This document shows, one piece after another, positions 1 through 64,000 of a stretch of 64,000 nt of DNA. A program made the position numbers and the translations under genes. The stretch covers positions 5,216,001-5,280,000 of the forward strand of contig OZ242311.1 in NCBI GenBank assembly GCA_965207885.1. Direction: 5' to 3'. Below the pieces are notes generated by a model that worked only from the letters and a program-made list of their open reading frames with translations, ran no database searches and had not been told where the DNA came from. Positions within the stretch are counted from its first letter, which is position 1, and the number at the start of each line of letters is the position of its first letter. The stretch comes from Candidatus Latescibacterota bacterium. Its GTDB lineage: Bacteria; Latescibacterota; UBA2968.

Positions 1-2
1 GA

Positions 3-92
3 GCCGTGCTGAAAGGCGATAAAATTCGCATCGGCTGGACACCAACAGACTGCCGGGTACTCGACCCGGACGACGAGGAGGAAATGACATGA
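3..92 (+). CDS. 3' end of ABC transporter ATP-binding subunit (PotA-like, TOBE tail), partial
   Basis: Frame reads AVLKGDKIRIGWTPTDCRVLDPDDEEEMT*, resembling PotA/MalK C-termini; stop overlaps the next ATG (ATGA); precedes SBP and permease genes. Confidence 0.7.
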   Translation, partial: AVLKGDKIRIGWTPTDCRVLDPDDEEEMT

Positions 93-1192
93 ATACCAAA
101 CAGAGAAAGACATTATGCACCGCGATAATAACCGCGCTGGCGATGTTGACTCTGGGCTGTGATTTTTCGGAAGACCGACCGCTGACTGTGGTCTCCTGGG
201 GCGGATCTTATGCGCGCGCCTGCGTCAAAGGCTACCACGAGGCATTCACCGCTGAAACAGGCATTAAAATCAACCTCGAAGACTACAACGGCGGGCTGGC
301 ACAAATCCGCGCACAGATTCAGGCGGGCAATGTGCATTGGGACGTCGTCGATTTGAGATTCCCGACATGGGCGCAAGGCTGCGATGAGGGTCTGCTCGAA
401 CACGTTGAGATCGACTCGCTGCCACCGGGAGCCGACGGAACGCCTGCGGAAGAGGATTTTCTGTTCGGGACATCTACAGACTGTGGCGTAGCAACACTGT
501 TTTACTCCACCATATACGCGTACAACAAGGAGAATATCCCGGGCGAAAAACCCACCACAATAGCCGATTTCTTTGACCTCGAAAAATTCCCCGGACGACG
601 GGGCATGCGCCGCTCTCCCCAGGAGAACCTGGAATTCGCACTGATCGCCGACGGCGTACCGCTCAACAAGGTATATACCACCCTCGACACGCCCGAAGGC
701 GTGGATCGCGCCTTCCGCAAGCTGGGCACCATCAAAGACCACATCGTATGGTGGGAAGCCGGGGCACAGCCACCGCAGATGCTCGCCGATGGCGAGGTGG
801 TCATGACCACGGCTTACAACGGGCGCATCTTCAATGCTCAGGTATTGGAAGATCAGCCCTTTGTCATCGTGTGGGACGGACAAATACTGGATCTATCTGG
901 TCTCGCCATTGTCGCGGGAACGCCGAATCTCGAAGCCGCAAAGAAATTTCTCAATTTCGCCTCAACAGCGGGGGCCATGGCCGGTGTCGGTAGCTACATT
1001 GCCTACAGCCCCACGCGCCACTCTGCGGAGGCACTGATATCGAAACATGCCGAAAAGGACATCGATATGAAACCCCACATGCCCAACAGTCCGCAAAATT
1101 CTAAGCGCGCCCTGCGAAATGCCTGGGAATGGTGGAGCGTTCACATCGACGAAATGAACGAACGCTTCAGCACCTGGCTGGCTACTCAGTGA
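89..1192 (+). CDS. Polyamine/opine-type ABC substrate-binding lipoprotein (PotD/YdcS-like), copy 1
   Basis: Lipobox-like TLGC; LTVVSWGGSY, WDVVD and YNGRI motifs; upstream of PotB/C-like permeases. Confidence 0.9.
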   Translation: MNTKQRKTLCTAIITALAMLTLGCDFSEDRPLTVVSWGGSYARACVKGYHEAFTAETGIKINLEDYNGGLAQIRAQIQAGNVHWDVVDLRFPTWAQGCDEGLLEHVEIDSLPPGADGTPAEEDFLFGTSTDCGVATLFYSTIYAYNKENIPGEKPTTIADFFDLEKFPGRRGMRRSPQENLEFALIADGVPLNKVYTTLDTPEGVDRAFRKLGTIKDHIVWWEAGAQPPQMLADGEVVMTTAYNGRIFNAQVLEDQPFVIVWDGQILDLSGLAIVAGTPNLEAAKKFLNFASTAGAMAGVGSYIAYSPTRHSAEALISKHAEKDIDMKPHMPNSPQNSKRALRNAWEWWSVHIDEMNERFSTWLATQ

Positions 1193-1248
1193 GGAATATG
1201 TCTGAACACCTATAGACAGATCTTCTACTCAAATGAGGAGGAAATAAC

Positions 1249-2355
1249 TTGAAGTGGAAAAACAAGTGTAAAACGGCGTTTTATCTAACTGTACTGACCG
1301 CGCTGGCGATATGGACCTCAGGTCTTGCAACTGCCAACGATAGACCTCTGACCGTGGTCTCCTGGGGCGGATCTTATGCACGCGCCTGCGTCAAAGGCTA
1401 CCACGAAGCGTTCACCGCTGAAACAGGCATTAAAATCAACCTCGAAGACTACAACGGCGGGCTGGCACAAATCCGCGCACAGGTCGAATCGGGCAATGTG
1501 CATTGGGACGTCGTCGATATGGAAATTCCCGACATGGTGCGAGGCTGTGACGAGGGCCTGCTCGAACCCATCCCGGTAAACTCGCTGCCAGCGGGAGCCG
1601 ATGGAACACCTGCGTCACAGGATTTTCCGATCGGAACGATGACGGATTGCGGTCCGGCAACGATATTTTACTCCACCGTATATGCGTACAACGAAGAGAA
1701 TATCCCGGGTGAAAAACCCACCACAATGGCCGACTTCTTTGACCTCGAAAAATTCCCCGGACGCAGGGGCATGCGCCGCTCACCCCTGGTGAACCTGGAA
1801 TTCGCGCTAATCGCCGACGGCGTACCGCTCAACAAAGTATATCCCACGCTCAATACACCCGAAGGCGTGGACCGCGCCTTTCGCAAGTTAGACACCATCA
1901 AAGACCACATCGTATGGTGGGAAGCCGGGGCACAGCCGCCGCAGATGCTCGCCGATGGCGAAGTCGTGATGTCCACAGCCTACAACGGACGCATCTTCAA
2001 TGCCCAGGTATTGGAAGATCAACCCTTTGTCATCGTGTGGGACGGACAAATACTGGACACAGGCGGGCTTGTCATTGTCGCTGGAACGAAGAACCTCGAA
2101 GCCGCAAAGAAATTTCTCCATTTCGCCGCAACAGCGAAAGCCATAGCTGGCGTCGGCCGTTACATCGCCTACAGCCCCACGCGTATCTCCGCAGAGGCAC
2201 TGATATCGACGCACGCCGAGAAAGGTGTGGAAATGAACCCCCACATGCCCAACAGCCCGCAAAATTCTAAGCGCGCCCTGAGAAATTCCTGGGAATGGTG
2301 GAGCGATCACATCGACGAAATGAACGAGCGCTTCAGCGCCTGGTTGGCGCAGTGA
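1249..2355 (+). CDS. Polyamine/opine-type ABC substrate-binding protein, copy 2 (tandem paralogue)
   Basis: TTG start after GAGGAGG; highly similar to copy 1 beyond a different signal peptide. Confidence 0.9.
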   Translation: MKWKNKCKTAFYLTVLTALAIWTSGLATANDRPLTVVSWGGSYARACVKGYHEAFTAETGIKINLEDYNGGLAQIRAQVESGNVHWDVVDMEIPDMVRGCDEGLLEPIPVNSLPAGADGTPASQDFPIGTMTDCGPATIFYSTVYAYNEENIPGEKPTTMADFFDLEKFPGRRGMRRSPLVNLEFALIADGVPLNKVYPTLNTPEGVDRAFRKLDTIKDHIVWWEAGAQPPQMLADGEVVMSTAYNGRIFNAQVLEDQPFVIVWDGQILDTGGLVIVAGTKNLEAAKKFLHFAATAKAIAGVGRYIAYSPTRISAEALISTHAEKGVEMNPHMPNSPQNSKRALRNSWEWWSDHIDEMNERFSAWLAQ

Positions 2356-2380
2356 GAGAGGTATCGCGGTGTACTAAAAA

Positions 2381-3595
2381 ATGAAACCAAATATAGACAT
2401 CAAAACCACCATCCTTCGTCCGCGGCTGCGCGCTACGGGACTGGTATTGCCGCTGCTGGCATTCATCGGCGTCACCTTTATCGCGCCGCTGGCGACAATG
2501 CTCGTACACAGTGTGTACGATCCCACAGTAGGCAATGCCCTGCCCGAAACTCTCAAACTGCTGAGGGAATGGGATGGAAAGAGCATACCCGACGAAGCAG
2601 TGTATGCAACGGCTGCGCGCGAGCTATTAAAAGCGCGCAAAGATCGCTCACTGGGTCGGGTCGCCACCCGAGTCAACCGCGTGCATCCGGGCCTGCGCAG
2701 TGTTTTCACGCGCAGCGCGAGATCGTTGCAAAACGTCCGAGAAGGTCCTTATCGCGATGCCATGATCGGCCTTAATACCGCATGGGGCGATGTACAAACC
2801 TGGCACGCGATCCGCAGTGCTGGAGATCGTTACACCACGCGGCACTATCTCAATGCCCTCGACCTGCAACCCCTGCCCGACGGATCCATCGCTCGCCAGC
2901 CCCCAGAGCGCCGCATCTACCTGTCCCTCTTGTGGCGCACCTTTATCGTGAGCCTGAGCATCACCGCGATCTGCCTGCTGCTCGGCTACCCCATCGCCCA
3001 CCTGATCGCGCATTCGCCTCCGCGCATTGCAAACCTGCTCCTCATCCTCGTACTCGTGCCCTTCTGGACATCGCTCCTCGTGAGAACCACATCCTGGATC
3101 GTACTGCTCCAGACCCAGGGCGTAATCAACGACTTGCTCGTCACAATTGGGCTGATCGGCGACGACGGACGCCTCGCCATGATATACAACATGACTGGCA
3201 CACTGGTGGCAATGACCCATGTGCTCCTGCCCTTTATGATCCTGCCTCTTTATTCGATCATGCGCGCCATCCCACCGAGCCAGATGAGTGCCGCTGCATC
3301 GCTGGGTGCAAACTCCTTTCAGTCATTTTGGCGCGTGTACTGGCCACAGACTCTCCCCGGCGTAGGTGCCGGATCACTGCTGGTATTCATCCTCGCCATA
3401 GGCTACTACATCACCCCCGCTCTGGTAGGCGGCAGCACCGGGCAACTCATCTCCAACATGATCGCCTACCACATGCAGACCTCGCTCAACTGGAGCCTGG
3501 CCGGAGCACTTGGCGGCATCTTGCTGGTATGCGTGATCGCGCTCTATCTGCTCTACGACCGCATAGTCGGCATTGACCGCATGAAATTGGGCTAA
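2381..3595 (+). CDS. ABC permease, PotB-like
   Basis: LLGYPIA, PFWTSLLVRT, EAA-loop equivalent AAASLGA, YYITPALVGG. Confidence 0.9.
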   Translation: MKPNIDIKTTILRPRLRATGLVLPLLAFIGVTFIAPLATMLVHSVYDPTVGNALPETLKLLREWDGKSIPDEAVYATAARELLKARKDRSLGRVATRVNRVHPGLRSVFTRSARSLQNVREGPYRDAMIGLNTAWGDVQTWHAIRSAGDRYTTRHYLNALDLQPLPDGSIARQPPERRIYLSLLWRTFIVSLSITAICLLLGYPIAHLIAHSPPRIANLLLILVLVPFWTSLLVRTTSWIVLLQTQGVINDLLVTIGLIGDDGRLAMIYNMTGTLVAMTHVLLPFMILPLYSIMRAIPPSQMSAAASLGANSFQSFWRVYWPQTLPGVGAGSLLVFILAIGYYITPALVGGSTGQLISNMIAYHMQTSLNWSLAGALGGILLVCVIALYLLYDRIVGIDRMKLG

Positions 3596-3596
3596 C

Positions 3597-4424
3597 ATGA
3601 TCTCGACACAACACATTGGCCGGGTCGCGTACCTGGCCTCCTGTACCCTGATCTTCGCATTCTTAATCGCGCCAATTCTGGTGATCGTACCCCTGAGCTT
3701 CAATTCCGAACCCTACTTCACCTTCACCGAAGGCATGCTGCGCCTGGACGCCGAAGCGTATTCTCTGCGCTGGTATCGACAAATCATCGAAAACGAACTG
3801 TGGACGCGCGGGCTGATCAACAGCCTGATCATCGGCATCGCTTCTACCGCGCTGGCAACTGCGCTGGGCACACTCGCTGCGCTGGGTCTATCCAGCCCCG
3901 CCATGCCCGGTCGTCGCATCGCAATGGCGCTATTGATCTCGCCGATGGTCACGCCAGTGATCATCTCCGCGGCGGGCATGTTCTTTTTTTACTCAACCCT
4001 GGGCCTCGCACAAACCCACATCGGATTGATCCTATCCCACGCCGCACTGGGCACGCCATTTGTCGTAATCACTGTAACCGCTACCCTATCCGCCTTTGAT
4101 ACAAACCTGACGCGCGCTGCCGCAAGCCTTGGTGCCTCACCGATCCTCACGTTTCGCAGAGTACAACTGCCGCTAATCGCACCGGGCGTTATTTCTGGCG
4201 CGCTCTTCGCATTTGCAACATCTTTTGACGAAGTAGTAGTCGTCCTTTTCATGGGCGGTATAGAACAGCGCACCATTCCGCGCCAGATGTGGGCGGGCAT
4301 CCGCGAGCAAATCAGCCCGACCATCCTCGCCGTCGCAACATTTTTGATCGCCTTCGCCGTGTTGCTACTGCTCACCGTCGAATGGCTGCGCCGACGCTCC
4401 GCCACCTCTTCTCAAGCAGACTGA
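3597..4424 (+). CDS. ABC permease, PotC-like
   Basis: PLSFN, SLRWY, AAASLGA, FATSFDEVVV motifs. Confidence 0.9.
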   Translation: MISTQHIGRVAYLASCTLIFAFLIAPILVIVPLSFNSEPYFTFTEGMLRLDAEAYSLRWYRQIIENELWTRGLINSLIIGIASTALATALGTLAALGLSSPAMPGRRIAMALLISPMVTPVIISAAGMFFFYSTLGLAQTHIGLILSHAALGTPFVVITVTATLSAFDTNLTRAAASLGASPILTFRRVQLPLIAPGVISGALFAFATSFDEVVVVLFMGGIEQRTIPRQMWAGIREQISPTILAVATFLIAFAVLLLLTVEWLRRRSATSSQAD

Positions 4425-4431
4425 GGTCAAA

Positions 4432-5754
4432 ATGGCCGATTTACAGACAACAGTACGCGATATTTTGATCTTTATCCAGGATCGGTTGTATTTTAACCGG
4501 GCAGACCTGGAGATCGAAGGACAAAAACACAATGCCGCTTTGCTGCTCAGCGCCCTGACGGGATTATTAGGAGGCAAAATTCTGATCGTGGGCGAACCCG
4601 GCCTGGGCAAAACAACATCGGCTGAATATATCGGAGCGCTACTATATCGCATGCCATTGGGGGCTGTGTGGGAAGCCGAAGTAAGTGGCCATCCCGAACA
4701 GACCGAAGAAAAAATTGTCGGGCGCCCAAACCTCGGCGCACTCAACCGCGGCGAAGAAGATGTGGTGTGGTCGGCATTTTCCGTCCTACCCGTCAAAGTC
4801 GTAGATGAAATCAACCGCCTGCCGGAAACCAAGCAGAGCTTGATCCTCAATGGCGTGGATCGCGGCAACTGGTCCTACTTGAACCAGATGCAAATCAACG
4901 ATGAATACTGTTTGTTCGCAACGGCCAACTATCAGGACCGCGGAACAAATACCATCGTTGTCCCCCTTTTGGATCGCTTTGACGTAATGGTGGAATCCAA
5001 ATATCCGGGCGCGAATTTGTCCTGGATGATCGGCACCGAATCCTCTCCTGCACATCTCCTGCGAGATCCCCAACGCGAGCAAGCACTCCAGGCCTGTCTG
5101 GTCAACCCCAACGCCGAAGCAGAGATAGAAGAGATTTGCGAAGATTATGGAAAAGCGATCTCTGAGCGTTTGTCCGTACCAACCCTGGGGAGAACTGAAC
5201 GCGAAACGATTCGCAGTGAAATGAGCGCATTGCCTTTCCAGGCCGATGCCAGTGCCTATATTCGAACCTTTTTGGCCGAACTGTCTTTCTGCTGCAAATA
5301 CGGACAAAAACGCACAAATGAAGTCTGTGGCGAAGGCTGTCATTACACGGGCTACCTGTGTTATGAAGTACAAACATGCCCGTCCAATCGCCTGCCCATC
5401 TCCATCCGGCGCTACGCACAGGCACTCGCCTGGGTGCTGCGCGACAAAGAAGTGGATATCGAACATATCCGCACGATATTGCCATACACCTGTGCTCACC
5501 GCATCCAATGGCGAGATGAGGAAGAAACGCGAGACCACCGGGATGATGTATTGCCCATTCACAGAGCGCGAGAAGCGGTGCGACAAGTCTTTCGGCGCTA
5601 CACCGAGCAAAGCGAGCGCATCCAAACAGCTCTGGTAACTGCCAATCGCATCTTGAGTGGCGCCGACGAGAAACCCATTCAGGGCGAACACCCCATTTAC
5701 ATGGAAATTATGCGAGATCTGGGACAAGAGCCTGTACGTCCAGAATTTTCGTAA
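4432..5754 (+). CDS. MoxR-like AAA+ ATPase
   Basis: Walker A GEPGLGKT, Walker B VVDEINR, sensor FATAN, Arg finger LLDRF; VWA gene two ORFs downstream. Confidence 0.85.
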   Translation: MADLQTTVRDILIFIQDRLYFNRADLEIEGQKHNAALLLSALTGLLGGKILIVGEPGLGKTTSAEYIGALLYRMPLGAVWEAEVSGHPEQTEEKIVGRPNLGALNRGEEDVVWSAFSVLPVKVVDEINRLPETKQSLILNGVDRGNWSYLNQMQINDEYCLFATANYQDRGTNTIVVPLLDRFDVMVESKYPGANLSWMIGTESSPAHLLRDPQREQALQACLVNPNAEAEIEEICEDYGKAISERLSVPTLGRTERETIRSEMSALPFQADASAYIRTFLAELSFCCKYGQKRTNEVCGEGCHYTGYLCYEVQTCPSNRLPISIRRYAQALAWVLRDKEVDIEHIRTILPYTCAHRIQWRDEEETRDHRDDVLPIHRAREAVRQVFRRYTEQSERIQTALVTANRILSGADEKPIQGEHPIYMEIMRDLGQEPVRPEFS

Positions 5755-5776
5755 TTCCAACTTGACAGAGCCAGAC

Positions 5777-6553
5777 ATGCGACAAAACCCATTTCGAGAA
5801 TTTGACCGGATTGCACCATCCGATTTGAACCCTGAAAACGCAGAACGCGTCAACGGCTTACTATCTCCAAAGCGCAATCCCTTCGCCGAATTTGTCGAAG
5901 ATGCACACAAAAAGCGCGCCCTGCCCATGGATGAAATTCTCGCATCTCACACCGAGACAATGGATCGGTTAACAGCAGCTTATCGCTCACTGATCGACGA
6001 ATGCGTCGGCGAGGGACTCTGGCAAGCCGACCGCAAAACCATTGAATCGACCTATGCTGCGGCATCGCAGATGGTGGGACAAATCGATTGGGAAATGACC
6101 GATATCGAAGCGTTTTGCGCGCACGCCTTGCAAAGCAATGACACGGCTTTCTTTGTCATGGAACCCCTCGGCTTGTTCTTATCGGCCTTTTGCAACGCAT
6201 CGTCCCAGTCGGATATTCATCTCGATCTCACGGGTCACGACTTGCGCCTATCCCTTATGGGATATCGCCTTCGCAAAGACATCACACTGACAATTGTGGG
6301 AGACCTGGGCGACCTCACGGGCATTTCGCTCATGGGAGGCTGTCTGAAGATCGAGGGAAATGTCCGACATTATCTGGGCGCGGGTATGATCGACGGACGG
6401 ATTGAAGTCTCGGGAGACGCGGGCAGATCCATCGGAGAACAAATGCGAGCCGGCGAAATCCACATTGGCGGACGCCTGGGAGGTGTGGGCAATACCGAAG
6501 GCGGCGCGATTTATCACCGCGAACAAATGCTCAGAGGAACAAAAACAAAATGA
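5777..6553 (+). CDS. Protein with C-terminal GXGXG beta-helix (FwdC / glutamate synthase C-terminal-like)
   Basis: Repeating G-x-x-M-x-x-G-x-I-x-I-x-G units (GISLMGGCLKIEGN, GAGMIDGRIEVSGD, GEQMRAGEIHIGG); ATG 5777 chosen to avoid the overlap with the MoxR gene. Confidence 0.75.
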   Translation: MRQNPFREFDRIAPSDLNPENAERVNGLLSPKRNPFAEFVEDAHKKRALPMDEILASHTETMDRLTAAYRSLIDECVGEGLWQADRKTIESTYAAASQMVGQIDWEMTDIEAFCAHALQSNDTAFFVMEPLGLFLSAFCNASSQSDIHLDLTGHDLRLSLMGYRLRKDITLTIVGDLGDLTGISLMGGCLKIEGNVRHYLGAGMIDGRIEVSGDAGRSIGEQMRAGEIHIGGRLGGVGNTEGGAIYHREQMLRGTKTK

Positions 6554-8073
6554 ACTTCAACGACATCATCCAGCGCGTTTGGCCCGCTGTTCGCAAGCGC
6601 CATCTATTTCCCGAATTGCCGACGCCAGAAGTAATCGAAACAGGCGACGAAGCCGCGAGCATTCAAATGACGGACAAAGTAATCCAATTGAATGCCAATC
6701 GACTAACCGCCCTCGCGCAAGTAATGGACATAGAAGACGCCACCTCTGCACTACTGGATCACGGCGTGGGGCATCACACCGTTTGTCCCTGGGATTTTGA
6801 GACGCATTTAAAGCTATATGCCGCGCTCAAACCCGTGTTATTGGATGGAGCACTGGTCAAGCAGGTAGTCGAATATTTCTCGGACGTGGTGGTCGATACC
6901 CATGCCGTGCGCGAGCGCGAATCGAAATTGCCCGAAGTGTATCGCCAGGCTGAATCGAGTGAAGTGACAGACGTAATTCGGGCATTGTATCAGCGTCTCT
7001 GGGGAGAAAATTTGGGCGTGGAAGATCGCGGCGAAGTAGATCGGCTCGCCCGCATACCCTATCTGGACGCCTCACAGTGGGGCGATAGTCTTCGATCATT
7101 TGCACAGGTAATTGCCCCGTTGATCCAAAAAGAAATGGACGATGGAAATGGACAGGGTGGCATGATGGGCGATACCCAGCAGTATTCCGCAGGCGAACTC
7201 GCGGAGGGAATGGCGCAATTTGCCGAGCAGGGATTTTACGCCTTTCGAGAAATGGTGCGCGATTTTGCCGACGAGCTACAAGACGCCAACATGATGCCCG
7301 ATATGGGCCGGGGCAAAGGCACGCCCTCGGATGCCGACCTCTTGTTTTACATGGCGCGCGCATCCGCATTTCGCCTGCCCGTACAAACCATGCCCCTGGA
7401 AAAAGTGGGCGGATTACATCCGCATTCACATTCGCCCTGGGAAATTGGCAAACCCGTTCAGCACATCGATGTATGGACGAGTTTTGGGCGCGTCATGCCG
7501 GGCATTTCCCAGATGTGGAACTGGCGAGATGGCGAAACCCACGGCGATGGCGATGGCATACCCGATTGTGTGGTCATTGTCGATTCCTCGGGCAGTATGG
7601 TCGATCCGTGTCGGGAAATATCCCACGCCGTCTTAGGCGCCGGATGCGCCGCCGATGCGTATTTGCGACGGGGCAAGCGCGTGGCTGTTTACAATTTTAG
7701 CGATGCACAGGCCGGCGGGAAAGAAGTGCTGGATTTCTCAAGAGATCGCAAGCGCGTATTCTTTGCACTGTGCCGCTACTTCGGAGGTGGAACAGCATTG
7801 CATCTGCCGGATCTGGAACCCCTCCTCAAAAATCATGTGGATATTTTTCTCATAACAGATATGCAGATCACCAACCTCGATGCACTGATGCAATTTCTGA
7901 TCCAAAAAGAAAATCGGGTAACCGCTGTTCACGTAGCGCAAAACCGGGATGCCCAACGATTTCGCCAGCGGGCTGCTGCTGCGGATCACATCTGTGTTTA
8001 TGCAGTTGAACGCACAGAGGATATTCCAGATATTGTAATATCTGAAGTAAAAACGCGATTTCAGGCTATTTAG
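6550..8073 (+). CDS. VWA-domain protein with N-terminal metallopeptidase-like region
   Basis: MIDAS DSSGS, GGGT, ITD; N-terminal DHGVGHH resembles HExxH with Glu replaced by Gly; ATGA-coupled to the previous gene. Confidence 0.8.
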   Translation: MNFNDIIQRVWPAVRKRHLFPELPTPEVIETGDEAASIQMTDKVIQLNANRLTALAQVMDIEDATSALLDHGVGHHTVCPWDFETHLKLYAALKPVLLDGALVKQVVEYFSDVVVDTHAVRERESKLPEVYRQAESSEVTDVIRALYQRLWGENLGVEDRGEVDRLARIPYLDASQWGDSLRSFAQVIAPLIQKEMDDGNGQGGMMGDTQQYSAGELAEGMAQFAEQGFYAFREMVRDFADELQDANMMPDMGRGKGTPSDADLLFYMARASAFRLPVQTMPLEKVGGLHPHSHSPWEIGKPVQHIDVWTSFGRVMPGISQMWNWRDGETHGDGDGIPDCVVIVDSSGSMVDPCREISHAVLGAGCAADAYLRRGKRVAVYNFSDAQAGGKEVLDFSRDRKRVFFALCRYFGGGTALHLPDLEPLLKNHVDIFLITDMQITNLDALMQFLIQKENRVTAVHVAQNRDAQRFRQRAAAADHICVYAVERTEDIPDIVISEVKTRFQAI

Positions 8074-8147
8074 CCTGTACACGTCCCGCACAGATCTGCC
8101 GGGACAGACCTGGCAGGCGGACATTTACCTATTATCCAGGAGAAAAC

Positions 8148-8846
8148 ATGAAGCGTCTTTTTGCAGTATTCATTGCCACTGGCTTATTGGGTTGCCAGAC
8201 TCAGGAAAAACCCCAATTTGTAGAAGTCAACCTCGAGGACAAGCAACACAAGCTGAGTTATGCACTCGGCTTAAATCTGTCTGAGCAATTGAAAAAGCAG
8301 CAGGGCATGGCAATTGATCTGGATGTATTTGTACAGGGATTCAAAGATGGTTATAGCGGGGAATCCCCCCTGCTTTCCTCAGACGAAGCACTAAAAACTC
8401 TAATCGAGATACAGGAAGAACAAAGGGCACAACAACTTGCGGAGAAAAACAAAATGGCAGCAGAAAACAAAAAAGCCGGCGAGGCTTTCCTCGCGGAAAA
8501 CAGGAAAAAAGAAGGCGTGATGACATTGGACAGCGGCTTGCAATACAAAGTGATCAAAGCCGGTGATGGACCGAAACCCAAAAAAACCGACTCAGTAGTA
8601 TGCCACTATCGCGGAACATTGCTTGACGGCACGGAATTTGACAGTTCTTACAGCCGCGGAGAACCAGCGCAATTTCGCGTCGATCAACTCATTCCCGGCT
8701 GGACAGAAGCCCTGCAACTCATGCCCGCGGGATCGAAATGGGAACTCTATATTCCATCCTATCTGGCTTATGGCGCGCGGCAAGCCGGGCAAATTAGCCC
8801 CAATTCAACGCTTGTATTCGAATTGGAATTGCTCGAGATCAAGTAG
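8148..8846 (+). CDS. FKBP-type peptidyl-prolyl isomerase (FkpA/Mip-like lipoprotein)
   Basis: LLGC lipobox, SYALG, SGLQY, HYRGTLLDGTEFDSS, IPGWTEAL. Confidence 0.95.
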   Translation: MKRLFAVFIATGLLGCQTQEKPQFVEVNLEDKQHKLSYALGLNLSEQLKKQQGMAIDLDVFVQGFKDGYSGESPLLSSDEALKTLIEIQEEQRAQQLAEKNKMAAENKKAGEAFLAENRKKEGVMTLDSGLQYKVIKAGDGPKPKKTDSVVCHYRGTLLDGTEFDSSYSRGEPAQFRVDQLIPGWTEALQLMPAGSKWELYIPSYLAYGARQAGQISPNSTLVFELELLEIK

Positions 8847-8852
8847 CGGGAA

Positions 8853-9563
8853 TTGGTTTTGAAGCTGGACATCCTGTATCGCGACGACGACCTGGTCGCC
8901 ATTCAAAAACCGTGTGGCTGGTTTGTACACCAGACCCACCTGGACAGGTCGGCCATGTGTTGCATGCCCGTATTGCGAAATCAACTCGGGCAGTGGGTTT
9001 ATCCGGTTCACCGCCTGGACCGCGGGACATCGGGCGTTGTGCTATTCGCACTTCACCCTGAAATCGCACGCACATTGGGTGCTGCATTTTCAGCGCGACA
9101 AATAAAAAAAGAATACCTATCCGTAGTGCGCGGGTACTTGCCAGACAAAGGGCGGATACACCACGCCTATCGCCCGCCCAACACATCGTCGCCCGTCGAA
9201 GCCATCACCGATTTCCACTGCGAAGGCACTGTTGAATTACCATACCCCGTGGGGCGATATGAAACCGCGCGATATTCGCTCATGCGCGCAATGCCAGTAA
9301 CAGGTCGGCAACATCAGATCCGCCGCCACTGTGCGCATCTGCGCCACCCAATCATCGGCGATGTGCGCTATGGCGACCGCCATCACAATCAATTTTTTCA
9401 ATCCCATTTTGAAATTAGCCGATTGCTACTAATGGCTACCCGCATCGGTTTTGCACACCCCACATCGGGAACATGGACCGAAATCTCCGCGCCAATTCCC
9501 GGCCCAATTCAGCGCTTATGCCAGCAATTTGGCTGGGAATCTGATCTGGAGGACAAATTATGA
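8853..9563 (+). CDS. truC: tRNA pseudouridine synthase, TruC-like (RluA family)
   Basis: HRLDRGTSG catalytic motif, TGRQHQIRRH, HPIIGD, YPVGRYETARYS. Confidence 0.8.
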   Translation: MVLKLDILYRDDDLVAIQKPCGWFVHQTHLDRSAMCCMPVLRNQLGQWVYPVHRLDRGTSGVVLFALHPEIARTLGAAFSARQIKKEYLSVVRGYLPDKGRIHHAYRPPNTSSPVEAITDFHCEGTVELPYPVGRYETARYSLMRAMPVTGRQHQIRRHCAHLRHPIIGDVRYGDRHHNQFFQSHFEISRLLLMATRIGFAHPTSGTWTEISAPIPGPIQRLCQQFGWESDLEDKL

Positions 9564-10327
9564 ATGTACTGATAACAGGAGCCGAGAGCCGTTTGGGACA
9601 GGCCATCGCCAGAGAATTGGCACCGGATAACCGGTTGCGACTCTGGGGAACGGGCGATCCGCCTTCTGAACTGGATGAAAACATCACCTATTTTGAAGGC
9701 GACATGCGCGACCCAGACGTAGCGTGGCGTGCCGTTCGAAACATGCAGGCTATTATCCACACAGGTGAGCCACCACCCAATCTGCCCGAGGACGACCTCG
9801 CCTGCGAACAAGAATTACTCGATCTGGCAACCCGGGGCACCCATGTCCTATTCAAAGCTGGTATAGATGCCGGTATAAAGCGTTTTGCATACGGAAGCAC
9901 ACTCCAAATATTCGAATCCTACCCCGATGATGTATATATCAGCGAAATGTGGCGACCTATGCCATCGACAGACAAATTTCAGCTCACGCGCTATCTCGGC
10001 GAAATGACAGCGCGCGAATTTGCGCGCGATTTTCCCGTAGCCGTCACAGTATTGCGCCTGGGCAAGCTAATAGCAGAAGAAGACGCTTCCACTCAAGAGC
10101 CAGACCTCATGTGGGTCGATTATCGCGATGCAGCGCGGGCATTTCGCCTATCTCTCAATCGCGATGCACAGTCCGAACTGAAGTGGAACCGGCGATTTGC
10201 CCTCCATCACATTTGTGCGGACATTCCAAACCCAAAATATCTGGTCGGCCAAATTAGTGGACCTCTGTTGCGAGGATTTCAACCGCAACACAATTTTGAA
10301 GCCATCTGGCGTGGAGGTGACGCGTGA
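9560..10327 (+). CDS. NAD-dependent epimerase/dehydratase family protein (degenerate catalytic motif)
   Basis: ITGAESRLG Rossmann start; YxxxK position reads FQLTR. Confidence 0.75.
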   Translation: MNVLITGAESRLGQAIARELAPDNRLRLWGTGDPPSELDENITYFEGDMRDPDVAWRAVRNMQAIIHTGEPPPNLPEDDLACEQELLDLATRGTHVLFKAGIDAGIKRFAYGSTLQIFESYPDDVYISEMWRPMPSTDKFQLTRYLGEMTAREFARDFPVAVTVLRLGKLIAEEDASTQEPDLMWVDYRDAARAFRLSLNRDAQSELKWNRRFALHHICADIPNPKYLVGQISGPLLRGFQPQHNFEAIWRGGDA

Positions 10328-11037
10328 AAAAAGTACTTTTGCTGGGCGCTTCGGGACTAATTGCCCCCAATATCATACCGGATATGGAATCGCATTGCGA
10401 TTTCACATTGGCCGATATAAAGCCCTATCCCGATGGCAGACCTATCGAACATGTGGATATGCGCGAGTACGACCAGGTGCGCGATGCCATGCGGGGCACG
10501 GACGCGGTGATGAATTTCACTGTAAATCGTCCCGATCCCATCTTGAGCTTTCACGTCAGTACACTGGGCGCACTGCATGTCATGAAAGCCGCCGCCGAAT
10601 TGGGCATCAAAAAAGTGGTACACACGGGACCGCAACTGGTGCGAAATTACTACGATCAGGATTTTGAAATCACCGATGTCCCCCGCGCCCCCGGCACCGG
10701 GTATTACGGCATAACCAAAATGCTCAGCTACGAAATTTGTCGCACATATGCGCGGATTTACGATATACAGACAATTTGTTTTGTATTCAACGGTCTGGGC
10801 CCGGAGCCGAGTGAGCCGATCAAAGACGAGGACTTCCCCCCATTTCGCATATTCTGGAAAGACCTGGCCCATGCGTGTTGTCTCGCACTGGACATCGAAT
10901 CCGTACCGGATAATTATCAGGAATTCAACATGGTGAGTATGACAGCGCACCAGAAATACACCACGGAAAAAGCACAACGCATTTTGGGCTACAAACCGGC
11001 TGAACGCTGGGAAAATTATTACAAACGCGAGGTGTGA
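10324..11037 (+). CDS. NAD-dependent epimerase/dehydratase (uronate dehydrogenase-like SDR)
   Basis: LLGASGLIA; YGITK catalytic motif. Confidence 0.8.
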   Translation: MKKVLLLGASGLIAPNIIPDMESHCDFTLADIKPYPDGRPIEHVDMREYDQVRDAMRGTDAVMNFTVNRPDPILSFHVSTLGALHVMKAAAELGIKKVVHTGPQLVRNYYDQDFEITDVPRAPGTGYYGITKMLSYEICRTYARIYDIQTICFVFNGLGPEPSEPIKDEDFPPFRIFWKDLAHACCLALDIESVPDNYQEFNMVSMTAHQKYTTEKAQRILGYKPAERWENYYKREV

Positions 11038-11044
11038 TAAAGCT

Positions 11045-12349
11045 ATGTCGTCTTCCAAAACAATTTTCCAAAAAAACCGCAAAGTCATCCCCGGCGGCGT
11101 AGTATCAGTCAACCGCGCTGTCGCGCCGGAAATTGCCTTTGTGCGCGGACAGGGCAGCCATGTGTGGGATGCAGACGGCAATGAATACATCGACTATCAC
11201 GCGGCATTCGCGCCATTTATTCTCGGACACAACGATCCGGATGTAAACGCGGCAGTGGCAAAAGTAATCGCCGACGGCACAACACTGATGGGATCGGGCA
11301 CCAATCCATGGGAAGGGCATTGCGCCGCATTAATTGTAAAACACGTACCGTCCGTCGAAAAAGTCATGCTCACAAATACGGGATCGGAAGCCACCTATCA
11401 CGCTATTCGAATCGCGCGGGCGCACACGGGGCGCAATGGCGTCATCGTAATACAGGGAGGATATAACGGCTGGCACAACGACGTAGCGTTGAATGTAATG
11501 ACACCAATAGACGCAATAGGACCGCGGGTCTCGCCGGGCGAATACAAAAAAATACCGCTCTCTGCTGGCGTACCCAATAGCGCGTTAGACGATATACATG
11601 TAGTAAATTTTAACGACCTCAACTCCGTGCGCTGGGCAATGGATCAATACGATATTGCCGCGTTAATTCTCGAGCCAATATTGCAAAATATCGGCATCGT
11701 ACATCCGCAAGCGGGCTATTTACAGGGACTGCGCGATTTGTGCGATGCGCGAGGGGTAGTGCTGATATTCGACGAAGTAAAAACGGGATTTCGCCACGCG
11801 ATGGGAGGCTATCAAAGCATATGTGGCATCATGCCAGACCTGTCCGTATTTGGCAAAGCAATAGCCAATGGCTACCCCATTGGCGCGATTGGCGGACGGG
11901 CGTCGCTCATGGATTATTTTGTCCACAAAGAGCCCGCAAAGCGCGTGTTAATTGCTGGAACGTACAACGCCCATCCCATATCATGCGCGGGCGCCATTTC
12001 CACAATGGAAAAACTCGCATCGGCAAATTTTGAAGAACTTTACGCAATAGGCGAACAATTGGAAACGGAATTGACCGCATTATTCAAAGAATCCGGAATA
12101 GAAGCGTCCATTGTCCGACAGGGATCGGCTTTTTGCGTTTATTTTATGGACCACGCGCCCGTTGATTGGCACGATATTGCCGAACACCACGATTTCGCGC
12201 TTGACGAACAGTATCGTCGCGCATTGATTGAAAAAGGCATTTATCACTTTCCACTGGCAACAAAGCAAGGCAGTATTTCGTTTGCACATTCACGATCAGA
12301 TATAGATGAGACGCTCTCAAAAACGCGAGACGTTCTTCAATCACTTTGA
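11045..12349 (+). CDS. Class III PLP aminotransferase, glutamate-1-semialdehyde aminomutase-like
   Basis: IPGGV, DADGNEYIDY, FDEVKTGFR, FGKAIANG. Confidence 0.9.
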   Translation: MSSSKTIFQKNRKVIPGGVVSVNRAVAPEIAFVRGQGSHVWDADGNEYIDYHAAFAPFILGHNDPDVNAAVAKVIADGTTLMGSGTNPWEGHCAALIVKHVPSVEKVMLTNTGSEATYHAIRIARAHTGRNGVIVIQGGYNGWHNDVALNVMTPIDAIGPRVSPGEYKKIPLSAGVPNSALDDIHVVNFNDLNSVRWAMDQYDIAALILEPILQNIGIVHPQAGYLQGLRDLCDARGVVLIFDEVKTGFRHAMGGYQSICGIMPDLSVFGKAIANGYPIGAIGGRASLMDYFVHKEPAKRVLIAGTYNAHPISCAGAISTMEKLASANFEELYAIGEQLETELTALFKESGIEASIVRQGSAFCVYFMDHAPVDWHDIAEHHDFALDEQYRRALIEKGIYHFPLATKQGSISFAHSRSDIDETLSKTRDVLQSL

Positions 12350-12359
12350 GGAGGAGTAT

Positions 12360-14255
12360 ATGGGAAGTCCAGCAAAGAAGGCGATTGTCATAGGGATGGA
12401 TGGGGCGAGCATGGAAATTGTGAAAAACCTGGCCGACTGGGGGCACATGCCCAATATCGCAAAACTTATGGAACGCGGGGCATGGCGCCCCATGATTGGC
12501 GTGTTTCCCACCCTCACGCCGCCGGGATGGACGGCTATAGCCACGGGATCATGGCCCGGCAATCACGAAGTAATGGATTTTAACATTCGCGCCCTGGGCA
12601 AACGGCTGGATCAGACCGTCTGGGGCATCAATACGGAACTATCCAAATCCGAATACATCTGGAATACTTATGAGCGTGCGGGTAAAATGCCGATTCTGGT
12701 CAAATGGGAAATGTCGTGGCCGCCCACCGTCACGACCGGAATCCAGGTAGAAGGCACGGGACCCGGCGTATCCAATCACCATCAGGTCGCGGGCTATCAC
12801 TTATTTGTAGGAGGTAAGTGGGCACCTCGACGACTGGTCGTACAGCGCGACCCTGAAACACTGGACCCGAGCGCCCTGCAAACCGTATCGGAATTTGACC
12901 CCGTCACCCTCAAAGCGGCAGATGGGTGGACAGCACTGCCCGACTCCGAAAAGCCACCGCTTGAAGTCGAAATGGTGATCACGCCTCTGGCGCGCGGACG
13001 CGCGCCCATGAACCGGGGAAAGAAAGGCACGCCCAAACCATTTTACGGTTTAATCTACGCGACAACCGCAAAGGGATACGATCGCATATCCGTCTGTAGC
13101 ACGCGAGACGGAGATTCAAAAGTGTGTGACCTCGGCGTGGGCGAATGGAGCGATTGGTGGCTCGACACATTTGAAATAGACGGCGAACAGGTAAGCGGCT
13201 ACGTACAGATGAAATTGATCGCACTGACCGAAAATGCCGATATGTTCGAGCTATTCGTACCGCAAATCTGGCCTCCCGACGACTATACCAAACCGGCTTC
13301 AATCGCGCGGGAAATCGACGAAAACGTCGGTAATTTCTTGCAAAACCCCGGCCGCGATGCCCTGGGCGTAATTGACGACGACACGTATTTTGAATTGCTG
13401 GAGTTCCACCACCAGCGACTGGCCGATGTCGCGCAGTACCTGACGGGATCTCGCTCATGGGATCTGCTGATGATTGAAACACACGCTTCGGATTATACGA
13501 GCCACTTCTTCCTGGGGCAGGCCGATCCCACCAGCGGTGCCGAGCAATCGGTCCTCGAGCGGTCGCGCGAAGGCGTCTTCCGCACCTATCAGTCAATTGA
13601 TCGCATGATCGGGCGCATCGTTGACGATATTGCCGACGATGATACCGTCGTCGCAGTTGTGGCCGATCACGGCGGTACATCCAATCAATTCCCCGCGGTC
13701 AACATCCGCAAAGTCCTCACAGAAACGGGATTTGTGAAATACCACGAAAATGGACAAATCGACTGGAGCAAAACGCGCGCATGCGACGTGGGATTGGTGC
13801 ATATCTTCATCAATCTGGAAGGACGCGAACCCGACGGAATCGTTTCTCAAGAGGATTACGAAACCGTGCGCCGAGAGCTAATCGCCGCGCTGATGGAATA
13901 CAAAGACGAAGCCACCGGACGCCACCCCTTCGCGCTGGCTCTGAGCCGCGAAAATGCCGAAATGGTCAACTTGTGGAGCGACCTGGTTGGCGATGTGGTC
14001 TATGCACTGCATCCCGAATTTGACGGCGCGCACGGCAAGCAATTGCCCTCGGTGAGCTTTGGCATGGCCGGGCAGCATTCGACATTTGTGATTGCAGGCG
14101 CGGGGATTAAGCAGACCGGCATGCTCACAAAACAAGTGCGCTCAATCGATGTCGCCCCCACAATCTGTTATCTCACCGGAGTACCCATGCCGATGCAGGT
14201 CGAAGGCGGCGTGGTCTATGAAGCTCTCGAAGATCCCGATTGGCATATAAAATAA
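12360..14255 (+). CDS. Alkaline phosphatase superfamily nucleotide pyrophosphatase/phosphodiesterase
   Basis: IGMDG, PTLTPPGW nucleophile motif, ADHG, DVAPTI; ATG 12360 after GAGGAG. Confidence 0.85.
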   Translation: MGSPAKKAIVIGMDGASMEIVKNLADWGHMPNIAKLMERGAWRPMIGVFPTLTPPGWTAIATGSWPGNHEVMDFNIRALGKRLDQTVWGINTELSKSEYIWNTYERAGKMPILVKWEMSWPPTVTTGIQVEGTGPGVSNHHQVAGYHLFVGGKWAPRRLVVQRDPETLDPSALQTVSEFDPVTLKAADGWTALPDSEKPPLEVEMVITPLARGRAPMNRGKKGTPKPFYGLIYATTAKGYDRISVCSTRDGDSKVCDLGVGEWSDWWLDTFEIDGEQVSGYVQMKLIALTENADMFELFVPQIWPPDDYTKPASIAREIDENVGNFLQNPGRDALGVIDDDTYFELLEFHHQRLADVAQYLTGSRSWDLLMIETHASDYTSHFFLGQADPTSGAEQSVLERSREGVFRTYQSIDRMIGRIVDDIADDDTVVAVVADHGGTSNQFPAVNIRKVLTETGFVKYHENGQIDWSKTRACDVGLVHIFINLEGREPDGIVSQEDYETVRRELIAALMEYKDEATGRHPFALALSRENAEMVNLWSDLVGDVVYALHPEFDGAHGKQLPSVSFGMAGQHSTFVIAGAGIKQTGMLTKQVRSIDVAPTICYLTGVPMPMQVEGGVVYEALEDPDWHIK

Positions 14256-14256
14256 T

Positions 14257-16221
14257 ATGGCAGAAGCATCGACATATCGGGCAACAGAGGTTCAAAGCGG
14301 TCGCGCCGTAACACCCCGGGCCATTTTTGTAGCCATCGTAATCATCGTCGCAACCGTCTTGTGGGACGAGTGGATGGCCTACTACATGAGCGGCTCTAAT
14401 ATCAGCCGCAGCCATTTCCCCCTGGCACTGCTCTTTCCATTCTTATCGCTGGCCGTATTGAACATCATCGCGCGCCGTGCCCTGCCCTCTCTCGTACTCA
14501 CACCACCGGAATTGCGCGTGGTTTTGGGGATGGGGCTCGTCGCCGCGATTGTGCCTTATGACGGCGTTACCGGGCACCTCATCGGTGTCTTAGCCGGGGT
14601 GTACTATTTTGCAACGCCAGAAAACGGATGGAATTTTTATCTCCATCACAATATCCCAACCTGGTTGGCACCGCAAAATGATACGGGCGCGATGAACTGG
14701 TTTTACGAGGGCACGCCCGCAGGCCATGTCCCCGCACTCGGCGCGTGGGTAACCCCGCTTTTCTGGTGGACCTGCTTCCTCGGCGCAGTCGCATTTGCCG
14801 TCTTTTGTGTGGTCGTCATGTTGCGCCGACAGTGGGTAGATCACGAACGCTTGACCTATCCCATCGTAGAAGTGGGCACCTTATTGACCGAGACTCAGCA
14901 AGGGGGCAAGCTATCTCAGGTTTTTTCGTCGCCGCTGTTCTGGATCGCGTTTGGACTTGTGATGCTGCTAAAAGTCTGGAACATCGGGTCGTACTTCACA
15001 CCGATTTTTCCGCACATTCCGTTTGAAGGCGGACAGTTTCGGTTCTATCCCGACTTTCCTTTTTTAATTCGCAGAGTCAGTTTTTATGCCATTGGCTTTG
15101 GTTATTTTGCGCGATTGGACGTACTGTTCAGCGTTTGGGTATGGGTCCTTTTATCTGGCTTTGAGGTCTTTTTATTCAACAAATTTGGGTACACACCCGG
15201 CGCAGCAGACCGCCAGTGGCAAAGTCCTGCCCTGGGTTGGCAAAGCGGTGGCGCACTCATTTTTCTCGCAATCTGGAGCCTGTGGATGGGCCGCGCACAC
15301 CTCACAGATGTCTGGCGAAAAGCCGTGCAACCAGATTGCGAAGTCGATGACAGCGGCGAATTGCTATCGTATCGCACGGCTGTAATCGGCCTGATCGTCT
15401 CCCTGTTATTTGTCGCTACCTGGTTATACGCCGCGGGCCTGGCACTATTTGTCATTCTCACATTTTTGCCAATTGCCCTGTTGACATTTTTGGGACTCTC
15501 TCGCGTAGTTGCCGAACTCGGCCTCGTGTACGTGTACTATCAGGTACAGCCGTTTGACGCAGTATTGCAAATTTGGGGCACGCCAACAATCAACGGGCAA
15601 AGTGTCACAATCCTATCGTTTATGCGGATATTTAACAGCGCTGGCAAAGGCTATGTCATGCCCGCCATGACACAATCCGTCAAAGCCGTAGATCGCGTGG
15701 TAAAACCCAGACAAATTGCCCTGATGATCGGGATATCACTCATCCTGGGTTATATGGTTTCCGTCGCCAACACACTGTACCTGGGATATGCTTATGGCGC
15801 GTACAACCTGGGCAACATGGGGCTCAAAAACGCCGCGCCGGGCGCATTTAATAAAGCGATCAACTCCATCCGCAACCCAATACCAATGGGTGGCAAAGGC
15901 GGATTGGCAATATGGGCTTTAATCGGTGCAGCAGCTATGGCCGCGTTCACACTCGCGCGCTATTGGCTCCCCTGGTGGCCCCTGCACCCCATTGGCCTGG
16001 CCATCCAGGGCAACTACGGCGTCACAAAAGTCTTCTTTTCAATTGTGATCGTCTGGGCAATCAAATCGCTACTGATGAGAATAGGCGGCGTGGATCTCTA
16101 CGAACGCGGCAAGCCCTTTTTCATCGGATTGATCGTCGCCCAAGCTTTGAGCACGGCCCTGGTCTTTGCCATTGATTGGGTGTGGTTCCCCGCACGCGGG
16201 CACAATGTACACAATTATTAA
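14257..16221 (+). CDS. Polytopic membrane protein, DUF6785/DUF6784-like putative transporter
   Basis: Many TM segments; LRRQWVDHERLTYP and PWWPLHPIG motifs recalled for this family. Confidence 0.75.
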   Translation: MAEASTYRATEVQSGRAVTPRAIFVAIVIIVATVLWDEWMAYYMSGSNISRSHFPLALLFPFLSLAVLNIIARRALPSLVLTPPELRVVLGMGLVAAIVPYDGVTGHLIGVLAGVYYFATPENGWNFYLHHNIPTWLAPQNDTGAMNWFYEGTPAGHVPALGAWVTPLFWWTCFLGAVAFAVFCVVVMLRRQWVDHERLTYPIVEVGTLLTETQQGGKLSQVFSSPLFWIAFGLVMLLKVWNIGSYFTPIFPHIPFEGGQFRFYPDFPFLIRRVSFYAIGFGYFARLDVLFSVWVWVLLSGFEVFLFNKFGYTPGAADRQWQSPALGWQSGGALIFLAIWSLWMGRAHLTDVWRKAVQPDCEVDDSGELLSYRTAVIGLIVSLLFVATWLYAAGLALFVILTFLPIALLTFLGLSRVVAELGLVYVYYQVQPFDAVLQIWGTPTINGQSVTILSFMRIFNSAGKGYVMPAMTQSVKAVDRVVKPRQIALMIGISLILGYMVSVANTLYLGYAYGAYNLGNMGLKNAAPGAFNKAINSIRNPIPMGGKGGLAIWALIGAAAMAAFTLARYWLPWWPLHPIGLAIQGNYGVTKVFFSIVIVWAIKSLLMRIGGVDLYERGKPFFIGLIVAQALSTALVFAIDWVWFPARGHNVHNY

Positions 16222-16233
16222 AAAGGAAACCCA

Positions 16234-17247
16234 ATGATCGGAGTGGCAATTCAAGGCGCGGGAAATGTATCCACCGAACATATCAAAGCATACCAGAACA
16301 ATCCCCATACCCGGGTCGTAGCCATCGGCAGTCGCACGTTGGAAAGCGCGAAAAAAAAGGCCATCGCCTGCGGTATAGATTGTGAACTATTCGACTCTTA
16401 CGACCGCATGCTCGCCTATCCCGGCGTAGATCTGGTATCGATTTGCACCCCCCCGGATTTACACGCAGCAGAAACCATCGCAGCAGCCGAAGCCTGCAAA
16501 CACATTCTAATCGAAAAACCCGTGGCTCTGAACCCAGACGAACTTCACGCCATGGATGCTGCGGTTCAAAAAGCCGGGGTAAAAACCGTCGTGAGCTTTG
16601 TCCTGCGGTGGAACCCAATGGTCCTATCCATCAAACAAGTCATTGAAAAGGGATGGATCGGACAGCCACTTCTCGTACAGGCCGATTACTGGCACGGACC
16701 AACCCATCAGCGCCCCAAAAAATTTGAACGACCCCAGTGGAATCCCATGACTGCCGGGGCTATTGTACACGGAGGCTGTCACGCAATGGATGCTGCGCGA
16801 TATGTGCTGGATAATGACCCCATCATTCAGGTATCGGGCGTCTCTGCTCGCAATTCCAGTCATCCCGAAACATATCTCGCAACAACCGCAGCCGCGGTTC
16901 AATTCGAACGCGGCACCGCGGGAAAAATTTCCGGATCGACCGAATTTTTTATGCCCTATGTATTCAATCTGGAAGTATTTGGCGACGAAGGCATAATCCG
17001 CAACAATCGGTTTTATACAAAACAAATCCCGGGACAACGCGACCTATCTGAAATACCAACCGTATTGCCAGACAGCGGCGCAGTATCGCACCATCCCTTC
17101 CAGGAAATGATCGACCATTTCATCGACTGTATCACAACCGACGTGGAATCCCACGATAATCTATCCGTAGCGGTCAACACCCACCTGGCCTGCTTTGCCG
17201 CTGAAGCATCAGCGCGGGATCGGGGCGCACCTGTTCACTTGAGGTAG
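16234..17247 (+). CDS. Gfo/Idh/MocA oxidoreductase
   Basis: GAGNVS, ICTPPDLH, IEKP, GCHAMD. Confidence 0.9.
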   Translation: MIGVAIQGAGNVSTEHIKAYQNNPHTRVVAIGSRTLESAKKKAIACGIDCELFDSYDRMLAYPGVDLVSICTPPDLHAAETIAAAEACKHILIEKPVALNPDELHAMDAAVQKAGVKTVVSFVLRWNPMVLSIKQVIEKGWIGQPLLVQADYWHGPTHQRPKKFERPQWNPMTAGAIVHGGCHAMDAARYVLDNDPIIQVSGVSARNSSHPETYLATTAAAVQFERGTAGKISGSTEFFMPYVFNLEVFGDEGIIRNNRFYTKQIPGQRDLSEIPTVLPDSGAVSHHPFQEMIDHFIDCITTDVESHDNLSVAVNTHLACFAAEASARDRGAPVHLR

Positions 17248-17260
17248 GAGGAGATACCAC

Positions 17261-18265
17261 ATGGCATCAGACCAAACACTCAAAATAGGACTCGTCGGCT
17301 GTGGGGGATTGGGATCGCGTCACGCCGCCCATGTAGAGAGCATAGAAGGCGCAGAACTGGTGGCAGTCTGCGATCAGGACCGGACTTCAGCAACGGCTCT
17401 ATCCGATAAACTCGCGTTCCAGCCGGCTGTTTACGACAATCACCGAACCATGCTATCGGAGCAATCTCCAGACGCCGTGCTCGTAGTAACACCCAATTTT
17501 GTACACAGCCCCATTACAGTTGATGCCGCCACAGCAGGCGCGCATGTCTTCTGCGAAAAACCAATGGCACTCACAGTTGAAGATTGCGACGCAATGATTG
17601 AAGCGGCTGATAACGCCGGTGTCTTTTTAATGATCGGGTATGTGCGGCGATTTCAAAATGCCTACCGCGAAATGAAACGATTGATCGCTGAAGGACAAAT
17701 CGGCGAGATTCGCATGGCGCATACCGTGCGTTTGGGCACAGGAGCACCTGGAGGCGTAGCGGGATGGCAATTGGATCGGGAGAGATACGGCGGGCTTTTT
17801 TCAATGCACAGCCACGAACTGGATCAACTGACCTGGATGGCTGGCGAAGTGCGCGCTGTTCAGGCAGTGATGCGATACGACGATGCGTCAGATAACACCG
17901 TAGAGGAAAGCATTTTTATCAATCTGGAATTCGGTTCAGGTGCAATCGGATCTCTGAGCAGCAGCCGAATTTATCCAGGCGGAAGCTATGAACTGGGCGT
18001 GGCTGGCACTGAAGGCTCAGTAAAAATCACCAGTGGAACGGGTGCGCAACTCACACTCAACCAGGTAGGCGAAAAACCCGAACACATGACTTATGAGCGG
18101 AACAATGGCCTGCTGGAAGAAATGACCTATTTTTTAAATTGTATCCGAACAGGCGAACAACCGCAGTCCAACGGCCACGACGGTCGGCGCACCATTGCGA
18201 TTTCTCTCGCCGCGCATGAATCTGCTCGCACAGGTGAAAGGGTAGAAGTACAAGAATATAGTTGA
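17261..18265 (+). CDS. Gfo/Idh/MocA oxidoreductase
   Basis: GCGGLG, VTPNFVH, CEKPMA, HELD. Confidence 0.9.
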   Translation: MASDQTLKIGLVGCGGLGSRHAAHVESIEGAELVAVCDQDRTSATALSDKLAFQPAVYDNHRTMLSEQSPDAVLVVTPNFVHSPITVDAATAGAHVFCEKPMALTVEDCDAMIEAADNAGVFLMIGYVRRFQNAYREMKRLIAEGQIGEIRMAHTVRLGTGAPGGVAGWQLDRERYGGLFSMHSHELDQLTWMAGEVRAVQAVMRYDDASDNTVEESIFINLEFGSGAIGSLSSSRIYPGGSYELGVAGTEGSVKITSGTGAQLTLNQVGEKPEHMTYERNNGLLEEMTYFLNCIRTGEQPQSNGHDGRRTIAISLAAHESARTGERVEVQEYS

Positions 18266-18276
18266 TGGAGGCCTCA

Positions 18277-18972
18277 ATGGCAAAATTCGAACAAGTACAG
18301 GCATTGACATTTGACCTATTTGGCACGATTTTGGATCTGGGTGGCAGCTTGACCCCATTTATCGCCGACATGTTGCGAGAGAAAGGTGCCGACACCACAG
18401 CAGAACAGTTCTGGCAACAATGGCGTTATCGGCAGCGACTGGAGCAATTTCAGGACACAATCATGATGCTCGGACATGGAGGCTACCTGGAGACAGTGCG
18501 ACGGGCATTTGTATATGTACTCGCCCTGAATAAAATTGAAATGTCAAAAGAGGAAGTACAGACATTCCTCGCATGCTGGCAGAAATTATCCCCCTTCCCC
18601 GAAGTCAGAGCAGGGCTGGAAAAACTGGCCACGCGTTACAAACTCGTCGGACTATCCAATGGCGACCCCGCCTTTCTCGATCACCTGGCGAAAAACCGGA
18701 TCCAGTGGGATTTTGACGACGTCATCTCCGTAACGACAATGGGCGCATTCAAGCCTCATCCCGCCGTGTATCGCCGCGCCGCGCAAATCCTCAGCCTGGA
18801 AGTAGGCGAATGCATGATGGTATCGGCCAACTCGTTTGACGTGGTAGGCGCTCGCGCCTGCGGTATGCGAGGTGCGTACGTGAACCGCTACAACTTGCCC
18901 TACGAAGACTCCCCGTATCGCACAGATGTAACCGTCGCCGATTTTACAGAATTGGCCGAAGCAATCGCATAA
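18277..18972 (+). CDS. Haloacid dehalogenase type II-like HAD hydrolase
   Basis: FDLFGT, LSNG, FKPHP, SANSFDVVGA; ATG after GGAGG. Confidence 0.9.
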   Translation: MAKFEQVQALTFDLFGTILDLGGSLTPFIADMLREKGADTTAEQFWQQWRYRQRLEQFQDTIMMLGHGGYLETVRRAFVYVLALNKIEMSKEEVQTFLACWQKLSPFPEVRAGLEKLATRYKLVGLSNGDPAFLDHLAKNRIQWDFDDVISVTTMGAFKPHPAVYRRAAQILSLEVGECMMVSANSFDVVGARACGMRGAYVNRYNLPYEDSPYRTDVTVADFTELAEAIA

Positions 18973-18982
18973 AAGGCCCAAT

Positions 18983-20128
18983 ATGGATAAAGACCTCAAA
19001 ATCACCCTTGGCGTCGAAGAAGAATTCTTTCTCGTTGACCCCAACACCCGCGACCTGCTTGCCGACCCCGACCCGGGCATCCTCGCCGTTTGTGAACAGA
19101 ACAGCGGATCGCACAAGGTCGTAACGGAATTTCTGCGCTCCCAAATAGAGACCAACACCCGCGTCTGCACATCAATAGCCGAAGTCCGCACAGCACTGAT
19201 AGAGACCCGCCGGATAGTCATTGATGCCGCTGTAAAATACGGTGCCGCATTGATAGCTGCCTCCACCCATCCCTTCGCGTCGTGGTCTGCACAGATGCCC
19301 ACACCACAAAAGCGCTATGAGGAATTTGAGGTCACGTACCAGGAATCCGTGCGGCGGTTGCTCATCGGGGGCATGCATATCCACGCCAGCTTCGGCGACT
19401 CAGAAGAACGCATTCGCGTCATGACCGCACTTCGCCGGTACCTGCCCTTGCTCCACGCGCTATCCACCTCATCGCCATTCAGCGGCGGAAACCTCACCGG
19501 CTTCAAGTCCTATCGCCTGAACATCTTCAGTGCCCTCCCGCGCACCGGCCTTCCCGGGCCCCTGTACTCCCAGGCCGAATACGAGCAACTCGTAGAAGAC
19601 TACCAGCGCCTGAACTTTATCGGAGACGGCAGCGAACTGTGGTGGGACATCCGTCCCGGCAATGCTTATCCAACAGTGGAAATACGCATCTGCGACACCT
19701 GTTCGCGCGTTGAAGACGCAGTATGCATAGTCGCACTCTACGCATCCCTCATCCGCATGCTGCTGCGACGGGCGCGGGCAGGCACCCTGCCTCCGGAGCC
19801 GCGCACCGAAATCATCGCCGAAAATCGCTGGCTTGCACAGCGCTACGGGGTATTTGCGTTCCTGGGTGATACGCGCGACGGCGGACGCATGGACATCGAC
19901 GACTACGCATGCGGACTAATTGAACAGTTAGACGAAGATGCCCGCGCACTCGGCTGCGAAGACGAATTACACCGCATATCCGAAATCATCCGCGACGGCA
20001 GCAGTGCGGACCGACAGGTTGACCACTTTCGCATCTGCCGCCTGGAAGGTGCCACTGAAATAGAGGCATTGCGCGCCGTCGTCGATCTGCTGATCGCCGA
20101 AACCCAAGAGGGAATTGATAAAGTCTGA
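18983..20128 (+). CDS. Carboxylate-amine ligase (YbdK / glutamate-cysteine ligase family 2)
   Basis: TLGVEEE, GMHIH, SSPF, WWDIRP, EIRICD. Confidence 0.9.
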   Translation: MDKDLKITLGVEEEFFLVDPNTRDLLADPDPGILAVCEQNSGSHKVVTEFLRSQIETNTRVCTSIAEVRTALIETRRIVIDAAVKYGAALIAASTHPFASWSAQMPTPQKRYEEFEVTYQESVRRLLIGGMHIHASFGDSEERIRVMTALRRYLPLLHALSTSSPFSGGNLTGFKSYRLNIFSALPRTGLPGPLYSQAEYEQLVEDYQRLNFIGDGSELWWDIRPGNAYPTVEIRICDTCSRVEDAVCIVALYASLIRMLLRRARAGTLPPEPRTEIIAENRWLAQRYGVFAFLGDTRDGGRMDIDDYACGLIEQLDEDARALGCEDELHRISEIIRDGSSADRQVDHFRICRLEGATEIEALRAVVDLLIAETQEGIDKV

Positions 20129-20141
20129 GATAGAGGGCCCC

Positions 20142-21533
20142 ATGAAAAAAAACAAACCAAATGTATTATTCATTCTCGCAGACGACCTGGGCTGGCGCGA
20201 TACGTCGTTATACGGCAGCGCATTTTGCAAAACCCCAAACATCGACGCCCTTGCCGCGCGCGGCATGATGTTTACCAATGCGTACGCCGCCAACCCGCTG
20301 TGTTCCCCCACTCGCGCGAGCATCATAACGGGATTGTGGCCCGCGCGCGTTGGCATTACAACGCCGGGATGCCATCTGGACCACATTGTACTCGAATCCT
20401 TTTTGAGCGAAAAAGGACCGCCGCATAACAAAGCCCTGATCGCACAAAGCGTCACCCGCTTAAGCACGGAATACCAAACTCTATCATCGGTATTTCGCGA
20501 TGCGGGATACAAAACCGCGCACATTGGGAAATGGCATCTGGGCGCAGAGCCTTATAGCCCATTTGAACACGGATTCGACATCGACATCCCGCACACACCT
20601 GCCCCCAGCCCATTGGCCGATGGCTGGTTTGCGCCGTGGAAAGTCTATCCCAATAAGGGCGAACCGGGCGATCACCTGGAAGATCGCATGGCGCAAGAAG
20701 CCGTTGAATTTATTCGCGAAAACAAAGACACACCTTTTTATCTCCATTTCTGGCAATTTTCTGTACATTCTCCCTGGCACGCCAAACAGGATGTAATAGA
20801 AAAATACGCGCAAAAAGTCGATATCGAAGATCCCCAGCACAACCCCGTTTACGCAGCCATGGTTGAAACAATGGACGACGCAGTAGGGCAATTAATGGGA
20901 ACACTTGAAGAAGAAGGGATTTTAGACAATACCATCGTAATCTTCTTTTCGGACAATGGCGGAGTACACTGGAGCGCGACAGACAATGTCCATCCCGATT
21001 ATATCGATGTACCCATAACGAGCAACGCGCCCCTGAGAGGCGGAAAGGCAAATACCTACGAAGGCGGCACCCGCGAACCGTTGATTGTCACGTGGCCCGG
21101 TCAGATTGAAGCGGGCAGCCGCAACGATCAGGCAATCGTGCAAAGCATCGATTTCTTCCCCACCCTGACCGAACTCTGCGGCCTCGAAGCACCTGCATCG
21201 GTTGACGGCATCAGTTTTGCCCCCGCACTTCGCGGCGAACCCCTTGCGCGGGACACCATTTTCTGTCACTTTCCGCACTATACGCCGGCAGCAGATGGCC
21301 TGCCATCGACTTATATTCGCAAAGGCGATTGGAAACTCATCCGATTCTATTGCGACAACGACGACCAGACCGACCGCGTGGAACTGTACAATCTGGCAGA
21401 AGACATTGGCGAAACAAATAATCTGGCGGACGAATATCCCGACCGCGTATCTGAATTGAATGACCTTATCGATCAATTCCTGACAGATACCGGCGCTGTG
21501 ATACCCACACCCAATCCCGCGTATCAGGGATAA
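20142..21533 (+). CDS. Sulfatase (Cys-type formylglycine-dependent)
   Basis: ADDLG, CSPTRASIITG, GKWHLG, SDNGG. Confidence 0.95.
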   Translation: MKKNKPNVLFILADDLGWRDTSLYGSAFCKTPNIDALAARGMMFTNAYAANPLCSPTRASIITGLWPARVGITTPGCHLDHIVLESFLSEKGPPHNKALIAQSVTRLSTEYQTLSSVFRDAGYKTAHIGKWHLGAEPYSPFEHGFDIDIPHTPAPSPLADGWFAPWKVYPNKGEPGDHLEDRMAQEAVEFIRENKDTPFYLHFWQFSVHSPWHAKQDVIEKYAQKVDIEDPQHNPVYAAMVETMDDAVGQLMGTLEEEGILDNTIVIFFSDNGGVHWSATDNVHPDYIDVPITSNAPLRGGKANTYEGGTREPLIVTWPGQIEAGSRNDQAIVQSIDFFPTLTELCGLEAPASVDGISFAPALRGEPLARDTIFCHFPHYTPAADGLPSTYIRKGDWKLIRFYCDNDDQTDRVELYNLAEDIGETNNLADEYPDRVSELNDLIDQFLTDTGAVIPTPNPAYQG

Positions 21534-21549
21534 ATCTAAGGAGCAACAC

Positions 21550-22092
21550 ATGACTGTTCAATACAACGGAATTTTACGCGCACTCGTCGCCGCGATCATA
21601 CTCGCCGCGCTCAGCACGCTGGGCGATTTTCTGTGGGCGCATCACGGGATCAAACACCGCATGTTCACCGGCATCCTTCACGGCGCACTATTGTGCCTCT
21701 GTTTGGGCGTTGTTCTCGGATATGGTGGCAAAACGCTACAAACGATTTTATTGGGCGCACTCGGTGGCCTCGCCATTGGCATATTATCCGCTGGCGGATA
21801 TTATCTCATGCGCCCGATCATTCGCTCTGACGCGGTGATCGTCGCGTGGATGGAACTGTGGATCCTTGCAGCCCTGCTCCACTGGTGGGTGAACACCATC
21901 TCCGAAAGCCTGAAACGCACATTGCTCCGGGGTATTCTGGCCGCCGTGACTTCTGGTCTCGCCTTCTTGATTTTGGGCATTTGGACCAAACACGCGCTCG
22001 GCGGGCCGCATTATGTCTATAAGCTGCTTTCCTGGACCATCGCCTTTTTACCTGGATTTCTCGCGCTATTTGTCACGCGGAAAACCGACTAA
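21550..22092 (+). CDS. Hypothetical membrane protein (about 6 TM)
   Basis: GGAG RBS, hydrophobic helices, fits operon spacing. Confidence 0.7.
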   Translation: MTVQYNGILRALVAAIILAALSTLGDFLWAHHGIKHRMFTGILHGALLCLCLGVVLGYGGKTLQTILLGALGGLAIGILSAGGYYLMRPIIRSDAVIVAWMELWILAALLHWWVNTISESLKRTLLRGILAAVTSGLAFLILGIWTKHALGGPHYVYKLLSWTIAFLPGFLALFVTRKTD

Positions 22093-22110
22093 CACCTGTG
22101 GAGGTCTCTT

Positions 22111-22965
22111 TTGATCAAACTCGTCTGTCTAACACTGCCTTATGCAAACTATCCTCTCGAGCGAGGGATTGAAGGCGTTGCCCGCGCGGGATATTCCCAT
22201 GTGGGCTTGGGCTGGTCGCACGAAGGCGAAGACACGCTCGGTTTTGATCCCGATGGGCCCCTTGTGCACCGCACAAAAACCCTGTGCGAACAAGCGGGTT
22301 TAACCCCTGTCGTAATCGGACTTGGATCCACCCCGGCAAGGGATAACGCGCGTTATCTTATGCGCAGAATTGATGTGTGTCGGGCACTCGGCGCCGAAAC
22401 AGTTCAGATGGCCGGAGTGGGTGGGTATCGGCGATTTCCCGATGAACCGCTCGCCCCCGAAGTCTTTCAATCTGCCCACGAAGCCTATGTCGCAGACCTG
22501 AAAGAAGCGGGAACCCATGCCCAGAATCAAAACATTATCCTCGCACCCAAACCACATACGGGCAATACCGCAACCGCAAAACATCTGGCCCGCTTATTGC
22601 CCGAAATTGATCGGACCTCGGTACGAGCCTGTTACGACCCGGGAAATGTCCATTATTACGAAGGCATATCTCCCGAAGACGATTTTCCCCATATTGCGGA
22701 CCAAACCTGTAAAATAATCGCCAAAGATCACATTGGTCCCAAAGCAGAAAACAACTTCCCCATTCCCGGCGAAGGAGATGTGGATTTTGAGCGCATCTTT
22801 GCCACGGCATTAGAAGCGGGCTTTGATGGCCCAGTGGTCGTCGAGCGCGTAAATGGCACGGGTGGTGCTTTTACGGCTGAAGAAATCGATATTCGCATCC
22901 GACGCGCACGCGAAAATGTGATAGATTTACTGAATAGTGCAGGATTTTCTTTAGATGAAGGATGA
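22111..22965 (+). CDS. Sugar phosphate isomerase/epimerase (xylose isomerase-like TIM barrel)
   Basis: YDPGN, AKD, PGEGDVDF, GPVVVE; TTG start after GGAGG. Confidence 0.85.
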   Translation: MIKLVCLTLPYANYPLERGIEGVARAGYSHVGLGWSHEGEDTLGFDPDGPLVHRTKTLCEQAGLTPVVIGLGSTPARDNARYLMRRIDVCRALGAETVQMAGVGGYRRFPDEPLAPEVFQSAHEAYVADLKEAGTHAQNQNIILAPKPHTGNTATAKHLARLLPEIDRTSVRACYDPGNVHYYEGISPEDDFPHIADQTCKIIAKDHIGPKAENNFPIPGEGDVDFERIFATALEAGFDGPVVVERVNGTGGAFTAEEIDIRIRRARENVIDLLNSAGFSLDEG

Positions 22966-24212
22966 AAACTATGACGCTTAATGAACTGCGCGGAAAAACA
23001 GTCGCACTTGCATCGTCGGGAGGATTGGACAGTTGCACCGTGACAAAATGGCTGGCTGACCGCGGCGTAAATGTCGTGAGTTTAACCGCCGATATTGGAC
23101 AACCCGATGAGGAAAATATCGATGACATATCCAAACGCATGCTCGCCTGTGGCGCGCGTGAAGCCGTGCTGATCGATCTAAAGACCGACCTGGCAGAAGC
23201 AGGCATAGCAATGCTGATTGGACAAGCGCGTTACGAAGGTGGATATTGGAATACAACGGGCATCGCGCGATATGTCACCACGCGGGGATTATTGGAGGAA
23301 ATGGACCGGCGCAACATCGACGTACTCGCGCACGGCGCAACCGGACGCGGCAACGATCAGGTGCGATTTCAACTCGTCGCCAATATGCTCAAACCCAGCG
23401 TAACCGTATATGCCCCCTGGCGAGACCCCGCATTTCTCGACATATTTGGCGGACGCAAAGAAATGATCGACTTTTGCAATTCATACAATTTGCCGATCAC
23501 AGCGACGTATGAAAAACCCTATTCTACCGACGCCAACTTTTTGGGCTTAACACATGAGGCAGGCAAACTCGAATACCTCGATGTCGCAGCCGATTTTATT
23601 GAACCGGGCATGGGCGTATTGCCCGCGCAGGCACCGGATAAACCCGAATCATTTACCGTCAGAATAGACGCGGGCCTCCCGGTGCAAATCAATGGTACGG
23701 ATACCGATTCTGTAACCGCAATCCTGAAAGCCAATGAAATTGGCGGACGAAACGGCGTGGGCATTGGGATTCACACCGTGGAAAACCGCTTTGTCGGCAT
23801 CAAATCGCGCGGCGTATATGAAAGCCCGGGACTTTGCCTGCTCGGCGCGTGTTACGAGTTCTTGCTCCAACAAGTTCTGGACCGGCGCGCGCGAAAATTT
23901 TACGATTCGATATCTTCATCCCTCGCCGAACAAATCTATCAGGGATATTACTGCGATTTATCCACTCAAATGATGCAGGGCGCGCTCGCGCCCGTGGCAA
24001 AATTATTGACGGGCACAATCACAGTCGCCGCATACAAAGGCACAGTATTATTTCAATCATCGGAAAATGTGCCGCACTCTCTCTACTCCGAAGAAACCGC
24101 TTCAATGGAAGACGTGGGCGACTACGACCACCGCGATTCCGAGGGCTTCTTAAACGTCCTCGGCGTCGGCGCAAAAGCCCAACACGCAGCGGGACAAAGT
24201 GCTGACTTATGA
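22962..24212 (+). CDS. argG: Argininosuccinate synthase
   Basis: SGGLDS, HGATGRGNDQVRF, YSTDAN, ENRFVGIKSRGVYESPG. Confidence 0.95.
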   Translation: MKTMTLNELRGKTVALASSGGLDSCTVTKWLADRGVNVVSLTADIGQPDEENIDDISKRMLACGAREAVLIDLKTDLAEAGIAMLIGQARYEGGYWNTTGIARYVTTRGLLEEMDRRNIDVLAHGATGRGNDQVRFQLVANMLKPSVTVYAPWRDPAFLDIFGGRKEMIDFCNSYNLPITATYEKPYSTDANFLGLTHEAGKLEYLDVAADFIEPGMGVLPAQAPDKPESFTVRIDAGLPVQINGTDTDSVTAILKANEIGGRNGVGIGIHTVENRFVGIKSRGVYESPGLCLLGACYEFLLQQVLDRRARKFYDSISSSLAEQIYQGYYCDLSTQMMQGALAPVAKLLTGTITVAAYKGTVLFQSSENVPHSLYSEETASMEDVGDYDHRDSEGFLNVLGVGAKAQHAAGQSADL

Positions 24213-24273
24213 GTGATGTTCAATTCCGATAGCAGTTCAATCCATCCCCAAATTATCAAATCAAGAGTACCCC

Positions 24274-27200
24274 ATGTCACAAAATAACCTTTCTTTGCAA
24301 ATATCAGGAATCCGAGATAACCACCACCGGGGTACAGTGGGCAATTTCCTCAAGTCCAAAATCCAGAATGGCTCATCACTTTCAATCGTATCTGCGTACT
24401 TTACAATTTACGCTTTTGAAGCCTTAAAAGCATCGCTGGTAGATATTAAAGACCTGCGATTTTTGTTTGGTGAGCCGCGTTTTGTCAAAAGCCTTGACCC
24501 GGAAAGGACGGACAAAAAAGCCTTCAAGATCGAAGACGAGGGCTTGCAACTTCAGAATCGGCTTGAGCAAAAGCGCGTTGCCAAAGAATGCGCCAAGTGG
24601 ATCAAAAAAAAGGTACAGATACGGTCGATCAGAGCACTGAATCTATTACACGGAAAAATGTACCATATTGCCCATAACGGCGTGGAAGAAGCCATTATGG
24701 GCAGTTCCAATTTTACAGTGCGTGGCCTGGGGCTGAGCCAGACGAGCAACAATATTGAACTCAATCTGGAGGTAGATAGCAACCGTGACCGCCGCGATCT
24801 GAAAACATGGTTTGATGAACTCTGGAATAACCAAGAACTGGTCGAAGATGTCAAAGCGGAGGTGCTATTATACCTTGAGCAACTCTATCAAAATCACGCG
24901 CCGGAATTTATCTACTACAAAACCCTGTTTCATATCTTTGAGCAGTATTTGGATGAACAGGAGAGTAGCGGGTTGCTCGCCGAGCAGATGCAACTCGTCG
25001 ATACAGAGATTTGGAACGCCCTGTTTGAATTTCAGAAAGACGGCGTAAAAGGCGCGATCAACAAAATTCGTCAACACAACGGCTGTGTCATTGCCGACAG
25101 TGTTGGCCTGGGTAAGACCTTCGAAGCCCTGGCAGTGATCAAATACTTTGAACTACAAAATGACAAAGTCCTTGTTTTGTGTCCTAAGAAATTGCGCGAC
25201 AACTGGACGATTTACCAGGCGCAGAATAACAGCGAACTGAATCCCTTCCTCAAAGATCGCTTTGGATACACAGTCCTATCACATACCGACCTGAGTCGCG
25301 ATGGAGGCAGGTCTGGAGATATTGATCTGGCAACTATCAACTGGGGCAACTACCAGTTAGTTGTTATTGATGAATCGCACAATTTCCGGAACAACACACC
25401 AGGCAAGCGAGACGAGGACGGCAATCTGATTCGCAAAAGCCGTTATCAACGTTTGATGGAAGATATTATCCAGAGTGGGGTCAAAACCAAAGTTCTATTG
25501 CTTTCCGCCACACCGGTGAACAATGATTTGAAAGATTTACGCAATCAGATTTATTTTTTTACTGAAGATAGCGATGACGCTTTCCGCGAATCACTTGGTA
25601 TTGGCAGCCTGAAAGACACACTGGCAACAGCACAGCGCACGTTTACAGAATGGGCGAAGCAGAGGGGTGTACACCGACAAACTTCTACTTTGTTGGAACA
25701 ACTGAGTTCTGCGTTTTTTAAGTTACTTGACGCATTGACCATTGCCCGTTCTCGAAAACACATAGAGAAATACTACCGGAATTCACTTAAAGAACTCGGT
25801 GGATTCCCAGATCGAGGTACGCCTATATCTGTTTCTCCCGATATTGATTTGAAGAAGCAGTTTATGTCTTACGACGAGTTGAACGAGGAAATCTCTAAAT
25901 ATCAACTTTCCTTGTTCAATCCCTCAAAATACGTCCTTTCAGAACACCAATCCCAATACGATACTCAGCAGATCCGAAACTTTACACAAAGTGACCGCGA
26001 ACATTATTTGATTGGCATGATGAAGGTGAACTTCCTCAAGCGGTTGGAAAGTTCCGTTCATTCATTTGCCATTACAATGCAGCGTACGATTGAAAAAATT
26101 GATGCACTGGAAGGACGAATCAGACGGTTTCAAAAGGTCCGCGATGACAACCCTGATTTGGATTTGGAAGAGATCGAAATTGAAGCCCTTGAAGACGAAG
26201 AATTGCAGGAAGCAATGCAGGTAGGAAAAAAACTCGTCTTTAATATGGCGCATCTCAATGTTGATACGTGGCTGAAAGATTTGAAGCGCGACAAAGAGCA
26301 ACTCACGTTGCCTTACCTTTTCGCAAAAGACATCACCCCTGACCGCGATGCCAAACTCGCCAAACTAAAAGAACTCATCGCTGAAAAAGTCAAAAATCCG
26401 ACAATCACCAAAAATGATCAGCCGAATCGCAAGGTGTTGGTTTTTACCCACTTTGCCGATACTGCCACATACCTCTATAACGCCTTGCGTCAATGGGCAA
26501 CCGATGAATTGAGGATTCATATTGCAATGGTATCGGGGGGTTCCGAGAATAAGACGACCTTTGGCAGAAATGAATTTAGCCACATTCTGACAAATTTTTC
26601 TCCCGTTGCAAAGAAACGCGCTCAGATGGAATCCATGCCACAAGACAGTGAGATTGACTTGCTAATTGGCACGGATTGTATCTCCGAAGGGCAAAACCTG
26701 CAAGACTGCGATTATTTGATTAACTACGATATTCACTGGAATCCAGTGCGGATTATTCAACGGTTTGGGCGGATTGACCGCATCGGTAGTATCAATGATC
26801 GTGTCCAACTTGTCAACTTTTGGCCGACATCTGACCTCAACCGCTATATCAAACTGAAAAATCGCGTTGAAGCACGGATGGCACTGGTAGATATTGCCGC
26901 TACACAGGGAGACAATCTGTTGGAGCCAGAGGAAATTCAAGACGTAATTTCTGATGAACTCACATACCGCGACCAGCAACTCCGGCGCTTGCAAAAAGAA
27001 GTGTTAGACCTTGAGGAGTTCAACGAAAGCATTGCACTCAATGAATTTACCCTCGACGACTTCCGCATCGAATTGATGAAGTATATTGAGAGCAATAGGC
27101 AAATCCTCGAAGACGCGCCGTTTGGACTTTATGCCGTTGTTCCAACACATCCGGAGTATCCAATGATTACCCCCGGTGTTGTTTTCTGTCTGCGGCAGAA

Positions 27201-27591
27201 AGGGGATTCAACGGAAAACGAGAAGCTCAATCCATTGCAGCCCTATTTCCTCGTCTATATTCGGGAAGATGGCGAAGTGCGCTTTACCTTTGCCCAACCC
27301 AAGCAGATTCTCGAGATGTACCGCCTGCTCTGCGAGAATGCGAAAAACCCTTATGAGGAACTGTGCGCCTTATTCGACAAGCAGACAGACAACGGCGCAA
27401 ACATGGCGCAATACAACGACCTGCTTGAGAAAGCGGTTCGTTCACTCAGTCTCACCTATAAGAAACGCGCTATCGGTAACCTATTATCTGGTCGTAGTGG
27501 CACCCTGCCTAAAAAACAACAACAGGTCAGCCAAACTACAGATTTTGAACTCATAACTTGGCTGGTGATTAAATCGGAAAATCAACAATGA
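24274..27591 (+). CDS. PLD-nuclease / SNF2-like helicase fusion, restriction-type subunit
   Basis: LHGKMY...GSSNFT PLD motif; ADSVGLGKT, DESH, SAT, SEGQNLQ, QRFGRIDR helicase motifs. Confidence 0.9.
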   Translation: MSQNNLSLQISGIRDNHHRGTVGNFLKSKIQNGSSLSIVSAYFTIYAFEALKASLVDIKDLRFLFGEPRFVKSLDPERTDKKAFKIEDEGLQLQNRLEQKRVAKECAKWIKKKVQIRSIRALNLLHGKMYHIAHNGVEEAIMGSSNFTVRGLGLSQTSNNIELNLEVDSNRDRRDLKTWFDELWNNQELVEDVKAEVLLYLEQLYQNHAPEFIYYKTLFHIFEQYLDEQESSGLLAEQMQLVDTEIWNALFEFQKDGVKGAINKIRQHNGCVIADSVGLGKTFEALAVIKYFELQNDKVLVLCPKKLRDNWTIYQAQNNSELNPFLKDRFGYTVLSHTDLSRDGGRSGDIDLATINWGNYQLVVIDESHNFRNNTPGKRDEDGNLIRKSRYQRLMEDIIQSGVKTKVLLLSATPVNNDLKDLRNQIYFFTEDSDDAFRESLGIGSLKDTLATAQRTFTEWAKQRGVHRQTSTLLEQLSSAFFKLLDALTIARSRKHIEKYYRNSLKELGGFPDRGTPISVSPDIDLKKQFMSYDELNEEISKYQLSLFNPSKYVLSEHQSQYDTQQIRNFTQSDREHYLIGMMKVNFLKRLESSVHSFAITMQRTIEKIDALEGRIRRFQKVRDDNPDLDLEEIEIEALEDEELQEAMQVGKKLVFNMAHLNVDTWLKDLKRDKEQLTLPYLFAKDITPDRDAKLAKLKELIAEKVKNPTITKNDQPNRKVLVFTHFADTATYLYNALRQWATDELRIHIAMVSGGSENKTTFGRNEFSHILTNFSPVAKKRAQMESMPQDSEIDLLIGTDCISEGQNLQDCDYLINYDIHWNPVRIIQRFGRIDRIGSINDRVQLVNFWPTSDLNRYIKLKNRVEARMALVDIAATQGDNLLEPEEIQDVISDELTYRDQQLRRLQKEVLDLEEFNESIALNEFTLDDFRIELMKYIESNRQILEDAPFGLYAVVPTHPEYPMITPGVVFCLRQKGDSTENEKLNPLQPYFLVYIREDGEVRFTFAQPKQILEMYRLLCENAKNPYEELCALFDKQTDNGANMAQYNDLLEKAVRSLSLTYKKRAIGNLLSGRSGTLPKKQQQVSQTTDFELITWLVIKSENQQ

Positions 27592-30500
27592 ACGATATAG
27601 CATACAAACAGAAAATCGCTGAAGCCCTACAACGCTTCCGAAGCGGGAACCTCGCCCAGAATGCCCGAGATCTGCTTAACACGCTCGGCTACCATAGCGA
27701 TTTAGAGATGGATATCGAACCAAATACCGCAAAGGGGTTTATTGCGGAGTTCGATCTGTCTGATAAGATGAATCGAGAGCGGGCACAGATAGATGATTGG
27801 GTGTCAATTGATCTTCTCTTTCAATTGCGGGAAGAGGAAATCACCGAGAGTGATAAGATACAAATCCCTTTTGATAACCGGCAGATTGATAACACCCGTA
27901 TTGAGTCATACCTATTCTTTGCGCTGAAACTACAGAATGGCAATTACACCCGCACACAACTCTCCAATATTACCCGCGAAATCAACAAGCTGACCCCAAT
28001 GCCCGCGATGATGCTTTTCCAGCACGGCCAGACCCTGACCTTCTCGATTATTGACCGGCGTCTGCACAAACGCGACGAATCCAAAGATGTTCTCGAAAAG
28101 GTGACGCTAATCAAAGACATTGATTTCAATGATCCTCACCGCGCACATATTGAAATCCTATTCGACCTTGCCCTCGAACAATTGCACAAAACACAGGGCG
28201 TTCACAACTTTGTCGAACTGCATCGAGCATGGGCAAAGACGCTGGATACCGAGGAACTCAACCGACAGTTCTACCTCAAACTATTCGACTGGTTTGAATG
28301 GGCGGTGTCTGAAGCGAAATTTCCCTCTACTTTGCCAGTTGAGCAACACGTCATCCGTCTAATTACTCGCATTCTGTTTGTCTGGTTTATTAAAGAAAAA
28401 CACCTCGTCGCTAAAGAGTGGTTTGTCCGATCTGAAATGGACAAACTGCTGAAAAATTTTGGGCAATCGGATTACTACCGTGCAATATTGCAAAATTTGT
28501 TTTTTGCAACCCTCAATACCGAGATGAAACACCGTCAGTTTTCCCCGCAGAAACGTAGTGGACACCGTATGTTTTCAAAGTACCGCTACCGCTCACTGAT
28601 TGCCAATGAAACGCGGTTTATGGAATTGATGAAGCAAACCCCTTTTATCAATGGCGGTTTATTTGATTGTCTGGACAGCGAAGAGGCGACTCGAGATGGT
28701 GGCTACCGCATTGACATGTTTAGCGATCCCGATCCTATCGAATACCCAGCCGCACGACGCAAGGCGTGGCGAGAACTACACATTCCCGACGATTTGTTCT
28801 TTGACGAACAGCGCGGTTTGTTCCCCTTGCTCAAACATTACAAATTCACGGTGGAGGAAAATACACCTATTGAGCAGGAAGTCGCGCTGGATCCAGAATT
28901 GCTCGGAAAAGTGTTTGAGAACTTGCTGGCGGCTTACAACCCTGAGACACGCGAGACCGCACGCAAGCAGACCGGTTCTTACTATACCCCGCGTCCCGTA
29001 GTAGATTATATGGTAAATGAGGTTCTGGTAGCGACACTGGCGGAAAAGTACCAGCCGACCGATGGCGATATGGCGTACTGGCAAGAACGCTTGCGTTATC
29101 TTTTGAATTATGAGAGCATATTCGACGACGCTAATGAACTTTTTGAGCAAGAAGAAGCAGAGGGCATTGTGCGGGCGATTGCAGAAATCAAAGTGCTGGA
29201 TCCCGCAGTAGGTTCTGGCGCATTTCCGATGGGCATACTACATACACTCACCCTGGCGTTACAGCGGCTTGACCCCGACAACAAACGCTGGGAAGCACTG
29301 CAAAAAGAACGTGCGAGAACAAAGGCAGGCGCGGCATTTGACACTGAAGACGATAACGTACGACGCGAGGAGTTACTGGAAATCAACAACACTTTTAAGC
29401 GTTATCGGGATTCAGATTTTGGGCGTAAACTCTACCTGATTCAAAACAGCATCTTTGGCGTGGACACTCAGCCTATCGCTTGCCAAATCGCTAAACTGCG
29501 ATTTTTCATTTCACTGGCAATCGAGCAGGAAACAGACGAGAAAACAGAAAACTTTGGCATCAGGCCCTTGCCGAACCTGGAGATGCGTTTTGTCGCGGCA
29601 GATACGCTGATCGGTCTCAAAGGAGATCCGATGCTGACAAGCAAGAAAGCGCAGGATTTGGAGCAGGAACTGAATGAAAATCGCGAGCATTATTTTCATG
29701 CGACCACACGCGACAAAAAACTTGCGTGCAAAAATAAGGATAAAGCACTGCGGAGAGAATTGGCGAGAGAGTTAGAAAATTTTGGACTTCCTGCCGATGA
29801 CGTCCATAAAATTGTGCAATGGGATGCCTACGACCAAAATGCAAAAGCGGAGTGGTTTGACGCTAGAAAAATGTTTGGCATTTCTAATGGATTTGATATT
29901 GTAATTGGAAATCCACCGTATGTCGAGTCAAGAAACAGCTTACTATCGACAGAACTGAAGAATTCTTACGGCAATCAAGTCCTAACCGATTGGAACGAAA
30001 CACTACAGCGTGGGAGCGATTTGCTCATCTATTTCTACGCTCGTTCTCCAAAATTCTTAAATGATTCAGGTTATGGCTGTTTCATTACTCAAAACGCTTG
30101 GCTCAGCACGGACTATGGGCAAAAATTCCAAAAGTTTTCGCTCGGAAAATTCTCGTTCCAGAAAATCATCGATACTTCCGCCAAGTTCTTTTCTGACGTT
30201 AAAAGCCAGAATATCAATGCCATCATTACAACTTTCACCAAGAACCTGTTGCAAAACATAGAATACGGGGTTGCAAACAGTGATATGAAGATTACCCCAA
30301 AGAGAATCATTGATCCGAAACAAACGATGAAGTGGGGACATCTCTTTTCTATGCCCGAATTCTATTTGGATATACTGTCAAATATATCTGCAAATGCTGA
30401 CATGGGAAACAAAATCACTTTTGGTCAAGGGTTAAACTTTTCTAAGAGCAAACTAAATGAGCCTGGGGCCAATGTGCCCGTAATTGTCAAAGACGCAAGT

Positions 30501-31034
30501 TTTGTTGCTGTTGCTGCTGATGGAACCATACAAACGGTTAGTGCCCGCAGAAAAAAGAAAATACCGGCACTCATTATGCCACGAGGCATCGGAGATCGCT
30601 ATTATTGCACATTTAATTTGTGCAGGGCATTTTCATATAGCCATGTAGAGCTATATATACCGAATGATCTTTGGGAATCAGAAATGCACTACTGTCTATG
30701 GGCTTATCTAAATTCATCATTCGTTTGGCTTTTTCGAGAGATCACAGGAAGAAAAAATCTTGGAGGGGGTATGTTAAAAGCCGAAGCGACTGACATGAAG
30801 GCGTTGCCCGTAAATTTTGATTTCGACTTCGCCGACGCCGCGAAGGAAGTGTTCGACAGCATAAAACATAGAGAACCAATGTCTGTTGCTGAAGAAATTT
30901 CTACGGAAGAGCATTTGCTCATAGACGAGATGGTCGCTGAATATTTTGGTTTCTCAGACGTGCTGGAGAATATCAGAGTAGCTCTGGTTGACCAAGTAAA
31001 TTTCCGTCTGAACAGAGCGCGACCAGAAAAATAA
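27588..31034 (+). CDS. Eco57I/type IIG-like adenine DNA methyltransferase with C-terminal target recognition region
   Basis: NGGLF, GSYYTP, DPAVGSGAF, GNPPY; ATGA-coupled to the helicase. Confidence 0.9.
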   Translation: MNDIAYKQKIAEALQRFRSGNLAQNARDLLNTLGYHSDLEMDIEPNTAKGFIAEFDLSDKMNRERAQIDDWVSIDLLFQLREEEITESDKIQIPFDNRQIDNTRIESYLFFALKLQNGNYTRTQLSNITREINKLTPMPAMMLFQHGQTLTFSIIDRRLHKRDESKDVLEKVTLIKDIDFNDPHRAHIEILFDLALEQLHKTQGVHNFVELHRAWAKTLDTEELNRQFYLKLFDWFEWAVSEAKFPSTLPVEQHVIRLITRILFVWFIKEKHLVAKEWFVRSEMDKLLKNFGQSDYYRAILQNLFFATLNTEMKHRQFSPQKRSGHRMFSKYRYRSLIANETRFMELMKQTPFINGGLFDCLDSEEATRDGGYRIDMFSDPDPIEYPAARRKAWRELHIPDDLFFDEQRGLFPLLKHYKFTVEENTPIEQEVALDPELLGKVFENLLAAYNPETRETARKQTGSYYTPRPVVDYMVNEVLVATLAEKYQPTDGDMAYWQERLRYLLNYESIFDDANELFEQEEAEGIVRAIAEIKVLDPAVGSGAFPMGILHTLTLALQRLDPDNKRWEALQKERARTKAGAAFDTEDDNVRREELLEINNTFKRYRDSDFGRKLYLIQNSIFGVDTQPIACQIAKLRFFISLAIEQETDEKTENFGIRPLPNLEMRFVAADTLIGLKGDPMLTSKKAQDLEQELNENREHYFHATTRDKKLACKNKDKALRRELARELENFGLPADDVHKIVQWDAYDQNAKAEWFDARKMFGISNGFDIVIGNPPYVESRNSLLSTELKNSYGNQVLTDWNETLQRGSDLLIYFYARSPKFLNDSGYGCFITQNAWLSTDYGQKFQKFSLGKFSFQKIIDTSAKFFSDVKSQNINAIITTFTKNLLQNIEYGVANSDMKITPKRIIDPKQTMKWGHLFSMPEFYLDILSNISANADMGNKITFGQGLNFSKSKLNEPGANVPVIVKDASFVAVAADGTIQTVSARRKKKIPALIMPRGIGDRYYCTFNLCRAFSYSHVELYIPNDLWESEMHYCLWAYLNSSFVWLFREITGRKNLGGGMLKAEATDMKALPVNFDFDFADAAKEVFDSIKHREPMSVAEEISTEEHLLIDEMVAEYFGFSDVLENIRVALVDQVNFRLNRARPEK

Positions 31035-31127
31035 CGCAAACCGTGGGGTGGAAAGGGAGATAGACCGGCTAGGTCTATGCGCTCTATGCCTGATGGCGAA
31101 AAAAATTGATATTGTGAGGAAAAGAGA

Positions 31128-33221
31128 ATGAGTGAACCCCTAAAAGTATTTATTACTTATTCGCATAAAGACAAAGCTGCAAAGAACACATTGATAGATC
31201 GCCTTGCTGTAATGGTACGACAAGACTTGATAACGATTTGGCACGATAACGAAATCCTCCCAGGCGACAGGTGGTATGAGGACATTTCCAACAACCTTAC
31301 TGATTCGGACATTCTACTCTACCTCGTCTCCGCTTCAAGTCTTGCATCTGAAAACTGCAACAAGGAATTGGCAGACGCATTAAGCGGAAAGATGAGAATC
31401 CTCCCCATTATCCTTGAGGATTGCGATTGGCAAGATCATCAACTCGGAGACATTGAAGCTCTTCCTGACAAAGGCAGAGCCATTAACGAATGGCAACCTG
31501 AGAGCAAAGGCTGGCAAAATGTGGTAGCGGGTCTCCGCAGGATCGTTGGTGAAATGCGAACTCAAGCATCTGATAGTGTCCAAAAAGAAACATTACATGA
31601 ATGGATGTTTCAACAGGGTAACTTTCTGATGATGATAGGGCAAATCGACAAGGCGATAGAAGCCTACTCACATTTAACTGAACGCAACACACACTCTGCC
31701 ACTACCTATAACAATCGCGGTGCTGCTTATCTCAACAAAGGCGCGTATGACCAAGCTATAGCAGACTGCAATAAGGCCATAGAACTTGAACCAGAGCTTG
31801 CCGATGCCTATAACAATCGCGGCATTGCGTACTTCGGTAAAGGCGCGTATGACCGCGCTATCGCAGACTACAACAAGGCCATAGAACTGAACCTAAAATC
31901 TGCCGAAGTCTATAACATCTTCGGTATTGCTGTTTCGGTGCAAGCTCATGTTCATATCCTTCTGCGCCTAAAATTTGCTAAAGCCTATAACAATCGCGGC
32001 AATGCGTACTTTTGTAAAGGCGCGTATGACCGTGCCATTGAGGACTTCAACAAAGCCATAAAACTAAATTTAGAGCTTGCCGAAGCCTATGATAACCGTG
32101 GCAATGCTTACCGCGACAAAGGCGAGGTTGACCGTGCTATCGCTGACCATAGCAAGGCTATAAAATTAAATCCAAATTATGCTCCAGCCTATTACAATCG
32201 TGGCATTGCACACGATAGAAAAGGTGAGATTGACCGCACCATCGCAGACTATAGCGAGGCGATACGACTGAATCCAGAGTTTGTCGCAGCCTATAACAAT
32301 CGAGGCGATGCTTATCTCAGAAAAGGTGAGATTGACCGTGCCATCGCAGACTGCAACAAGGCCATAAGACTGAATCCGGATTACGTCCAAGCCTATTATA
32401 ATCGTGGTAGTGCTTACAACAGTAAAGGCATGTATGACCAAGCCATCGCAGACTATAACAAGGCGAGAAAATTAAAACCGGATTCCCCTGAAATCTATCA
32501 CGATCGCGGTAGTGCTTACGGCAGTAAAGGCATGTATGATCAGGCCATCGCAGATTATAATAAGGCCGTAGAATTGAAACCTGATTATGCCGAAGCCTAT
32601 TACAATCGCAGTAGTGCTTACGGCAGTAAAGGCATGTATGACCAAGCTATCGCAGACTGCAATAAGATCTTAGAACTGAATCCAGAACTTGCTATAGCCT
32701 ATAATAAACGAGGCAATGCTTACTTTGATAAAGGCGATTATGACCAAGCTATCGCAGACTACAGCAAGGCCATAGAATTGAAACCGGATTATGACCAATA
32801 CTATTATAATCGTGGCAATGCTTACGGCAGAAAACGCACGTATAACCGAGCCTTGGCAGACTATAAAAAGGCGATAAGATTAAATCCGGATTCCGCTGAA
32901 GTCTATCACGAGCGCGGCAATATGTATTTTATCAAAGGCGCGGTTGACCGTGCTATCGCAGACTACAACAAAGCCATCAAAGATTATAACAAAGCCATAG
33001 AACTAAAACCGGATTCCGCCATTACCTATTACAATCGCGGTATGTGTTGGCTGCACTTGCAAAATTGGCAAGGAGCCAGATCGGACCTGGCAAATGCCAA
33101 AAATAGGGGCATGAATATTATCGCGGCATTTCGTAACGGTTACAAAAATGTTGGGACATTTGAGCAGCAATATAGTATAAAGTTGCCGGAAGACATCGCG
33201 GCAATGCTGACGCAAGGGTGA
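31128..33221 (+). CDS. TIR domain + TPR repeat protein
   Basis: KVFITYSHKD, IWHD, SENCNKEL TIR motifs, then about 14 repeats of 34 aa (AYNNRG.AY...G.YDQAIADYNKAIELNP). Confidence 0.92.
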   Translation: MSEPLKVFITYSHKDKAAKNTLIDRLAVMVRQDLITIWHDNEILPGDRWYEDISNNLTDSDILLYLVSASSLASENCNKELADALSGKMRILPIILEDCDWQDHQLGDIEALPDKGRAINEWQPESKGWQNVVAGLRRIVGEMRTQASDSVQKETLHEWMFQQGNFLMMIGQIDKAIEAYSHLTERNTHSATTYNNRGAAYLNKGAYDQAIADCNKAIELEPELADAYNNRGIAYFGKGAYDRAIADYNKAIELNLKSAEVYNIFGIAVSVQAHVHILLRLKFAKAYNNRGNAYFCKGAYDRAIEDFNKAIKLNLELAEAYDNRGNAYRDKGEVDRAIADHSKAIKLNPNYAPAYYNRGIAHDRKGEIDRTIADYSEAIRLNPEFVAAYNNRGDAYLRKGEIDRAIADCNKAIRLNPDYVQAYYNRGSAYNSKGMYDQAIADYNKARKLKPDSPEIYHDRGSAYGSKGMYDQAIADYNKAVELKPDYAEAYYNRSSAYGSKGMYDQAIADCNKILELNPELAIAYNKRGNAYFDKGDYDQAIADYSKAIELKPDYDQYYYNRGNAYGRKRTYNRALADYKKAIRLNPDSAEVYHERGNMYFIKGAVDRAIADYNKAIKDYNKAIELKPDSAITYYNRGMCWLHLQNWQGARSDLANAKNRGMNIIAAFRNGYKNVGTFEQQYSIKLPEDIAAMLTQG
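31690..33080 (+). repeat. Tandem ~102-bp TPR-coding repeats
   Basis: Recurrent tataacaatcgcgg / gaccaagctatcgcagac units at about 102-bp period. Confidence 0.85.
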
Positions 33222-33289
33222 CAGACGCCACGAGCAGAAAATTGATATTATAAAAGCGGTTTTGTATTGTTCCAAATTTTAATCAGGTC

Positions 33290-33317
33290 TTGACGCTAAA
33301 CAGATGTACAGTATAAT
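33290..33317 (+). promoter_or_regulatory. Sigma70-type promoter
   Basis: TTGACG-16 bp-TATAAT upstream of the small GIY-YIG-like gene. Confidence 0.7.
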
Positions 33318-33382
33318 TTAGCAAGTAATCGCCATAGTGAAGGCGGATCAAATTTTAGAATGTATTGAGGAGATCTAATAAC

Positions 33383-33604
33383 ATGGCAACCAGCAGAACC
33401 ATTTACAAATACCACTTTAAGTTGGGCAATCGAATTGTCCACACGGGCATCACAAGAGATATTGATCGCCGCGAGGCCGAGCATCAGCAAAAACCCGGCT
33501 GGGGCAGAGGCCACATTGTACAGGTTGGTTTTCGCACCACTCAGGAAGCCGCACTACAATGGGAAGCGGAACAACGGCGACTTGGCAAGCCGACAGGGCC
33601 GTAA
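33383..33604 (+). CDS. Small GIY-YIG-like protein (73 aa)
   Basis: GAGGAG RBS; IYKY...VHTGITRDIDRREAEH...AALQWE matches Y-x-Y / G-x-T / R-x-x-x-H / E spacing. Confidence 0.6.
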   Translation: MATSRTIYKYHFKLGNRIVHTGITRDIDRREAEHQQKPGWGRGHIVQVGFRTTQEAALQWEAEQRRLGKPTGP

Positions 33605-33714
33605 TGACCGATGTCGTTGCGTGATGTCCGCGACAAAGCGTACAGCATTAAGTAGTCTATCCTAAAATCAGTCGGGTAAAACATCCGCAACCAGCTATCA
33701 CAGGGAATACCGCG

Positions 33715-34038
33715 ATGACAACCAAAACACAGACAGATGCAGTTGCAAATATCGTTAGGGAAACATTGGCCCAACGCTTCAAAGACGAATTTGTATTCGA
33801 TCCGATTATTGTAGAGCCTAAAATAGATCACGATGAAGACAAGTATCTGAATATTACTATCGTATTCGATGGAGATCAGAAACGTCTGGACGCGGGATGG
33901 ACTCTTGGCCTGACCAGACGCATCCGTCCAAAGCTGATGGAAAAGGGAATAGACGACTTTCTATTCCTGAGTAAGTCATTTGTCGAGAAGTCTGAATGGG
34001 AAGCAGTCCAGGAAGGTCGATACTTTGAACCAGCATGA
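33715..34038 (+). CDS. Hypothetical 107-aa protein, possible nucleotidyltransferase-like antitoxin
   Basis: DHDEDKYLNITIVFDG acidic beta-strand pattern and SFV.KSEW end; resemblance from recall only. Confidence 0.5.
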   Translation: MTTKTQTDAVANIVRETLAQRFKDEFVFDPIIVEPKIDHDEDKYLNITIVFDGDQKRLDAGWTLGLTRRIRPKLMEKGIDDFLFLSKSFVEKSEWEAVQEGRYFEPA

Positions 34039-34100
34039 TTGCCAGACAACTGGCACAAGGAACGAATAGAGACCGCCTCCACCAAAGAAGAGGTAAATAG
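34025..34100 (+). pseudogene. Possible truncated remnant of a HEPN-like partner gene
   Basis: LNQHD then, in another frame, IARQLAQGTNRDRLHQ; overlaps the upstream stop; ends after about 25 codons. Confidence 0.35.
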
Positions 34101-34102
34101 TC

Positions 34103-35296
34103 ATGTCTGAAGAGAAAACATTTTTAGAGAAAGTTCATATCAAAAACTTTCTTAGCTTGCGCGATGTTGAACTTCCACTAAAGCCTTTAACAGTTCTCGT
34201 CGGACCAAATGCAAGTGGAAAATCGAATATCTTGAATGCATTGCAACTTCTCAAGGTAATGATGGTTAGTGAAAATCTTCCTCCTGTTGAATTTATCCAA
34301 AGTCGCTTTTGGGCAGGAGAAGCAAACCACATCACGTTTCGATTACAAACTAACGCGGAAGAAACCGAAACTGAATACAAACTGAGGCTGAAAGCTGAAG
34401 CCCGCCATCCTTTTGATGTGGAAGAATTATTAGTCAACTCTGTAAAAGCTATATCAATTCAGAATGGACAGGGCATTGTTCAGGATGAAGATGGCGAGAA
34501 CGAGACACAATACAGGTCCAATAAACTCGCTTTGAAGTCGGCTGGAGATTATGGAAATAAGCCTATTACAAGAGCTTTAACGGAGTTTATTAAGGGTTGG
34601 GAATTTTATGATTTTCAACCAGAGCTAATACGAAGACATTTAGAGGGATTTCCATTTATAATAGAGAATATCCCATCGGGAGAGTTGAGTGAGTCTCCAA
34701 AGCTCGATGATGACGGTTCGACATTATCGGAGTTACTCTCGTATTGGCATGAAAACACGCCTGACCGTTTCCACAGTGTGAGCAAATCCCTCGCAGCTTC
34801 TACAAATATCAGAATAGCTCAAAGCGAAATTGACGGAGATAACCAGCTCTGCCTTTTAGAAGGATACAAGCAACCGATACCTTTGAAGAGAGCATCTGAC
34901 GGCACATTGCGTCTCGTTGCATATTACATCTTGCTTAACGAACCAGAATTACCGCCACTTATTGCTATCGAAGAACCAGAGCGGAATCTACACCCTGGCG
35001 CTTTGACGGACATAACAAATGTACTGGAGCAAATTTCTGAACACGCCCAGGTAATTATCACAACCCATAGCTCTCAACTTCTTGATGCTTTTAGTCCTGA
35101 GAACTTATCGGATTCGCTCGGCGTTTTACTCTTACGCAACATTCCCGGACACGGCACAGAAGTTATCAACCTTGAGGATATCCGCGGTGATCGAGTAGCA
35201 CTGGACGGTTGGATTCAGGATTTCGGCATTGGCAGTGCTATTTTCGATAGTGGATTGCTACAAGATCTGATGGAGGAGCCAGCGTGCCAAACATAA
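34103..35296 (+). CDS. ABC-type (AAA_21 / AbiEii-like) ATPase
   Basis: IKNFLS, GPNASGKS, ASDGTLR signature, IEEPE, TTHS. Confidence 0.9.
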   Translation: MSEEKTFLEKVHIKNFLSLRDVELPLKPLTVLVGPNASGKSNILNALQLLKVMMVSENLPPVEFIQSRFWAGEANHITFRLQTNAEETETEYKLRLKAEARHPFDVEELLVNSVKAISIQNGQGIVQDEDGENETQYRSNKLALKSAGDYGNKPITRALTEFIKGWEFYDFQPELIRRHLEGFPFIIENIPSGELSESPKLDDDGSTLSELLSYWHENTPDRFHSVSKSLAASTNIRIAQSEIDGDNQLCLLEGYKQPIPLKRASDGTLRLVAYYILLNEPELPPLIAIEEPERNLHPGALTDITNVLEQISEHAQVIITTHSSQLLDAFSPENLSDSLGVLLLRNIPGHGTEVINLEDIRGDRVALDGWIQDFGIGSAIFDSGLLQDLMEEPACQT

Positions 35297-36024
35297 GAAA
35301 TTGGACTTTGGAATCAGACATTGATGCCAAAGCGGTTGAATGTTTGGCAAATAAGCTGGTGAGACATCTGGAACTTGAGAATCTATCTATCCAAACTGTA
35401 GGTCCACAGGCAGTCCCAAAGCGAAATCAAAGAGGTGCATCTCCAAGCGATATACTGGGGATGGCAGTTCAGAATTATCTTAAACAAGATGATTGTGTTA
35501 TTTTCGTTATCGACAGCGATGGGCCGATGTCAGCACATCAACGACGACAAGAATCCAATTCCCTTATCAATCAAATCACGCGGGTTGTTGAGAACAGCCG
35601 TTTTAATGGCAAAGTATTTCTCGTACAGGCTGTTCAGGAACTCGAAGCGTGGTTGTTGATTGATTGTCTTGGAATTTTCTGTTATTTCGCCAGCAAAGTC
35701 GCACAGTACAGGGAAAATTGCCGTGATCGTGTTTCCGCAAACCAATCTTTCAGGCGATTGGTCGGTAGTTACCAAAAAGGCAATACAGAAAAGATAGTCG
35801 AAGCGGAAATAGGAGGCAAAGGTGCCAAAGAATACTTGATTGAATTCTCTAAAAAAATTCTGCCTGCACTCAATCCAAACAAGACTCTCAGGAACATCAC
35901 CCGTGAGCAGTATCGTGAAAACATGTCACCCGAAATAGCTGAATATGTGCTCATTGACCAACAAACATTAAAATGCAACAATTCTCTCCGCAAACTGGGA
36001 ACCGTACTCGCTAAATTCCAGTGA
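35284..36024 (+). CDS. DUF4276/TOPRIM-like partner of the ATPase
   Basis: N-terminal ESDID, FVIDSD, QELEAWLL; overlaps the ATPase stop. Confidence 0.65.
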   Translation: MPNIRNWTLESDIDAKAVECLANKLVRHLELENLSIQTVGPQAVPKRNQRGASPSDILGMAVQNYLKQDDCVIFVIDSDGPMSAHQRRQESNSLINQITRVVENSRFNGKVFLVQAVQELEAWLLIDCLGIFCYFASKVAQYRENCRDRVSANQSFRRLVGSYQKGNTEKIVEAEIGGKGAKEYLIEFSKKILPALNPNKTLRNITREQYRENMSPEIAEYVLIDQQTLKCNNSLRKLGTVLAKFQ

Positions 36025-36037
36025 GTGGAGTAGTCAT

Positions 36038-36180
36038 TGGTCTTAAAAAAATTCGCTAATATTTGTTATTCTTATTTGACAGACTGGATTGCGGCTAAAA
36101 CCATGCCGCAATGACAGGCAAAACTCTGGATCGCGGTTCAAGCATGTCCCTGTATGCTTTAAGCAGGGACCGCGATGACG
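36038..36180. repeat. REP-like palindromic element, copy A
   Basis: Two CTGGAT(T/C)GCGG...CCGC(A/G)ATGAC hairpin units; first ~75 bp shared with 58903-58975. Confidence 0.75.
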
Positions 36181-36203
36181 GTTCTGTTGAGAGGAAATGC
36201 GCC

Positions 36204-37594
36204 ATGGCTGAAAAGCTCTGGGGAGGGCGATTTGCGGGGTCGACTGAAAAACTAATGGAAAAGTTCAATGCATCCATTGGTTTTGATCGGCGTCTGTACA
36301 AAATGGATATTGAAGGCAGCCGAGCGCACGCCCGCGCATTGACCCGAATGGGTGTCTTAACAAAACAGGAACTGGAACAGGTCCTCAAAGGTCTAAATCG
36401 CGTGGAGCATGAACTCGACGCGGGCACCTTGCCATTGACGGATGATCTGGAAGACATACACACCGCAGTGGAAAAGCGCTTGACGGAACTGGTCGGCGAT
36501 GCCGGCGCGAAAATTCACACGGGACGCAGCCGCAACGATCAAGTCGCCCTGGATGAGCGTCTATACTTGCGCGAAACAGTCGCCAACACCCTCGCGCAGA
36601 TCGAGCAGTTAATGGGCGTAGTATTAGACGTTGCCGAAGAACACCTCGATATCCTGATGCCGGGATATACGCACGTCCAACAGGCACAACCGATCCGATT
36701 TTCGCATTATGCCATGGCCCTGTTCTGGATGTTGGCACGCGACCACTCGCGCTTTGAAGACTGCTGGAAACGCGCCAATGCCATGCCCCTGGGATCGGGC
36801 GCATTAGCGGGAAGTGCGTATCCGGTTGACCGAGAATTTTTGCGCGAGGAACTGGGGTTTGATCGCATCACTGAAAACAGCATCGATGCAGTCAGTGATC
36901 GCGATTATTTCCTCGAGTATTTATCGGCATCATCCATCTTGATGGCACACTTGAGCCGCTTTTGCGAAGATCTGATCATCTGGTCGTCTTCTGAATTTGG
37001 ATTTGTCGAACTGGACGACGCCTTCAGCACCGGATCGAGCATGATGCCGCAAAAAAAGAATCCCGATTCACTGGAATTGGTACGCGGCAAAACCGGACGC
37101 GTGTACGGCAATTTGATGTCTCTGCTCACCGCGATGAAAGGCGTATCGCTGGCTTATGCCAAAGACATGCAAGAAGACAAAGAACCCGTCTTTGACACGC
37201 AGAAACCGTGCAGATGTCCCTATCGGTCTTTGCGGGTGTATGGCAGACCATGAAAATCAAAGGCGAGCGGATGGCCGATGCCATAGACGGCACCATTTTA
37301 GCTACCGACCTGGCCGATTATCTGGTGCGAAAGGGTGTACCTTTTCGCCAATGTCACCGCATCGTTGGAGAACTGGTAAAAACCGCTCTGGCGCGCGGAC
37401 AAAAATTAGAAGAATTGGACCTGCCGACATTGCGCGCGGCATCTGAGGTATTTGACACCGATGTGCAAGCCGTATTGTCCGCAGAAGCCAGTACAGCACA
37501 GCGCAATCTGGATGGCGGAACAGGACGCGACTCTGTTTTGAGGCAGATCGAAGTAGGACGGCGTTTGCTGACCGATGGAGAGGCGTCTGGATGA
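36204..37594 (+). CDS. argH: Argininosuccinate lyase with a 1-bp frameshift near 37198 (sequence error or pseudogene)
   Basis: LWGGRF, GRSRNDQ, GSSMMPQKKNPD, DMQEDKE; C-terminus (ATDLADYLVRKGVPFR) continues in the 37208 ORF; adding one base restores FDTAETVQM. Confidence 0.92.
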
Positions 37595-38229
37595 AGCGTT
37601 TTCACGAGCGGGATGTGCGGCGTTTTTACGATTTGCTTCAGCACAAGTCAGATTTGGGACTCACGCAACTCAATGTACTGGATGGCGAAAATCTGATCGG
37701 CGTGGGACTATTTGACAATGAAGACGATTTTGTCTCTGAGTGTTCGCGCTACAATACGTTGGGCCTTCTTCAAGCTGGCGTGAACCCCCGGTCATCACAT
37801 CTTTTAGACAGCTACGGCGGGCTGCAAAATCGCATTCGCACGCTATTTAGCGATGTGGTATCCAAAGAGGATATTGCTTGTGTAACAGGTGTTGTCATAT
37901 CGGAACCCGGCCAAATAACCGAAGCCGCACTGGCATATCAAAAAGATATATCCATATTGGGAGATGGTGCGCTATTTTTTCCTATGGATAGGGAAATTCC
38001 CATCGAAAATAGTCGGCCAAATCGCACGGCCAGACAAATTGCAGAATGGTTTTTGGGAGAGGCGACATTGTCCAGAATTGATCTGACCAGCATGGTTTCC
38101 GTGCCCGGTACATCAGACCCTGAAGGCACCTGGTTTCACCCCCGCCTGCAATTTCGCAAGTATCGCCCATATATTTTAGATGGCATTTCCGAGTCAATTA
38201 GTGGTGAAAGAGGAGAATTTCATGATTAA
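37591..38229 (+). CDS. Hypothetical protein, possibly a degenerate AEP/RepB-primase-like fold
   Basis: ATGA-coupled to argH; GLFD...YN..G...GVNPR and DL..MVSVPGT resemble primase motifs. Confidence 0.5.
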   Translation: MKRFHERDVRRFYDLLQHKSDLGLTQLNVLDGENLIGVGLFDNEDDFVSECSRYNTLGLLQAGVNPRSSHLLDSYGGLQNRIRTLFSDVVSKEDIACVTGVVISEPGQITEAALAYQKDISILGDGALFFPMDREIPIENSRPNRTARQIAEWFLGEATLSRIDLTSMVSVPGTSDPEGTWFHPRLQFRKYRPYILDGISESISGERGEFHD

Positions 38230-39184
38230 AAAATCGGTTTCATTGATTACTGCGATGTGCTTTTTGCTTTTTTCGATTTGCCCTATTCCGGCAGCCGAAA
38301 GCAAAAAAGAAACGCAATACGAACGCGGGATTTACGAATTGGGAAATGATGGATGGGAGATTGTCGATGTGGGGCATGTATCGGGCACGCGCATTGTGTT
38401 AAGCTCCCGGGTGGGGTCTCAAATAGATTTAGAAGAAAGCAATCGCTACGCTTTATTTCAGGGGGCAACCGTTTATACTCAAAAAATAGATCTTCCGATC
38501 TTGCATCTGGGCGTAGCGGGATTTCAATTTGCCGAGTTTATGAAGCAAGACAATGGCAAACTCGCCATTAAAATTCAATATCGATCAGGCCCTCGCATTG
38601 AAACGCGGCTGGTGAATGTGCAAAGTGAAAATGATCTGCGCCGCTTGAGAGAATACATCGAACATTTCGATGAAATCGTAAAAGGCGAATACACACTGAC
38701 AGACTCGTCCAAAATAGACGAGACCTATCCGCAATATACCGAGGATGCCATTTCTTTTGAAGAACGCAGAGTGCGTTTTCGATTACAAACGCGCTTTCCC
38801 GGAATGGTCACCCTGAAGGATAAAAAACAAATCAAAGGCGAATTTTTGCCCGCCTATGAAGATGATAATATTTTGATCGAGACGGAATTGAACGTTCAAA
38901 AGGTCCCTGTAGATGAAATTCACAAAGTGCAATTCTTTGGGGAACGCGGCTCCGTGGCGATGGAACGGGCAATTGTACAGGGAATTGGTGGTGCTGCAAT
39001 GGGTGCATTAACCGGAGCACTTGCCGCCTGGCAGACCAATGCCGACGTCAAAGAGACGACAATCTGGGCCGCAGCAATTTTTGGCATCTTTGGTTTTGTA
39101 AGCGGACTGGTAACAGGTGCCAGAGCCACGCAAAGTGGCAAGACCTTCACACTGGGACCTGTTGAGGGCGACAAGCGGAGATAA
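38222..39184 (+). CDS. Exported hypothetical protein with C-terminal glycine-rich TM hairpin
   Basis: GAGGAG RBS, signal peptide, GIGGAAMGALTGALAA segment. Confidence 0.7.
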   Translation: MIKKSVSLITAMCFLLFSICPIPAAESKKETQYERGIYELGNDGWEIVDVGHVSGTRIVLSSRVGSQIDLEESNRYALFQGATVYTQKIDLPILHLGVAGFQFAEFMKQDNGKLAIKIQYRSGPRIETRLVNVQSENDLRRLREYIEHFDEIVKGEYTLTDSSKIDETYPQYTEDAISFEERRVRFRLQTRFPGMVTLKDKKQIKGEFLPAYEDDNILIETELNVQKVPVDEIHKVQFFGERGSVAMERAIVQGIGGAAMGALTGALAAWQTNADVKETTIWAAAIFGIFGFVSGLVTGARATQSGKTFTLGPVEGDKRR

Positions 39185-39188
39185 CTCA

Positions 39189-39710
39189 ATGACAATTTTG
39201 CCCTATAAGGACAAAACGCCTCAAATCGACCCGTCTGCTTATATCGCACCCGGTGCCGTAGTGATTGGCGATGTGGTAATCAGTGCCCGCGCGAGTATCT
39301 GGTTCAATGCCGTGATTCGAGGCGATGTTGAACCCATTGTAATCGGTGAAGGCACAAATATCCAGGATGGCACTGTCGTGCATACCGACCCGGGCTACCC
39401 CTGTAATGTCGGCAAAAATGTGACCGTGGGGCACAATGCGATCTTGCACGGTTGTCGAATAGAACAGGGCGTAACCATCGGAATGGGAGCAACCGTATTG
39501 ACTGGCTCAGCAGTAGGTGAATCCGCGCTGGTGGCTGCCCACGCGCTGATATTGGAAGGGGCAGAAGTCGAGCCGCGCACACTCGTCGCCGGTGTGCCCG
39601 CCAAACCGCGCCGCACATTATCAGAAGACGAGATCGCGCGCTTGTTGAACAATACCAGAAGATACCAGAAACGGCGTCTGCTTTATATGGGTGACTACTC
39701 CCAACGATAG
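39189..39710 (+). CDS. Gamma carbonic anhydrase family hexapeptide-repeat protein; last codons supplied by the inserted element
   Basis: IGDV, IRGD, TNIQDG.VVH, VGHNAILHGC. Confidence 0.92.
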   Translation: MTILPYKDKTPQIDPSAYIAPGAVVIGDVVISARASIWFNAVIRGDVEPIVIGEGTNIQDGTVVHTDPGYPCNVGKNVTVGHNAILHGCRIEQGVTIGMGATVLTGSAVGESALVAAHALILEGAEVEPRTLVAGVPAKPRRTLSEDEIARLLNNTRRYQKRRLLYMGDYSQR

Positions 39711-39763
39711 AGCAGTTGGGCTTCTTGGCGGTCAATCCGCCTGACGTTGTAGCCCCAACGTCA
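39671..39763 (-). ncRNA. 3' part of predicted TnpB omegaRNA (reRNA) plus guide; 5' end undetermined
   Basis: Three consecutive hairpins (39742-39763, 39727-39741, 39700-39720) ending at TCAC; flanking 20 nt form the guide, as established for IS605 TnpB. Confidence 0.65.
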
Positions 39764-40889
39764 ATATGTTTATCGCAGCATTGTGGTCTCTGTCCGTCTT
39801 ATAGCCACACGCCTTGCAATGATGCACACGCTGAGAAAGTGGTTTTTTCTCTCTATGTCCGCATGCCGAGCAATCTTGTGACGTGTGCTTAGGATCAACG
39901 GCCTTGAATCCAATACCAGCCTCTTCCGCTTTGTATTCGAGACAATGCCGAAACAGGGACCACGCTACGTCGGCTATTGATTTAGCCAATCGTCTGTTCT
40001 TTTGCATCTCTTGAACGTCCAATTTCTCGACAGCTATGAAATTGTGACGATTGACCATTTTTCTTGATTCTTGATGTGCAAAGTTGTGACGCTTATTACG
40101 GATACGCTCATGCACTCTACCAATGACTTTACGACGTTTTTCTTTTGTGGCGTCGGTCTTGGGTCTTTTTTTCACCGCGTCCCATTTGCGCTGTGCTTTG
40201 GCAAGCGTTTTTTCCTCTTTGCGAAAGAATCTTTGATTCTCTATTTTCTGTCCGTCACTGGTCACAGCAAAGGACGTAAGACCCACGTCAATACCAACAG
40301 GCAGGCGATCTTCCGTGCAAGGTATTGGCGGCTCGCCAATATCACAAGAGATAGACGCGAACCACTTACCCGTCGCCGTGCGCGTGATTGTGCAAGACTT
40401 AGGGACACCTTCAAGTGGCCTATGCTGGACAACACGAATGCAACCAATACTGCCCAATCGCAAGCCCTTGTCGTCCAATCGGCATCCATTGGCAAACTGA
40501 GGATAGGTGATAGAATCATAACGATTCTCATTCTTGTATCTGGGAAAGCCAGCTTTCTCGCCTGTCTTTGACTTCTCTTTGAGACGCCGAAAGAATCCTT
40601 TGAATGCAAGATCAACCCGTACCGAGACCTGTTGCAACACCTGACTATACACTGGCTTGAAAGCAACGTGCTGCTGTTTCAGCATTGGCAATGTCGCCTG
40701 TTGCTCATAGCACGACAGACTTTCTTTATTCTTTGCCCATGCTTGTATTCTGGCACAGAGTAGTTGATTATAGAGAATACGACATTCGTCAATATGCGCC
40801 AGCAAGATTTGTTCTTGCTTTTTGGTCGGACGCAATCTGTATTTAAATGACTTAAACATAATAAAAATATATAGTTATGTGCCGTTTAT
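39691..40889 (-). mobile_element. Non-autonomous IS200/IS605-family (IS1341-like) element, tnpB only
   Basis: Minus strand: TTGAC just outside the left end; right end hairpin followed by GAGTAGTCAC; removal restores ...LLYMGQV* in the host gene. Confidence 0.85.
39732..40859 (-). CDS. tnpB: RNA-guided endonuclease TnpB
   Basis: FKYRLRPT HTH, GFPRYK, RuvC GIDVG / AVEKL / DRDHNAA, Zn ribbon CSAC...CKAC. Confidence 0.95.
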   Translation of the reverse strand: MFKSFKYRLRPTKKQEQILLAHIDECRILYNQLLCARIQAWAKNKESLSCYEQQATLPMLKQQHVAFKPVYSQVLQQVSVRVDLAFKGFFRRLKEKSKTGEKAGFPRYKNENRYDSITYPQFANGCRLDDKGLRLGSIGCIRVVQHRPLEGVPKSCTITRTATGKWFASISCDIGEPPIPCTEDRLPVGIDVGLTSFAVTSDGQKIENQRFFRKEEKTLAKAQRKWDAVKKRPKTDATKEKRRKVIGRVHERIRNKRHNFAHQESRKMVNRHNFIAVEKLDVQEMQKNRRLAKSIADVAWSLFRHCLEYKAEEAGIGFKAVDPKHTSQDCSACGHREKKPLSQRVHHCKACGYKTDRDHNAAINILTLGLQRQAD

Positions 40890-40894
40890 GTCAA
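40866..40894 (-). promoter_or_regulatory. Sigma70-type promoter for tnpB spanning the insertion junction
   Basis: TTGACA-17 bp-TATATT, 6 nt before ATG (leaderless). Confidence 0.6.
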
Positions 40895-41002
40895 GTGTAA
40901 TATGGAATAAACCTTGTTGATGAAGTGCTGGCGCACTTGTACACCGCTCCACCGCCCATATTGCCTTGTGCAATGTGCCACCGTGCTAAAGCACCACACC
41001 AT

Positions 41003-41030
41003 AAGCATGTCCCTGCGAAAGCAGGGATTC
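41003..41030. repeat. Partial REP-like hairpin
   Basis: AAGCATGTCCCTG identical to 36140-36152; TCCCTGC-GAAA-GCAGGGA stem-loop. Confidence 0.55.
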
Positions 41031-41161
41031 GTAAGCCCTTCGCCATGCGACCCAACGCTAAAGCTCTCTGCGAGTGGGCCTTACGGGCTATTAGATAAGA
41101 GGTAAGACGCGAGATACCCCAGCCCCTGTCCCCAGCTTTAAGGCGCCTCAGGAGACCTGTT

Positions 41162-41719
41162 ATGAAACGATGGCTTTTGTGTTTTGCACTGTTTGCGTTG
41201 TACACGGGATGTGGTACGTCCAACCCCGTGACACCTGAACCAGAACCACCTGCTGAAAATACGTACGACCACGTCACCGCGGATGAAGCCGATGCCTATA
41301 TCGCCGACATCGACCGGGTGTTTACATCTATTGAAGTCTTTTTTGTGGAATACGGCGGCGTAACCGCCGAAGTCACGAATGACCTGGTCACAGTCTATTG
41401 GTCGCGGCAATTTATAAGCAACATGATCGCGCGGATTCACGCCATTCAATCTACCTTGCACGGCATACGTCCTGAAAATCCGTACCTGCTCAAATTGCAC
41501 ATCGAGGAATTTGAAGCTGCTTTTGCAGACTATCTCGATGGAGCCACTTTTCTTCAGCAAAATCTCGATTTTATGACGCCAGAAGTTCTTGATGGTCTGA
41601 ACAGGCGCATGGGAGCTGGCAATGTACACATCATTCGCCTGCAGATCTTCCTGCGCGACCTGATCGGCCTACCAGTGACTTTCGGCGGCGATTTCCCTAG
41701 AGATGGGCAGACTTTTTAG
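41162..41719 (+). CDS. Hypothetical helical lipoprotein
   Basis: AGGAG RBS; lipobox YTGC; Pro-rich linker. Confidence 0.75.
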   Translation: MKRWLLCFALFALYTGCGTSNPVTPEPEPPAENTYDHVTADEADAYIADIDRVFTSIEVFFVEYGGVTAEVTNDLVTVYWSRQFISNMIARIHAIQSTLHGIRPENPYLLKLHIEEFEAAFADYLDGATFLQQNLDFMTPEVLDGLNRRMGAGNVHIIRLQIFLRDLIGLPVTFGGDFPRDGQTF

Positions 41720-41743
41720 ACTTTGAAATCCGAGGATTGAAGT

Positions 41744-42886
41744 GTGACCTATACAAAGCATTTTCGATTATTGGGACTATTAATCCTGCTGTGTTCTGTG
41801 GGACAGGCGGATGCCCTCTCGCAATTTGCATTATTGACGGCCAATCGATGTGTGAACTGTCACATCACCGCGCAGGGCGGGGCACAGCGAGACGAGTTGG
41901 GGCAGTATTCAATGGACGGCGTGGGATTGCTCGCGCCCAATTACGTCTTACCGGGCAAAACCGCTTATGCCGATGGCCTGGTACTCATGGGTGCGGATCT
42001 CCGAGGACAAATGGCGCGATCACATACATCGCCAGAAGCCGAGCGCAAAGTATTTCCGATGCAAGTCGCGCTATACAGTGTTGTCCGCCCCTCAAATGCC
42101 CTGAAAATCGAAGGCTCTTATAATTTTGGACCCGAAAAATACGCGGGACAGCGTGCGTGGACAGCATCGGCAATATATCAACCCAATTACAACTGGCCCG
42201 CATTGCGCATCGGGCATTTTCAGCCAACTATCGGCATGCGGTATGACGACCACACCATGCTCGTGCGACAAACGCCCGATGTTGTCGGAGCTACATCGCT
42301 AATTGCACCAAATTACGCAGAATATGGCGCAGAAGTACACTATTACAAAAAATTGTGGCTATCGCTAACCGCAGGCATTTATTCTGCCCGCGCACTCTCT
42401 GAAAACACCGTACAAGACGCCTCCTTGATCGAAGACCGCGACAAACCCTCATACCTGGGGCGCATCGTATTGTGGCCCAGATTGATCGAGCAAAGAATGA
42501 ATTTTTATCTGGGAGGATCGTGGCTCAAAAACGGCGACTTTTTGATGACAAATCTCTTTGCGGGCGTCGGATTGCAGGACAAGATCGCCCTCATGGCCGA
42601 ATATGTCCTATCCGATAAGGAAGGTGTGCGAGAAGCAAAAACCGCCTCGGTCGATATCACCCTTCAAGCAATACCTGGACTGCTTTTGTTCGCGCGGGGG
42701 GAAACCGGCGAAGTAACGCATATCCGCACATCAGCGCGCTCTGTTGATCTGATAACACGACAGGCCGTATTGGGCCTGCAAATATTTTTAACACCGCAAA
42801 TTGAATTGCGCCCCGAGTATCGCATCCTCGACACAGAAACCTTCCGCTCATCGCGCTACGCATTACAACTGCATGTGTTTTATTAG
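41744..42886 (+). CDS. Outer-membrane beta-barrel protein with N-terminal CxxCH motif
   Basis: Signal peptide, CVNCH, amphipathic strands, C-terminal LQLHVFY. Confidence 0.75.
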   Translation: MTYTKHFRLLGLLILLCSVGQADALSQFALLTANRCVNCHITAQGGAQRDELGQYSMDGVGLLAPNYVLPGKTAYADGLVLMGADLRGQMARSHTSPEAERKVFPMQVALYSVVRPSNALKIEGSYNFGPEKYAGQRAWTASAIYQPNYNWPALRIGHFQPTIGMRYDDHTMLVRQTPDVVGATSLIAPNYAEYGAEVHYYKKLWLSLTAGIYSARALSENTVQDASLIEDRDKPSYLGRIVLWPRLIEQRMNFYLGGSWLKNGDFLMTNLFAGVGLQDKIALMAEYVLSDKEGVREAKTASVDITLQAIPGLLLFARGETGEVTHIRTSARSVDLITRQAVLGLQIFLTPQIELRPEYRILDTETFRSSRYALQLHVFY

Positions 42887-42954
42887 AGCAGTCAGCGGTG
42901 GGAGATATGAAAAGTGAGGGGTGAGAGACAAAGACAGGAAACTGGAATTACTGA

Positions 42955-43368
42955 TCACGGATTTCTATATCCTATACCCCATATTCGGAACAAATCGCGA
43001 AATCCATTATCAGAACTTTTCGAGAAATCTATCATTTGAAAGATGGACAATGTCCAGGACAGTTTTTCATAATCACAATCTCGATATAATACAGGAATAA
43101 TTTTTTCTGCAAAATGAGATTGGTCAAGGGCGAAAAGCAGTTCTCTTTTTACCCAACGAGATTCCACAGAGTTAGGTGAGAGTATAATCACAAACCAATC
43201 ACATCTGTTCAGTGCCATACCAATTTCGTCATGCCATTGCTGGGCACCTAAAATATCAGTGCGACTATACCAGGCAGGAACACCGTGATCACGTATTACA
43301 TTCGCTAAATGTGATACAAACTCTCGATCATTGTCCGAATGGGAAAGGAAGACTTCTTCAGGTAGCAT
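42955..43368 (-). CDS. Stand-alone TIR domain protein
   Basis: VFLSHS, ILSPNSVESRWVKREL, IIPV. Confidence 0.9.
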   Translation of the reverse strand: MLPEEVFLSHSDNDREFVSHLANVIRDHGVPAWYSRTDILGAQQWHDEIGMALNRCDWFVIILSPNSVESRWVKRELLFALDQSHFAEKIIPVLYRDCDYEKLSWTLSIFQMIDFSKSSDNGFRDLFRIWGIGYRNP

Positions 43369-43394
43369 GGAAGGGTAGTACTTTGGGAGAGAAA

Positions 43395-43805
43395 TTAGGA
43401 AGATGCCTGAAGGGTATCGGCAATTCTGCGAATCCCGTCTTCTTCTGTTTCATGTTCAGTTAAGTCAATGATATTTAAACGCTTTAGAATCCAGGGTATA
43501 TCGTCTTCTGCAATCGTTTTATCCGGATCAATAAGGACAGGGATAAGACGTTTGCGATATTCTTTGGAACCCAGAGCGTATTCTACTTCGCGTTGTACCA
43601 AGACAGATTTTAAGGATTCAGGTGTCAGCAATACAACCATCGCATTAGATTCTTGTAATCCTTGAGAGACTTTAGCTGCCCAATTGTCTCCGGGAAAAAT
43701 CTCATTACTTGCTTCCCAAACATCCAGACCCTGATTTTCAAGAAAAGATGCAACTTTCCTGGCAAACATTTCATCATTATGCGAATGGCTAATAAATATC
43801 TGCAT
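43395..43805 (-). CDS. Stand-alone TIR domain protein
   Basis: MQIFISHSH after GGAG RBS, PGDNW, VQREVEYA, LIPV. Confidence 0.88.
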   Translation of the reverse strand: MQIFISHSHNDEMFARKVASFLENQGLDVWEASNEIFPGDNWAAKVSQGLQESNAMVVLLTPESLKSVLVQREVEYALGSKEYRKRLIPVLIDPDKTIAEDDIPWILKRLNIIDLTEHETEEDGIRRIADTLQASS

Positions 43806-43904
43806 GACAGGTCTCCATTTGAGATATTTTCTAAAATCTCTATGATTCAATTTATCATATAAAGTATAAATAGGCAAGGGCAGTCTCAAAATACGGAGTA
43901 CGCC

Positions 43905-44147
43905 ATGTGGAAAACCGTCAGCGTAATCACATTTATACTCGCGATAGGTATAGGCGCAAAGTGGATAATGGATGGAACACAGATCTTTACGAAGAACAAG
44001 CAGCAAGTGGTGGTAGTAGATGAAATGTTTGGCACTGAGAGCATCGAGTGGAAAGAAGGATTCTGGTTGGGGCTGGACATAGCGGGACCAACAGCGGGCG
44101 TGTTAATCGCAGTGGGTATTTTGGGCTTGTACAAAAGCAGAACATGA
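43905..44147 (+). CDS. Small two-TM membrane protein
   Basis: GGAG RBS; two hydrophobic helices around a beta-hairpin-like loop. Confidence 0.7.
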   Translation: MWKTVSVITFILAIGIGAKWIMDGTQIFTKNKQQVVVVDEMFGTESIEWKEGFWLGLDIAGPTAGVLIAVGILGLYKSRT

Positions 44148-44239
44148 AACTATAATAACTGAACCGCTTAAAGGATCATCTGCCGCTTGTCCCTGTAGCC
44201 GGGCTGAGGCCTCAGTGCAATATCAAAAGGAGATTTTCC

Positions 44240-45544
44240 ATGAACCGTCCCCGATCAGTTACCCAATGCGCCAGTGTTGATCAGTCTGACCGGTGCGTGC
44301 CCATTAATCTCCGCCAGTCCGGCGCGACCCCGGTAGAAATGCTCATTTCCACCCGCGTCCGCAAATCGCCGTATTGGCATCTATCAATGGAGGCTGGGTG
44401 CTGGCGTGCCACCGTGTACAACCGCATATACCACCCGCGCGGCTATGTGCGCCCGCAAGATGGCGGGGCTATGGCCGAATACGACGCGCTGGTCAATCAC
44501 GTCTCGCTGTGGAACGTGGCTGTCGAGCGCCAGATCCAGGTGAAGGGACCAGACGCCGACGCCTTTGTCAACTACGTCATCACTCGCGACGCCACCCTCA
44601 TCAAACCAATGCACGGAAAGTACGTCATCCTCTGCAATGAAGACGGCGGCATACTCAACGACCCGGTGCTGTTGCGCCTCGCCGAGGACGAGTACTGGTT
44701 TTCGCTGGCAGACAGCGACCTGGAGCTGTGGTTGCGCGGTGTCAAAGTAGGACTGGGCTACGATGTGTCCATCGGCGAAATCGATGTGGCACCAGTGCAG
44801 ATTCAAGGGCCGAAGTCCGAGGCATTGATGGTCGATCTGTTTGGCGAGCGCGTGCGCGATATTCCGTTTTATGGCTTGATGGAAGGGGAAGTGGCCGGAC
44901 ATCCAGTCGTGGTTTCGCAAACCGGCTTTAGCGGCGAGAAAGGCTACGAAATTTACCTCAGAGACGCCACTCTGTACGCCGAAGACCTGTGGCACACACT
45001 GCTCGAAATCGGCGAGCGGCACCAACTGATGGTAATTGCCCCGGCCCATCACCGACGCATCGCTGCAGGCATCCTCTCCTGGGGTCAGGACATGGACCAG
45101 GAAACCCTGCCGTTCCAGTGCAATCTCGGCTACCAGGTGCCGCGCAAAAAGCAGACCGCCTACATCGGCAAGCAAAAGCTCAACGAGGTGCGGGCGGCCA
45201 TCGAGGCCGGGAAACCTCCATTTCGCAATGTACTGGTCGGGATCACCTTCGGAGGAATGCCGGTGACGGACTATGCCCACGACTTCTGGCTAATCAGTGC
45301 CGCCGACGATCCGCTCGGCTACGTCACCTCGCCGTGGTTTTCGCCCGAGTTGGAAACCAACATCGCGCTGGCTTATGTGCCCTGGGAAATGCGGGCCATC
45401 GGAACAGCCCTGCGCGTCCACCTCCCCCCCGAATACGGCGACTGCGCGGTACCCGCCGAGATCGTCGAGGTGCCCTTTCGCCCATCGGTAAACCCCAACG
45501 TCCGCGAAGTGGCGCAGCGCAAAGGCCGCGATCACGTCAACTAA
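44240..45544 (+). CDS. GcvT-family THF-dependent aminomethyltransferase/demethylase (DmdA-like)
   Basis: WNVAVERQI, ILNDPVL, QIQGP, TGFSGEKGYE, RIAAG. Confidence 0.85.
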   Translation: MNRPRSVTQCASVDQSDRCVPINLRQSGATPVEMLISTRVRKSPYWHLSMEAGCWRATVYNRIYHPRGYVRPQDGGAMAEYDALVNHVSLWNVAVERQIQVKGPDADAFVNYVITRDATLIKPMHGKYVILCNEDGGILNDPVLLRLAEDEYWFSLADSDLELWLRGVKVGLGYDVSIGEIDVAPVQIQGPKSEALMVDLFGERVRDIPFYGLMEGEVAGHPVVVSQTGFSGEKGYEIYLRDATLYAEDLWHTLLEIGERHQLMVIAPAHHRRIAAGILSWGQDMDQETLPFQCNLGYQVPRKKQTAYIGKQKLNEVRAAIEAGKPPFRNVLVGITFGGMPVTDYAHDFWLISAADDPLGYVTSPWFSPELETNIALAYVPWEMRAIGTALRVHLPPEYGDCAVPAEIVEVPFRPSVNPNVREVAQRKGRDHVN

Positions 45545-45568
45545 CAGGGTGCGCCAGCCGCCGGATAC

Positions 45569-45607
45569 AATAATACGCCCCCCGAAAGGAGGGCGTATTA
45601 TTTTTTT
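45569..45607 (+). terminator. Intrinsic terminator between convergent genes
   Basis: AATAATACGCCC...GGGCGTATTA followed by T7. Confidence 0.85.
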
Positions 45608-45621
45608 AGCATGCCAGGTTC

Positions 45622-48072
45622 TCAGCACTTGAGGCGGGTCATCTGCGGGTCCCATAAGGGTTCGGAGGCGACCGTAGCTGGGAGAGACTCGCCAAAGTAT
45701 TCGATCTCCACATGGGTTCCCACGCGGGCGTGTTGCACCGGCAGATAGCCGTAGGCGATCCCGCGGTCAATGGAGTAGCCATAGTTGGCACTGGTGACAT
45801 AACCGCCTATGCGACCGTTAATCCAAATCGGCTCATTCCCCATGACCACCGAGTTTGGTGCGTCAAGAGTCAGGCAGCAGAGTTTTCGCGTCGAGCCTTG
45901 CACACGAGCCCTGACGAGAGCCGCCCGACCAATGAAGTCCCCCTTCTCCATCCGCACCGCAAAAGCAAGTCCGGCCTCCAGCGGATTGTACTCGGTGTGG
46001 AGTTCGTTGCCCCAAAGTCGATAGCCCTTTTCAAGCCTCAGAGAGTCAAAAGCCCCTAATCCAGCGGCAATCGCGCCGTGGGGCTGGCCAGCTCGCCAAA
46101 GTTCATCCCACAGGGCTTGCCCAAACTCGAACGGCGCGTAAAGTTCCCAGCCGAGTTCGCCGACATAGGAAATCCGCAAAGCAAGAACCGGAATCGCGCC
46201 GATGTCGAGATGCTGCGCGGTCAGGTAGGGAAATGCGCGGTCAGACACGTCGGCATCGGTAGTACGACGCAGTAGTTTCCGCGCCCTGGGACCCCAAACG
46301 CCTATACAACACCAGCGGCTGCTTTCGTCGGACAGAACAACTGAGCCATCTGTGGGCATGTACCGGCGAATCCACGCCTTGTCGCGCTCGGCGGTACTAC
46401 CCCCTGTGATGATGATGAATTGATCGTCGGCAAGGCGTGTTACAGTCAAATCGCACTGGATGCCCCCCTGTGGCGTAAGCATTGAGGTATAGGTAATACG
46501 GCCCTGAGGTTGGTCCACGCGATTGGCGGCCAAATAGTCCAAAAACGCCAGGGCCCCCGGCCCAGATACGCGAAATTTGGCAAATGGAGTCAAGTCAAAA
46601 AGCCCCACGCGCTCGCGGACAGCGCGGTGCTCTGTGCCGATGATCGGCGACCAAAAACGCGCCGCCCAGCCGCTGCGGGTGTGGCTGTGGTCGGTGGAGA
46701 CCGCGTTGGTCTCAAACCACCTGGGCCGTTCCCACCCCGCGCTTTCGACGAAGGCGGCTCCCAGTTCCCGATAGCGTTGGTGGTATGGGAGAAGGCGCAG
46801 GCCGCGCGGGGCGTCTATCGGCTGAGCCGGGTGAATGATGTCATAGACCTCGCGGTATTGCTGCGTACTGCGCTGGACGACGTAGGACGCGGTGCGCTGG
46901 TAGGGAAGAAAGCGGACGAGGTCGGCGTGGCGCAAATCCATGGTTGGCTGACCATTTGCCATCCATTCGGCAACCGCCTTGCCGACACCGCCAGCGTGCG
47001 TGATCCACACCGCCTCAGCCGACCAAAACCCCTTGACGTTAGGGGCTTCGCCGAGCACGGGCATTCCGTCTGGCGTAAACAGCAACAGGCCGTTGACCTT
47101 GCGGGTCAGCGCGGCTCGCCCAAGTGCCGGCAGCAATTCACCAGCCGAGATCATCCCCTCGCGGAAGGCCGCAGGCGACCAGGTACGCATGGAAGGCATC
47201 TCGGGTGCTTGCTCATGCGACTCGATATTCTCCGGCTCGACGCGCACAGGCTCGTGATCGTAAGAACCGATGATGTAGGCCTGGCCCTCCTGCCGACAGT
47301 AGATTGCCCGGTCCTGATGGCGGAGGATGGGATGCCGATGCTGCATGGTTTCCCCAGCGAGTTCGGGCAGAGGAGCTGTTTCGGCGTACAGGTGACAAAA
47401 AGGCACCAGCGGCAGGGAGACGCCGGCCATCTGACCGATCAGGCGCCCCCATATCCCAGCGGCGCAGACAATGGCCTCAGTGCGGATATGCCCGCAATCA
47501 GTGCGGACTCCAGACACGCGACCTCCAACCACGTCAATGCCAGTTACTGTGGTATTTCCATAAAACCTCGCGGCCCCACCAGCCTGGGCGTGATCGGCCA
47601 TAGCCTCGGCCAGTTGCCATGCCCGTGCAATGCCATCGCTGGGCGTGTACAGAGCACCGTAGATCGAGTCGGTCAACAGCGGGATTTTTTCGCGAACCTC
47701 GTCCGGCCCGAGCAAGCCGGTATCAATGCCCCAGGCCCGGCCAGCCCCGACCTTGCGCTTGAGGTCGTCGAACCGCTCGGGCGTCGTCGCGACTTCCAAT
47801 CCCCCGACCTCAAACCAAAATGGCTCGTCGCTGGATGAACTGAGGCGTCGATAGAGCTGGGTCGTCTCGCGTGCAAAAACAGACATCATGCGCGAGACAT
47901 TGACCTGGAAAACGAGGCCGGGGGCGTGGGAGGTCGAACCGCCGGTTTTGAACAGGGGACCCTTTTCCAGGACCACAATGTCCTTCCATCCCAGTTGCCC
48001 CAGATGATAGGCCACGCTGGTACCGGCGATACCGGCACCGATAATAACGACCCGTGCGTGATTTTGTATCAT
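45622..48072 (-). CDS. Dimethylglycine/sarcosine dehydrogenase-oxidase family (FAD + GcvT domains)
   Basis: IIGAGIAG, GSTSHAPG, FTPDG, AVWITH, GWERP, SYVGELGWE, LRLEKGY. Confidence 0.92.
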   Translation of the reverse strand: MIQNHARVVIIGAGIAGTSVAYHLGQLGWKDIVVLEKGPLFKTGGSTSHAPGLVFQVNVSRMMSVFARETTQLYRRLSSSSDEPFWFEVGGLEVATTPERFDDLKRKVGAGRAWGIDTGLLGPDEVREKIPLLTDSIYGALYTPSDGIARAWQLAEAMADHAQAGGAARFYGNTTVTGIDVVGGRVSGVRTDCGHIRTEAIVCAAGIWGRLIGQMAGVSLPLVPFCHLYAETAPLPELAGETMQHRHPILRHQDRAIYCRQEGQAYIIGSYDHEPVRVEPENIESHEQAPEMPSMRTWSPAAFREGMISAGELLPALGRAALTRKVNGLLLFTPDGMPVLGEAPNVKGFWSAEAVWITHAGGVGKAVAEWMANGQPTMDLRHADLVRFLPYQRTASYVVQRSTQQYREVYDIIHPAQPIDAPRGLRLLPYHQRYRELGAAFVESAGWERPRWFETNAVSTDHSHTRSGWAARFWSPIIGTEHRAVRERVGLFDLTPFAKFRVSGPGALAFLDYLAANRVDQPQGRITYTSMLTPQGGIQCDLTVTRLADDQFIIITGGSTAERDKAWIRRYMPTDGSVVLSDESSRWCCIGVWGPRARKLLRRTTDADVSDRAFPYLTAQHLDIGAIPVLALRISYVGELGWELYAPFEFGQALWDELWRAGQPHGAIAAGLGAFDSLRLEKGYRLWGNELHTEYNPLEAGLAFAVRMEKGDFIGRAALVRARVQGSTRKLCCLTLDAPNSVVMGNEPIWINGRIGGYVTSANYGYSIDRGIAYGYLPVQHARVGTHVEIEYFGESLPATVASEPLWDPQMTRLKC

Positions 48073-48107
48073 AGCCCTTTCTTTCGTTGTACACCGAGCC
48101 GCTGATT

Positions 48108-51100
48108 TTATGACGCACTTGTTTTCTCGACGAGAAACCGCACGGCCTGGCCCTCTATATCAACCGCATCGCCATCCACCGCATCTGCGCGAACCAATGT
48201 CGTACAGAGCGTCTCACCCATGATATAATCCCGAAACTGATCGAAAGCAAGAGCCAGAGAATTGCCATTATCCATATATGTCACTGCAATCCGATCTGAC
48301 ACATCCAGCCCCTTCTCCTTGCGGATATTTTGAATCACATGGACGATTTCGCGCGCCAGACCTTCGCGTACTAAATTTTCATCTCTGTGCAAATCCAGCG
48401 CCACCGTAATATCGCCTTCATTTGCCACAGCCATATCTTCTTTCTCTTCGCGCTGGATCAAAATATCATCCACCGTGAGATCTAAAGACTCCGCACCATC
48501 CAAATCCAATGACAGCGCGTGACCTTCGCGCAAAGATTGGATTTCCTCAAAGCCGAGACCCGCAATCTTCCCCGCGGCCACCTTCATATCTTTTCCCAAA
48601 CGCGGCCCCAGCACTCTGAAATTAGCTTTTGCAGAAAGCGTCACCACTGCCTCTTCATCGTCGCGAATATCCACGCGCTTCACATTTAACTCATCCGCGA
48701 CAATATCCTGTAACGCCCTGAGATCTTCGCGCACATCCTCCTGCATAGACACGAGAATCACCGCACGCAAAGGATGTCGGGTCCTGACATTGGCCTGACT
48801 GCGCAAGAACCTGCCCAACCCGACCGCTGTCCGCGTGTGCGCCATCTGCTGTTCCAGTCTCTCATCCAGATCGGCTTCGATCACATCGGGATAATCGCAC
48901 AAATGCACGGACTCCGGCATATCGCTCGCGCGCAAATTCCGGTAGATAGTCTCCGTGATAAACGGCGCGAAAGGCGCCAGTGCTTTAACCAGCGTCAAAA
49001 GCACGTGGTAGAGCGTCGCATAAGCAGACAATTTATCGCTATCATTATCGCTCTTCCAGAAACGCCGTCGGCTGCGCCGGATATACCAATTGGTCATATC
49101 GTCGATAAATGTTGCAAATCGCGTGGCCGCCGTCTGCAAATGACAGCGATCCAGCCCCTGTCGAATATCGCGCACCAGATGATTTAAACGCGCGCGAATC
49201 CAGCGGTCGAGCGGATGATCTGACCGATCCGACGTGGGCTGCCAGTTATCAACACGCGCATAAGTAACGAGAAAACTATACGCATTCCACAAAGGCAGCA
49301 GCACACTGCGCATCGTCTTTTGAACCCCCTGTTCTGAAAACGCGAGATCTTCGCCGCGCACCACAGGAGAAGACAACATATTGAGACGCAGCGCATCTGC
49401 ACCATACGTATTCATAATATGCATCGGATCGGGATAATTCTTCAAACGCTTGGACATTTTGCGCCCATCTTCCGCCAGGATCATACCATTGACCACCACA
49501 TTCTCGAACGGCGGACGGTCAAAAAGGGCAGCGCCGAGCACCACAAGCGTATAAAACCAGCCCCGCGTCTGATCCAATCCCTCAGCGATAAAATCCGCCG
49601 GGAAATGCGCGTCCAGCCACTCCTTGTTTTCAAACGGATAATGGCGTTGTGCATAGGGCATAGAACCGCTCTCAAACCAGCAATCGAGCACTTCGGGCAC
49701 GCGGGTCAATGGCCCCGTTTCACCCTCAATAATAACCGGATCCATAAAATGCTTGTGGATATCGTCAAACTTGCCACCCGTGCGTTCCTCCAGCTCGCCG
49801 ATAGAGCCAACACACACAGTCTCACCCGTCTCTTCATTTCGCCACAGGGGAAGCGGACAACCCCAATAGCGATTGCGGGAAATCGCCCAATCCCGCGCAT
49901 TTTCCAGCCAATTGCCAAAACGCCCCGCTTTGATGTGTTCGGGCACCCAGTGGATTTGCGCGTTTGCACGGAGCATATTGTCTTTAATCTTCTCAATATT
50001 GACAAACCAGGTCGAAATCGCCCTGTAAATAAGGGGCGACTCACACCGCCAGCAGTGGGGATAACTGTGATGATGTGTAGAGCGGTGAACGAGTTTGCCC
50101 TCTTCCTTTAAGCGATTCACAATATCGCTATCACAGTCCTTGACAAAACGCCCTTCGTAGTCATGTACCTCAGACGTAAAACGACATTCGGCATCAATCG
50201 GACAAACAGACGGAACGCCGTGAACACGACCGGCTTCGGCATCGTCTTCACCAAATCCAGGTGCCGTGTGGACAACACCTGTCCCTTCTTCAGTAGTCAC
50301 AAACTCGGCTGTAATAATGCGGAACGCCCCCTCCGCGCGCAGATCTTCAAAATAGGGAAAAAGCGGTTCGTATTGCAGACCGAGAAGTTCCTTCCCCTTT
50401 ACGGTCCTGACAATCTCGGGTCTTCCCGAGGGATAATAGGTACCCACACGCGCCTCAGCGAGAACGTACGTCACATCCTCATCTTTGACATACACATAAT
50501 CTATATCTTCATGCACAGTCATTGCCAGATTTGACGGCAGTGTCCAGGGCGTTGTCGTCCACGCCAGCAGATATGTATCCGATTCTTCTTTGAGTTTAAA
50601 CGCAACGGTAATAGCCGGGTCCTGCACCATCTCATAACCCTGATTGGCTTCAAAATTGGACAAAGGTGTTGCATCCCGGGGACAGTAAGGCAAAATTTTG
50701 TGTCCCTCGTAGATCAAGCCCTTGTCCCAAAGCTGTTTGAACACCCACCAGATAGACTCCATATAGTCGCGGTCCATCGTGCGATATCCATTTTCAAAAT
50801 CGACCCAGCGCCCGATTCGCTTGACGAATTGTCGCCACTCGGCAGTATAGCGCAAAACAATACCCCGACAGGCCTCATTGTATTCCGCAATCCCGTACTC
50901 TTCAATCTCACTTTTGCTATTCAAGCCCAGTTCCTGACTGAGCTCGTATTCTACGGGCAAACCGTGGCAGTCCCATCCAAAAACGCGATCTACGTATTTG
51001 CCATTCATCGTTTGATAGCGCGGGATCACATCTTTAATCGTCCCGGCCAGCAAGTGTCCGTAATGCGGCAAACCCGTCGCAAAAGGCGGCCCATCGTAAA

Positions 51101-51227
51101 AAACGTATTCGTCGTTATTCTTTCGGATCTCGAGCGATTTTTCAAATGCCCTGATCTCATCCCAAAAAGCGAGCACCTTTTCTTCCTCTTTGGGAAAATT
51201 CACATTTGTATCTACTTTCTCAAACAT
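48108..51227 (-). CDS. ileS: Isoleucine--tRNA ligase, type 2
   Basis: DGPPFATGLPHYGH, GWDCHGLP, ISRNRYWG, EGLDQTRGWFY, KMSKR; no C-terminal Zn finger. Confidence 0.97.
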   Translation of the reverse strand: MFEKVDTNVNFPKEEEKVLAFWDEIRAFEKSLEIRKNNDEYVFYDGPPFATGLPHYGHLLAGTIKDVIPRYQTMNGKYVDRVFGWDCHGLPVEYELSQELGLNSKSEIEEYGIAEYNEACRGIVLRYTAEWRQFVKRIGRWVDFENGYRTMDRDYMESIWWVFKQLWDKGLIYEGHKILPYCPRDATPLSNFEANQGYEMVQDPAITVAFKLKEESDTYLLAWTTTPWTLPSNLAMTVHEDIDYVYVKDEDVTYVLAEARVGTYYPSGRPEIVRTVKGKELLGLQYEPLFPYFEDLRAEGAFRIITAEFVTTEEGTGVVHTAPGFGEDDAEAGRVHGVPSVCPIDAECRFTSEVHDYEGRFVKDCDSDIVNRLKEEGKLVHRSTHHHSYPHCWRCESPLIYRAISTWFVNIEKIKDNMLRANAQIHWVPEHIKAGRFGNWLENARDWAISRNRYWGCPLPLWRNEETGETVCVGSIGELEERTGGKFDDIHKHFMDPVIIEGETGPLTRVPEVLDCWFESGSMPYAQRHYPFENKEWLDAHFPADFIAEGLDQTRGWFYTLVVLGAALFDRPPFENVVVNGMILAEDGRKMSKRLKNYPDPMHIMNTYGADALRLNMLSSPVVRGEDLAFSEQGVQKTMRSVLLPLWNAYSFLVTYARVDNWQPTSDRSDHPLDRWIRARLNHLVRDIRQGLDRCHLQTAATRFATFIDDMTNWYIRRSRRRFWKSDNDSDKLSAYATLYHVLLTLVKALAPFAPFITETIYRNLRASDMPESVHLCDYPDVIEADLDERLEQQMAHTRTAVGLGRFLRSQANVRTRHPLRAVILVSMQEDVREDLRALQDIVADELNVKRVDIRDDEEAVVTLSAKANFRVLGPRLGKDMKVAAGKIAGLGFEEIQSLREGHALSLDLDGAESLDLTVDDILIQREEKEDMAVANEGDITVALDLHRDENLVREGLAREIVHVIQNIRKEKGLDVSDRIAVTYMDNGNSLALAFDQFRDYIMGETLCTTLVRADAVDGDAVDIEGQAVRFLVEKTSAS

Positions 51228-51354
51228 TAAAAACTCCTATCAGGATCAGAATGGGCAGAGCCTGCACTGGAATGCCTCTATCCAGTGATGGAAGGATGAA
51301 CAGGATACCCCCAACCCCACCCATCTGGTTAAATGCCGCCCCAAATTGCTGCAC

Positions 51355-51387
51355 AAAAAAACCGCCACGGCAAACGCCCCTGGCGGT
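51355..51387 (-). terminator. Attenuator terminator in the ileS leader
   Basis: ACCGCCA...TGGCGGT stem followed by a U-tract, about 127 nt before the ileS start. Confidence 0.85.
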
Positions 51388-51410
51388 GTGTCATACAAAA
51401 AGTATATAGC

Positions 51411-51548
51411 TTAAGACAAACAACACCCCACAAGCGTCTCCGCGGCATATATACGTATAACCCCAATGGCACTGCCCGGTGTCAGATAACCTGTCACCTG
51501 GGCAGGACCCTTTCTCAGTTGTGGGGATGTTTGACGGGTTGTATTCAT
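51411..51548 (-). CDS. Putative ileS leader peptide (45 aa)
   Basis: MNTTRQTSPQLRKGPAQVTGYLTPGSAIGVIRIYAAETLVGCCLS*; all three Ile codons (ATT, ATA, ATA) within six codons; purine-rich RBS. Confidence 0.65.
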   Translation of the reverse strand: MNTTRQTSPQLRKGPAQVTGYLTPGSAIGVIRIYAAETLVGCCLS

Positions 51549-51578
51549 ATTTTCATCCTTTTCCTATCAGTGCGGTTA

Positions 51579-51607
51579 AAAATAGAAGTTTTGGTATTTT
51601 ATGTCAA
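51579..51607 (-). promoter_or_regulatory. Sigma70-type promoter of the ileS leader
   Basis: TTGACA-17 bp-TATTTT. Confidence 0.65.
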
Positions 51608-51615
51608 GCACTCAT

Positions 51616-52878
51616 CTACAAATCAGCAACTTCCTCTGAAACCCGTAGTCGCCGCCCCCTATCATCCTCCGATCTTGTAATTGCCCACGCGATCCAGCTC
51701 CATACACCCAACGCGCCCAATGCGACAAGCGGATATACTGATCCCGGTAACCGCCCAATATTGAAAACCCTGTAAGAAATGGTCCCCGCCAGTGCAATCA
51801 ATCCCGAAGTCATCCCCTTTGATGCGCGATAACCAAACGCATCGATCACTTCTTTTGCCCGGTACCTCGCATCAAACGAAAGCGGAATATAGAGCAACTC
51901 TTTTGCCGCACGAAACACCGAATAATCCAGCGTCTTAAACACCAGATAAGCCAACGCACCAGTAGTCAGAGTTGGATATACCAACAACACCCCACACGTT
52001 ATCAGATGAACCACCGGAATACCGAGATGGGCGGTTCGCAACGACACAAAATGCAGCAACAGGGGTGCAACACCAAACTGAAACACAAATGCACAGGCAT
52101 TCAACAACGCATAAAAATACCCCAAATAAGCGGTGCGTTCATCCTGTATCGGCAAAGCCGTCTCCACCAGCCCACTGAACCTCAAATCCAGCACCGCCGA
52201 CACCATCTGCGTCACAAAAATCAAGCCTGCGAGATAGCGCAAAGTTGGAATATCCCGAAACAAACCCAATGCCAGCTTGCCCCGCTTTTCTGGCTCCTGA
52301 ACTGGCACACCCCCCAGACCATAAGCCCACCACGCCAGAACGGCTGCTGGCAAAAGCGATAACCCTGCAAAAATCAACAGGTGTTCACTGCCTATCACCT
52401 TCGCCGTTTGCCCGACAATCAACCCCCCACAAATCGCACCCACCGACGCAATACCACAGATCGGACCATTGTACTTTCGCCCCTGATCATCTCGCAAGAC
52501 GCTATTGATAAACGACCAGTACTGTTCAATAATCAGCACAATATACGCTTCGCGCAGCACATATAACACCCCGACCGCCGGATGAAAACCAGATAAAATC
52601 CCCCCATAACACGCCAGAATACCCCCACCCGAAAGCACCGACGTCAAAAACAAAGTCTGCCGCGACCCAAACCGCGACAACAACACCCCATATCCCCAAA
52701 CCATACCGAACGTACCCAGAGGCGCCAGCGTCATAACAAAAGGCAAATTGTGCGCCCCATACGCCCCAATAAACAACGACGTGGATACACTCCGCACAAA
52801 CTCATATCCACACAACAAAAAGCCCGCTGCAAATCCGACCATCAACGCACCGGCAACAGGTCGCCTATCTATCGCCAT
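51616..52878 (-). CDS. NTT/TLC-like nucleotide carrier (ATP/ADP translocase family)
   Basis: About 12 TM; QYWSFIN, DYSVFRAAKELLYIPL, RYRAKEVID..GYR.SKG; ATG after GGAG. Confidence 0.75.
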   Translation of the reverse strand: MAIDRRPVAGALMVGFAAGFLLCGYEFVRSVSTSLFIGAYGAHNLPFVMTLAPLGTFGMVWGYGVLLSRFGSRQTLFLTSVLSGGGILACYGGILSGFHPAVGVLYVLREAYIVLIIEQYWSFINSVLRDDQGRKYNGPICGIASVGAICGGLIVGQTAKVIGSEHLLIFAGLSLLPAAVLAWWAYGLGGVPVQEPEKRGKLALGLFRDIPTLRYLAGLIFVTQMVSAVLDLRFSGLVETALPIQDERTAYLGYFYALLNACAFVFQFGVAPLLLHFVSLRTAHLGIPVVHLITCGVLLVYPTLTTGALAYLVFKTLDYSVFRAAKELLYIPLSFDARYRAKEVIDAFGYRASKGMTSGLIALAGTISYRVFNIGRLPGSVYPLVALGALGVWSWIAWAITRSEDDRGRRLRVSEEVADL

Positions 52879-52901
52879 TATTTTTCTCCGCACACTTTAT
52901 C

Positions 52902-55085
52902 TCAATACCACTTCCACCCTAAATCATAAACCAGACCGAGTGTCAGATTCCACCGATTGGCAATACCATCAACAGGCGTATTGCGAATTTTATTGACACG
53001 ATACAAAAAATTGTTCTGCTGTACAGACAAACTCAACTCGCCAACCAATGGAAAAGCGAGCGAATTATAATTCTCTAAAGACACCACATGCCGATCTGTA
53101 AACCCCGTAAAACTGCGCACCCGCGAGCGAAACTTTCCGCTGCCCAATGATCGCCGATAGTCCAAATACACTTCCGCTCCTATGTCATTTGCGTCAACCG
53201 CCAGATCGCGCTGTGCGCGGGCACCCAACCTGACGGTCAAGGTCCGCCCAAAACGCCGTTGAAAACCAGCACTACCGCGCAGAAGCCTGGGCCGCTGTCC
53301 CTCGACTTCGCGCAATGCGGTGCTATATCCCGCCAAAACAAAAGGATCAGCCACAGATTGCGTGCGATAGCGATATATCAAATCCGTTTCCAATTGATCT
53401 TCTGAACGCGTTAAATTGTCAAACGCCGTTCCAACTTGCCCAATCACCAGACTCTGATCAAGAGTAAGTAATTGTTTTCCCATATCTCTTACAACCATCA
53501 AATTCATCGCCGTATTCCAGGCCAGACTGGTCTTACCACTGAGAAATGACACGCGTTCTTTCTGCGCGCGATATGCAAGTGTTGTACCATCGATATAGTT
53601 GCGATTAAACGCGCCCTTGACAGTCCAATTCATGTGCCAAATTCCATTTGATCTCAGAGTGGCAAACTCGCGGGGAGCCAGCACAACCTGCGTATCTCGC
53701 AGTGCATAAACGACCATTTGGCGGAGCGGCATACCCGTAAACACAACATCTTTCCCTTTGCGAAACTCGCCATATCCATCGCCGCCATTCGCCAAAAATT
53801 CGACGACTACAACGCGATACAATTCGTTCTTTTGAATGGGACGTCCATTAATTGTATTTTTTCCCAAACCAGAAAAAATCAACCGCATTTCTTCTCGTGG
53901 CGCATTTTGGCTGCGTCGGAAAATGCTCAAAAGTTGCGCACCCGTCAGTCTCATCTTCACCAGACGGTCATCAAAAGGAATCAAATGATCGATATGGCCC
54001 ACTTTGAGCACGCGATTTGAAGGCACAAGCCCCAATCCTCCCCGATTGATAATACCCACCTCGCTATCCAAATATCGGCGCATCAGCCCCGTGACAGTAC
54101 GCCCTTGATCCCGATATGTCTTACCCGCAATCCGACCTATCCTCTGATTCGCGACCAGTTCGTATCTTTGCCTGAGATCGTTGACCAGCCGCTCTATCTC
54201 TGGGTCACGCTCCACAGAGCGACTCACTGGAATCTGCTCTGCCGAAACATCCACCACCTTCATATTGCCCTGAGTATCCGGCGAAAGGTGTAGCTCAACG
54301 CGACCAACAGACATCCCATTGCTCGGCGTGACGACCAGTGCCAGACCATTCACCAGACGGATCAGACTCGGCACCTGTAAACCGCGATCCAGATCGCTAA
54401 ATCCACCAGCGACAATCAGATCAACGCCCTCAACCTCGCGGGCAAAATTCAATGCACTCGTTTCATCCATATGCGCCAATACAATAACGCACTGCGCCTT
54501 TTTCTCGCGCAACACAACTGCCAATGAATCCACAACTTTGACGGGATCGCCAACCCTCAGACCCGACAGATGCCCCGGGTCAATTTTTTGTGCGACTTCT
54601 GGACCCAACACGCCGATAATCCCCACCTGAACACCGCCAGCCTTTACCATGGTATAACCCGGCAAAGGAGGCATTCCGCCATCTCTTCGCACGAGATTCG
54701 CCGCCAGCATTGGAAAATCAATTTCTTTTTGTCGCGCCTCCAAAATACCCCACCCCAAAGACAAATCGTGATTTCCCACCACCATAGCGGCATAATTCGC
54801 GCGATTCATCGCCGCACACATCGTTGCGCCCGCATCAAACCGCGACATCGCATTGGGTCCCAGAGCATCCCCCGCATCCAGAACAATCGCTGGCTCAGAA
54901 GTCTGCAATTTGCGAATCAACCCCACGCGCGCAGCCATCCCCCCGCGATCTCCTCGCCGCGTCAGTTGCCCAGACACATCGTTGCTGTGAATCACCGTAA
55001 GCCGTATATCTTCTGCACCCAAAGAAGAAGCGAACAAAAAACAAGCGAGGACGCAATAGATTCCCCACTGCTGCACCACGCTCAT
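52902..55085 (-). CDS. Degenerate 5'-nucleotidase (metallophosphoesterase + 5'-NT C domain) fused to a C-terminal beta-barrel
   Basis: HSND, DAGD, GNHD, AANL, INRGG, FLANGGDGY, then about 240 aa of amphipathic strands ending LGWKWY. Confidence 0.8.
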   Translation of the reverse strand: MSVVQQWGIYCVLACFLFASSLGAEDIRLTVIHSNDVSGQLTRRGDRGGMAARVGLIRKLQTSEPAIVLDAGDALGPNAMSRFDAGATMCAAMNRANYAAMVVGNHDLSLGWGILEARQKEIDFPMLAANLVRRDGGMPPLPGYTMVKAGGVQVGIIGVLGPEVAQKIDPGHLSGLRVGDPVKVVDSLAVVLREKKAQCVIVLAHMDETSALNFAREVEGVDLIVAGGFSDLDRGLQVPSLIRLVNGLALVVTPSNGMSVGRVELHLSPDTQGNMKVVDVSAEQIPVSRSVERDPEIERLVNDLRQRYELVANQRIGRIAGKTYRDQGRTVTGLMRRYLDSEVGIINRGGLGLVPSNRVLKVGHIDHLIPFDDRLVKMRLTGAQLLSIFRRSQNAPREEMRLIFSGLGKNTINGRPIQKNELYRVVVVEFLANGGDGYGEFRKGKDVVFTGMPLRQMVVYALRDTQVVLAPREFATLRSNGIWHMNWTVKGAFNRNYIDGTTLAYRAQKERVSFLSGKTSLAWNTAMNLMVVRDMGKQLLTLDQSLVIGQVGTAFDNLTRSEDQLETDLIYRYRTQSVADPFVLAGYSTALREVEGQRPRLLRGSAGFQRRFGRTLTVRLGARAQRDLAVDANDIGAEVYLDYRRSLGSGKFRSRVRSFTGFTDRHVVSLENYNSLAFPLVGELSLSVQQNNFLYRVNKIRNTPVDGIANRWNLTLGLVYDLGWKWY

Positions 55086-55168
55086 GCGTCCTCCTTTGCC
55101 AGGGACTTCAGTGCCAACTCATCCAACGCGATGTCTTTAACCCAGCCGGTATTGATATCGTAAGCCAT
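55082..55168 (-). pseudogene. 28-codon ORF or 3' gene remnant coupled to the nucleotidase gene
   Basis: MAYDINTGWVKDIALDELALKSLAKEDA*; ATGA overlap; carries the AGGAGG RBS of the next gene. Confidence 0.35.
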
Positions 55169-55198
55169 CGAAAGTGGAATGCGAATTACGTGATCATG

Positions 55199-55229
55199 CG
55201 ACATAATGTCTCATAGCGACATTATGCCG
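55199..55229. promoter_or_regulatory. Pair of enhancer-like palindromes
   Basis: CGACATAATGTC and CGACATTATGCCG 18 bp apart; same motif as 56787-56831. Confidence 0.5.
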
Positions 55230-55273
55230 TGAATAACGAATAAGACGATGTGCAAACGGACAATAATGATGGT

Positions 55274-56686
55274 TCAGATTTTCTGAGGAGTAACGCCGTA
55301 CTCTGTGATTTTCCGCTGTAGCGTTCGCACACTGATACCCAAAATTTCGGCACTCTGAGTGCGGTTGCCGCCGGTATGCCTGAGCGTATCCAAAATCATC
55401 TTCCTTTCTGCTTCGTCCAGCCTTCTCGGCACGAAATCCGATTTCTGAGATTCTGCATCTTCGGGGGAAGCGATTCTATCATCAATTGGCAAAATGGACT
55501 CGATATCTTTCTCTCCAATTGCCCTGTTTCCGTCTGCGGCATAGATCACCAGACGCTCCACCATGTTTTTTAGTTCCCTGACATTTCCCGGCCAGTCGTA
55601 TTCAGCCATACGGTCGAGACACCGATCCGCTATTTCGACGGGAGCGATCCCGTTCTGATCTGCAAAACGCTCGGCAAAAACCCGCACCAGCAGAGGGATA
55701 TCCGACTTCCGGGCTCTAAGGGGAGGAACGGGAATATGAATGACGTTGAGGCGGTAGTACAGGTCTTCCCTGAATCGTCCCATTTTGACAGCCGTCGTCA
55801 GATTCATATTCGAGGCCGCGACGACGCGCACGTTGATATCGATCAATTGGCTCGCTCCTACATGTCGGACTTTCTGTTCCTCAAGCACGCGCAATAATTT
55901 CGTCTGCACCTGCATATCTAAGTCCCCTATTTCGTCGAGGAAGAGGGTCCCCCCCTGAGCTGCTTCAAAAAGCCCCTGTCGGTCCTGTGTCGCCCCGGTA
56001 AAAGAACCTTTCTCATGTCCAAATAACTCACTATCAGCCAATCCCACCGGCAGAGCCGAGCAGTTGATGGCAACAAACGGCCCATTGCTCACGGCACTGA
56101 GTGAGTGAATAGCACTTGCTACCAACTCTTTTCCAGTACCGCTTTCGCCCGTAATCAAAACCGTCGATTTGAACGGTGCCGCACGGCGGATCTGATTAAA
56201 CACCACCTCCATCGCATTAGAGGTCCCCAGCAATTCGCCGAATTCCGTCCTCGCCTCCACCCGTTTATCTGAAACGTGGTCAAATACCCGCTTGCGTTCA
56301 AGCGCACGATGTACGGCAGTCAGCAGATCGTTGGCATCAACCGGTTTGACCACATAATCAACGGCACCCAGCCGCATGGCCTGTACCGCTTGTTTTACAG
56401 TCGCATAAGAGGTGAAGATAACTACCGGCAGCGGTGGCGTCAGTGTGATAGCGATGTTCAGCAACTGCATACCACCCGACATGTTGATATCTATGATCGC
56501 CACATCCAGAGACTGCGTTTTGAGCAACTGCTCCGCGATGGTGCCATCAGTTGCTCCGACAACTTCATCACAACCGTTCTCTCGCAGGATTTTGGTCACA
56601 TTTGCCAGATTTTTCGGGTTGCTATCGGCAACAAACACGCTGCCAGGAAAAGGCGTATAAGCGATTGGACTGGAAGATGCCTGCAT
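55274..56686 (-). CDS. Sigma54-dependent response regulator (REC-AAA+-Fis HTH, NtrC family)
   Basis: GESGTGKE, SELFGHEKGSFTGA, FLDEIG, FREDLYYRL, WPGNVREL, HTH. Confidence 0.95.
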   Translation of the reverse strand: MQASSSPIAYTPFPGSVFVADSNPKNLANVTKILRENGCDEVVGATDGTIAEQLLKTQSLDVAIIDINMSGGMQLLNIAITLTPPLPVVIFTSYATVKQAVQAMRLGAVDYVVKPVDANDLLTAVHRALERKRVFDHVSDKRVEARTEFGELLGTSNAMEVVFNQIRRAAPFKSTVLITGESGTGKELVASAIHSLSAVSNGPFVAINCSALPVGLADSELFGHEKGSFTGATQDRQGLFEAAQGGTLFLDEIGDLDMQVQTKLLRVLEEQKVRHVGASQLIDINVRVVAASNMNLTTAVKMGRFREDLYYRLNVIHIPVPPLRARKSDIPLLVRVFAERFADQNGIAPVEIADRCLDRMAEYDWPGNVRELKNMVERLVIYAADGNRAIGEKDIESILPIDDRIASPEDAESQKSDFVPRRLDEAERKMILDTLRHTGGNRTQSAEILGISVRTLQRKITEYGVTPQKI

Positions 56687-56786
56687 CGGTGGTATAAACC
56701 TCTATCAAAATTGAAATTATTTAAGCGAAATCAAATAAAGTTACATCATTACTATGTGGAATACAACCTGTTCATGTTATGCACTA

Positions 56787-56838
56787 CGTCAAAATGACTG
56801 GTAACGACAAAATGTCGTAGTCACAATGTCGTAGTCAC
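56787..56838. promoter_or_regulatory. Candidate upstream activator sequences
   Basis: GTCAAAATGAC, CGACAAAATGTCG, GTCACAATGTCG, 80-130 bp upstream of the sigma54 site; includes a 14-bp tandem duplication. Confidence 0.6.
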
Positions 56839-56914
56839 GACTCCGATTGTCAAGCTCCGGTCCCGATATCGTACAACACGATGTAATAATCACCAAATTG
56901 GACGACTCTAAGAG

Positions 56915-56930
56915 TGGCACGGGATTTGCT
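56915..56930 (+). promoter_or_regulatory. Sigma54 (-24/-12) promoter
   Basis: TGGCAC-GGGAT-TTGCT, consensus TGGCAC-N5-TTGCW. Confidence 0.85.
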
Positions 56931-56985
56931 CTTATTTTGCCTGACAGCAAAAAAAGTATCATTCAATATGGAGAAAGGAATTGCC

Positions 56986-58605
56986 ATGGAAATAGCAAAT
57001 ATGTTTGCAGGTTGGGAATGGTGGGAGCAATACTTCTCACCCTTTGCACATATCATCTTACCTTTTACTATCCTCGTGTTCGGGTGGATAGTGGCTCATC
57101 TGGTGTCCTGGGTCGTCCGTCGAGTTCTGCTCAAAACGCAAGTAGATGACAGATTGCTCGAACTGGTCATGGGCCGCGACGCCGCCGCGAACATCCACGT
57201 TGAACGCTGGATCAGCAAGGCAGTGTTCTATCTGGTGATGATCTTCGTGCTCGTTGCCTTCTTTCAGATACTCGACCTGACGACAGTGACCGTCCCCCTC
57301 AACGCGATGCTGAGCCAAATTTTGATCTACTTACCCAAGCTGTTGGGCGCTGCCGCGCTGCTTTTGATTGCCTGGCTCGTGGGTAGCCTGTTGCGAAGAA
57401 TCGTAACGGCCGTGCTATCACGAGCAAATATCGAGCAACGTTTGGCTGAACCAGCCGGGCTTGAGACCGCAACAGAGAGCGGACTGCCGCAGACAATCGG
57501 CAACGTTGTGTACTGGCTCACCTTTCTCGTGCTACTCCCGGCCATCCTGGATGTCCTGGGCTTGCAGGGATTGCTACAACCAGTACAGCAGATGATGGCC
57601 AAAATTATCGGCTTTCTGCCCAACCTGTTTGCCGCCGCCCTCATCATGCTAATCGGCTGGCTCGGTGCGCGCATCGTCCAGCAGATAATCACCAACGTCC
57701 TCGACGCCACCGGGATAAACAATTTTGGTCGTCGCGTGGGACTGGCAACTGGACTGGGTATCGAAAGCCTTTCGGGGCTTGCCGGTACATTATCTTATGC
57801 GATCATCTTGATATTCGCAGCGATCACCGCCCTCGAATCGCTAAACTTCGAGGCTATTTCTAATCCCGCCAGTTCCATGCTGGAGGGAGTATTGACCGCA
57901 GTGCCGTCTATCCTGGTCGCTGGAGGCATCCTCCTCATCGGGTATCTGGTGGCTCGATTAGTATCCCGCATAGTTGATGATGTGCTCAGGCAAATGGGCT
58001 TCAACACGCTGCTACAACGCCTCGGAATAGCGGAAGTGACCGTTGCTGAGGAACAATCGCCTTCCATCGCGGAGGCAACCTCTGAGGGGGACCGCCCGTC
58101 TTCAACAATGGAGACAACCTTTGCGTTGGATCGTCCACCTTCGCAACTGGCGGGATATGTCGCCATGGTGGCGGTCCTCCTCTTCTCGGCCATTGAGGCA
58201 ACCGCGCAACTCGGATTTCAAGAACTGGCAAGCATGTTAGTGATGCTGACGCTGCTATTTGGCAAGGTTATCCTGGGCGTGGTGATCTTCGGTTTCGGGC
58301 TTTACCTCGCGTCCGTGTTCGGGCGCATCGCGTCCAGAAAAGGAGGTGCCTATGGCAGCATACTCAGTGCAATCGTCCGGATTGCAATCGTGGCACTGTC
58401 TCTCTTTATGGCGCTCGGGCAAATGGGCATCGCAAACGAGATTATTACCCTCGCCTTTGGACTCATCCTCGGTTCAGCAGCAATCGCCGCAGCGATCGCG
58501 TTCGGCATGGGAGGGCGTGACCTGGCGAAAAAACAGATGGAGCAATGGACACAGAGTCTCGAAGAAATAAATAACAATAGCCCTTCGGACTCAAAGGAAG
58601 AGTAA
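56986..58605 (+). CDS. CmpX-like TM-helix-repeat protein (mechanosensitive-channel associated)
   Basis: Repeated YLPKLLGA / FLPNLFAA...IGW units; terminal AIAFGMGGRDLA; ATG after GAAAGGA. Confidence 0.85.
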   Translation: MEIANMFAGWEWWEQYFSPFAHIILPFTILVFGWIVAHLVSWVVRRVLLKTQVDDRLLELVMGRDAAANIHVERWISKAVFYLVMIFVLVAFFQILDLTTVTVPLNAMLSQILIYLPKLLGAAALLLIAWLVGSLLRRIVTAVLSRANIEQRLAEPAGLETATESGLPQTIGNVVYWLTFLVLLPAILDVLGLQGLLQPVQQMMAKIIGFLPNLFAAALIMLIGWLGARIVQQIITNVLDATGINNFGRRVGLATGLGIESLSGLAGTLSYAIILIFAAITALESLNFEAISNPASSMLEGVLTAVPSILVAGGILLIGYLVARLVSRIVDDVLRQMGFNTLLQRLGIAEVTVAEEQSPSIAEATSEGDRPSSTMETTFALDRPPSQLAGYVAMVAVLLFSAIEATAQLGFQELASMLVMLTLLFGKVILGVVIFGFGLYLASVFGRIASRKGGAYGSILSAIVRIAIVALSLFMALGQMGIANEIITLAFGLILGSAAIAAAIAFGMGGRDLAKKQMEQWTQSLEEINNNSPSDSKEE

Positions 58606-58669
58606 CACTATTCTCGATATTTGGATTGGTGTTTGGAATATCTGTATAACACTGTGATCGCTAAGGAAT

Positions 58670-58705
58670 AGAAGCCCTGGGCGTTGAATAATGTCTGGGG
58701 CTTCT
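58670..58705. terminator. Hairpin downstream of the CmpX-like gene
   Basis: AGAAGCCCTGGGCGTT...AATGTCTGGGGCTTCT inverted repeat; no strong U-tract. Confidence 0.5.
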
Positions 58706-58902
58706 GTGTACAAATGCTTGACAGATAGACTCATAGCAGATTATTTAGGATTTGACAGCTATAGTAAAACCGGAAATTTTTGGCAGCACTCTGACTTTGA
58801 CAGCACCGCGAGATGGCCTGGTGATCGGACGGATCATATCGCCCCTGGTGCATCGCGGCGATGCGGTTTTGCATCTGGCGACGGAGATCGCTACACACTA
58901 AG

Positions 58903-59018
58903 TGGTCTGTCAAAAAAATTCGCTGATATATTTTTTTGATAGGCTGGATTGCGGCTTACACCATGCCGCAATGACAACCGTCGCTCGTCACGCCTGCATG
59001 TTTTAAGCAGGCGTCCAG
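58903..59018. repeat. REP-like palindromic element, copy B
   Basis: CTGGATTGCGG...CCGCAATGAC plus inverted unit GTCACGCCTGC...GCAGGCGTCCAG. Confidence 0.75.
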
Positions 59019-59029
59019 TGGATTAATTT

Positions 59030-61600
59030 ATGATTGATTATTTAAAAAAAATAAAAAATCGAACATACGAAATTCTCGAAGTCGCTGGTCCTTGCGACTT
59101 GTTCAGCCGGCGAATCAACTGGGCAATACTCGTTCTTGTGCTCTTTAATACGGGTGTTCAATGCCTCGATATCTGGTGGCCGAAAACCCTTGTAGAGTAT
59201 CTGCAGCGGTTCGAGTGGTGGCCGGGTAACGACATTCTACATTTTTATTTTCTCTATTATTCTTACTGGTTCGAATGGCTTTTTATTGGTTTGCTAATTG
59301 TCGAATATCTGGCGCGTATGTGGTGCGTCCATGCGGCTGGGGGAACACACCTTGCCACGCGGTTGCGTTTTGGACTTCATCTACTACAGATCGCCGATCT
59401 CATCGTCATTCTGAATTTTTTCTTTTCCATCGTATTATTCGATCTGCGGTTTCTGCGCCTGTTGCGCTGCCCGCGATTGATCGATCTCATTCGTTTCACC
59501 TATAACTACGCCGATCCTCCAGAGGGGGTTACAGGCTACAGGGCAGCCATTGGAAACATCCGACGCCAACTATCTGAGGTGCGCCAGGCAGTGCGTGTAG
59601 AGCAGGAGAAAGACATACAATCCGTCCGCCAGCACACGGAATCTACAGTTAGACAGTTGCGAAGGATACAACAAGATGTATCGATTCAACTGCGCCGTCG
59701 TCCTCAGGATCTGAAAGAGTCACTTCCTCAGACACGCGAAACCGTGCAAGACATTTTCGACTCGCTTCGTGCGGATTTGAGTAATCCCAATAATCTGTCC
59801 GAGGTGGAGGTATTAAATCAGGTCGCATTCCAAAATTCCTCCTCTGTTTTTGACAATCTGCCGGAAAAGGTCAGTTATGTACACGATCTGAATTGGAAAA
59901 ATCGAATAAGCTACCGGGTCGTCCCCCTGCGTCAGATTGGCTCTGCCCATTTCAGCGGTCTGGAAAACAAGGCCGATACTGCGTATCAGCAATTTGAAAA
60001 AATCCGCATTGAAGGATCGCTCGAAGGCGTGGACAGCGTGTTCGGTACGTTCAGGTACGCGATCAACACAGTTGAGAATGGCCTGTCGCAGGGAGATGAT
60101 GTACTGTCGCCCGATGTTCAGATGGGGTTCAATCGCGCGATCAATCGATTGCGGGACCTCAACGACTATACCCGAATGGCATGGGAGTCGCTGCTTTGGG
60201 AACTCGAATGCGAGCACCAGGAACGGTTGGAACTGATCGGTCAGGACGCTGACCGTTATGGTCGGATTGCGTTCTATCTTGCAAAACTCGGACGATTCGG
60301 GCGTCAGATTACTTCGACCGCCTTGAGAGCGTGCAGACAGGGATTGCTGCGCCTGTTGTCATTTCTCCGGGCACAGGCAGTCGTGCTATTCAATGCCGCT
60401 TCTGGCATTATCAAACCCGTGTTGCGCCGCCTGGATTTGATAGCACCGGTCGAACGCGAAGTCCGTCTGGCACTCGACAAAGCCAATCTGGAGTCGATCA
60501 AACATCTCGGGCTGCCGGAAGATTACATGGCTCATTTCGCTTTCGATTCTTTGAATGACGAGGCATTATTTATCGGATTTGACGAAGAGTTGGCTACTAT
60601 TGAACAGGCGATTCAGCGCTGGGAAGATGGTCTTACGTCTTCCTTCATCTTATTCGGACAACGGGGTGCGGGCAAAACGACATTGTTGAATATTGCTGTC
60701 TCGCGATTATTCGACGACGCTTCGGTCGTAACCCTGTCCGCAATTGAGTGCAAGATGACGACCGCGCCTGAACTGGTGTCCTATCTGGCAAATGTTCTTG
60801 AGATAGAAGGTGCGGCGAGCTTTGACGACCTATCTATAAAATTGTTGCAAGGACCACGACGCGCTGTGATACTCGAAGGGTGCCACAACCTTTTTTTCAA
60901 ATGTATCGGTGGTCTGGATGCAATCCAGCACCTGCTCTGGCTCATCGCGCGTACCAACCACCACATACTCTGGGGCATTTGTCTCGACCAGCATGCACGC
61001 GGCTATCTCGGTCTATGGCTCTCCCTGAATCGCCTATTTCACTTTGAGATCGGGATTCAGAGTTGGCTACCAGCAGAGTTGCAAATGCTTCTGATGCAGC
61101 GTCACAATCAGAGTGGCTATCGCCTGCGTTACGCGATAGATAAGGAATTGGAAAAAACCGTGCGTCGGCGCGTGCATCGCTGGCGCCGGCCAGAAGAGCC
61201 GGCTGTTCAGGATGTGCTGTCTCAGATCTATTTCAAGCGTCTGGCAGAGATTAGCCAGGAAAACATATTTGTCGCCCTTCTGTATTGGTTGCGGTCGCTT
61301 GAGCTTTCGGAAAGCGACCTCCTTATGGTTAATCCCGTCAGTGAGATTGACCTTGGAATTGTGCGCAATTTCTCGCTTGATCAGGCATTTATTCTGATCG
61401 CGGTATTGCAGCACGACAATCTTACCGCCGCCGAACTATCATCAATACTCGATAAAGACCTCATCCAGACCAGACTGGAACTCGAGATTCTGTGGAACGA
61501 CAATATTCTCGAATTCGATCAGGAATCGACGCGTTTCCGCATTAATCCCATTGGTTTGAAAGCCGTAGAAGAAATGCTGGAAGGGCGCGGTCTCTTGTAA
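59030..61600 (+). CDS. Voltage-sensor-like (S1-S4) domain fused to a helical region, P-loop NTPase and winged-helix
   Basis: VEYLAR (S2), IADL (S3), RFLRLLRCPR (S4); no pore or TVGYG; GQRGAGKT; AVILEG. Confidence 0.8.
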   Translation: MIDYLKKIKNRTYEILEVAGPCDLFSRRINWAILVLVLFNTGVQCLDIWWPKTLVEYLQRFEWWPGNDILHFYFLYYSYWFEWLFIGLLIVEYLARMWCVHAAGGTHLATRLRFGLHLLQIADLIVILNFFFSIVLFDLRFLRLLRCPRLIDLIRFTYNYADPPEGVTGYRAAIGNIRRQLSEVRQAVRVEQEKDIQSVRQHTESTVRQLRRIQQDVSIQLRRRPQDLKESLPQTRETVQDIFDSLRADLSNPNNLSEVEVLNQVAFQNSSSVFDNLPEKVSYVHDLNWKNRISYRVVPLRQIGSAHFSGLENKADTAYQQFEKIRIEGSLEGVDSVFGTFRYAINTVENGLSQGDDVLSPDVQMGFNRAINRLRDLNDYTRMAWESLLWELECEHQERLELIGQDADRYGRIAFYLAKLGRFGRQITSTALRACRQGLLRLLSFLRAQAVVLFNAASGIIKPVLRRLDLIAPVEREVRLALDKANLESIKHLGLPEDYMAHFAFDSLNDEALFIGFDEELATIEQAIQRWEDGLTSSFILFGQRGAGKTTLLNIAVSRLFDDASVVTLSAIECKMTTAPELVSYLANVLEIEGAASFDDLSIKLLQGPRRAVILEGCHNLFFKCIGGLDAIQHLLWLIARTNHHILWGICLDQHARGYLGLWLSLNRLFHFEIGIQSWLPAELQMLLMQRHNQSGYRLRYAIDKELEKTVRRRVHRWRRPEEPAVQDVLSQIYFKRLAEISQENIFVALLYWLRSLELSESDLLMVNPVSEIDLGIVRNFSLDQAFILIAVLQHDNLTAAELSSILDKDLIQTRLELEILWNDNILEFDQESTRFRINPIGLKAVEEMLEGRGLL

Positions 61601-61623
61601 TCTAAAACAGGAATCAGAGCATA

Positions 61624-62460
61624 ATGGATACTTCACCTCTCGAACAACTCACGGGAAGCGGTGGCTTACACATTAACGCCGCCAAAATATTGTCTGTCCT
61701 CCTGGTGATTGCGATAGCTTATGCGGTGACAACAATTATTCGTCTCGCGTTGGATTTCGGAGCCAACCGATTTCCTTCACATCGCTTGCTATTCAAGCGC
61801 GTTCAGCCACTGTTGCGTATCGGTATTTACGGGGTTGCGATTTATTATTCTATCGTTATTATTGCACCCGAACAAAATACCCTGCTCGCCCTGCTGGGAT
61901 CAATCGCTCTGGCACTTGGACTTGCCGCGAAAGATCTACTCAATGATCTTATTGGCGGTATTGTCGTGCTGTTTGACCGATCTTTTCAAATCGGCGATCG
62001 CGTGACAGTAGGCTCTTATTACGGCGAAGTCGTGTCGATTGGTCTGCGTAGCACAAAGCTACAGACGATCGATGATTCACTCGTCACCGTGCCGAATTCC
62101 ACATTGCTGACCTCTGGCGTATCGAATACCAATGCCGGGAACCTCGACTGCCAGGTTGTTGTAGATATATACCTGCCAGCACGGGCTGATTTGAAGGAGA
62201 TTGAAGATGTGGCTCACGAGGCTGTGTTGACATCCATGCTCGCATATCTTAAAAAACCAGTGGTGGTCAATGTTAAGGACAAATTTGAAGAGACGCACCT
62301 GACACATCTCGTGGTGAAAGCGTACGTATTTGACACGCGCTATGAGAACAGTTTCGCCACTGATCTTACCAGTCGTATTAAAAAGGAATTGTCCAGACGC
62401 AAGCTCATACCGTCTGATGTGCGTTTTACGGATGTTGTTGATGAGCCAGCGCATGATTGA
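61624..62460 (+). CDS. MscS-family small mechanosensitive channel
   Basis: ALGLAAKD, FQIGDRV, GEVVSIGLRST, VTVPNS. Confidence 0.92.
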   Translation: MDTSPLEQLTGSGGLHINAAKILSVLLVIAIAYAVTTIIRLALDFGANRFPSHRLLFKRVQPLLRIGIYGVAIYYSIVIIAPEQNTLLALLGSIALALGLAAKDLLNDLIGGIVVLFDRSFQIGDRVTVGSYYGEVVSIGLRSTKLQTIDDSLVTVPNSTLLTSGVSNTNAGNLDCQVVVDIYLPARADLKEIEDVAHEAVLTSMLAYLKKPVVVNVKDKFEETHLTHLVVKAYVFDTRYENSFATDLTSRIKKELSRRKLIPSDVRFTDVVDEPAHD

Positions 62461-62474
62461 AAAGGTGGCCTGCA

Positions 62475-64000
62475 TTGGAAAATCTTTTTTTTAAATTGCG
62501 ATCGCGAACTACTGACCCATTTGCGCGAATAAAAAATTATCTAAAATTTCGCGTTGAGCGATTGTTGTTGCTGGGCGTCCACTTTCACCTGCTGGTTATT
62601 GCTTCGGTAATCGGGCTGGTCGCCATTGGAGGTGGTTTGCTGGTGCAGGAAACGGACGCGCCTTTTGATGATCACGAAACAGCCATCTGGTGGGCATTTT
62701 TGCGGTTGACTGATCCGGGTTATTTGGGAGATGACGAAGGGCTTGCCCGCCGCGTGATTTCAACGGTGGTAACGGTGCTTGGGTACGTGCTTTTTATGGG
62801 GTCGTTGATCGCGATCATGACGCAGTGGCTCAATCAGACGATTCGCAATTTTGAGCGCGGGCTTACGCCCATTGTGCGTCGCAATCACATTTTGATTTTG
62901 GGATGGACCAATCGCACTTCTGAAATTGTCAGCGAGTTGATGCGCGCCGAAGGTCGTGTGCGCCGGTTTTTACAACTGCTCGGTGTGCGGCGCGGATTAC
63001 ACGTGGTAATTCTTTCCGAAGACGTGAGCCTGGAGCGCACGATGGAATTGCGGAGGGCACTGGGTTCTCTGTGGAATCCCAAGAAGATTACTTTTCGGTC
63101 GGGGATACCTCTGCGGATAGAACATCTGGAGCGCGTGGATTTCAAAAATGCGAGTGCCATTATTTTGCCCGGTGCAGATTTTGCTTATGGCAGTGCGGAT
63201 GAATCGGATATGCGCATTATAAAAACACTGATGTCGATATCGAATCAGGGCAAAAGAGGAGGTGGGACAGGAGATCTACCTTTGCTGGTGACAGAAATTT
63301 TCGATTCCGACAAAGTGTTTATGGCACAAAGAGCCTATAGAGGTATTTTAGAAATTTTGGCGAGCGATGTTTTTATTACGCGATGTATGGCGCAAAATGT
63401 GCGTCATCCGGGATTGTCACATGTGTTCCACGAGATTTTGTCGCACGGGCTTGGCAATGAGGTCTATATTCACACCTCCAAACAGTTTACGGGGTCTCGT
63501 TTTGGCGATCTATCAGGTGCGTATCCCAAAGCGATTTTGCTGGGCATAGTGCGTCCCCAGGGTGAGTCATTTTGCCCCCTGCTCAATCCACCCGAGGATC
63601 TGATTTTGGAATCAGAAGACCGGCTGGTCTTTTTGGCAGAAAATTACCGGGACTGTGAACCACTGAGAAATTATCAGTTAGAACGCGTATCGCGTAAATT
63701 TCAAGAGGTGTCTTATGCGAGGGAAAAAAGCAAACGACGCATCTTAATTTTGGGATGGAATCACAAAGCAGTAGATTTGCTCAAAGAGTTCGGCAGGCAG
63801 ATTGATGAACAGTTTGAGGTCGCGGTTTTGGCTCTTGTACCTACGGCGCAAAGAGAAGCAGAGATAAAACAAAAAGACATTGATCTGCGCCGCGTGGTTG
63901 TCACCCATCGCGAAGGTGAGACCACTTCGCTATCAAATTTAAGAGAAATGGAGCCAGATAGGTATGACAATGTGGTGATTTTAGGCAGTGATTGGGTAAA
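62475..64000 (+). CDS. CASTOR/POLLUX-related cation channel with RCK domains, partial (runs off window)
   Basis: Absent from the ORF track (no stop); TTG after AAAGGTGG; WWAFLRLTDPGYLGDD pore motif, NHILILGWT and RILILGWN RCK starts. Confidence 0.85.
   Translation, partial: MENLFFKLRSRTTDPFARIKNYLKFRVERLLLLGVHFHLLVIASVIGLVAIGGGLLVQETDAPFDDHETAIWWAFLRLTDPGYLGDDEGLARRVISTVVTVLGYVLFMGSLIAIMTQWLNQTIRNFERGLTPIVRRNHILILGWTNRTSEIVSELMRAEGRVRRFLQLLGVRRGLHVVILSEDVSLERTMELRRALGSLWNPKKITFRSGIPLRIEHLERVDFKNASAIILPGADFAYGSADESDMRIIKTLMSISNQGKRGGGTGDLPLLVTEIFDSDKVFMAQRAYRGILEILASDVFITRCMAQNVRHPGLSHVFHEILSHGLGNEVYIHTSKQFTGSRFGDLSGAYPKAILLGIVRPQGESFCPLLNPPEDLILESEDRLVFLAENYRDCEPLRNYQLERVSRKFQEVSYAREKSKRRILILGWNHKAVDLLKEFGRQIDEQFEVAVLALVPTAQREAEIKQKDIDLRRVVVTHREGETTSLSNLREMEPDRYDNVVILGSDWV

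Follow-up and report, generated by a model that had tools for sequence, protein, structure and literature searches.

A putative leader-peptide transcription attenuator upstream of ileS in Latescibacterota

The locus described here lies within a window of 64,000 nt (the whole stretch of Latescibacterota DNA that was analyzed), and ileS and all features of its leader are on the minus strand. The gene (51227-48108) encodes a type-2 isoleucyl-tRNA synthetase of 1039 aa with the Pfam domains tRNA-synt_1 (5e-150), Anticodon_1 and DUF5915; its relatives at 81-94% identity are found in Latescibacterota MAGs. Its Shine-Dalgarno (SD) sequence, AGGAG at 51238-51234, is part of a 127-nt spacer (51354-51228) that separates the gene from an intrinsic terminator with the stem ACCGCCA...TGGCGGT (hairpin at 51387-51361 with a T-run that reaches 51355; -17.7 kcal/mol in isolation). 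The promoter consists of the -35 hexamer TTGACA (51607-51602) and the -10 hexamer TATTTT (51584-51579) with a 17-nt spacer, matches the consensus at 10 of 12 positions, and is the sole such site upstream of ileS within 50900-52000. Between promoter and terminator is a short open reading frame (ORF) of 45 codons plus TAA, MNTTRQTSPQLRKGPAQVTGYLTPGSAIGVIRIYAAETLVGCCLS (51548-51411), preceded by a moderately supported SD-like AAGGA at 51560-51556. An earlier reading made from the sequence alone (the sequence-only reading) had proposed this promoter, the 45-aa ORF and the terminator with its U-tract, and all three are borne out by their positions and by the comparisons that follow.

Four other Latescibacterota loci (L001, L002, L015, and L016) were compared with the window, giving a set of five DNA sequences, one of which is 95% identical to the window. 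The whole module, that is the promoter, ORF, Ile codons, stop position, both pairings, and terminator, lies upstream of ileS in each of the four other Latescibacterota genomes found. The -35 hexamer is kept in all five orthologs; the -10 hexamer reads TATTTT in four and TATGTT in one. All five also have the terminator (hairpin energy -15.2 to -18.8 kcal/mol, then U7-U9), with an invariant basal 6 bp and an upper stem that has been rebuilt differently in L002, L016, and L001. We searched 80 fetched loci, 75 of them ileS relatives from other phyla, and the window using nhmmer with the leader core. Exactly one copy was found upstream of ileS in each of the four other Latescibacterota loci (E 1e-52 to 5e-64), with no second copy in the window and none in the other 76 fetched loci (the 75 ileS loci of other phyla among them). 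The remaining nhmmer matches, considered as possible homologous elements in other phyla, had E values of at least 0.02 and were on the wrong strand or at an unrelated position. A search for analogous Ile-rich leader ORFs before ileS covered the 73 loci that have 330 nt or more upstream and, with a terminator heuristic crude enough to miss the terminator of L016, gave none that was convincing. The only Ile-rich leader candidate to recur, MIIIQSSLIV (L010 and L013), was dropped because it comes from the beginning of a divergent gene, read on the reverse strand.

Flanking genes are common to the window and L015 only and differ in L002, L016, and L001, which indicates that the module travels with ileS. 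Identity of the leader core to the window is 0.95, 0.83, 0.82, and 0.71 in the four relatives, and identity of ileS at third positions of conserved four-fold codons is, in the same order, 0.81, 0.58, 0.50, and 0.36. Judged by these alignments, the leader is under stronger constraint than the synonymous sites of ileS. The same observations bear on the simplest alternative, in which the hairpin and U-tract are a terminator or insulator of the upstream gene and the rest of the leader is coincidence. That gene (51616-52893), which shares the strand of the leader and lacks a separate terminator, ends 8 nt upstream of the -35 hexamer. However, the hairpin lies ~230 nt after the stop of that gene and behind a conserved promoter, the constraint on the leader exceeds that at ileS synonymous sites, and, as a strong argument against, the module is kept in L002, L016, and L001, where the gene is missing. 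We find this explanation scarcely credible.

The leader ORF is intact in all five DNA orthologs: each begins with ATG, the stop falls at one alignment column where TAA and TGA alternate, and the sole indel within the ORF is 9 nt long and in frame. The only Ile codons in the window's leader peptide are ATT (51467-51465), ATA (51458-51456), and ATA (51452-51450), within the cluster ATT GGG GTT ATA CGT ATA (codons 28-33, 51467-51450), as the sequence-only reading had it. These three codons are invariant in the five DNA sequences, while codons 29, 30, and 32 between them change, and do so non-synonymously. A further 27 homologous leader peptides of 42-45 aa, known as protein sequences, occur in public protein sets. 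In the resulting set of 28 peptides, all have I28, 27 retain I31, and 25 retain I33, with variable neighbors. The number of Ile residues in the family ranges from 2 to 4 (4 in L001); three are fewer than the regulatory codons of most textbook leaders. Thr also clusters, at the N-terminus of the leader peptides. A profile search with the 28-peptide alignment against 1.84 billion representative proteins gave six matches at E <= 0.001, comprising two known members, one new and distant 42-aa homolog that retains I28 and I31, and three long proteins that we regard as noise (E >= 1.5e-4).

Taken singly, the ORF and its Ile cluster are not rare. Three Ile in six residues has a probability of ~0.03 by peptide shuffling and ~0.07 by genomic Ile frequency. 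Shuffles yield an open frame this long at a rate of 9-13%, and four of the five orthologs have no stops in frame 3 either. It is conservation in relatives, at the level of sequence comparison, that raises the observation above chance. The anti-SD duplex of the leader ORF has a predicted energy of -5.4 kcal/mol in the window and -3.9 to -6.2 kcal/mol across the five orthologs, being weak in L016 and L001; for comparison, the median for random 22-mers is -2.5 and their 10th percentile -5.9, and the SD of ileS itself gives -5.9 to -8.0 kcal/mol.

Variable sites within the leader ORF number 14, 20, and 17 (of 46 each) at codon positions 1, 2, and 3, and there is no excess at third positions of the kind that marks a small protein gene selected for its product. 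This even spread suggests that the peptide itself is not under selection, as expected of a leader peptide, and it weighs against the possibility of a small, separate transcription unit, for an sRNA or a small protein, beside an ileS gene with its own promoter in the spacer. Such a unit would account for a complete promoter-to-terminator stretch of ~215 nt and for the prediction of the 45-aa ORF by gene callers in many assemblies, and in L015 a promoter-like match (9 of 12 positions) does overlap the T-run behind the hairpin. No sigma-70-like promoter is found between terminator and ileS in the other four orthologs, though, and the spacer itself is not conserved, ranging from 69 to 235 nt among orthologs and alignable with L015 only. 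Moreover, the module occurs only directly upstream of ileS and on the same strand in all five genomes, three of which have different neighbors, and the extensive conserved alternative pairing with the terminator, described next, would have no role in a plain gene. We consider an independent unit quite improbable.

That pairing involves a segment directly after the Ile codons, segment B (GCCGCGGAGACGCTTGTGGGGTGT, 51446-51423; segment 2 of the sequence-only reading), which is complementary to the whole terminator region (T), pairing with both terminator arms up to the last G before the U-tract. The B:T duplex has an energy of -42.0 kcal/mol in the window, compared to -23.1 +/- 3.7 kcal/mol for dinucleotide shuffles, none of 2000 of which was as good, and ranges from -29 to -42 kcal/mol across the five orthologs. 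Its helix comprises 24 pairs, in agreement with the ~24 nt of pairing proposed earlier, with 91.7% of alignment cells paired and two pairs changed on both sides. B:T pairing is also the minimum free energy (MFE) structure predicted for the leader, at -76.6 kcal/mol (z = -2.75), a value equaled or bettered by 2 of 200 shuffles.

Farther upstream, segment A (AACATCCCCACAA, 51532-51520) has two alternative partners. With 51465-51460, at the Ile28 and Gly29 codons, it forms helix P1, which shows a CG to UA covariation and closes a strongly conserved hairpin; with 51431-51426, inside segment B, 90% of cells are paired across the five sequences. The P1 partner covaries better than the segment B partner, and in the window A:B pairing is not above chance (-20.9 vs. 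-17.5 +/- 3.5 kcal/mol; 316 of 2000 shuffles as good), which leaves unproven the 1:2 pairing of AACAUCCCCACAA with segment 2 as first proposed. Hairpin H (51510-51468), with a 16-bp stem and a small apical stem, lies inside the ORF and is a candidate pause or 5'-domain hairpin. Of its 16 pairs, 13 do not vary, the share of paired cells is 96%, and the 5' arm has two changes that lack compensation; the apical loop differs in L001, where its 3-bp stem is kept. The sequence-level conservation of hairpin H exceeds what a mere pause hairpin would need. The strong, conserved P1-H hairpin precedes the Ile codons and could serve as a pause site.

Folding of the alternative structures gave two conformations, each compatible with all five sequences. 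Both are 91-92% paired across the alignment, in contrast to 35-54% for slid controls, and in each of them five pairs are changed on both sides, so that the pairings and terminator are kept in the four relatives with some compensatory change. The parallel drawn earlier to the 1:2, 2:3, and 3:4 logic of the trp and pheST attenuators thus holds in part: alternative folds exist, but the 1:2 pairing is not above chance and segment B covers both arms of the terminator, rather than leaving segment 4 free as in trp and pheST.

A T-box was not expected at this locus by the sequence-only reading, and scans for one were negative in the window and the four orthologous loci: 50900-52000 had no T-box match at E <= 10, the whole window had none that reached the gathering score, and L001, L002, L015, and L016 had none at E <= 1. 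For Rfam 15 as a whole, 50900-52000 gave three chance-level matches, none on the leader strand at the leader, and no family reached the gathering score anywhere in the window. The loop of hairpin H was considered as an anticodon mimic or operator and rejected, as its sequence changes in L001.

The conserved structure raises the further possibility that the leader acts on the same terminator as an untranslated cis-regulatory RNA, in which P1-H binds a ligand, a protein (e.g., IleRS), or tRNA-Ile, and the ORF and its Ile codons are by-products. Several observations would fit. Hairpin H and its 3' arm are near-invariant in nucleotides, third codon positions included; the ORF has no third-position bias; open frames are not rare, and frame 3 is open too; the leader SD is weak in two of five orthologs; and the Ile codons lie in or beside predicted helices, with the ATT codon adjoining P1 and both AUA codons in a small palindromic mini-hairpin whose flanks covary. 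No synonymous change of an Ile codon is seen across the five DNA sequences, so that the invariance of ATT and ATA could be at the RNA level. On the other hand, no Rfam family matches, T-box included, and the changed apical loop in L001 argues against sequence-specific loop recognition, such as by an anticodon mimic. An untranslated RNA also leaves unexplained the conserved ATG, the one-column TAA or TGA stop, the in-frame 9-nt indel, and the motif I-x-x-I-x-I with varying neighbors in 28 peptides upstream of the one gene whose product charges Ile. We judge it unlikely, though less so than the two alternatives above.

The region is instead, in our view, probably but not securely a ribosome-mediated (leader-peptide) attenuator that sets ileS transcription by the supply of charged tRNA-Ile. 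It has several features of one: an ORF with an ATG and a moderate SD, an Ile cluster (small compared to textbook cases), a terminator, an antiterminator segment, and a stop that is suitably placed in the models. The Ile codons and ORF kept in the ileS leaders of four relatives point the same way, and from such sequence features, their conservation, and the compatibility of the folds we infer that the leader ORF is translated, that pausing and stalling occur, and in which direction regulation runs. Transcription would start at ~51570, at the conserved promoter, and the 5' domain (helix P1 and hairpin H) would then fold, possibly holding RNA polymerase in a pause near the Ile codons until the domain is melted by a ribosome on the leader ORF. 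With ample Ile-tRNA, the ribosome would reach the stop codon (51413-51411), which lies 10 nt after segment B, and cover the 3' half of B; the terminator 5' arm would be left free, and the short hairpin with U7 would terminate transcription. When Ile-tRNA is scarce, the ribosome would linger at Ile codons 28, 31, and 33, allowing the 3' half of B to pair with the terminator 5' arm and polymerase to enter ileS.

Modeling of ribosome positions supports parts of this sequence of events. With the stop codon in the A site, the probability that the terminator 5' arm is sequestered upstream falls to 0.06-0.38, and the MFE fold predicted for all five orthologs retains the terminator hairpin alone. With the last Ile codon in the A site, eight of the nine nucleotides of the 5' half of B are masked in the models of all five orthologs, with upstream pairing of the terminator 5' arm at P = 0.82-0.86. 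At this position, however, only two of the five have the antiterminator as their MFE fold, and in the other three it is 2-5 kcal/mol worse than the terminator fold. No ribosome position modeled leaves the terminator 3' arm unpaired at equilibrium (P >= 0.68 for pairing). Equilibrium folding therefore fails as a predictor of read-through, which must be kinetic or ribosome-gated. Within these models it is best explained by a ribosome that has the last Ile codon, or one close to it, in its A site and so masks the 5' half of B with its front edge. The claim that stalling at Ile codons permits antitermination fares accordingly: the in silico checks are favorable to it and its trp-like logic is partly right, but read-through may require a ribosome on the last Ile codon in particular.

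The unusual extent of segment B may explain this requirement. As the complementarity of B to the terminator extends through the 3' arm as far as the U-tract, termination through the long B:T hairpin is still probable in a leader whose segment B is free of ribosomes; the full 2:3 (B:T) helix may itself be termination-competent and may supply default termination. None of the nine nucleotides of the 5' half of B is masked by a ribosome stalled at the first Ile codon, the best conserved of the three, so that no read-through would follow from such a stall under a gated model. A tentative and, on balance, doubtful extension is a position-gated "band-pass" attenuator, in which one 3' arm serves two terminating hairpins. 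If B carries no ribosome, or if one stalls early (e.g., at Ile28 during total Ile starvation), the long B:T hairpin would close by the U-tract and terminate; once a ribosome has reached the stop codon, termination would fall to the short hairpin. Only a ribosome at the last Ile codons would mask the 5' half of B while its 3' half holds the terminator 5' arm, giving read-through. If this were true, ileS would be induced by mild shortage of Ile-tRNA, including the AUA-reading tRNA-Ile2, and not when translation is absent or fully arrested, and the usual 1:2 hairpin would be dispensable.

Two of the three Ile codons are AUA, which has the lowest usage among Ile codons (17% in the window's genes and 2 of 53 in ileS). 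This is only consistent with the proposal that AUA codons tie sensing to the tRNA-Ile2 pool, as the palindromic hairpin could explain their invariance. The leu leader of Salmonella uses rare CUA codons, and the rarest synonymous codon sharpens sensitivity; the leader described here resembles it in using a rare codon and differs in that the AUA codons are also part of the mini-hairpin, so that codon choice may be structural.

Ile codons in leader peptides sense Ile-tRNA, by a choice of terminator or antiterminator, in the ilvGMEDA, ilvBN, and thr leaders of Enterobacteria, which control biosynthetic operons and in which Ile is mixed with Val and Leu or with Thr codons. Here, in contrast, Ile is the sole clustered residue near the switch, and the target is a synthetase. 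Synthetase genes are controlled in this manner by the pheST attenuator of Escherichia coli, with its pheM leader peptide. PMC1262725 reports classical attenuators upstream of trpS and leuS in Streptomyces, and PMC2965389 includes an account of a His leader peptide upstream of hisS paralogs in bacilli. The present leader shares with all of these a short ORF with codons for the gene's own amino acid before a synthetase gene, followed by a terminator and a competing pairing, and control would likewise be by ribosome position and not by a T-box. It is not related to them in sequence (no Rfam match) and differs in the amino acid sensed (Ile), the gene (ileS), and the host (Latescibacterota), as well as in being longer (45 codons) with only three Ile codons.

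For ileS itself, T-box leaders in Bacillota and translational T-boxes in Actinomycetota are described in PMC1262725. These have the same target gene and the same signal, tRNA-Ile charging, and transcriptional T-boxes also switch between terminator and antiterminator; at the Latescibacterota locus, which has no T-box match, sensing would be by a translating ribosome instead of by direct binding of tRNA. In our full-text literature search, a leader-peptide attenuator was described neither for ileS nor for the Latescibacterota, a phylum that appeared in the searches solely as metagenome-assembled genomes.

Control of synthetase genes is well mapped in few phyla, as T-boxes in Bacillota and Actinomycetota and as leader peptides for pheST, trpS, leuS, and hisS. 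The kind of control proposed here is already known, and the general picture of attenuation is left unchanged. If confirmed, it would be a natural case of a competing strand that extends over both terminator arms, bearing on what makes a hairpin terminate, and a compact part for sensing Ile, amenable to tests in a laboratory host. Confirmation would further mean that, in a distant and uncultured lineage, ribosome-mediated attenuation takes the place that the T-box has at the same gene in other phyla.

The entire leader module lies on the minus strand within the 390 nt between the stop codon of a gene for a 425-aa membrane protein (51616-52893) and ileS. It comprises a promoter, TTGACA-17-TATTTT, at 51607-51579 (10 of 12 consensus positions), an SD-like AAGGA box, a 45-codon leader ORF (51548-51411) in which Ile is encoded just three times, by ATT at codon 28 and ATA at codons 31 and 33, and a terminator formed by a hairpin and then seven T (51387-51355). 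A 127-nt spacer carrying the Shine-Dalgarno sequence AGGAG leads to ileS (51227-48108), which encodes a 1039-aa type 2 enzyme (Pfam tRNA-synt_1, Anticodon_1, DUF5915). A sequence-only reading had described this arrangement as an attenuator with trp- or pheST-like logic; the observation as a whole was confirmed, including the clustered Ile codons and every coordinate, and its interpretation was partly supported. The window contains no tRNA gene. The membrane protein has a weak partial match to Pfam TLC (ATP/ADP transporter; E 2e-8, residues 295-362); further upstream is a 727-aa 5'-nucleotidase/metallophosphoesterase (52902-55085, minus), and directly downstream of ileS is an 816-aa FAD oxidoreductase (DAO) and GCV_T aminomethyltransferase fusion (45622-48072, minus) of the dimethylglycine/sarcosine dehydrogenase type.

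Species-representative genomes were scanned with the IleRS protein, yielding 80 loci. The four closest enzymes (94, 86, 84, and 81% identity) are all from Latescibacterota MAGs (loci L001, L002, L015, and L016); the others, from Lentisphaerota, Verrucomicrobiota, Kiritimatiellota, Spirochaetota, and elsewhere, share at most 64% identity. The leader module is directly upstream of ileS in all four Latescibacterota loci; each gives a single nhmmer match to a profile of the leader core (E 1e-52 to 5e-64), with no credible match in the remaining 76 loci and no second copy within the window. Only L015 has the window's set of flanking genes (including the DAO-GCV_T fusion), which links the module to ileS itself and not to the surrounding genes. 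In all four relatives the leader core is better conserved than ileS four-fold synonymous sites (identity to the window of 0.95, 0.83, 0.82, and 0.71 vs. 0.81, 0.58, 0.50, and 0.36). The promoter hexamers and their spacing are kept in all five orthologues; the spacer 3' of the terminator can be aligned with L015 only, and in four of the five it contains no sigma-70-like promoter. The L016 spacer is 235 nt long (3766-4000), with a direct duplication of roughly 85 nt (two copies of ...CTTGGGCGGTGGC[A/G]GGGTTGCCTC...CCCGTCTTACCTCTCACT); the sole TRF report there was an array of 14-nt period (3945-3982). In two spirochaete loci (L010, L013), a conserved small ORF upstream of ileS, MIIIQSSLIV... (about 3790-3860), was rejected as an Ile leader because it is the reverse strand of a divergent gene's ribosome-binding site and start. 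IleRS itself is the type-2 ("eukaryote-like") form, with DUF5915 at its C-terminus, and the fact that its next-nearest relatives (Lentisphaerota, Verrucomicrobiota, Spirochaetota) lie outside the phyla usually grouped with Latescibacterota hints that ileS2 may have spread horizontally.

Tested against chance from the window sequence by itself, the leader gave a mixed answer. Its fold (-76.6 kcal/mol, z = -2.75) was equalled by 2 of 200 shuffles, and the predicted duplex that segment B (51446-51423) forms with the terminator region, at -42.0 kcal/mol, by none of 2000 (-23.1 +/- 3.7 kcal/mol). Among shuffles, 9-13% contain an open frame as long as the leader ORF; frame 3 is likewise open in four of the five orthologues, and three Ile within six residues have P of about 0.03-0.07. 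The proposed pairing of B with an upstream segment 1 (segment A, 51532-51520) was no better than chance, 316 of 2000 shuffles being equally good. As had been expected, no T-box was found: neither it nor any other Rfam family matched the leader region at E <= 10, or anything window-wide at gathering score, and none matched the leader at the four orthologous loci.

The ATG of the leader ORF is kept in all five DNA sequences, the stop (TAA or TGA) falls in the same alignment column, and the sole length change is 9 nt and in frame. Codon positions 1, 2, and 3 have an even share of the variable columns (14, 20, and 17 of 46), which indicates that the peptide's amino-acid sequence is not under selection; this spread fits a leader peptide and an untranslated RNA equally. 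Codons 28, 31, and 33 are invariant in the five sequences, while codons 29, 30, and 32 vary non-synonymously; in L001 there is one Ile codon more. The five peptides, used as queries in a word-indexed search of 5.8 billion proteins, retrieved 27 more of 42-45 aa, known as peptides alone, and the 28-peptide alignment has I28 in 28, I31 in 27, and I33 in 25, among variable neighbours. A distant 42-aa homologue, with I28 and I31 and without I33, came from a further search, by profile, of 1.84 billion representatives.

The invariant Ile codons call for cautious reading. None of the five DNA sequences has a synonymous Ile-codon change, the ATT codon adjoins helix P1, both ATA codons lie within a palindrome with covarying flanking pairs, and the Shine-Dalgarno sequence of the leader ORF is moderate (-3.9 to -6.2 kcal/mol, where ileS has -5.9 to -8.0 and the median of random sequences is -2.5). 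The palindrome, TATACGTATA (10 nt, perfect; 51459-51450, minus), is longer in L002 and L001 (GGATAT-G(T/C)-ATATCC, with covarying flanks), and its pairing competes with that of segment B's first nucleotides. AUA is the rarest of the Ile codons here, with a share of 17% across 29 long ORFs and only 2 of the 53 in ileS, which makes the earlier suggestion that it may link sensing to tRNA-Ile2 plausible.

Four RNA elements, all on the minus strand, emerged when the five sequences were aligned and analysed with RNAalifold and by explicit counting of pairs. In the 5' domain, helix P1 pairs segment A (51527-51522) with the Ile28/Gly29 codons (51465-51460), with CG<->UA covariation, and closes the 16-bp hairpin H (51509-51468), 13 pairs of which are invariant. 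A mini-hairpin spans codons 30-34. The long hairpin B:T joins 51448-51423 to 51389-51362 through 24 pairs (91.7% of cells paired, two pairs changed on both sides). In the alternative fold, the short terminator forms and B's GGGG run pairs with segment A; the terminator's basal 6 bp are invariant and its upper stem is rebuilt in L002, L016, and L001. Either conformation has 91-92% of cells paired, vs. 35-54% after sliding the partners by 1-3 columns; with five related sequences, these counts amount to compatibility plus a few compensatory changes, short of statistical proof. Segment B also resembles a degenerate terminator copy: 51445-51428 (minus), listed as terminator-like by a terminator scan, has a similar CCGC...GTGG hairpin with a G/T-rich run (GGTGTTGTTTGTCTT) behind it, and might represent a pause site or the relic of a duplication. 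By eye, the invariant 3' arm of H (CTGACACCGGGCAG, 51485-51468, minus) resembles the lead-in to the terminator 5' arm (ATGACACACCGCCAG, 51393-51378, minus); both could pair with B's GGGGTGT run, which may bring the number of alternative partners of B to three.

Segment B departs from the trp model in being complementary to both terminator arms. The long hairpin reaches the last G before the U-tract in L002, L016, and L001, and ends one or two nucleotides short of it in the window and L015. Because intrinsic termination hinges on helix closure in the RNA immediately before the U-tract, we infer that the complete B:T hairpin could terminate by itself. Modelling, in which the terminator 3' arm is paired at equilibrium with P of at least 0.68 at every ribosome position, supports a consequence of such a hairpin. 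Read-through would then require B's 3' half to hold the terminator 5' arm, and B's 5' half (B-5') to be out of play. A ribosome whose A site is occupied by the last Ile codon would mask B-5' and bring this about; at the stop codon, it would free the 5' arm for the short terminator. In the model, the former position masks 8 of 9 B-5' nucleotides in all five sequences, with the 5' arm already paired at P 0.82-0.86; at the stop codon that value is 0.06-0.38, and the MFE fold keeps the terminator only. Three points count against this gated refinement. The best-conserved of the Ile codons, Ile28, leaves B-5' wholly unmasked when a stall there is modelled; the least conserved is Ile33; and, with the ribosome on the last Ile codon, just two of five orthologues have the antiterminator as their MFE fold, while in the others it is 2-5 kcal/mol less stable than the terminator fold, which means that any effect would have to be kinetic. 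If the long hairpin were instead a plain antiterminator, as in the classical reading, all three Ile codons would be functional, with the U-tract geometry left aside.

Among synthetase genes, control by leader-peptide attenuation is established or predicted for pheST of gamma-proteobacteria. The other cases are trpS and leuS of Streptomyces (PMC1262725) and hisS paralogues of bacilli (PMC2965389). For Actinobacteria ileS, PMC1262725 reports T-boxes, not leader peptides. Full-text literature yielded no Ile-codon leader peptide before ileS and no attenuation in Latescibacterota, although subscription journals are mostly uncovered by it, so absence from print is uncertain. The ileS leader is not a T-box; it has five of the sequence-level features that define leader-peptide attenuators, with the 1:2 element as a possible sixth, and we would file it in that class. 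We moderately favour an Ile-sensing, ribosome-mediated attenuator of ileS; the main rival, a structured leader that goes untranslated but works on that same terminator, we consider improbable. The favoured reading would make it a conserved, previously undescribed case of a classical mechanism, from a phylum that is uncultured, and a case with one structural peculiarity.

Follow-up and report, generated by a model that had tools for sequence, protein, structure and literature searches.

NTT carriers are known from textbooks as tools of energy parasites. Most of the NTT family, however, occurs in free-living bacteria, where it has no known role (Major, Embley and Williams 2017, PMC5381601). The locus described here lies in a window of 64,000 nucleotides, the whole stretch of Candidatus Latescibacterota DNA analysed, and raises the question of what a nucleotidase-like protein fused to a membrane barrel does beside an NTT-like carrier. 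A sequence-only reading had proposed that the enzyme fold became a nucleotide-binding receptor on an outer-membrane pore feeding the carrier of the inner membrane.

The two genes lie where that reading had placed them, as minus-strand open reading frames of 727 aa (52902-55085, here called NT-barrel) and 425 aa (51616-52893, the carrier, downstream of NT-barrel). Its 23-bp spacing is exact if the carrier starts at ATG 52878, the likely start; GTG 52893 would leave an 8-bp gap. RNA-library contigs span the junction (X18 record 9, X20 record 22). In positions 51000-57000, terminator-like sites reach about twice the shuffle mean, with none between the two genes, and sigma-70 promoter-like sites remain at chance level. 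A sigma-54 promoter for NT-barrel was considered and rejected, the best match (55101-55116) being unconvincing, with two mismatches, no GC at -12 and an overlap with the ribosome-binding site. The features of the locus, with the evidence in brackets, are the following.

52902 to 55085, minus strand: NT-barrel gene, pseudo-5′-nucleotidase/beta-barrel fusion of 727 aa (open reading frame, Pfam, AF2 model, relatives)
55014 to 55085, minus strand: likely signal peptide, aa 1-24 of NT-barrel (sequence reading and family alignment)
54204 to 55013, minus strand: metallophosphatase-like N domain, aa 25-294 of NT-barrel, with an eroded di-metal site (profile alignments, column counts)
53676 to 54203, minus strand: linker helix and 5′-nucleotidase C-terminal (substrate-binding) domain, aa 295-470 of NT-barrel (Pfam, column counts)
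52905 to 53642, minus strand: predicted 12-strand outer-membrane beta-barrel, aa 482-727 of NT-barrel, with a WKWY end (barrel-only model, fold matches)
51616 to 52893, minus strand: short TLC/NTT-family carrier gene, 425 aa (Pfam TLC, structure-profile match, hydrophobic segments)
55274 to 56686, minus strand: sigma-54-dependent response regulator (receiver, AAA+, Fis HTH), upstream of NT-barrel and on the same strand (Pfam)
56915 to 56930, plus strand: exact sigma-54 promoter consensus match TGGCACGGGATTTGCT, ahead of the divergent channel operon (0 mismatches)
56914 to 63998, plus strand: divergent ion-channel operon (Pfam), comprising the next four genes
56914 to 58605, plus strand: MscK-like TM-repeat protein (Pfam)
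59030 to 61600, plus strand: Ion_trans/AAA_16 protein (Pfam)
61624 to 62460, plus strand: MscS (Pfam)
62457 to the window end, plus strand: Castor/Pollux-RCK channel (Pfam)

NT-barrel likely begins with a signal peptide (aa 1-24) carrying a putative signal peptidase I site, ...SLG-A/ED (cut at the slash), and at the N-terminus the family alignment shows a hydrophobic stretch and then the conserved motif [W/C/G]-A-[E/D]-D. In the AF2 model (pLDDT 84), residues 27-470 adopt a nucleotidase fold and residues 482-726 form 12 strands. Foldseek ranks E. coli c4898, UshA and CD73 highest for it, with E-values down to 1.7e-32 (3ivd) and target-normalised TM scores of 0.65-0.73, and the two-domain fold of UshA, CD73 and NadN is also recovered by the NT-barrel profile, which matches PDB nucleotidases with E-values down to 2.3e-41. 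Pfam assigns 5_nucleotid_C (2e-12, aa 330-438) and, barely past its cut-off, Metallophos (2.4e-4). Unlike these enzymes, NT-barrel adds a C-terminal membrane barrel and scores far under all NCBIfam nucleotidase cut-offs. Thirty-five full-length relatives were collected, at 40-91% identity.

The translation contains HSNDVSG, LDAGDALG, VGNHDL and AGGFSD, the last where GHxH is expected, and ends in ...YDLGWKWY; the replacement of DxH by DVS and of GHSH by GFSD, noted earlier from the letters, is directly readable. S38 (the DxH position), G228 and S230 replace metal-binding histidines in the window, and Ser109 stands where the catalytic aspartate is expected (canonical GNHEFD), with H106 present. 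Metal-site columns were compared between 30 family members and 15 canonical enzymes through profile alignments to 3ivd, 5h7w and 2z1a. No family member (0/30) has the DxH histidine or either GHxH histidine, which are present in 15/15 canonical nucleotidases, and the full histidine set is found in none of 31 further 50%-cluster representatives; the histidine loss predicted for homologues is therefore a family trait, with three of the seven metal ligands missing in every member. The family retains D36 (30/30), N105 (27/30), H106 (25/30) and H205 (26/30). Its GD aspartate D73 persists in 20/30, Asn or Ser replaces the bridging aspartate in ten, and the aspartate following GNH, presumably the catalytic Asp-His dyad position, is kept in 17. 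The earlier statement that DAGD and GNH are kept thus applies to the window's translation and only partly to the family, and GNH is followed in the window by Ser109. The genome's second 5_nucleotid_C protein (L003) likewise has altered motifs (GNGE, GDTH) and was for this reason rejected as an active-nucleotidase contrast.

These motifs, fold and domains are not a chance pattern, and the alignments and models together identify NT-barrel, at the level of sequence and predicted structure, as a secreted UshA/CD73-fold protein, disabled for catalysis and joined to an outer-membrane barrel of 12 strands. The retention of D36, N105, H106 and H205 far beyond neutral decay would also suit a domain that is still an enzyme, with a reduced or different metal site or another phospho-substrate, acting as an outer-membrane-tethered periplasmic hydrolase; a separate Metallophos gene that overlaps the end of the NT-barrel gene at one locus (L018) points the same way. 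We consider this very unlikely, however, given the ligands lost throughout the family, Ser109 in the window, the substituted bridging aspartate, the marginal Metallophos score and the low NCBIfam scores.

In the nucleoside pocket, position 371 is aromatic in 30/30 members and position 430 in 24/30 (F371 and F430 in the window), N347 is found in 23/30, and D436 is invariant in family alignment A1. We take F371 and F430 to be the base-stacking aromatics and D436 the GGDG aspartate of UshA, CD73 and NadN, largely retained here. The GGIR arginine column holds Arg in 17/30 members and Gly352 in the window, which differs from those enzymes in this residue as well as in the catalytic aspartate. The model fits closed-state CD73 entries (rmsd 5.6-6.0) better than open-state ones (9.4-11.5). 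The domain would most likely bind a nucleoside-phosphate-type ligand without hydrolysis, through F371/F430, D436 and the retained D36, N105, H106 and H205.

Modelled alone, the C-terminal region forms a 12-strand barrel (pLDDT 84.5, pTM 0.77), so that structure prediction bears out the proposed fusion to an outer-membrane barrel ending in WKWY and gives it a Tsx-like fold. VIA-align ranks Tsx first (Z 16.1; rmsd 3.2 across 202 aa), ahead of NanC (13.8) by 2.3 Z, followed by KdgM (13.7), EstA (3kvn; 13.2) and NalP (12.7); the barrels of Tsx, NanC and KdgM are of similar size and also have 12 strands. Homology to Tsx was rejected (hhalign of A2 against E. coli K-12 Tsx: probability 0.15%, E 0.39), the likeness being at fold level only and without a sequence relation. 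DUF481 (PF04338) is matched by 5/10 family barrels (best E 3.1e-6) and by a distant fusion, P0325 (2.2e-4), whereas the window's own barrel has no match to DUF481/YdiY. The Pfam Autotransporter family is matched by 1/10 members, at merely 0.0076.

The loop lengths indicate the orientation of the barrel. Connections 1-2, 3-4, 5-6 and so on sum to 59 residues, compared with 18 for the alternate set, matching the customary arrangement in which outer loops are long and periplasmic turns are short; from this we infer that the nucleotidase-like domain lies on the periplasmic side and not at the cell surface, and hence would be no surface receptor. Like classical autotransporters such as EstA, NT-barrel joins an N-terminal enzyme-fold domain to a C-terminal 12-strand barrel, but the prediction places no long linker helix ahead of strand 1, and neither the full nor the barrel-only model has a pore-threading helix there (none between aa 463 and strand 1). 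The missing linker helix and the poor Autotransporter match likewise suggest that the domain remains periplasmic, where it would hang on the barrel's periplasmic face.

The first loop of the barrel (22 residues) is very conserved, with some residues invariant, and includes a short helix, and the strands hold many conserved polar or charged residues. It is rather improbable, though compatible with such strands and with a first-loop helix that could fill the lumen, that the barrel is a mere membrane anchor for a periplasmic dead-enzyme domain that scaffolds or binds something other than a nucleotide (an envelope polymer, a partner protein) and has no transport role. The Pfam relation to DUF481, a function-unknown family, would fit such an anchor, as would the wide variation of NT-barrel neighbours between lineages; yet these neighbours are mostly ion channels and other inner-membrane transporters and not envelope-building genes, the pocket aromatics are kept, and a simple anchor rarely needs such barrel conservation.

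The barrel profile retrieves only 102 cluster representatives among 1.84 billion, its strong matches are nearly all proteins of 700-800 aa or fragments, and 5_nucleotid_C is present in 22/27 long bacterial-looking matches. Judged from these profile matches, the barrel type is almost confined to proteins with a preceding nucleotidase-like domain, in a stable fusion. Literature listings and abstracts yielded no such fusion for Latescibacteria nucleotidase, DUF481 outer membrane, or nucleotidase with a C-terminal beta-barrel, and NT-barrel is an undescribed pseudo-nucleotidase/barrel family. Among 80 loci kept from a metagenome scan, three or four carry the fusion (L022, L023, L025 and perhaps L028), the others being ordinary nucleotidases; the fusion contigs, few and too short to judge pairing, have no TLC match. 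The ESM Atlas suggests similar proteins of 700-900 aa in other phyla, as leads without genomic context.

The resemblance of the next gene to ATP/ADP translocases, proposed earlier, was confirmed as a distant one. Pfam TLC (PF03219) matches the carrier with 33.8 bits (cut-off 21, E 2.2e-8) over aa 295-362 only, or 68 residues, and with 23.5 bits in the genome search, while carrier family profile A3 matches the chloroplast NTT1 structure 9j3j (E 1.6e-10, aa 108-405) and 9j3n (E 2.4e-9). The carrier has about 10-12 hydrophobic segments and shares with NTTs the KxxDYSxF...KExxYIPL block; its homology extends to the solved NTT1 structures of plastids and bacteria, but it is roughly 70-170 residues shorter. 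Profile comparison thus marks it as a true but remote NTT homologue. It remains below the NTP/NDP exchanger model TIGR00769 (20.6 bits, cut-off 387.2), and the carrier family is much wider than that of NT-barrel, with at least 616 matches in several phyla; no nucleotide theme was found among its neighbours in other genomes. According to Major et al. (2017, PMC5381601), the short subfamily is uncharacterised and no substrate is known for any member of it or of NTT-HEAT. Literature searches found no paper on NTT1 structures or the substrate site of 9j3j, and a preprint (10.64898/2026.06.21.733656) names PF03219 merely as a search term. The genome encodes PurH and PyrF homologues and therefore does not require nucleotide import.

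Co-occurrence was surveyed in 168 Latescibacterota genomes, 49 of them with NT-barrel, and the expectation that both genes are co-conserved failed. NT-barrel occurs without the short carrier in 32 genomes and the short carrier without NT-barrel in 13; no PF03219 match exists in 19 of the 49 NT-barrel genomes, including the single-contig G092, G059, G133, G139 and G148. Adjacency within the survey is limited to one genus of 49, the window's own, where the genes adjoin in all 14 genomes with both; they are present but unlinked in G070 and G110, and 4.2 kb apart in G069. In four of the 14 pairs an opposite-strand toxin-antitoxin-like cassette of about 700 bp separates the genes; two of these four have large NT-barrel deletions and an intact carrier. 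In three genomes Castor and MscS genes precede the carrier in NT-barrel's stead. Outside the genus, 25 loci were compared (23 in Latescibacterota, 2 in a second phylum), and one of them has a TLC relative within the fetched flanks.

In two genomes of another phylum (G173, G202), the gene next after NT-barrel, on the same strand and about 70-90 bp away, encodes a TLC-HEAT-cNMP_binding protein. This partner is 22-24% identical to the window carrier, belongs to a different NTT subfamily, and has exactly the NTT-HEAT-cNBD architecture reported for free-living bacteria in PMC5381601. Since each genome has about five TLC-family genes, we estimate chance adjacency at roughly 0.1% per neighbour.

NT-barrel may plausibly be linked to NTT-family carriers in a facultative way; these comparisons do not show an obligate uptake route for intact nucleotides. 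The earlier proposal of a receptor on a pore feeding the carrier is partly supported, by the lost metal site, the kept pocket aromatics, the fused 12-strand barrel, the remote NTT homology of the neighbour and the recurring NTT pairing; surface location and co-conservation are not supported. In its strict form, a surface-exposed receptor for nucleotides whose pore would obligatorily supply an ATP/ADP-type translocase as a dedicated two-gene intact-nucleotide route, it draws on histidine loss with a kept pocket, the Tsx-like barrel, the tight spacing and the recurring NTT-family neighbours. Set against a domain predicted to be periplasmic, genes that part company, and a carrier scoring 20.6 bits against 387 for the exchanger model in a subfamily described as uncharacterised in PMC5381601, this form is highly improbable.

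The surroundings of the locus point to another possible role. The response regulator matches Sigma54_activat (6.7e-69), Response_reg and HTH_8, and the site at 56915..56930 is the sole match with no mismatch among 43 matches in the window to the sigma-54 consensus. The genome has three MscS genes, two of them here within 10 kb together with its only Castor_Poll_mid gene. At 10/24 distant NT-barrel loci a channel or AA_permease gene is found no more than about 6 kb away, compared with 0/20 same-genome control loci; the ten represent four genera in three families, and related genomes are not independent samples. The set of Ion_trans/AAA, MscS and Castor genes is common to the window and genus g24 (L148, L149, L151), and channel neighbours (g10, g24, g25) occur mostly in genera without TLC-family genes. 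These observations, including the exact consensus adjoining a sigma-54 regulator, would fit an incidental carrier link and a role for NT-barrel in ion or osmotic homeostasis (MscS, Castor/Pollux-type and TrkA-type K+ channels, a 750-aa AA_permease-family transporter, with sigma-54 control here), in which it would let ions or solutes across the outer membrane or regulate their flux, the dead nucleotidase serving as gate or sensor. We hold this to be unlikely, though to be taken seriously: 14 of the 24 distant loci have no nearby channel gene, nothing ties a nucleotidase fold to ion flux, and the second, independent NTT-family adjacency is left unexplained.

Our preferred reading, held tentatively and with somewhat less than even confidence, is that NT-barrel is a periplasmic ligand-binding module on a small outer-membrane pore, with hand-over of a nucleotide or nucleoside to the NTT-family carrier at this locus. 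The small pore and its tethered binding domain would form the outer-membrane-side module of a transport path, and the module would not be bound to one partner: it may work with NTT-family carriers in its own genus and, independently, in the second phylum, and in other lineages it lies next to different inner-membrane transporters or channels, or on its own. Its teaming with NTT-family carriers in these two settings makes nucleotide or nucleoside passage or hand-over its most likely role here. It is possible, if doubtful, that this amounts to a full two-membrane nucleotide path in free-living and sponge-associated bacteria with complete nucleotide biosynthesis, in which a dead nucleotidase under a Tsx-like pore captures intact periplasmic nucleotides, shields them from hydrolysis and passes them to short or NTT-HEAT-cNMP carriers.

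If the carrier link proves incidental, NT-barrel still represents a previously undescribed outer-membrane protein class, present in Latescibacterota and neighbouring phyla, and its recurrent placement near ion channels needs an explanation of its own. Should the binding-module reading be true, NT-barrel would clearly exemplify how an enzyme fold can be converted into the binding module of a membrane barrel, and a true two-membrane path would for the first time place the large uncharacterised NTT subfamilies of non-parasitic bacteria in a physiological context. An outer-membrane protein with an inactivated nucleotidase, found twice independently before NTT-family genes, offers a testable handle on the role of NTT carriers in free-living bacteria.

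A family-wide inactivated nucleotidase fold carried on a 12-strand barrel, with a remote NTT homologue encoded beside it, forms the solid part of this analysis. The genes for the two proteins belong to a set of four that run in the same direction on the minus strand of a genome of 6.23 Mb, assembled as a single contig:

48108-51227 (-): IleRS
51616-52893 (-): 425-aa ORF, the carrier
52902-55085 (-): 727-aa ORF, the barrel protein
55274-56686 (-): sigma-54-dependent response regulator

The carrier ORF opens with a GTG 8 bp past the stop of the 727-aa ORF, and the 23-bp intergenic gap of the sequence-only reading is recovered when the start is placed at the ATG at 52878.

The 727-aa protein matches Pfam 5_nucleotid_C (2e-12) and, marginally, Metallophos, and scores far under the cut-offs of the NCBIfam nucleotidase models. 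In an AF2 model generated with 19 relatives (pLDDT 84), aa 27-470 adopt the two-domain nucleotidase fold, for which Foldseek returned E. coli c4898, UshA, the Thermus 5'-nucleotidase and CD73 as top matches (E down to 1.7e-32), with a better fit to closed-state than to open-state entries. Residues were assigned using alignments to solved enzymes and column counts in 30 family members and 15 ordinary nucleotidases; the roles of the named residues follow those described for UshA and CD73.

Table. Retention of active-site residues in the barrel-protein family and in ordinary nucleotidases.
Residue; family; ordinary nucleotidases
DxH histidine; 0/30; 15/15
First GHxH histidine; 0/30; 15/15
Second GHxH histidine; 0/30; 15/15
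GD aspartate; 20/30; 15/15
Aspartate after GNH; 17/30 (Ser in the window); 15/15
D36; 30/30; 15/15
N105; 27/30; 15/15
H106; 25/30; 15/15
H205; 26/30; 15/15

The loss of metal-binding histidines, first seen in this one protein, extends across its homologues: three are absent from all 30 members and the full set is found in 0/31 further barrel-carrying representatives of 50%-identity clusters, so that the loss is ancestral to the fusion family. In the substrate-binding domain, two stacking positions are aromatic in 30/30 and 24/30 members, and the family alignment shows no variation at the GGDG aspartate. This pattern looks like one of binding kept and di-metal chemistry gone, and the domain would accordingly be one that binds its ligand and leaves it intact; a residual enzyme, working with D36, N105, H106 and H205 and lacking the three histidines, is very unlikely. 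Just one further 5_nucleotid_C protein is encoded in the genome (473 aa; locus L003, 550-1971, G000:C1, ~3.01 Mb). It retains DTH and carries GNGE for GNHE and GDTH for GHxH; since its motifs are altered too, the genome may be without any canonical UshA-type enzyme.

Folded alone, the C-terminal part yields 12 strands in the predicted model (pLDDT 84.5, pTM 0.77) and is, as modelled, a real outer-membrane barrel. The first rank in VIA-align is the nucleoside channel Tsx (Z 16.1, rmsd 3.2 over 202 residues), followed at Z 12.7-13.8 by NanC, the Vibrio GalP porin, KdgM, OMPLA, PcoB and the EstA and NalP autotransporter barrels, while Foldseek matched OmpG, EstA and COG4313. The barrel is like Tsx in fold but unlike it in sequence, as hhalign found no relation to the E. 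coli protein; at the sequence level, DUF481 is touched by 5/10 family barrels. In the model, the connections total 59 residues after odd strands versus 18 after even strands, and no helix precedes strand 1. Loop lengths in outer-membrane barrels are usually related to the side of the membrane, and by this rule the nucleotidase-like domain would stay on the periplasmic side, tethered to the barrel. Conservation along the 727-aa protein peaks in the first loop (aa 499-520); outer loops seldom behave in this way, and a plug or binding element is suggested. That the barrel is a mere anchor and the domain a scaffold we consider rather improbable. The barrel profile found only 102 cluster representatives among 1.84 billion proteins, its strong matches being nearly all proteins of 700-800 aa, and 5_nucleotid_C is present in 22/27 of the long bacterial-looking ones; judging from these matches, the nucleotidase/barrel fusion is old and stable. 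Roughly 40 of the 50%-cluster representatives are fusions at full length, from Gemmatimonadota, Myxococcota, Thermodesulfobacteriota and further phyla. A literature search, judged at title and abstract level, found no account of such a fusion, which is a new combination of known parts and not a new kind of system.

The neighbouring gene, likened to ATP/ADP translocases in the sequence-only reading, encodes a remote homologue of NTT carriers. Built from 22 relatives, a profile aligns with the solved plastid NTT1 (9j3j; E 1.6e-10 over aa 108-405) and with 9j3n, another solved carrier of NTT1 type (E 2.4e-9). In TIGR00769 the protein scores 20.6 bits, where the cut-off is 387. Pfam TLC covers aa 295-362 only, and hydropathy indicates ~10-12 membrane segments. 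The carrier family comprises at least 616 matches, with Planctomycetes, Hydrogenedentes, Poribacteria and Armatimonadetes among the source names. Major et al. 2017 (PMC5381601) had already described NTT homologues of unknown function from many free-living bacteria, among them one Latescibacteria sequence. The window's genome holds a single TLC-family gene, together with PurH and PyrF homologues.

Co-conservation of the two genes, on which the sequence-only reading depended, fails in a survey of 168 Latescibacterota genomes (barrel protein at E<=1e-50, short carrier at E<=1e-60). The barrel protein occurs in 49 genomes and 14/49 genera and the carrier in 30 genomes and 11 genera; 17 genomes have both, 32 the barrel protein alone and 13 the carrier alone. 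Adjacency is confined to the window's own genus (14 genomes); elsewhere the genes lie 4.2 kb apart in one genome (G069) or are unlinked (G070, G110). Pfam TLC found no TLC-family gene in 19/49 barrel-protein genomes, five of them single-contig, and a TLC relative occurs in the fetched flanks of 1/25 loci outside the genus (23 from Latescibacterota plus L018 and L019 of a second phylum). In three genomes of the genus the carrier instead directly follows Castor/Pollux-type and MscS channel genes; another three lack both the barrel gene and the carrier, and in one more there is just a divergent barrel protein. The pair is split in 4/14 of these genomes (loci L007, 8182-8911; L010; L015; L021) by a ~700-bp cassette with a pair of ORFs on the opposite strand (83 aa and 95 aa), whose sequences, as read, resemble a HigB toxin and a HigA antitoxin. 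Two complete genomes of the genus show large barrel-gene deletions, in-frame or out-of-frame (L015, 6001-7292; L021, 6001-6381), with aa 337-620 gone in one and only aa 632-727 retained in the other; carrier and IleRS are intact in both. A strict, obligate surface-receptor route, to which the failed co-conservation and the predicted periplasmic domain run counter, is hardly probable.

Four RNA libraries with a sponge or coral metagenome label contain contigs that cover both genes (88-99% likeness). The barrel/carrier junction is bridged by two of these contigs (X18 record 9, X20 record 22), a result at contig level in which DNA carry-over is possible, and the contigs cannot prove a single transcript; two others stop matching at 52899 and continue with sequence that, by eye, agrees with the beginning of the toxin-antitoxin-like spacer in L007.

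A second pairing was found in the phylum of genome G003 (record title Zixiibacteriota), where 11/33 genomes encode the barrel protein. The barrel proteins of G173 and G202 share 61% identity with each other and ~34% with the window's; in both genomes the next same-strand gene, ~70-90 bp away, encodes a TLC-HEAT-cNMP_binding protein of 1107 or 1116 aa, which shares no more than 22-24% identity with the window's carrier and has the NTT-HEAT-cNBD architecture described by Major et al. 2017 (PMC5381601). These barrel proteins are also dead, with HSNDVYG, AGN and TNMD legible in sequence. With ~five TLC-family genes in each of these genomes, adjacency by chance is unlikely, at ~0.1% per flank on our own estimate. 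Two independent NTT-family adjacencies stand against a majority of unpaired cases, and the recruitment of two different NTT subfamilies leads us to argue for a functional link that is real but facultative. In a group of further genomes of this phylum (loci L197-L202), a lower-scoring relative of the barrel protein (E ~1e-60) adjoins an FAA_hydrolase gene, with a CarboxypepD_reg/OMP_b-brl_4 TonB-type receptor and a 1300-1400-aa LRR/Big_2 protein nearby in the scanned loci.

Outside the window's genus, the barrel gene often adjoins inner-membrane channels or transporters, including a 750-aa AA_permease-family protein, an Ion_trans_2/TrkA_N K+ channel, MscS, Castor/Pollux-type channels and, in L014, an MFS_1 protein. 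Channel or AA_permease genes flank 10/24 distant loci versus 0/20 control loci of the same genomes (tblastn), the ten being non-independent samples because they are drawn from four genera. A stand-alone T2SSE-like ATPase gene occurs in the fetched flanks of 8/24 distant loci (L148, L149, L151, L014, L154, L156, L158, L159) and abuts the barrel gene in four (L014, L148, L149, L151; HTH_17 in L148), with no other secretion or pilus genes seen near it. Around the window's own pair lie:

39732-40859 (-): IS605-type OrfB/TnpB gene (Cas12f1-like TNB, OrfB_IS605, HTH_OrfB_IS605)
44240-45544 (+): GCV_T protein
45622-48072 (-): 816-aa DAO-FAO_M-GCV_T fusion, dimethylglycine/sarcosine dehydrogenase type
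56914-63998 (+) and just past the window end: divergent channel operon beyond the sigma-54 regulator (MscK-like protein, 856-aa Ion_trans/AAA_16 protein, MscS, Castor/Pollux-RCK channel, further MscS)
56915-56930 (+): exact sigma-54 promoter consensus TGGCACGGGATTTGCT, heading the channel operon and divergent from the regulator at 55274-56686 (-)

The consensus overlaps the listed GTG of ORF 56914, whose true start is therefore probably further downstream. This channel island holds 2/3 of the genome's MscS genes and its only Castor_Poll_mid gene. The GCV_T proteins beside it could belong to betaine-type osmolyte breakdown, and the surroundings of the OrfB/TnpB gene are G+C-poor (0.43-0.49 at 24-44 kb, with 0.51 at 36-38 kb, versus 0.51-0.61 elsewhere).

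The channel neighbours favour an ion or osmotic module to which the carrier is merely incidental, a reading that we regard as unlikely and that leaves the second NTT-family adjacency unexplained. Tentatively, we prefer one in which a pore and a tethered periplasmic domain, binding ligand without hydrolysis, would team with varied inner-membrane transporters, at this locus an NTT-type carrier. The locus is chiefly valuable because it offers a testable way into NTT subfamilies that non-parasitic bacteria carry and that are uncharacterised.
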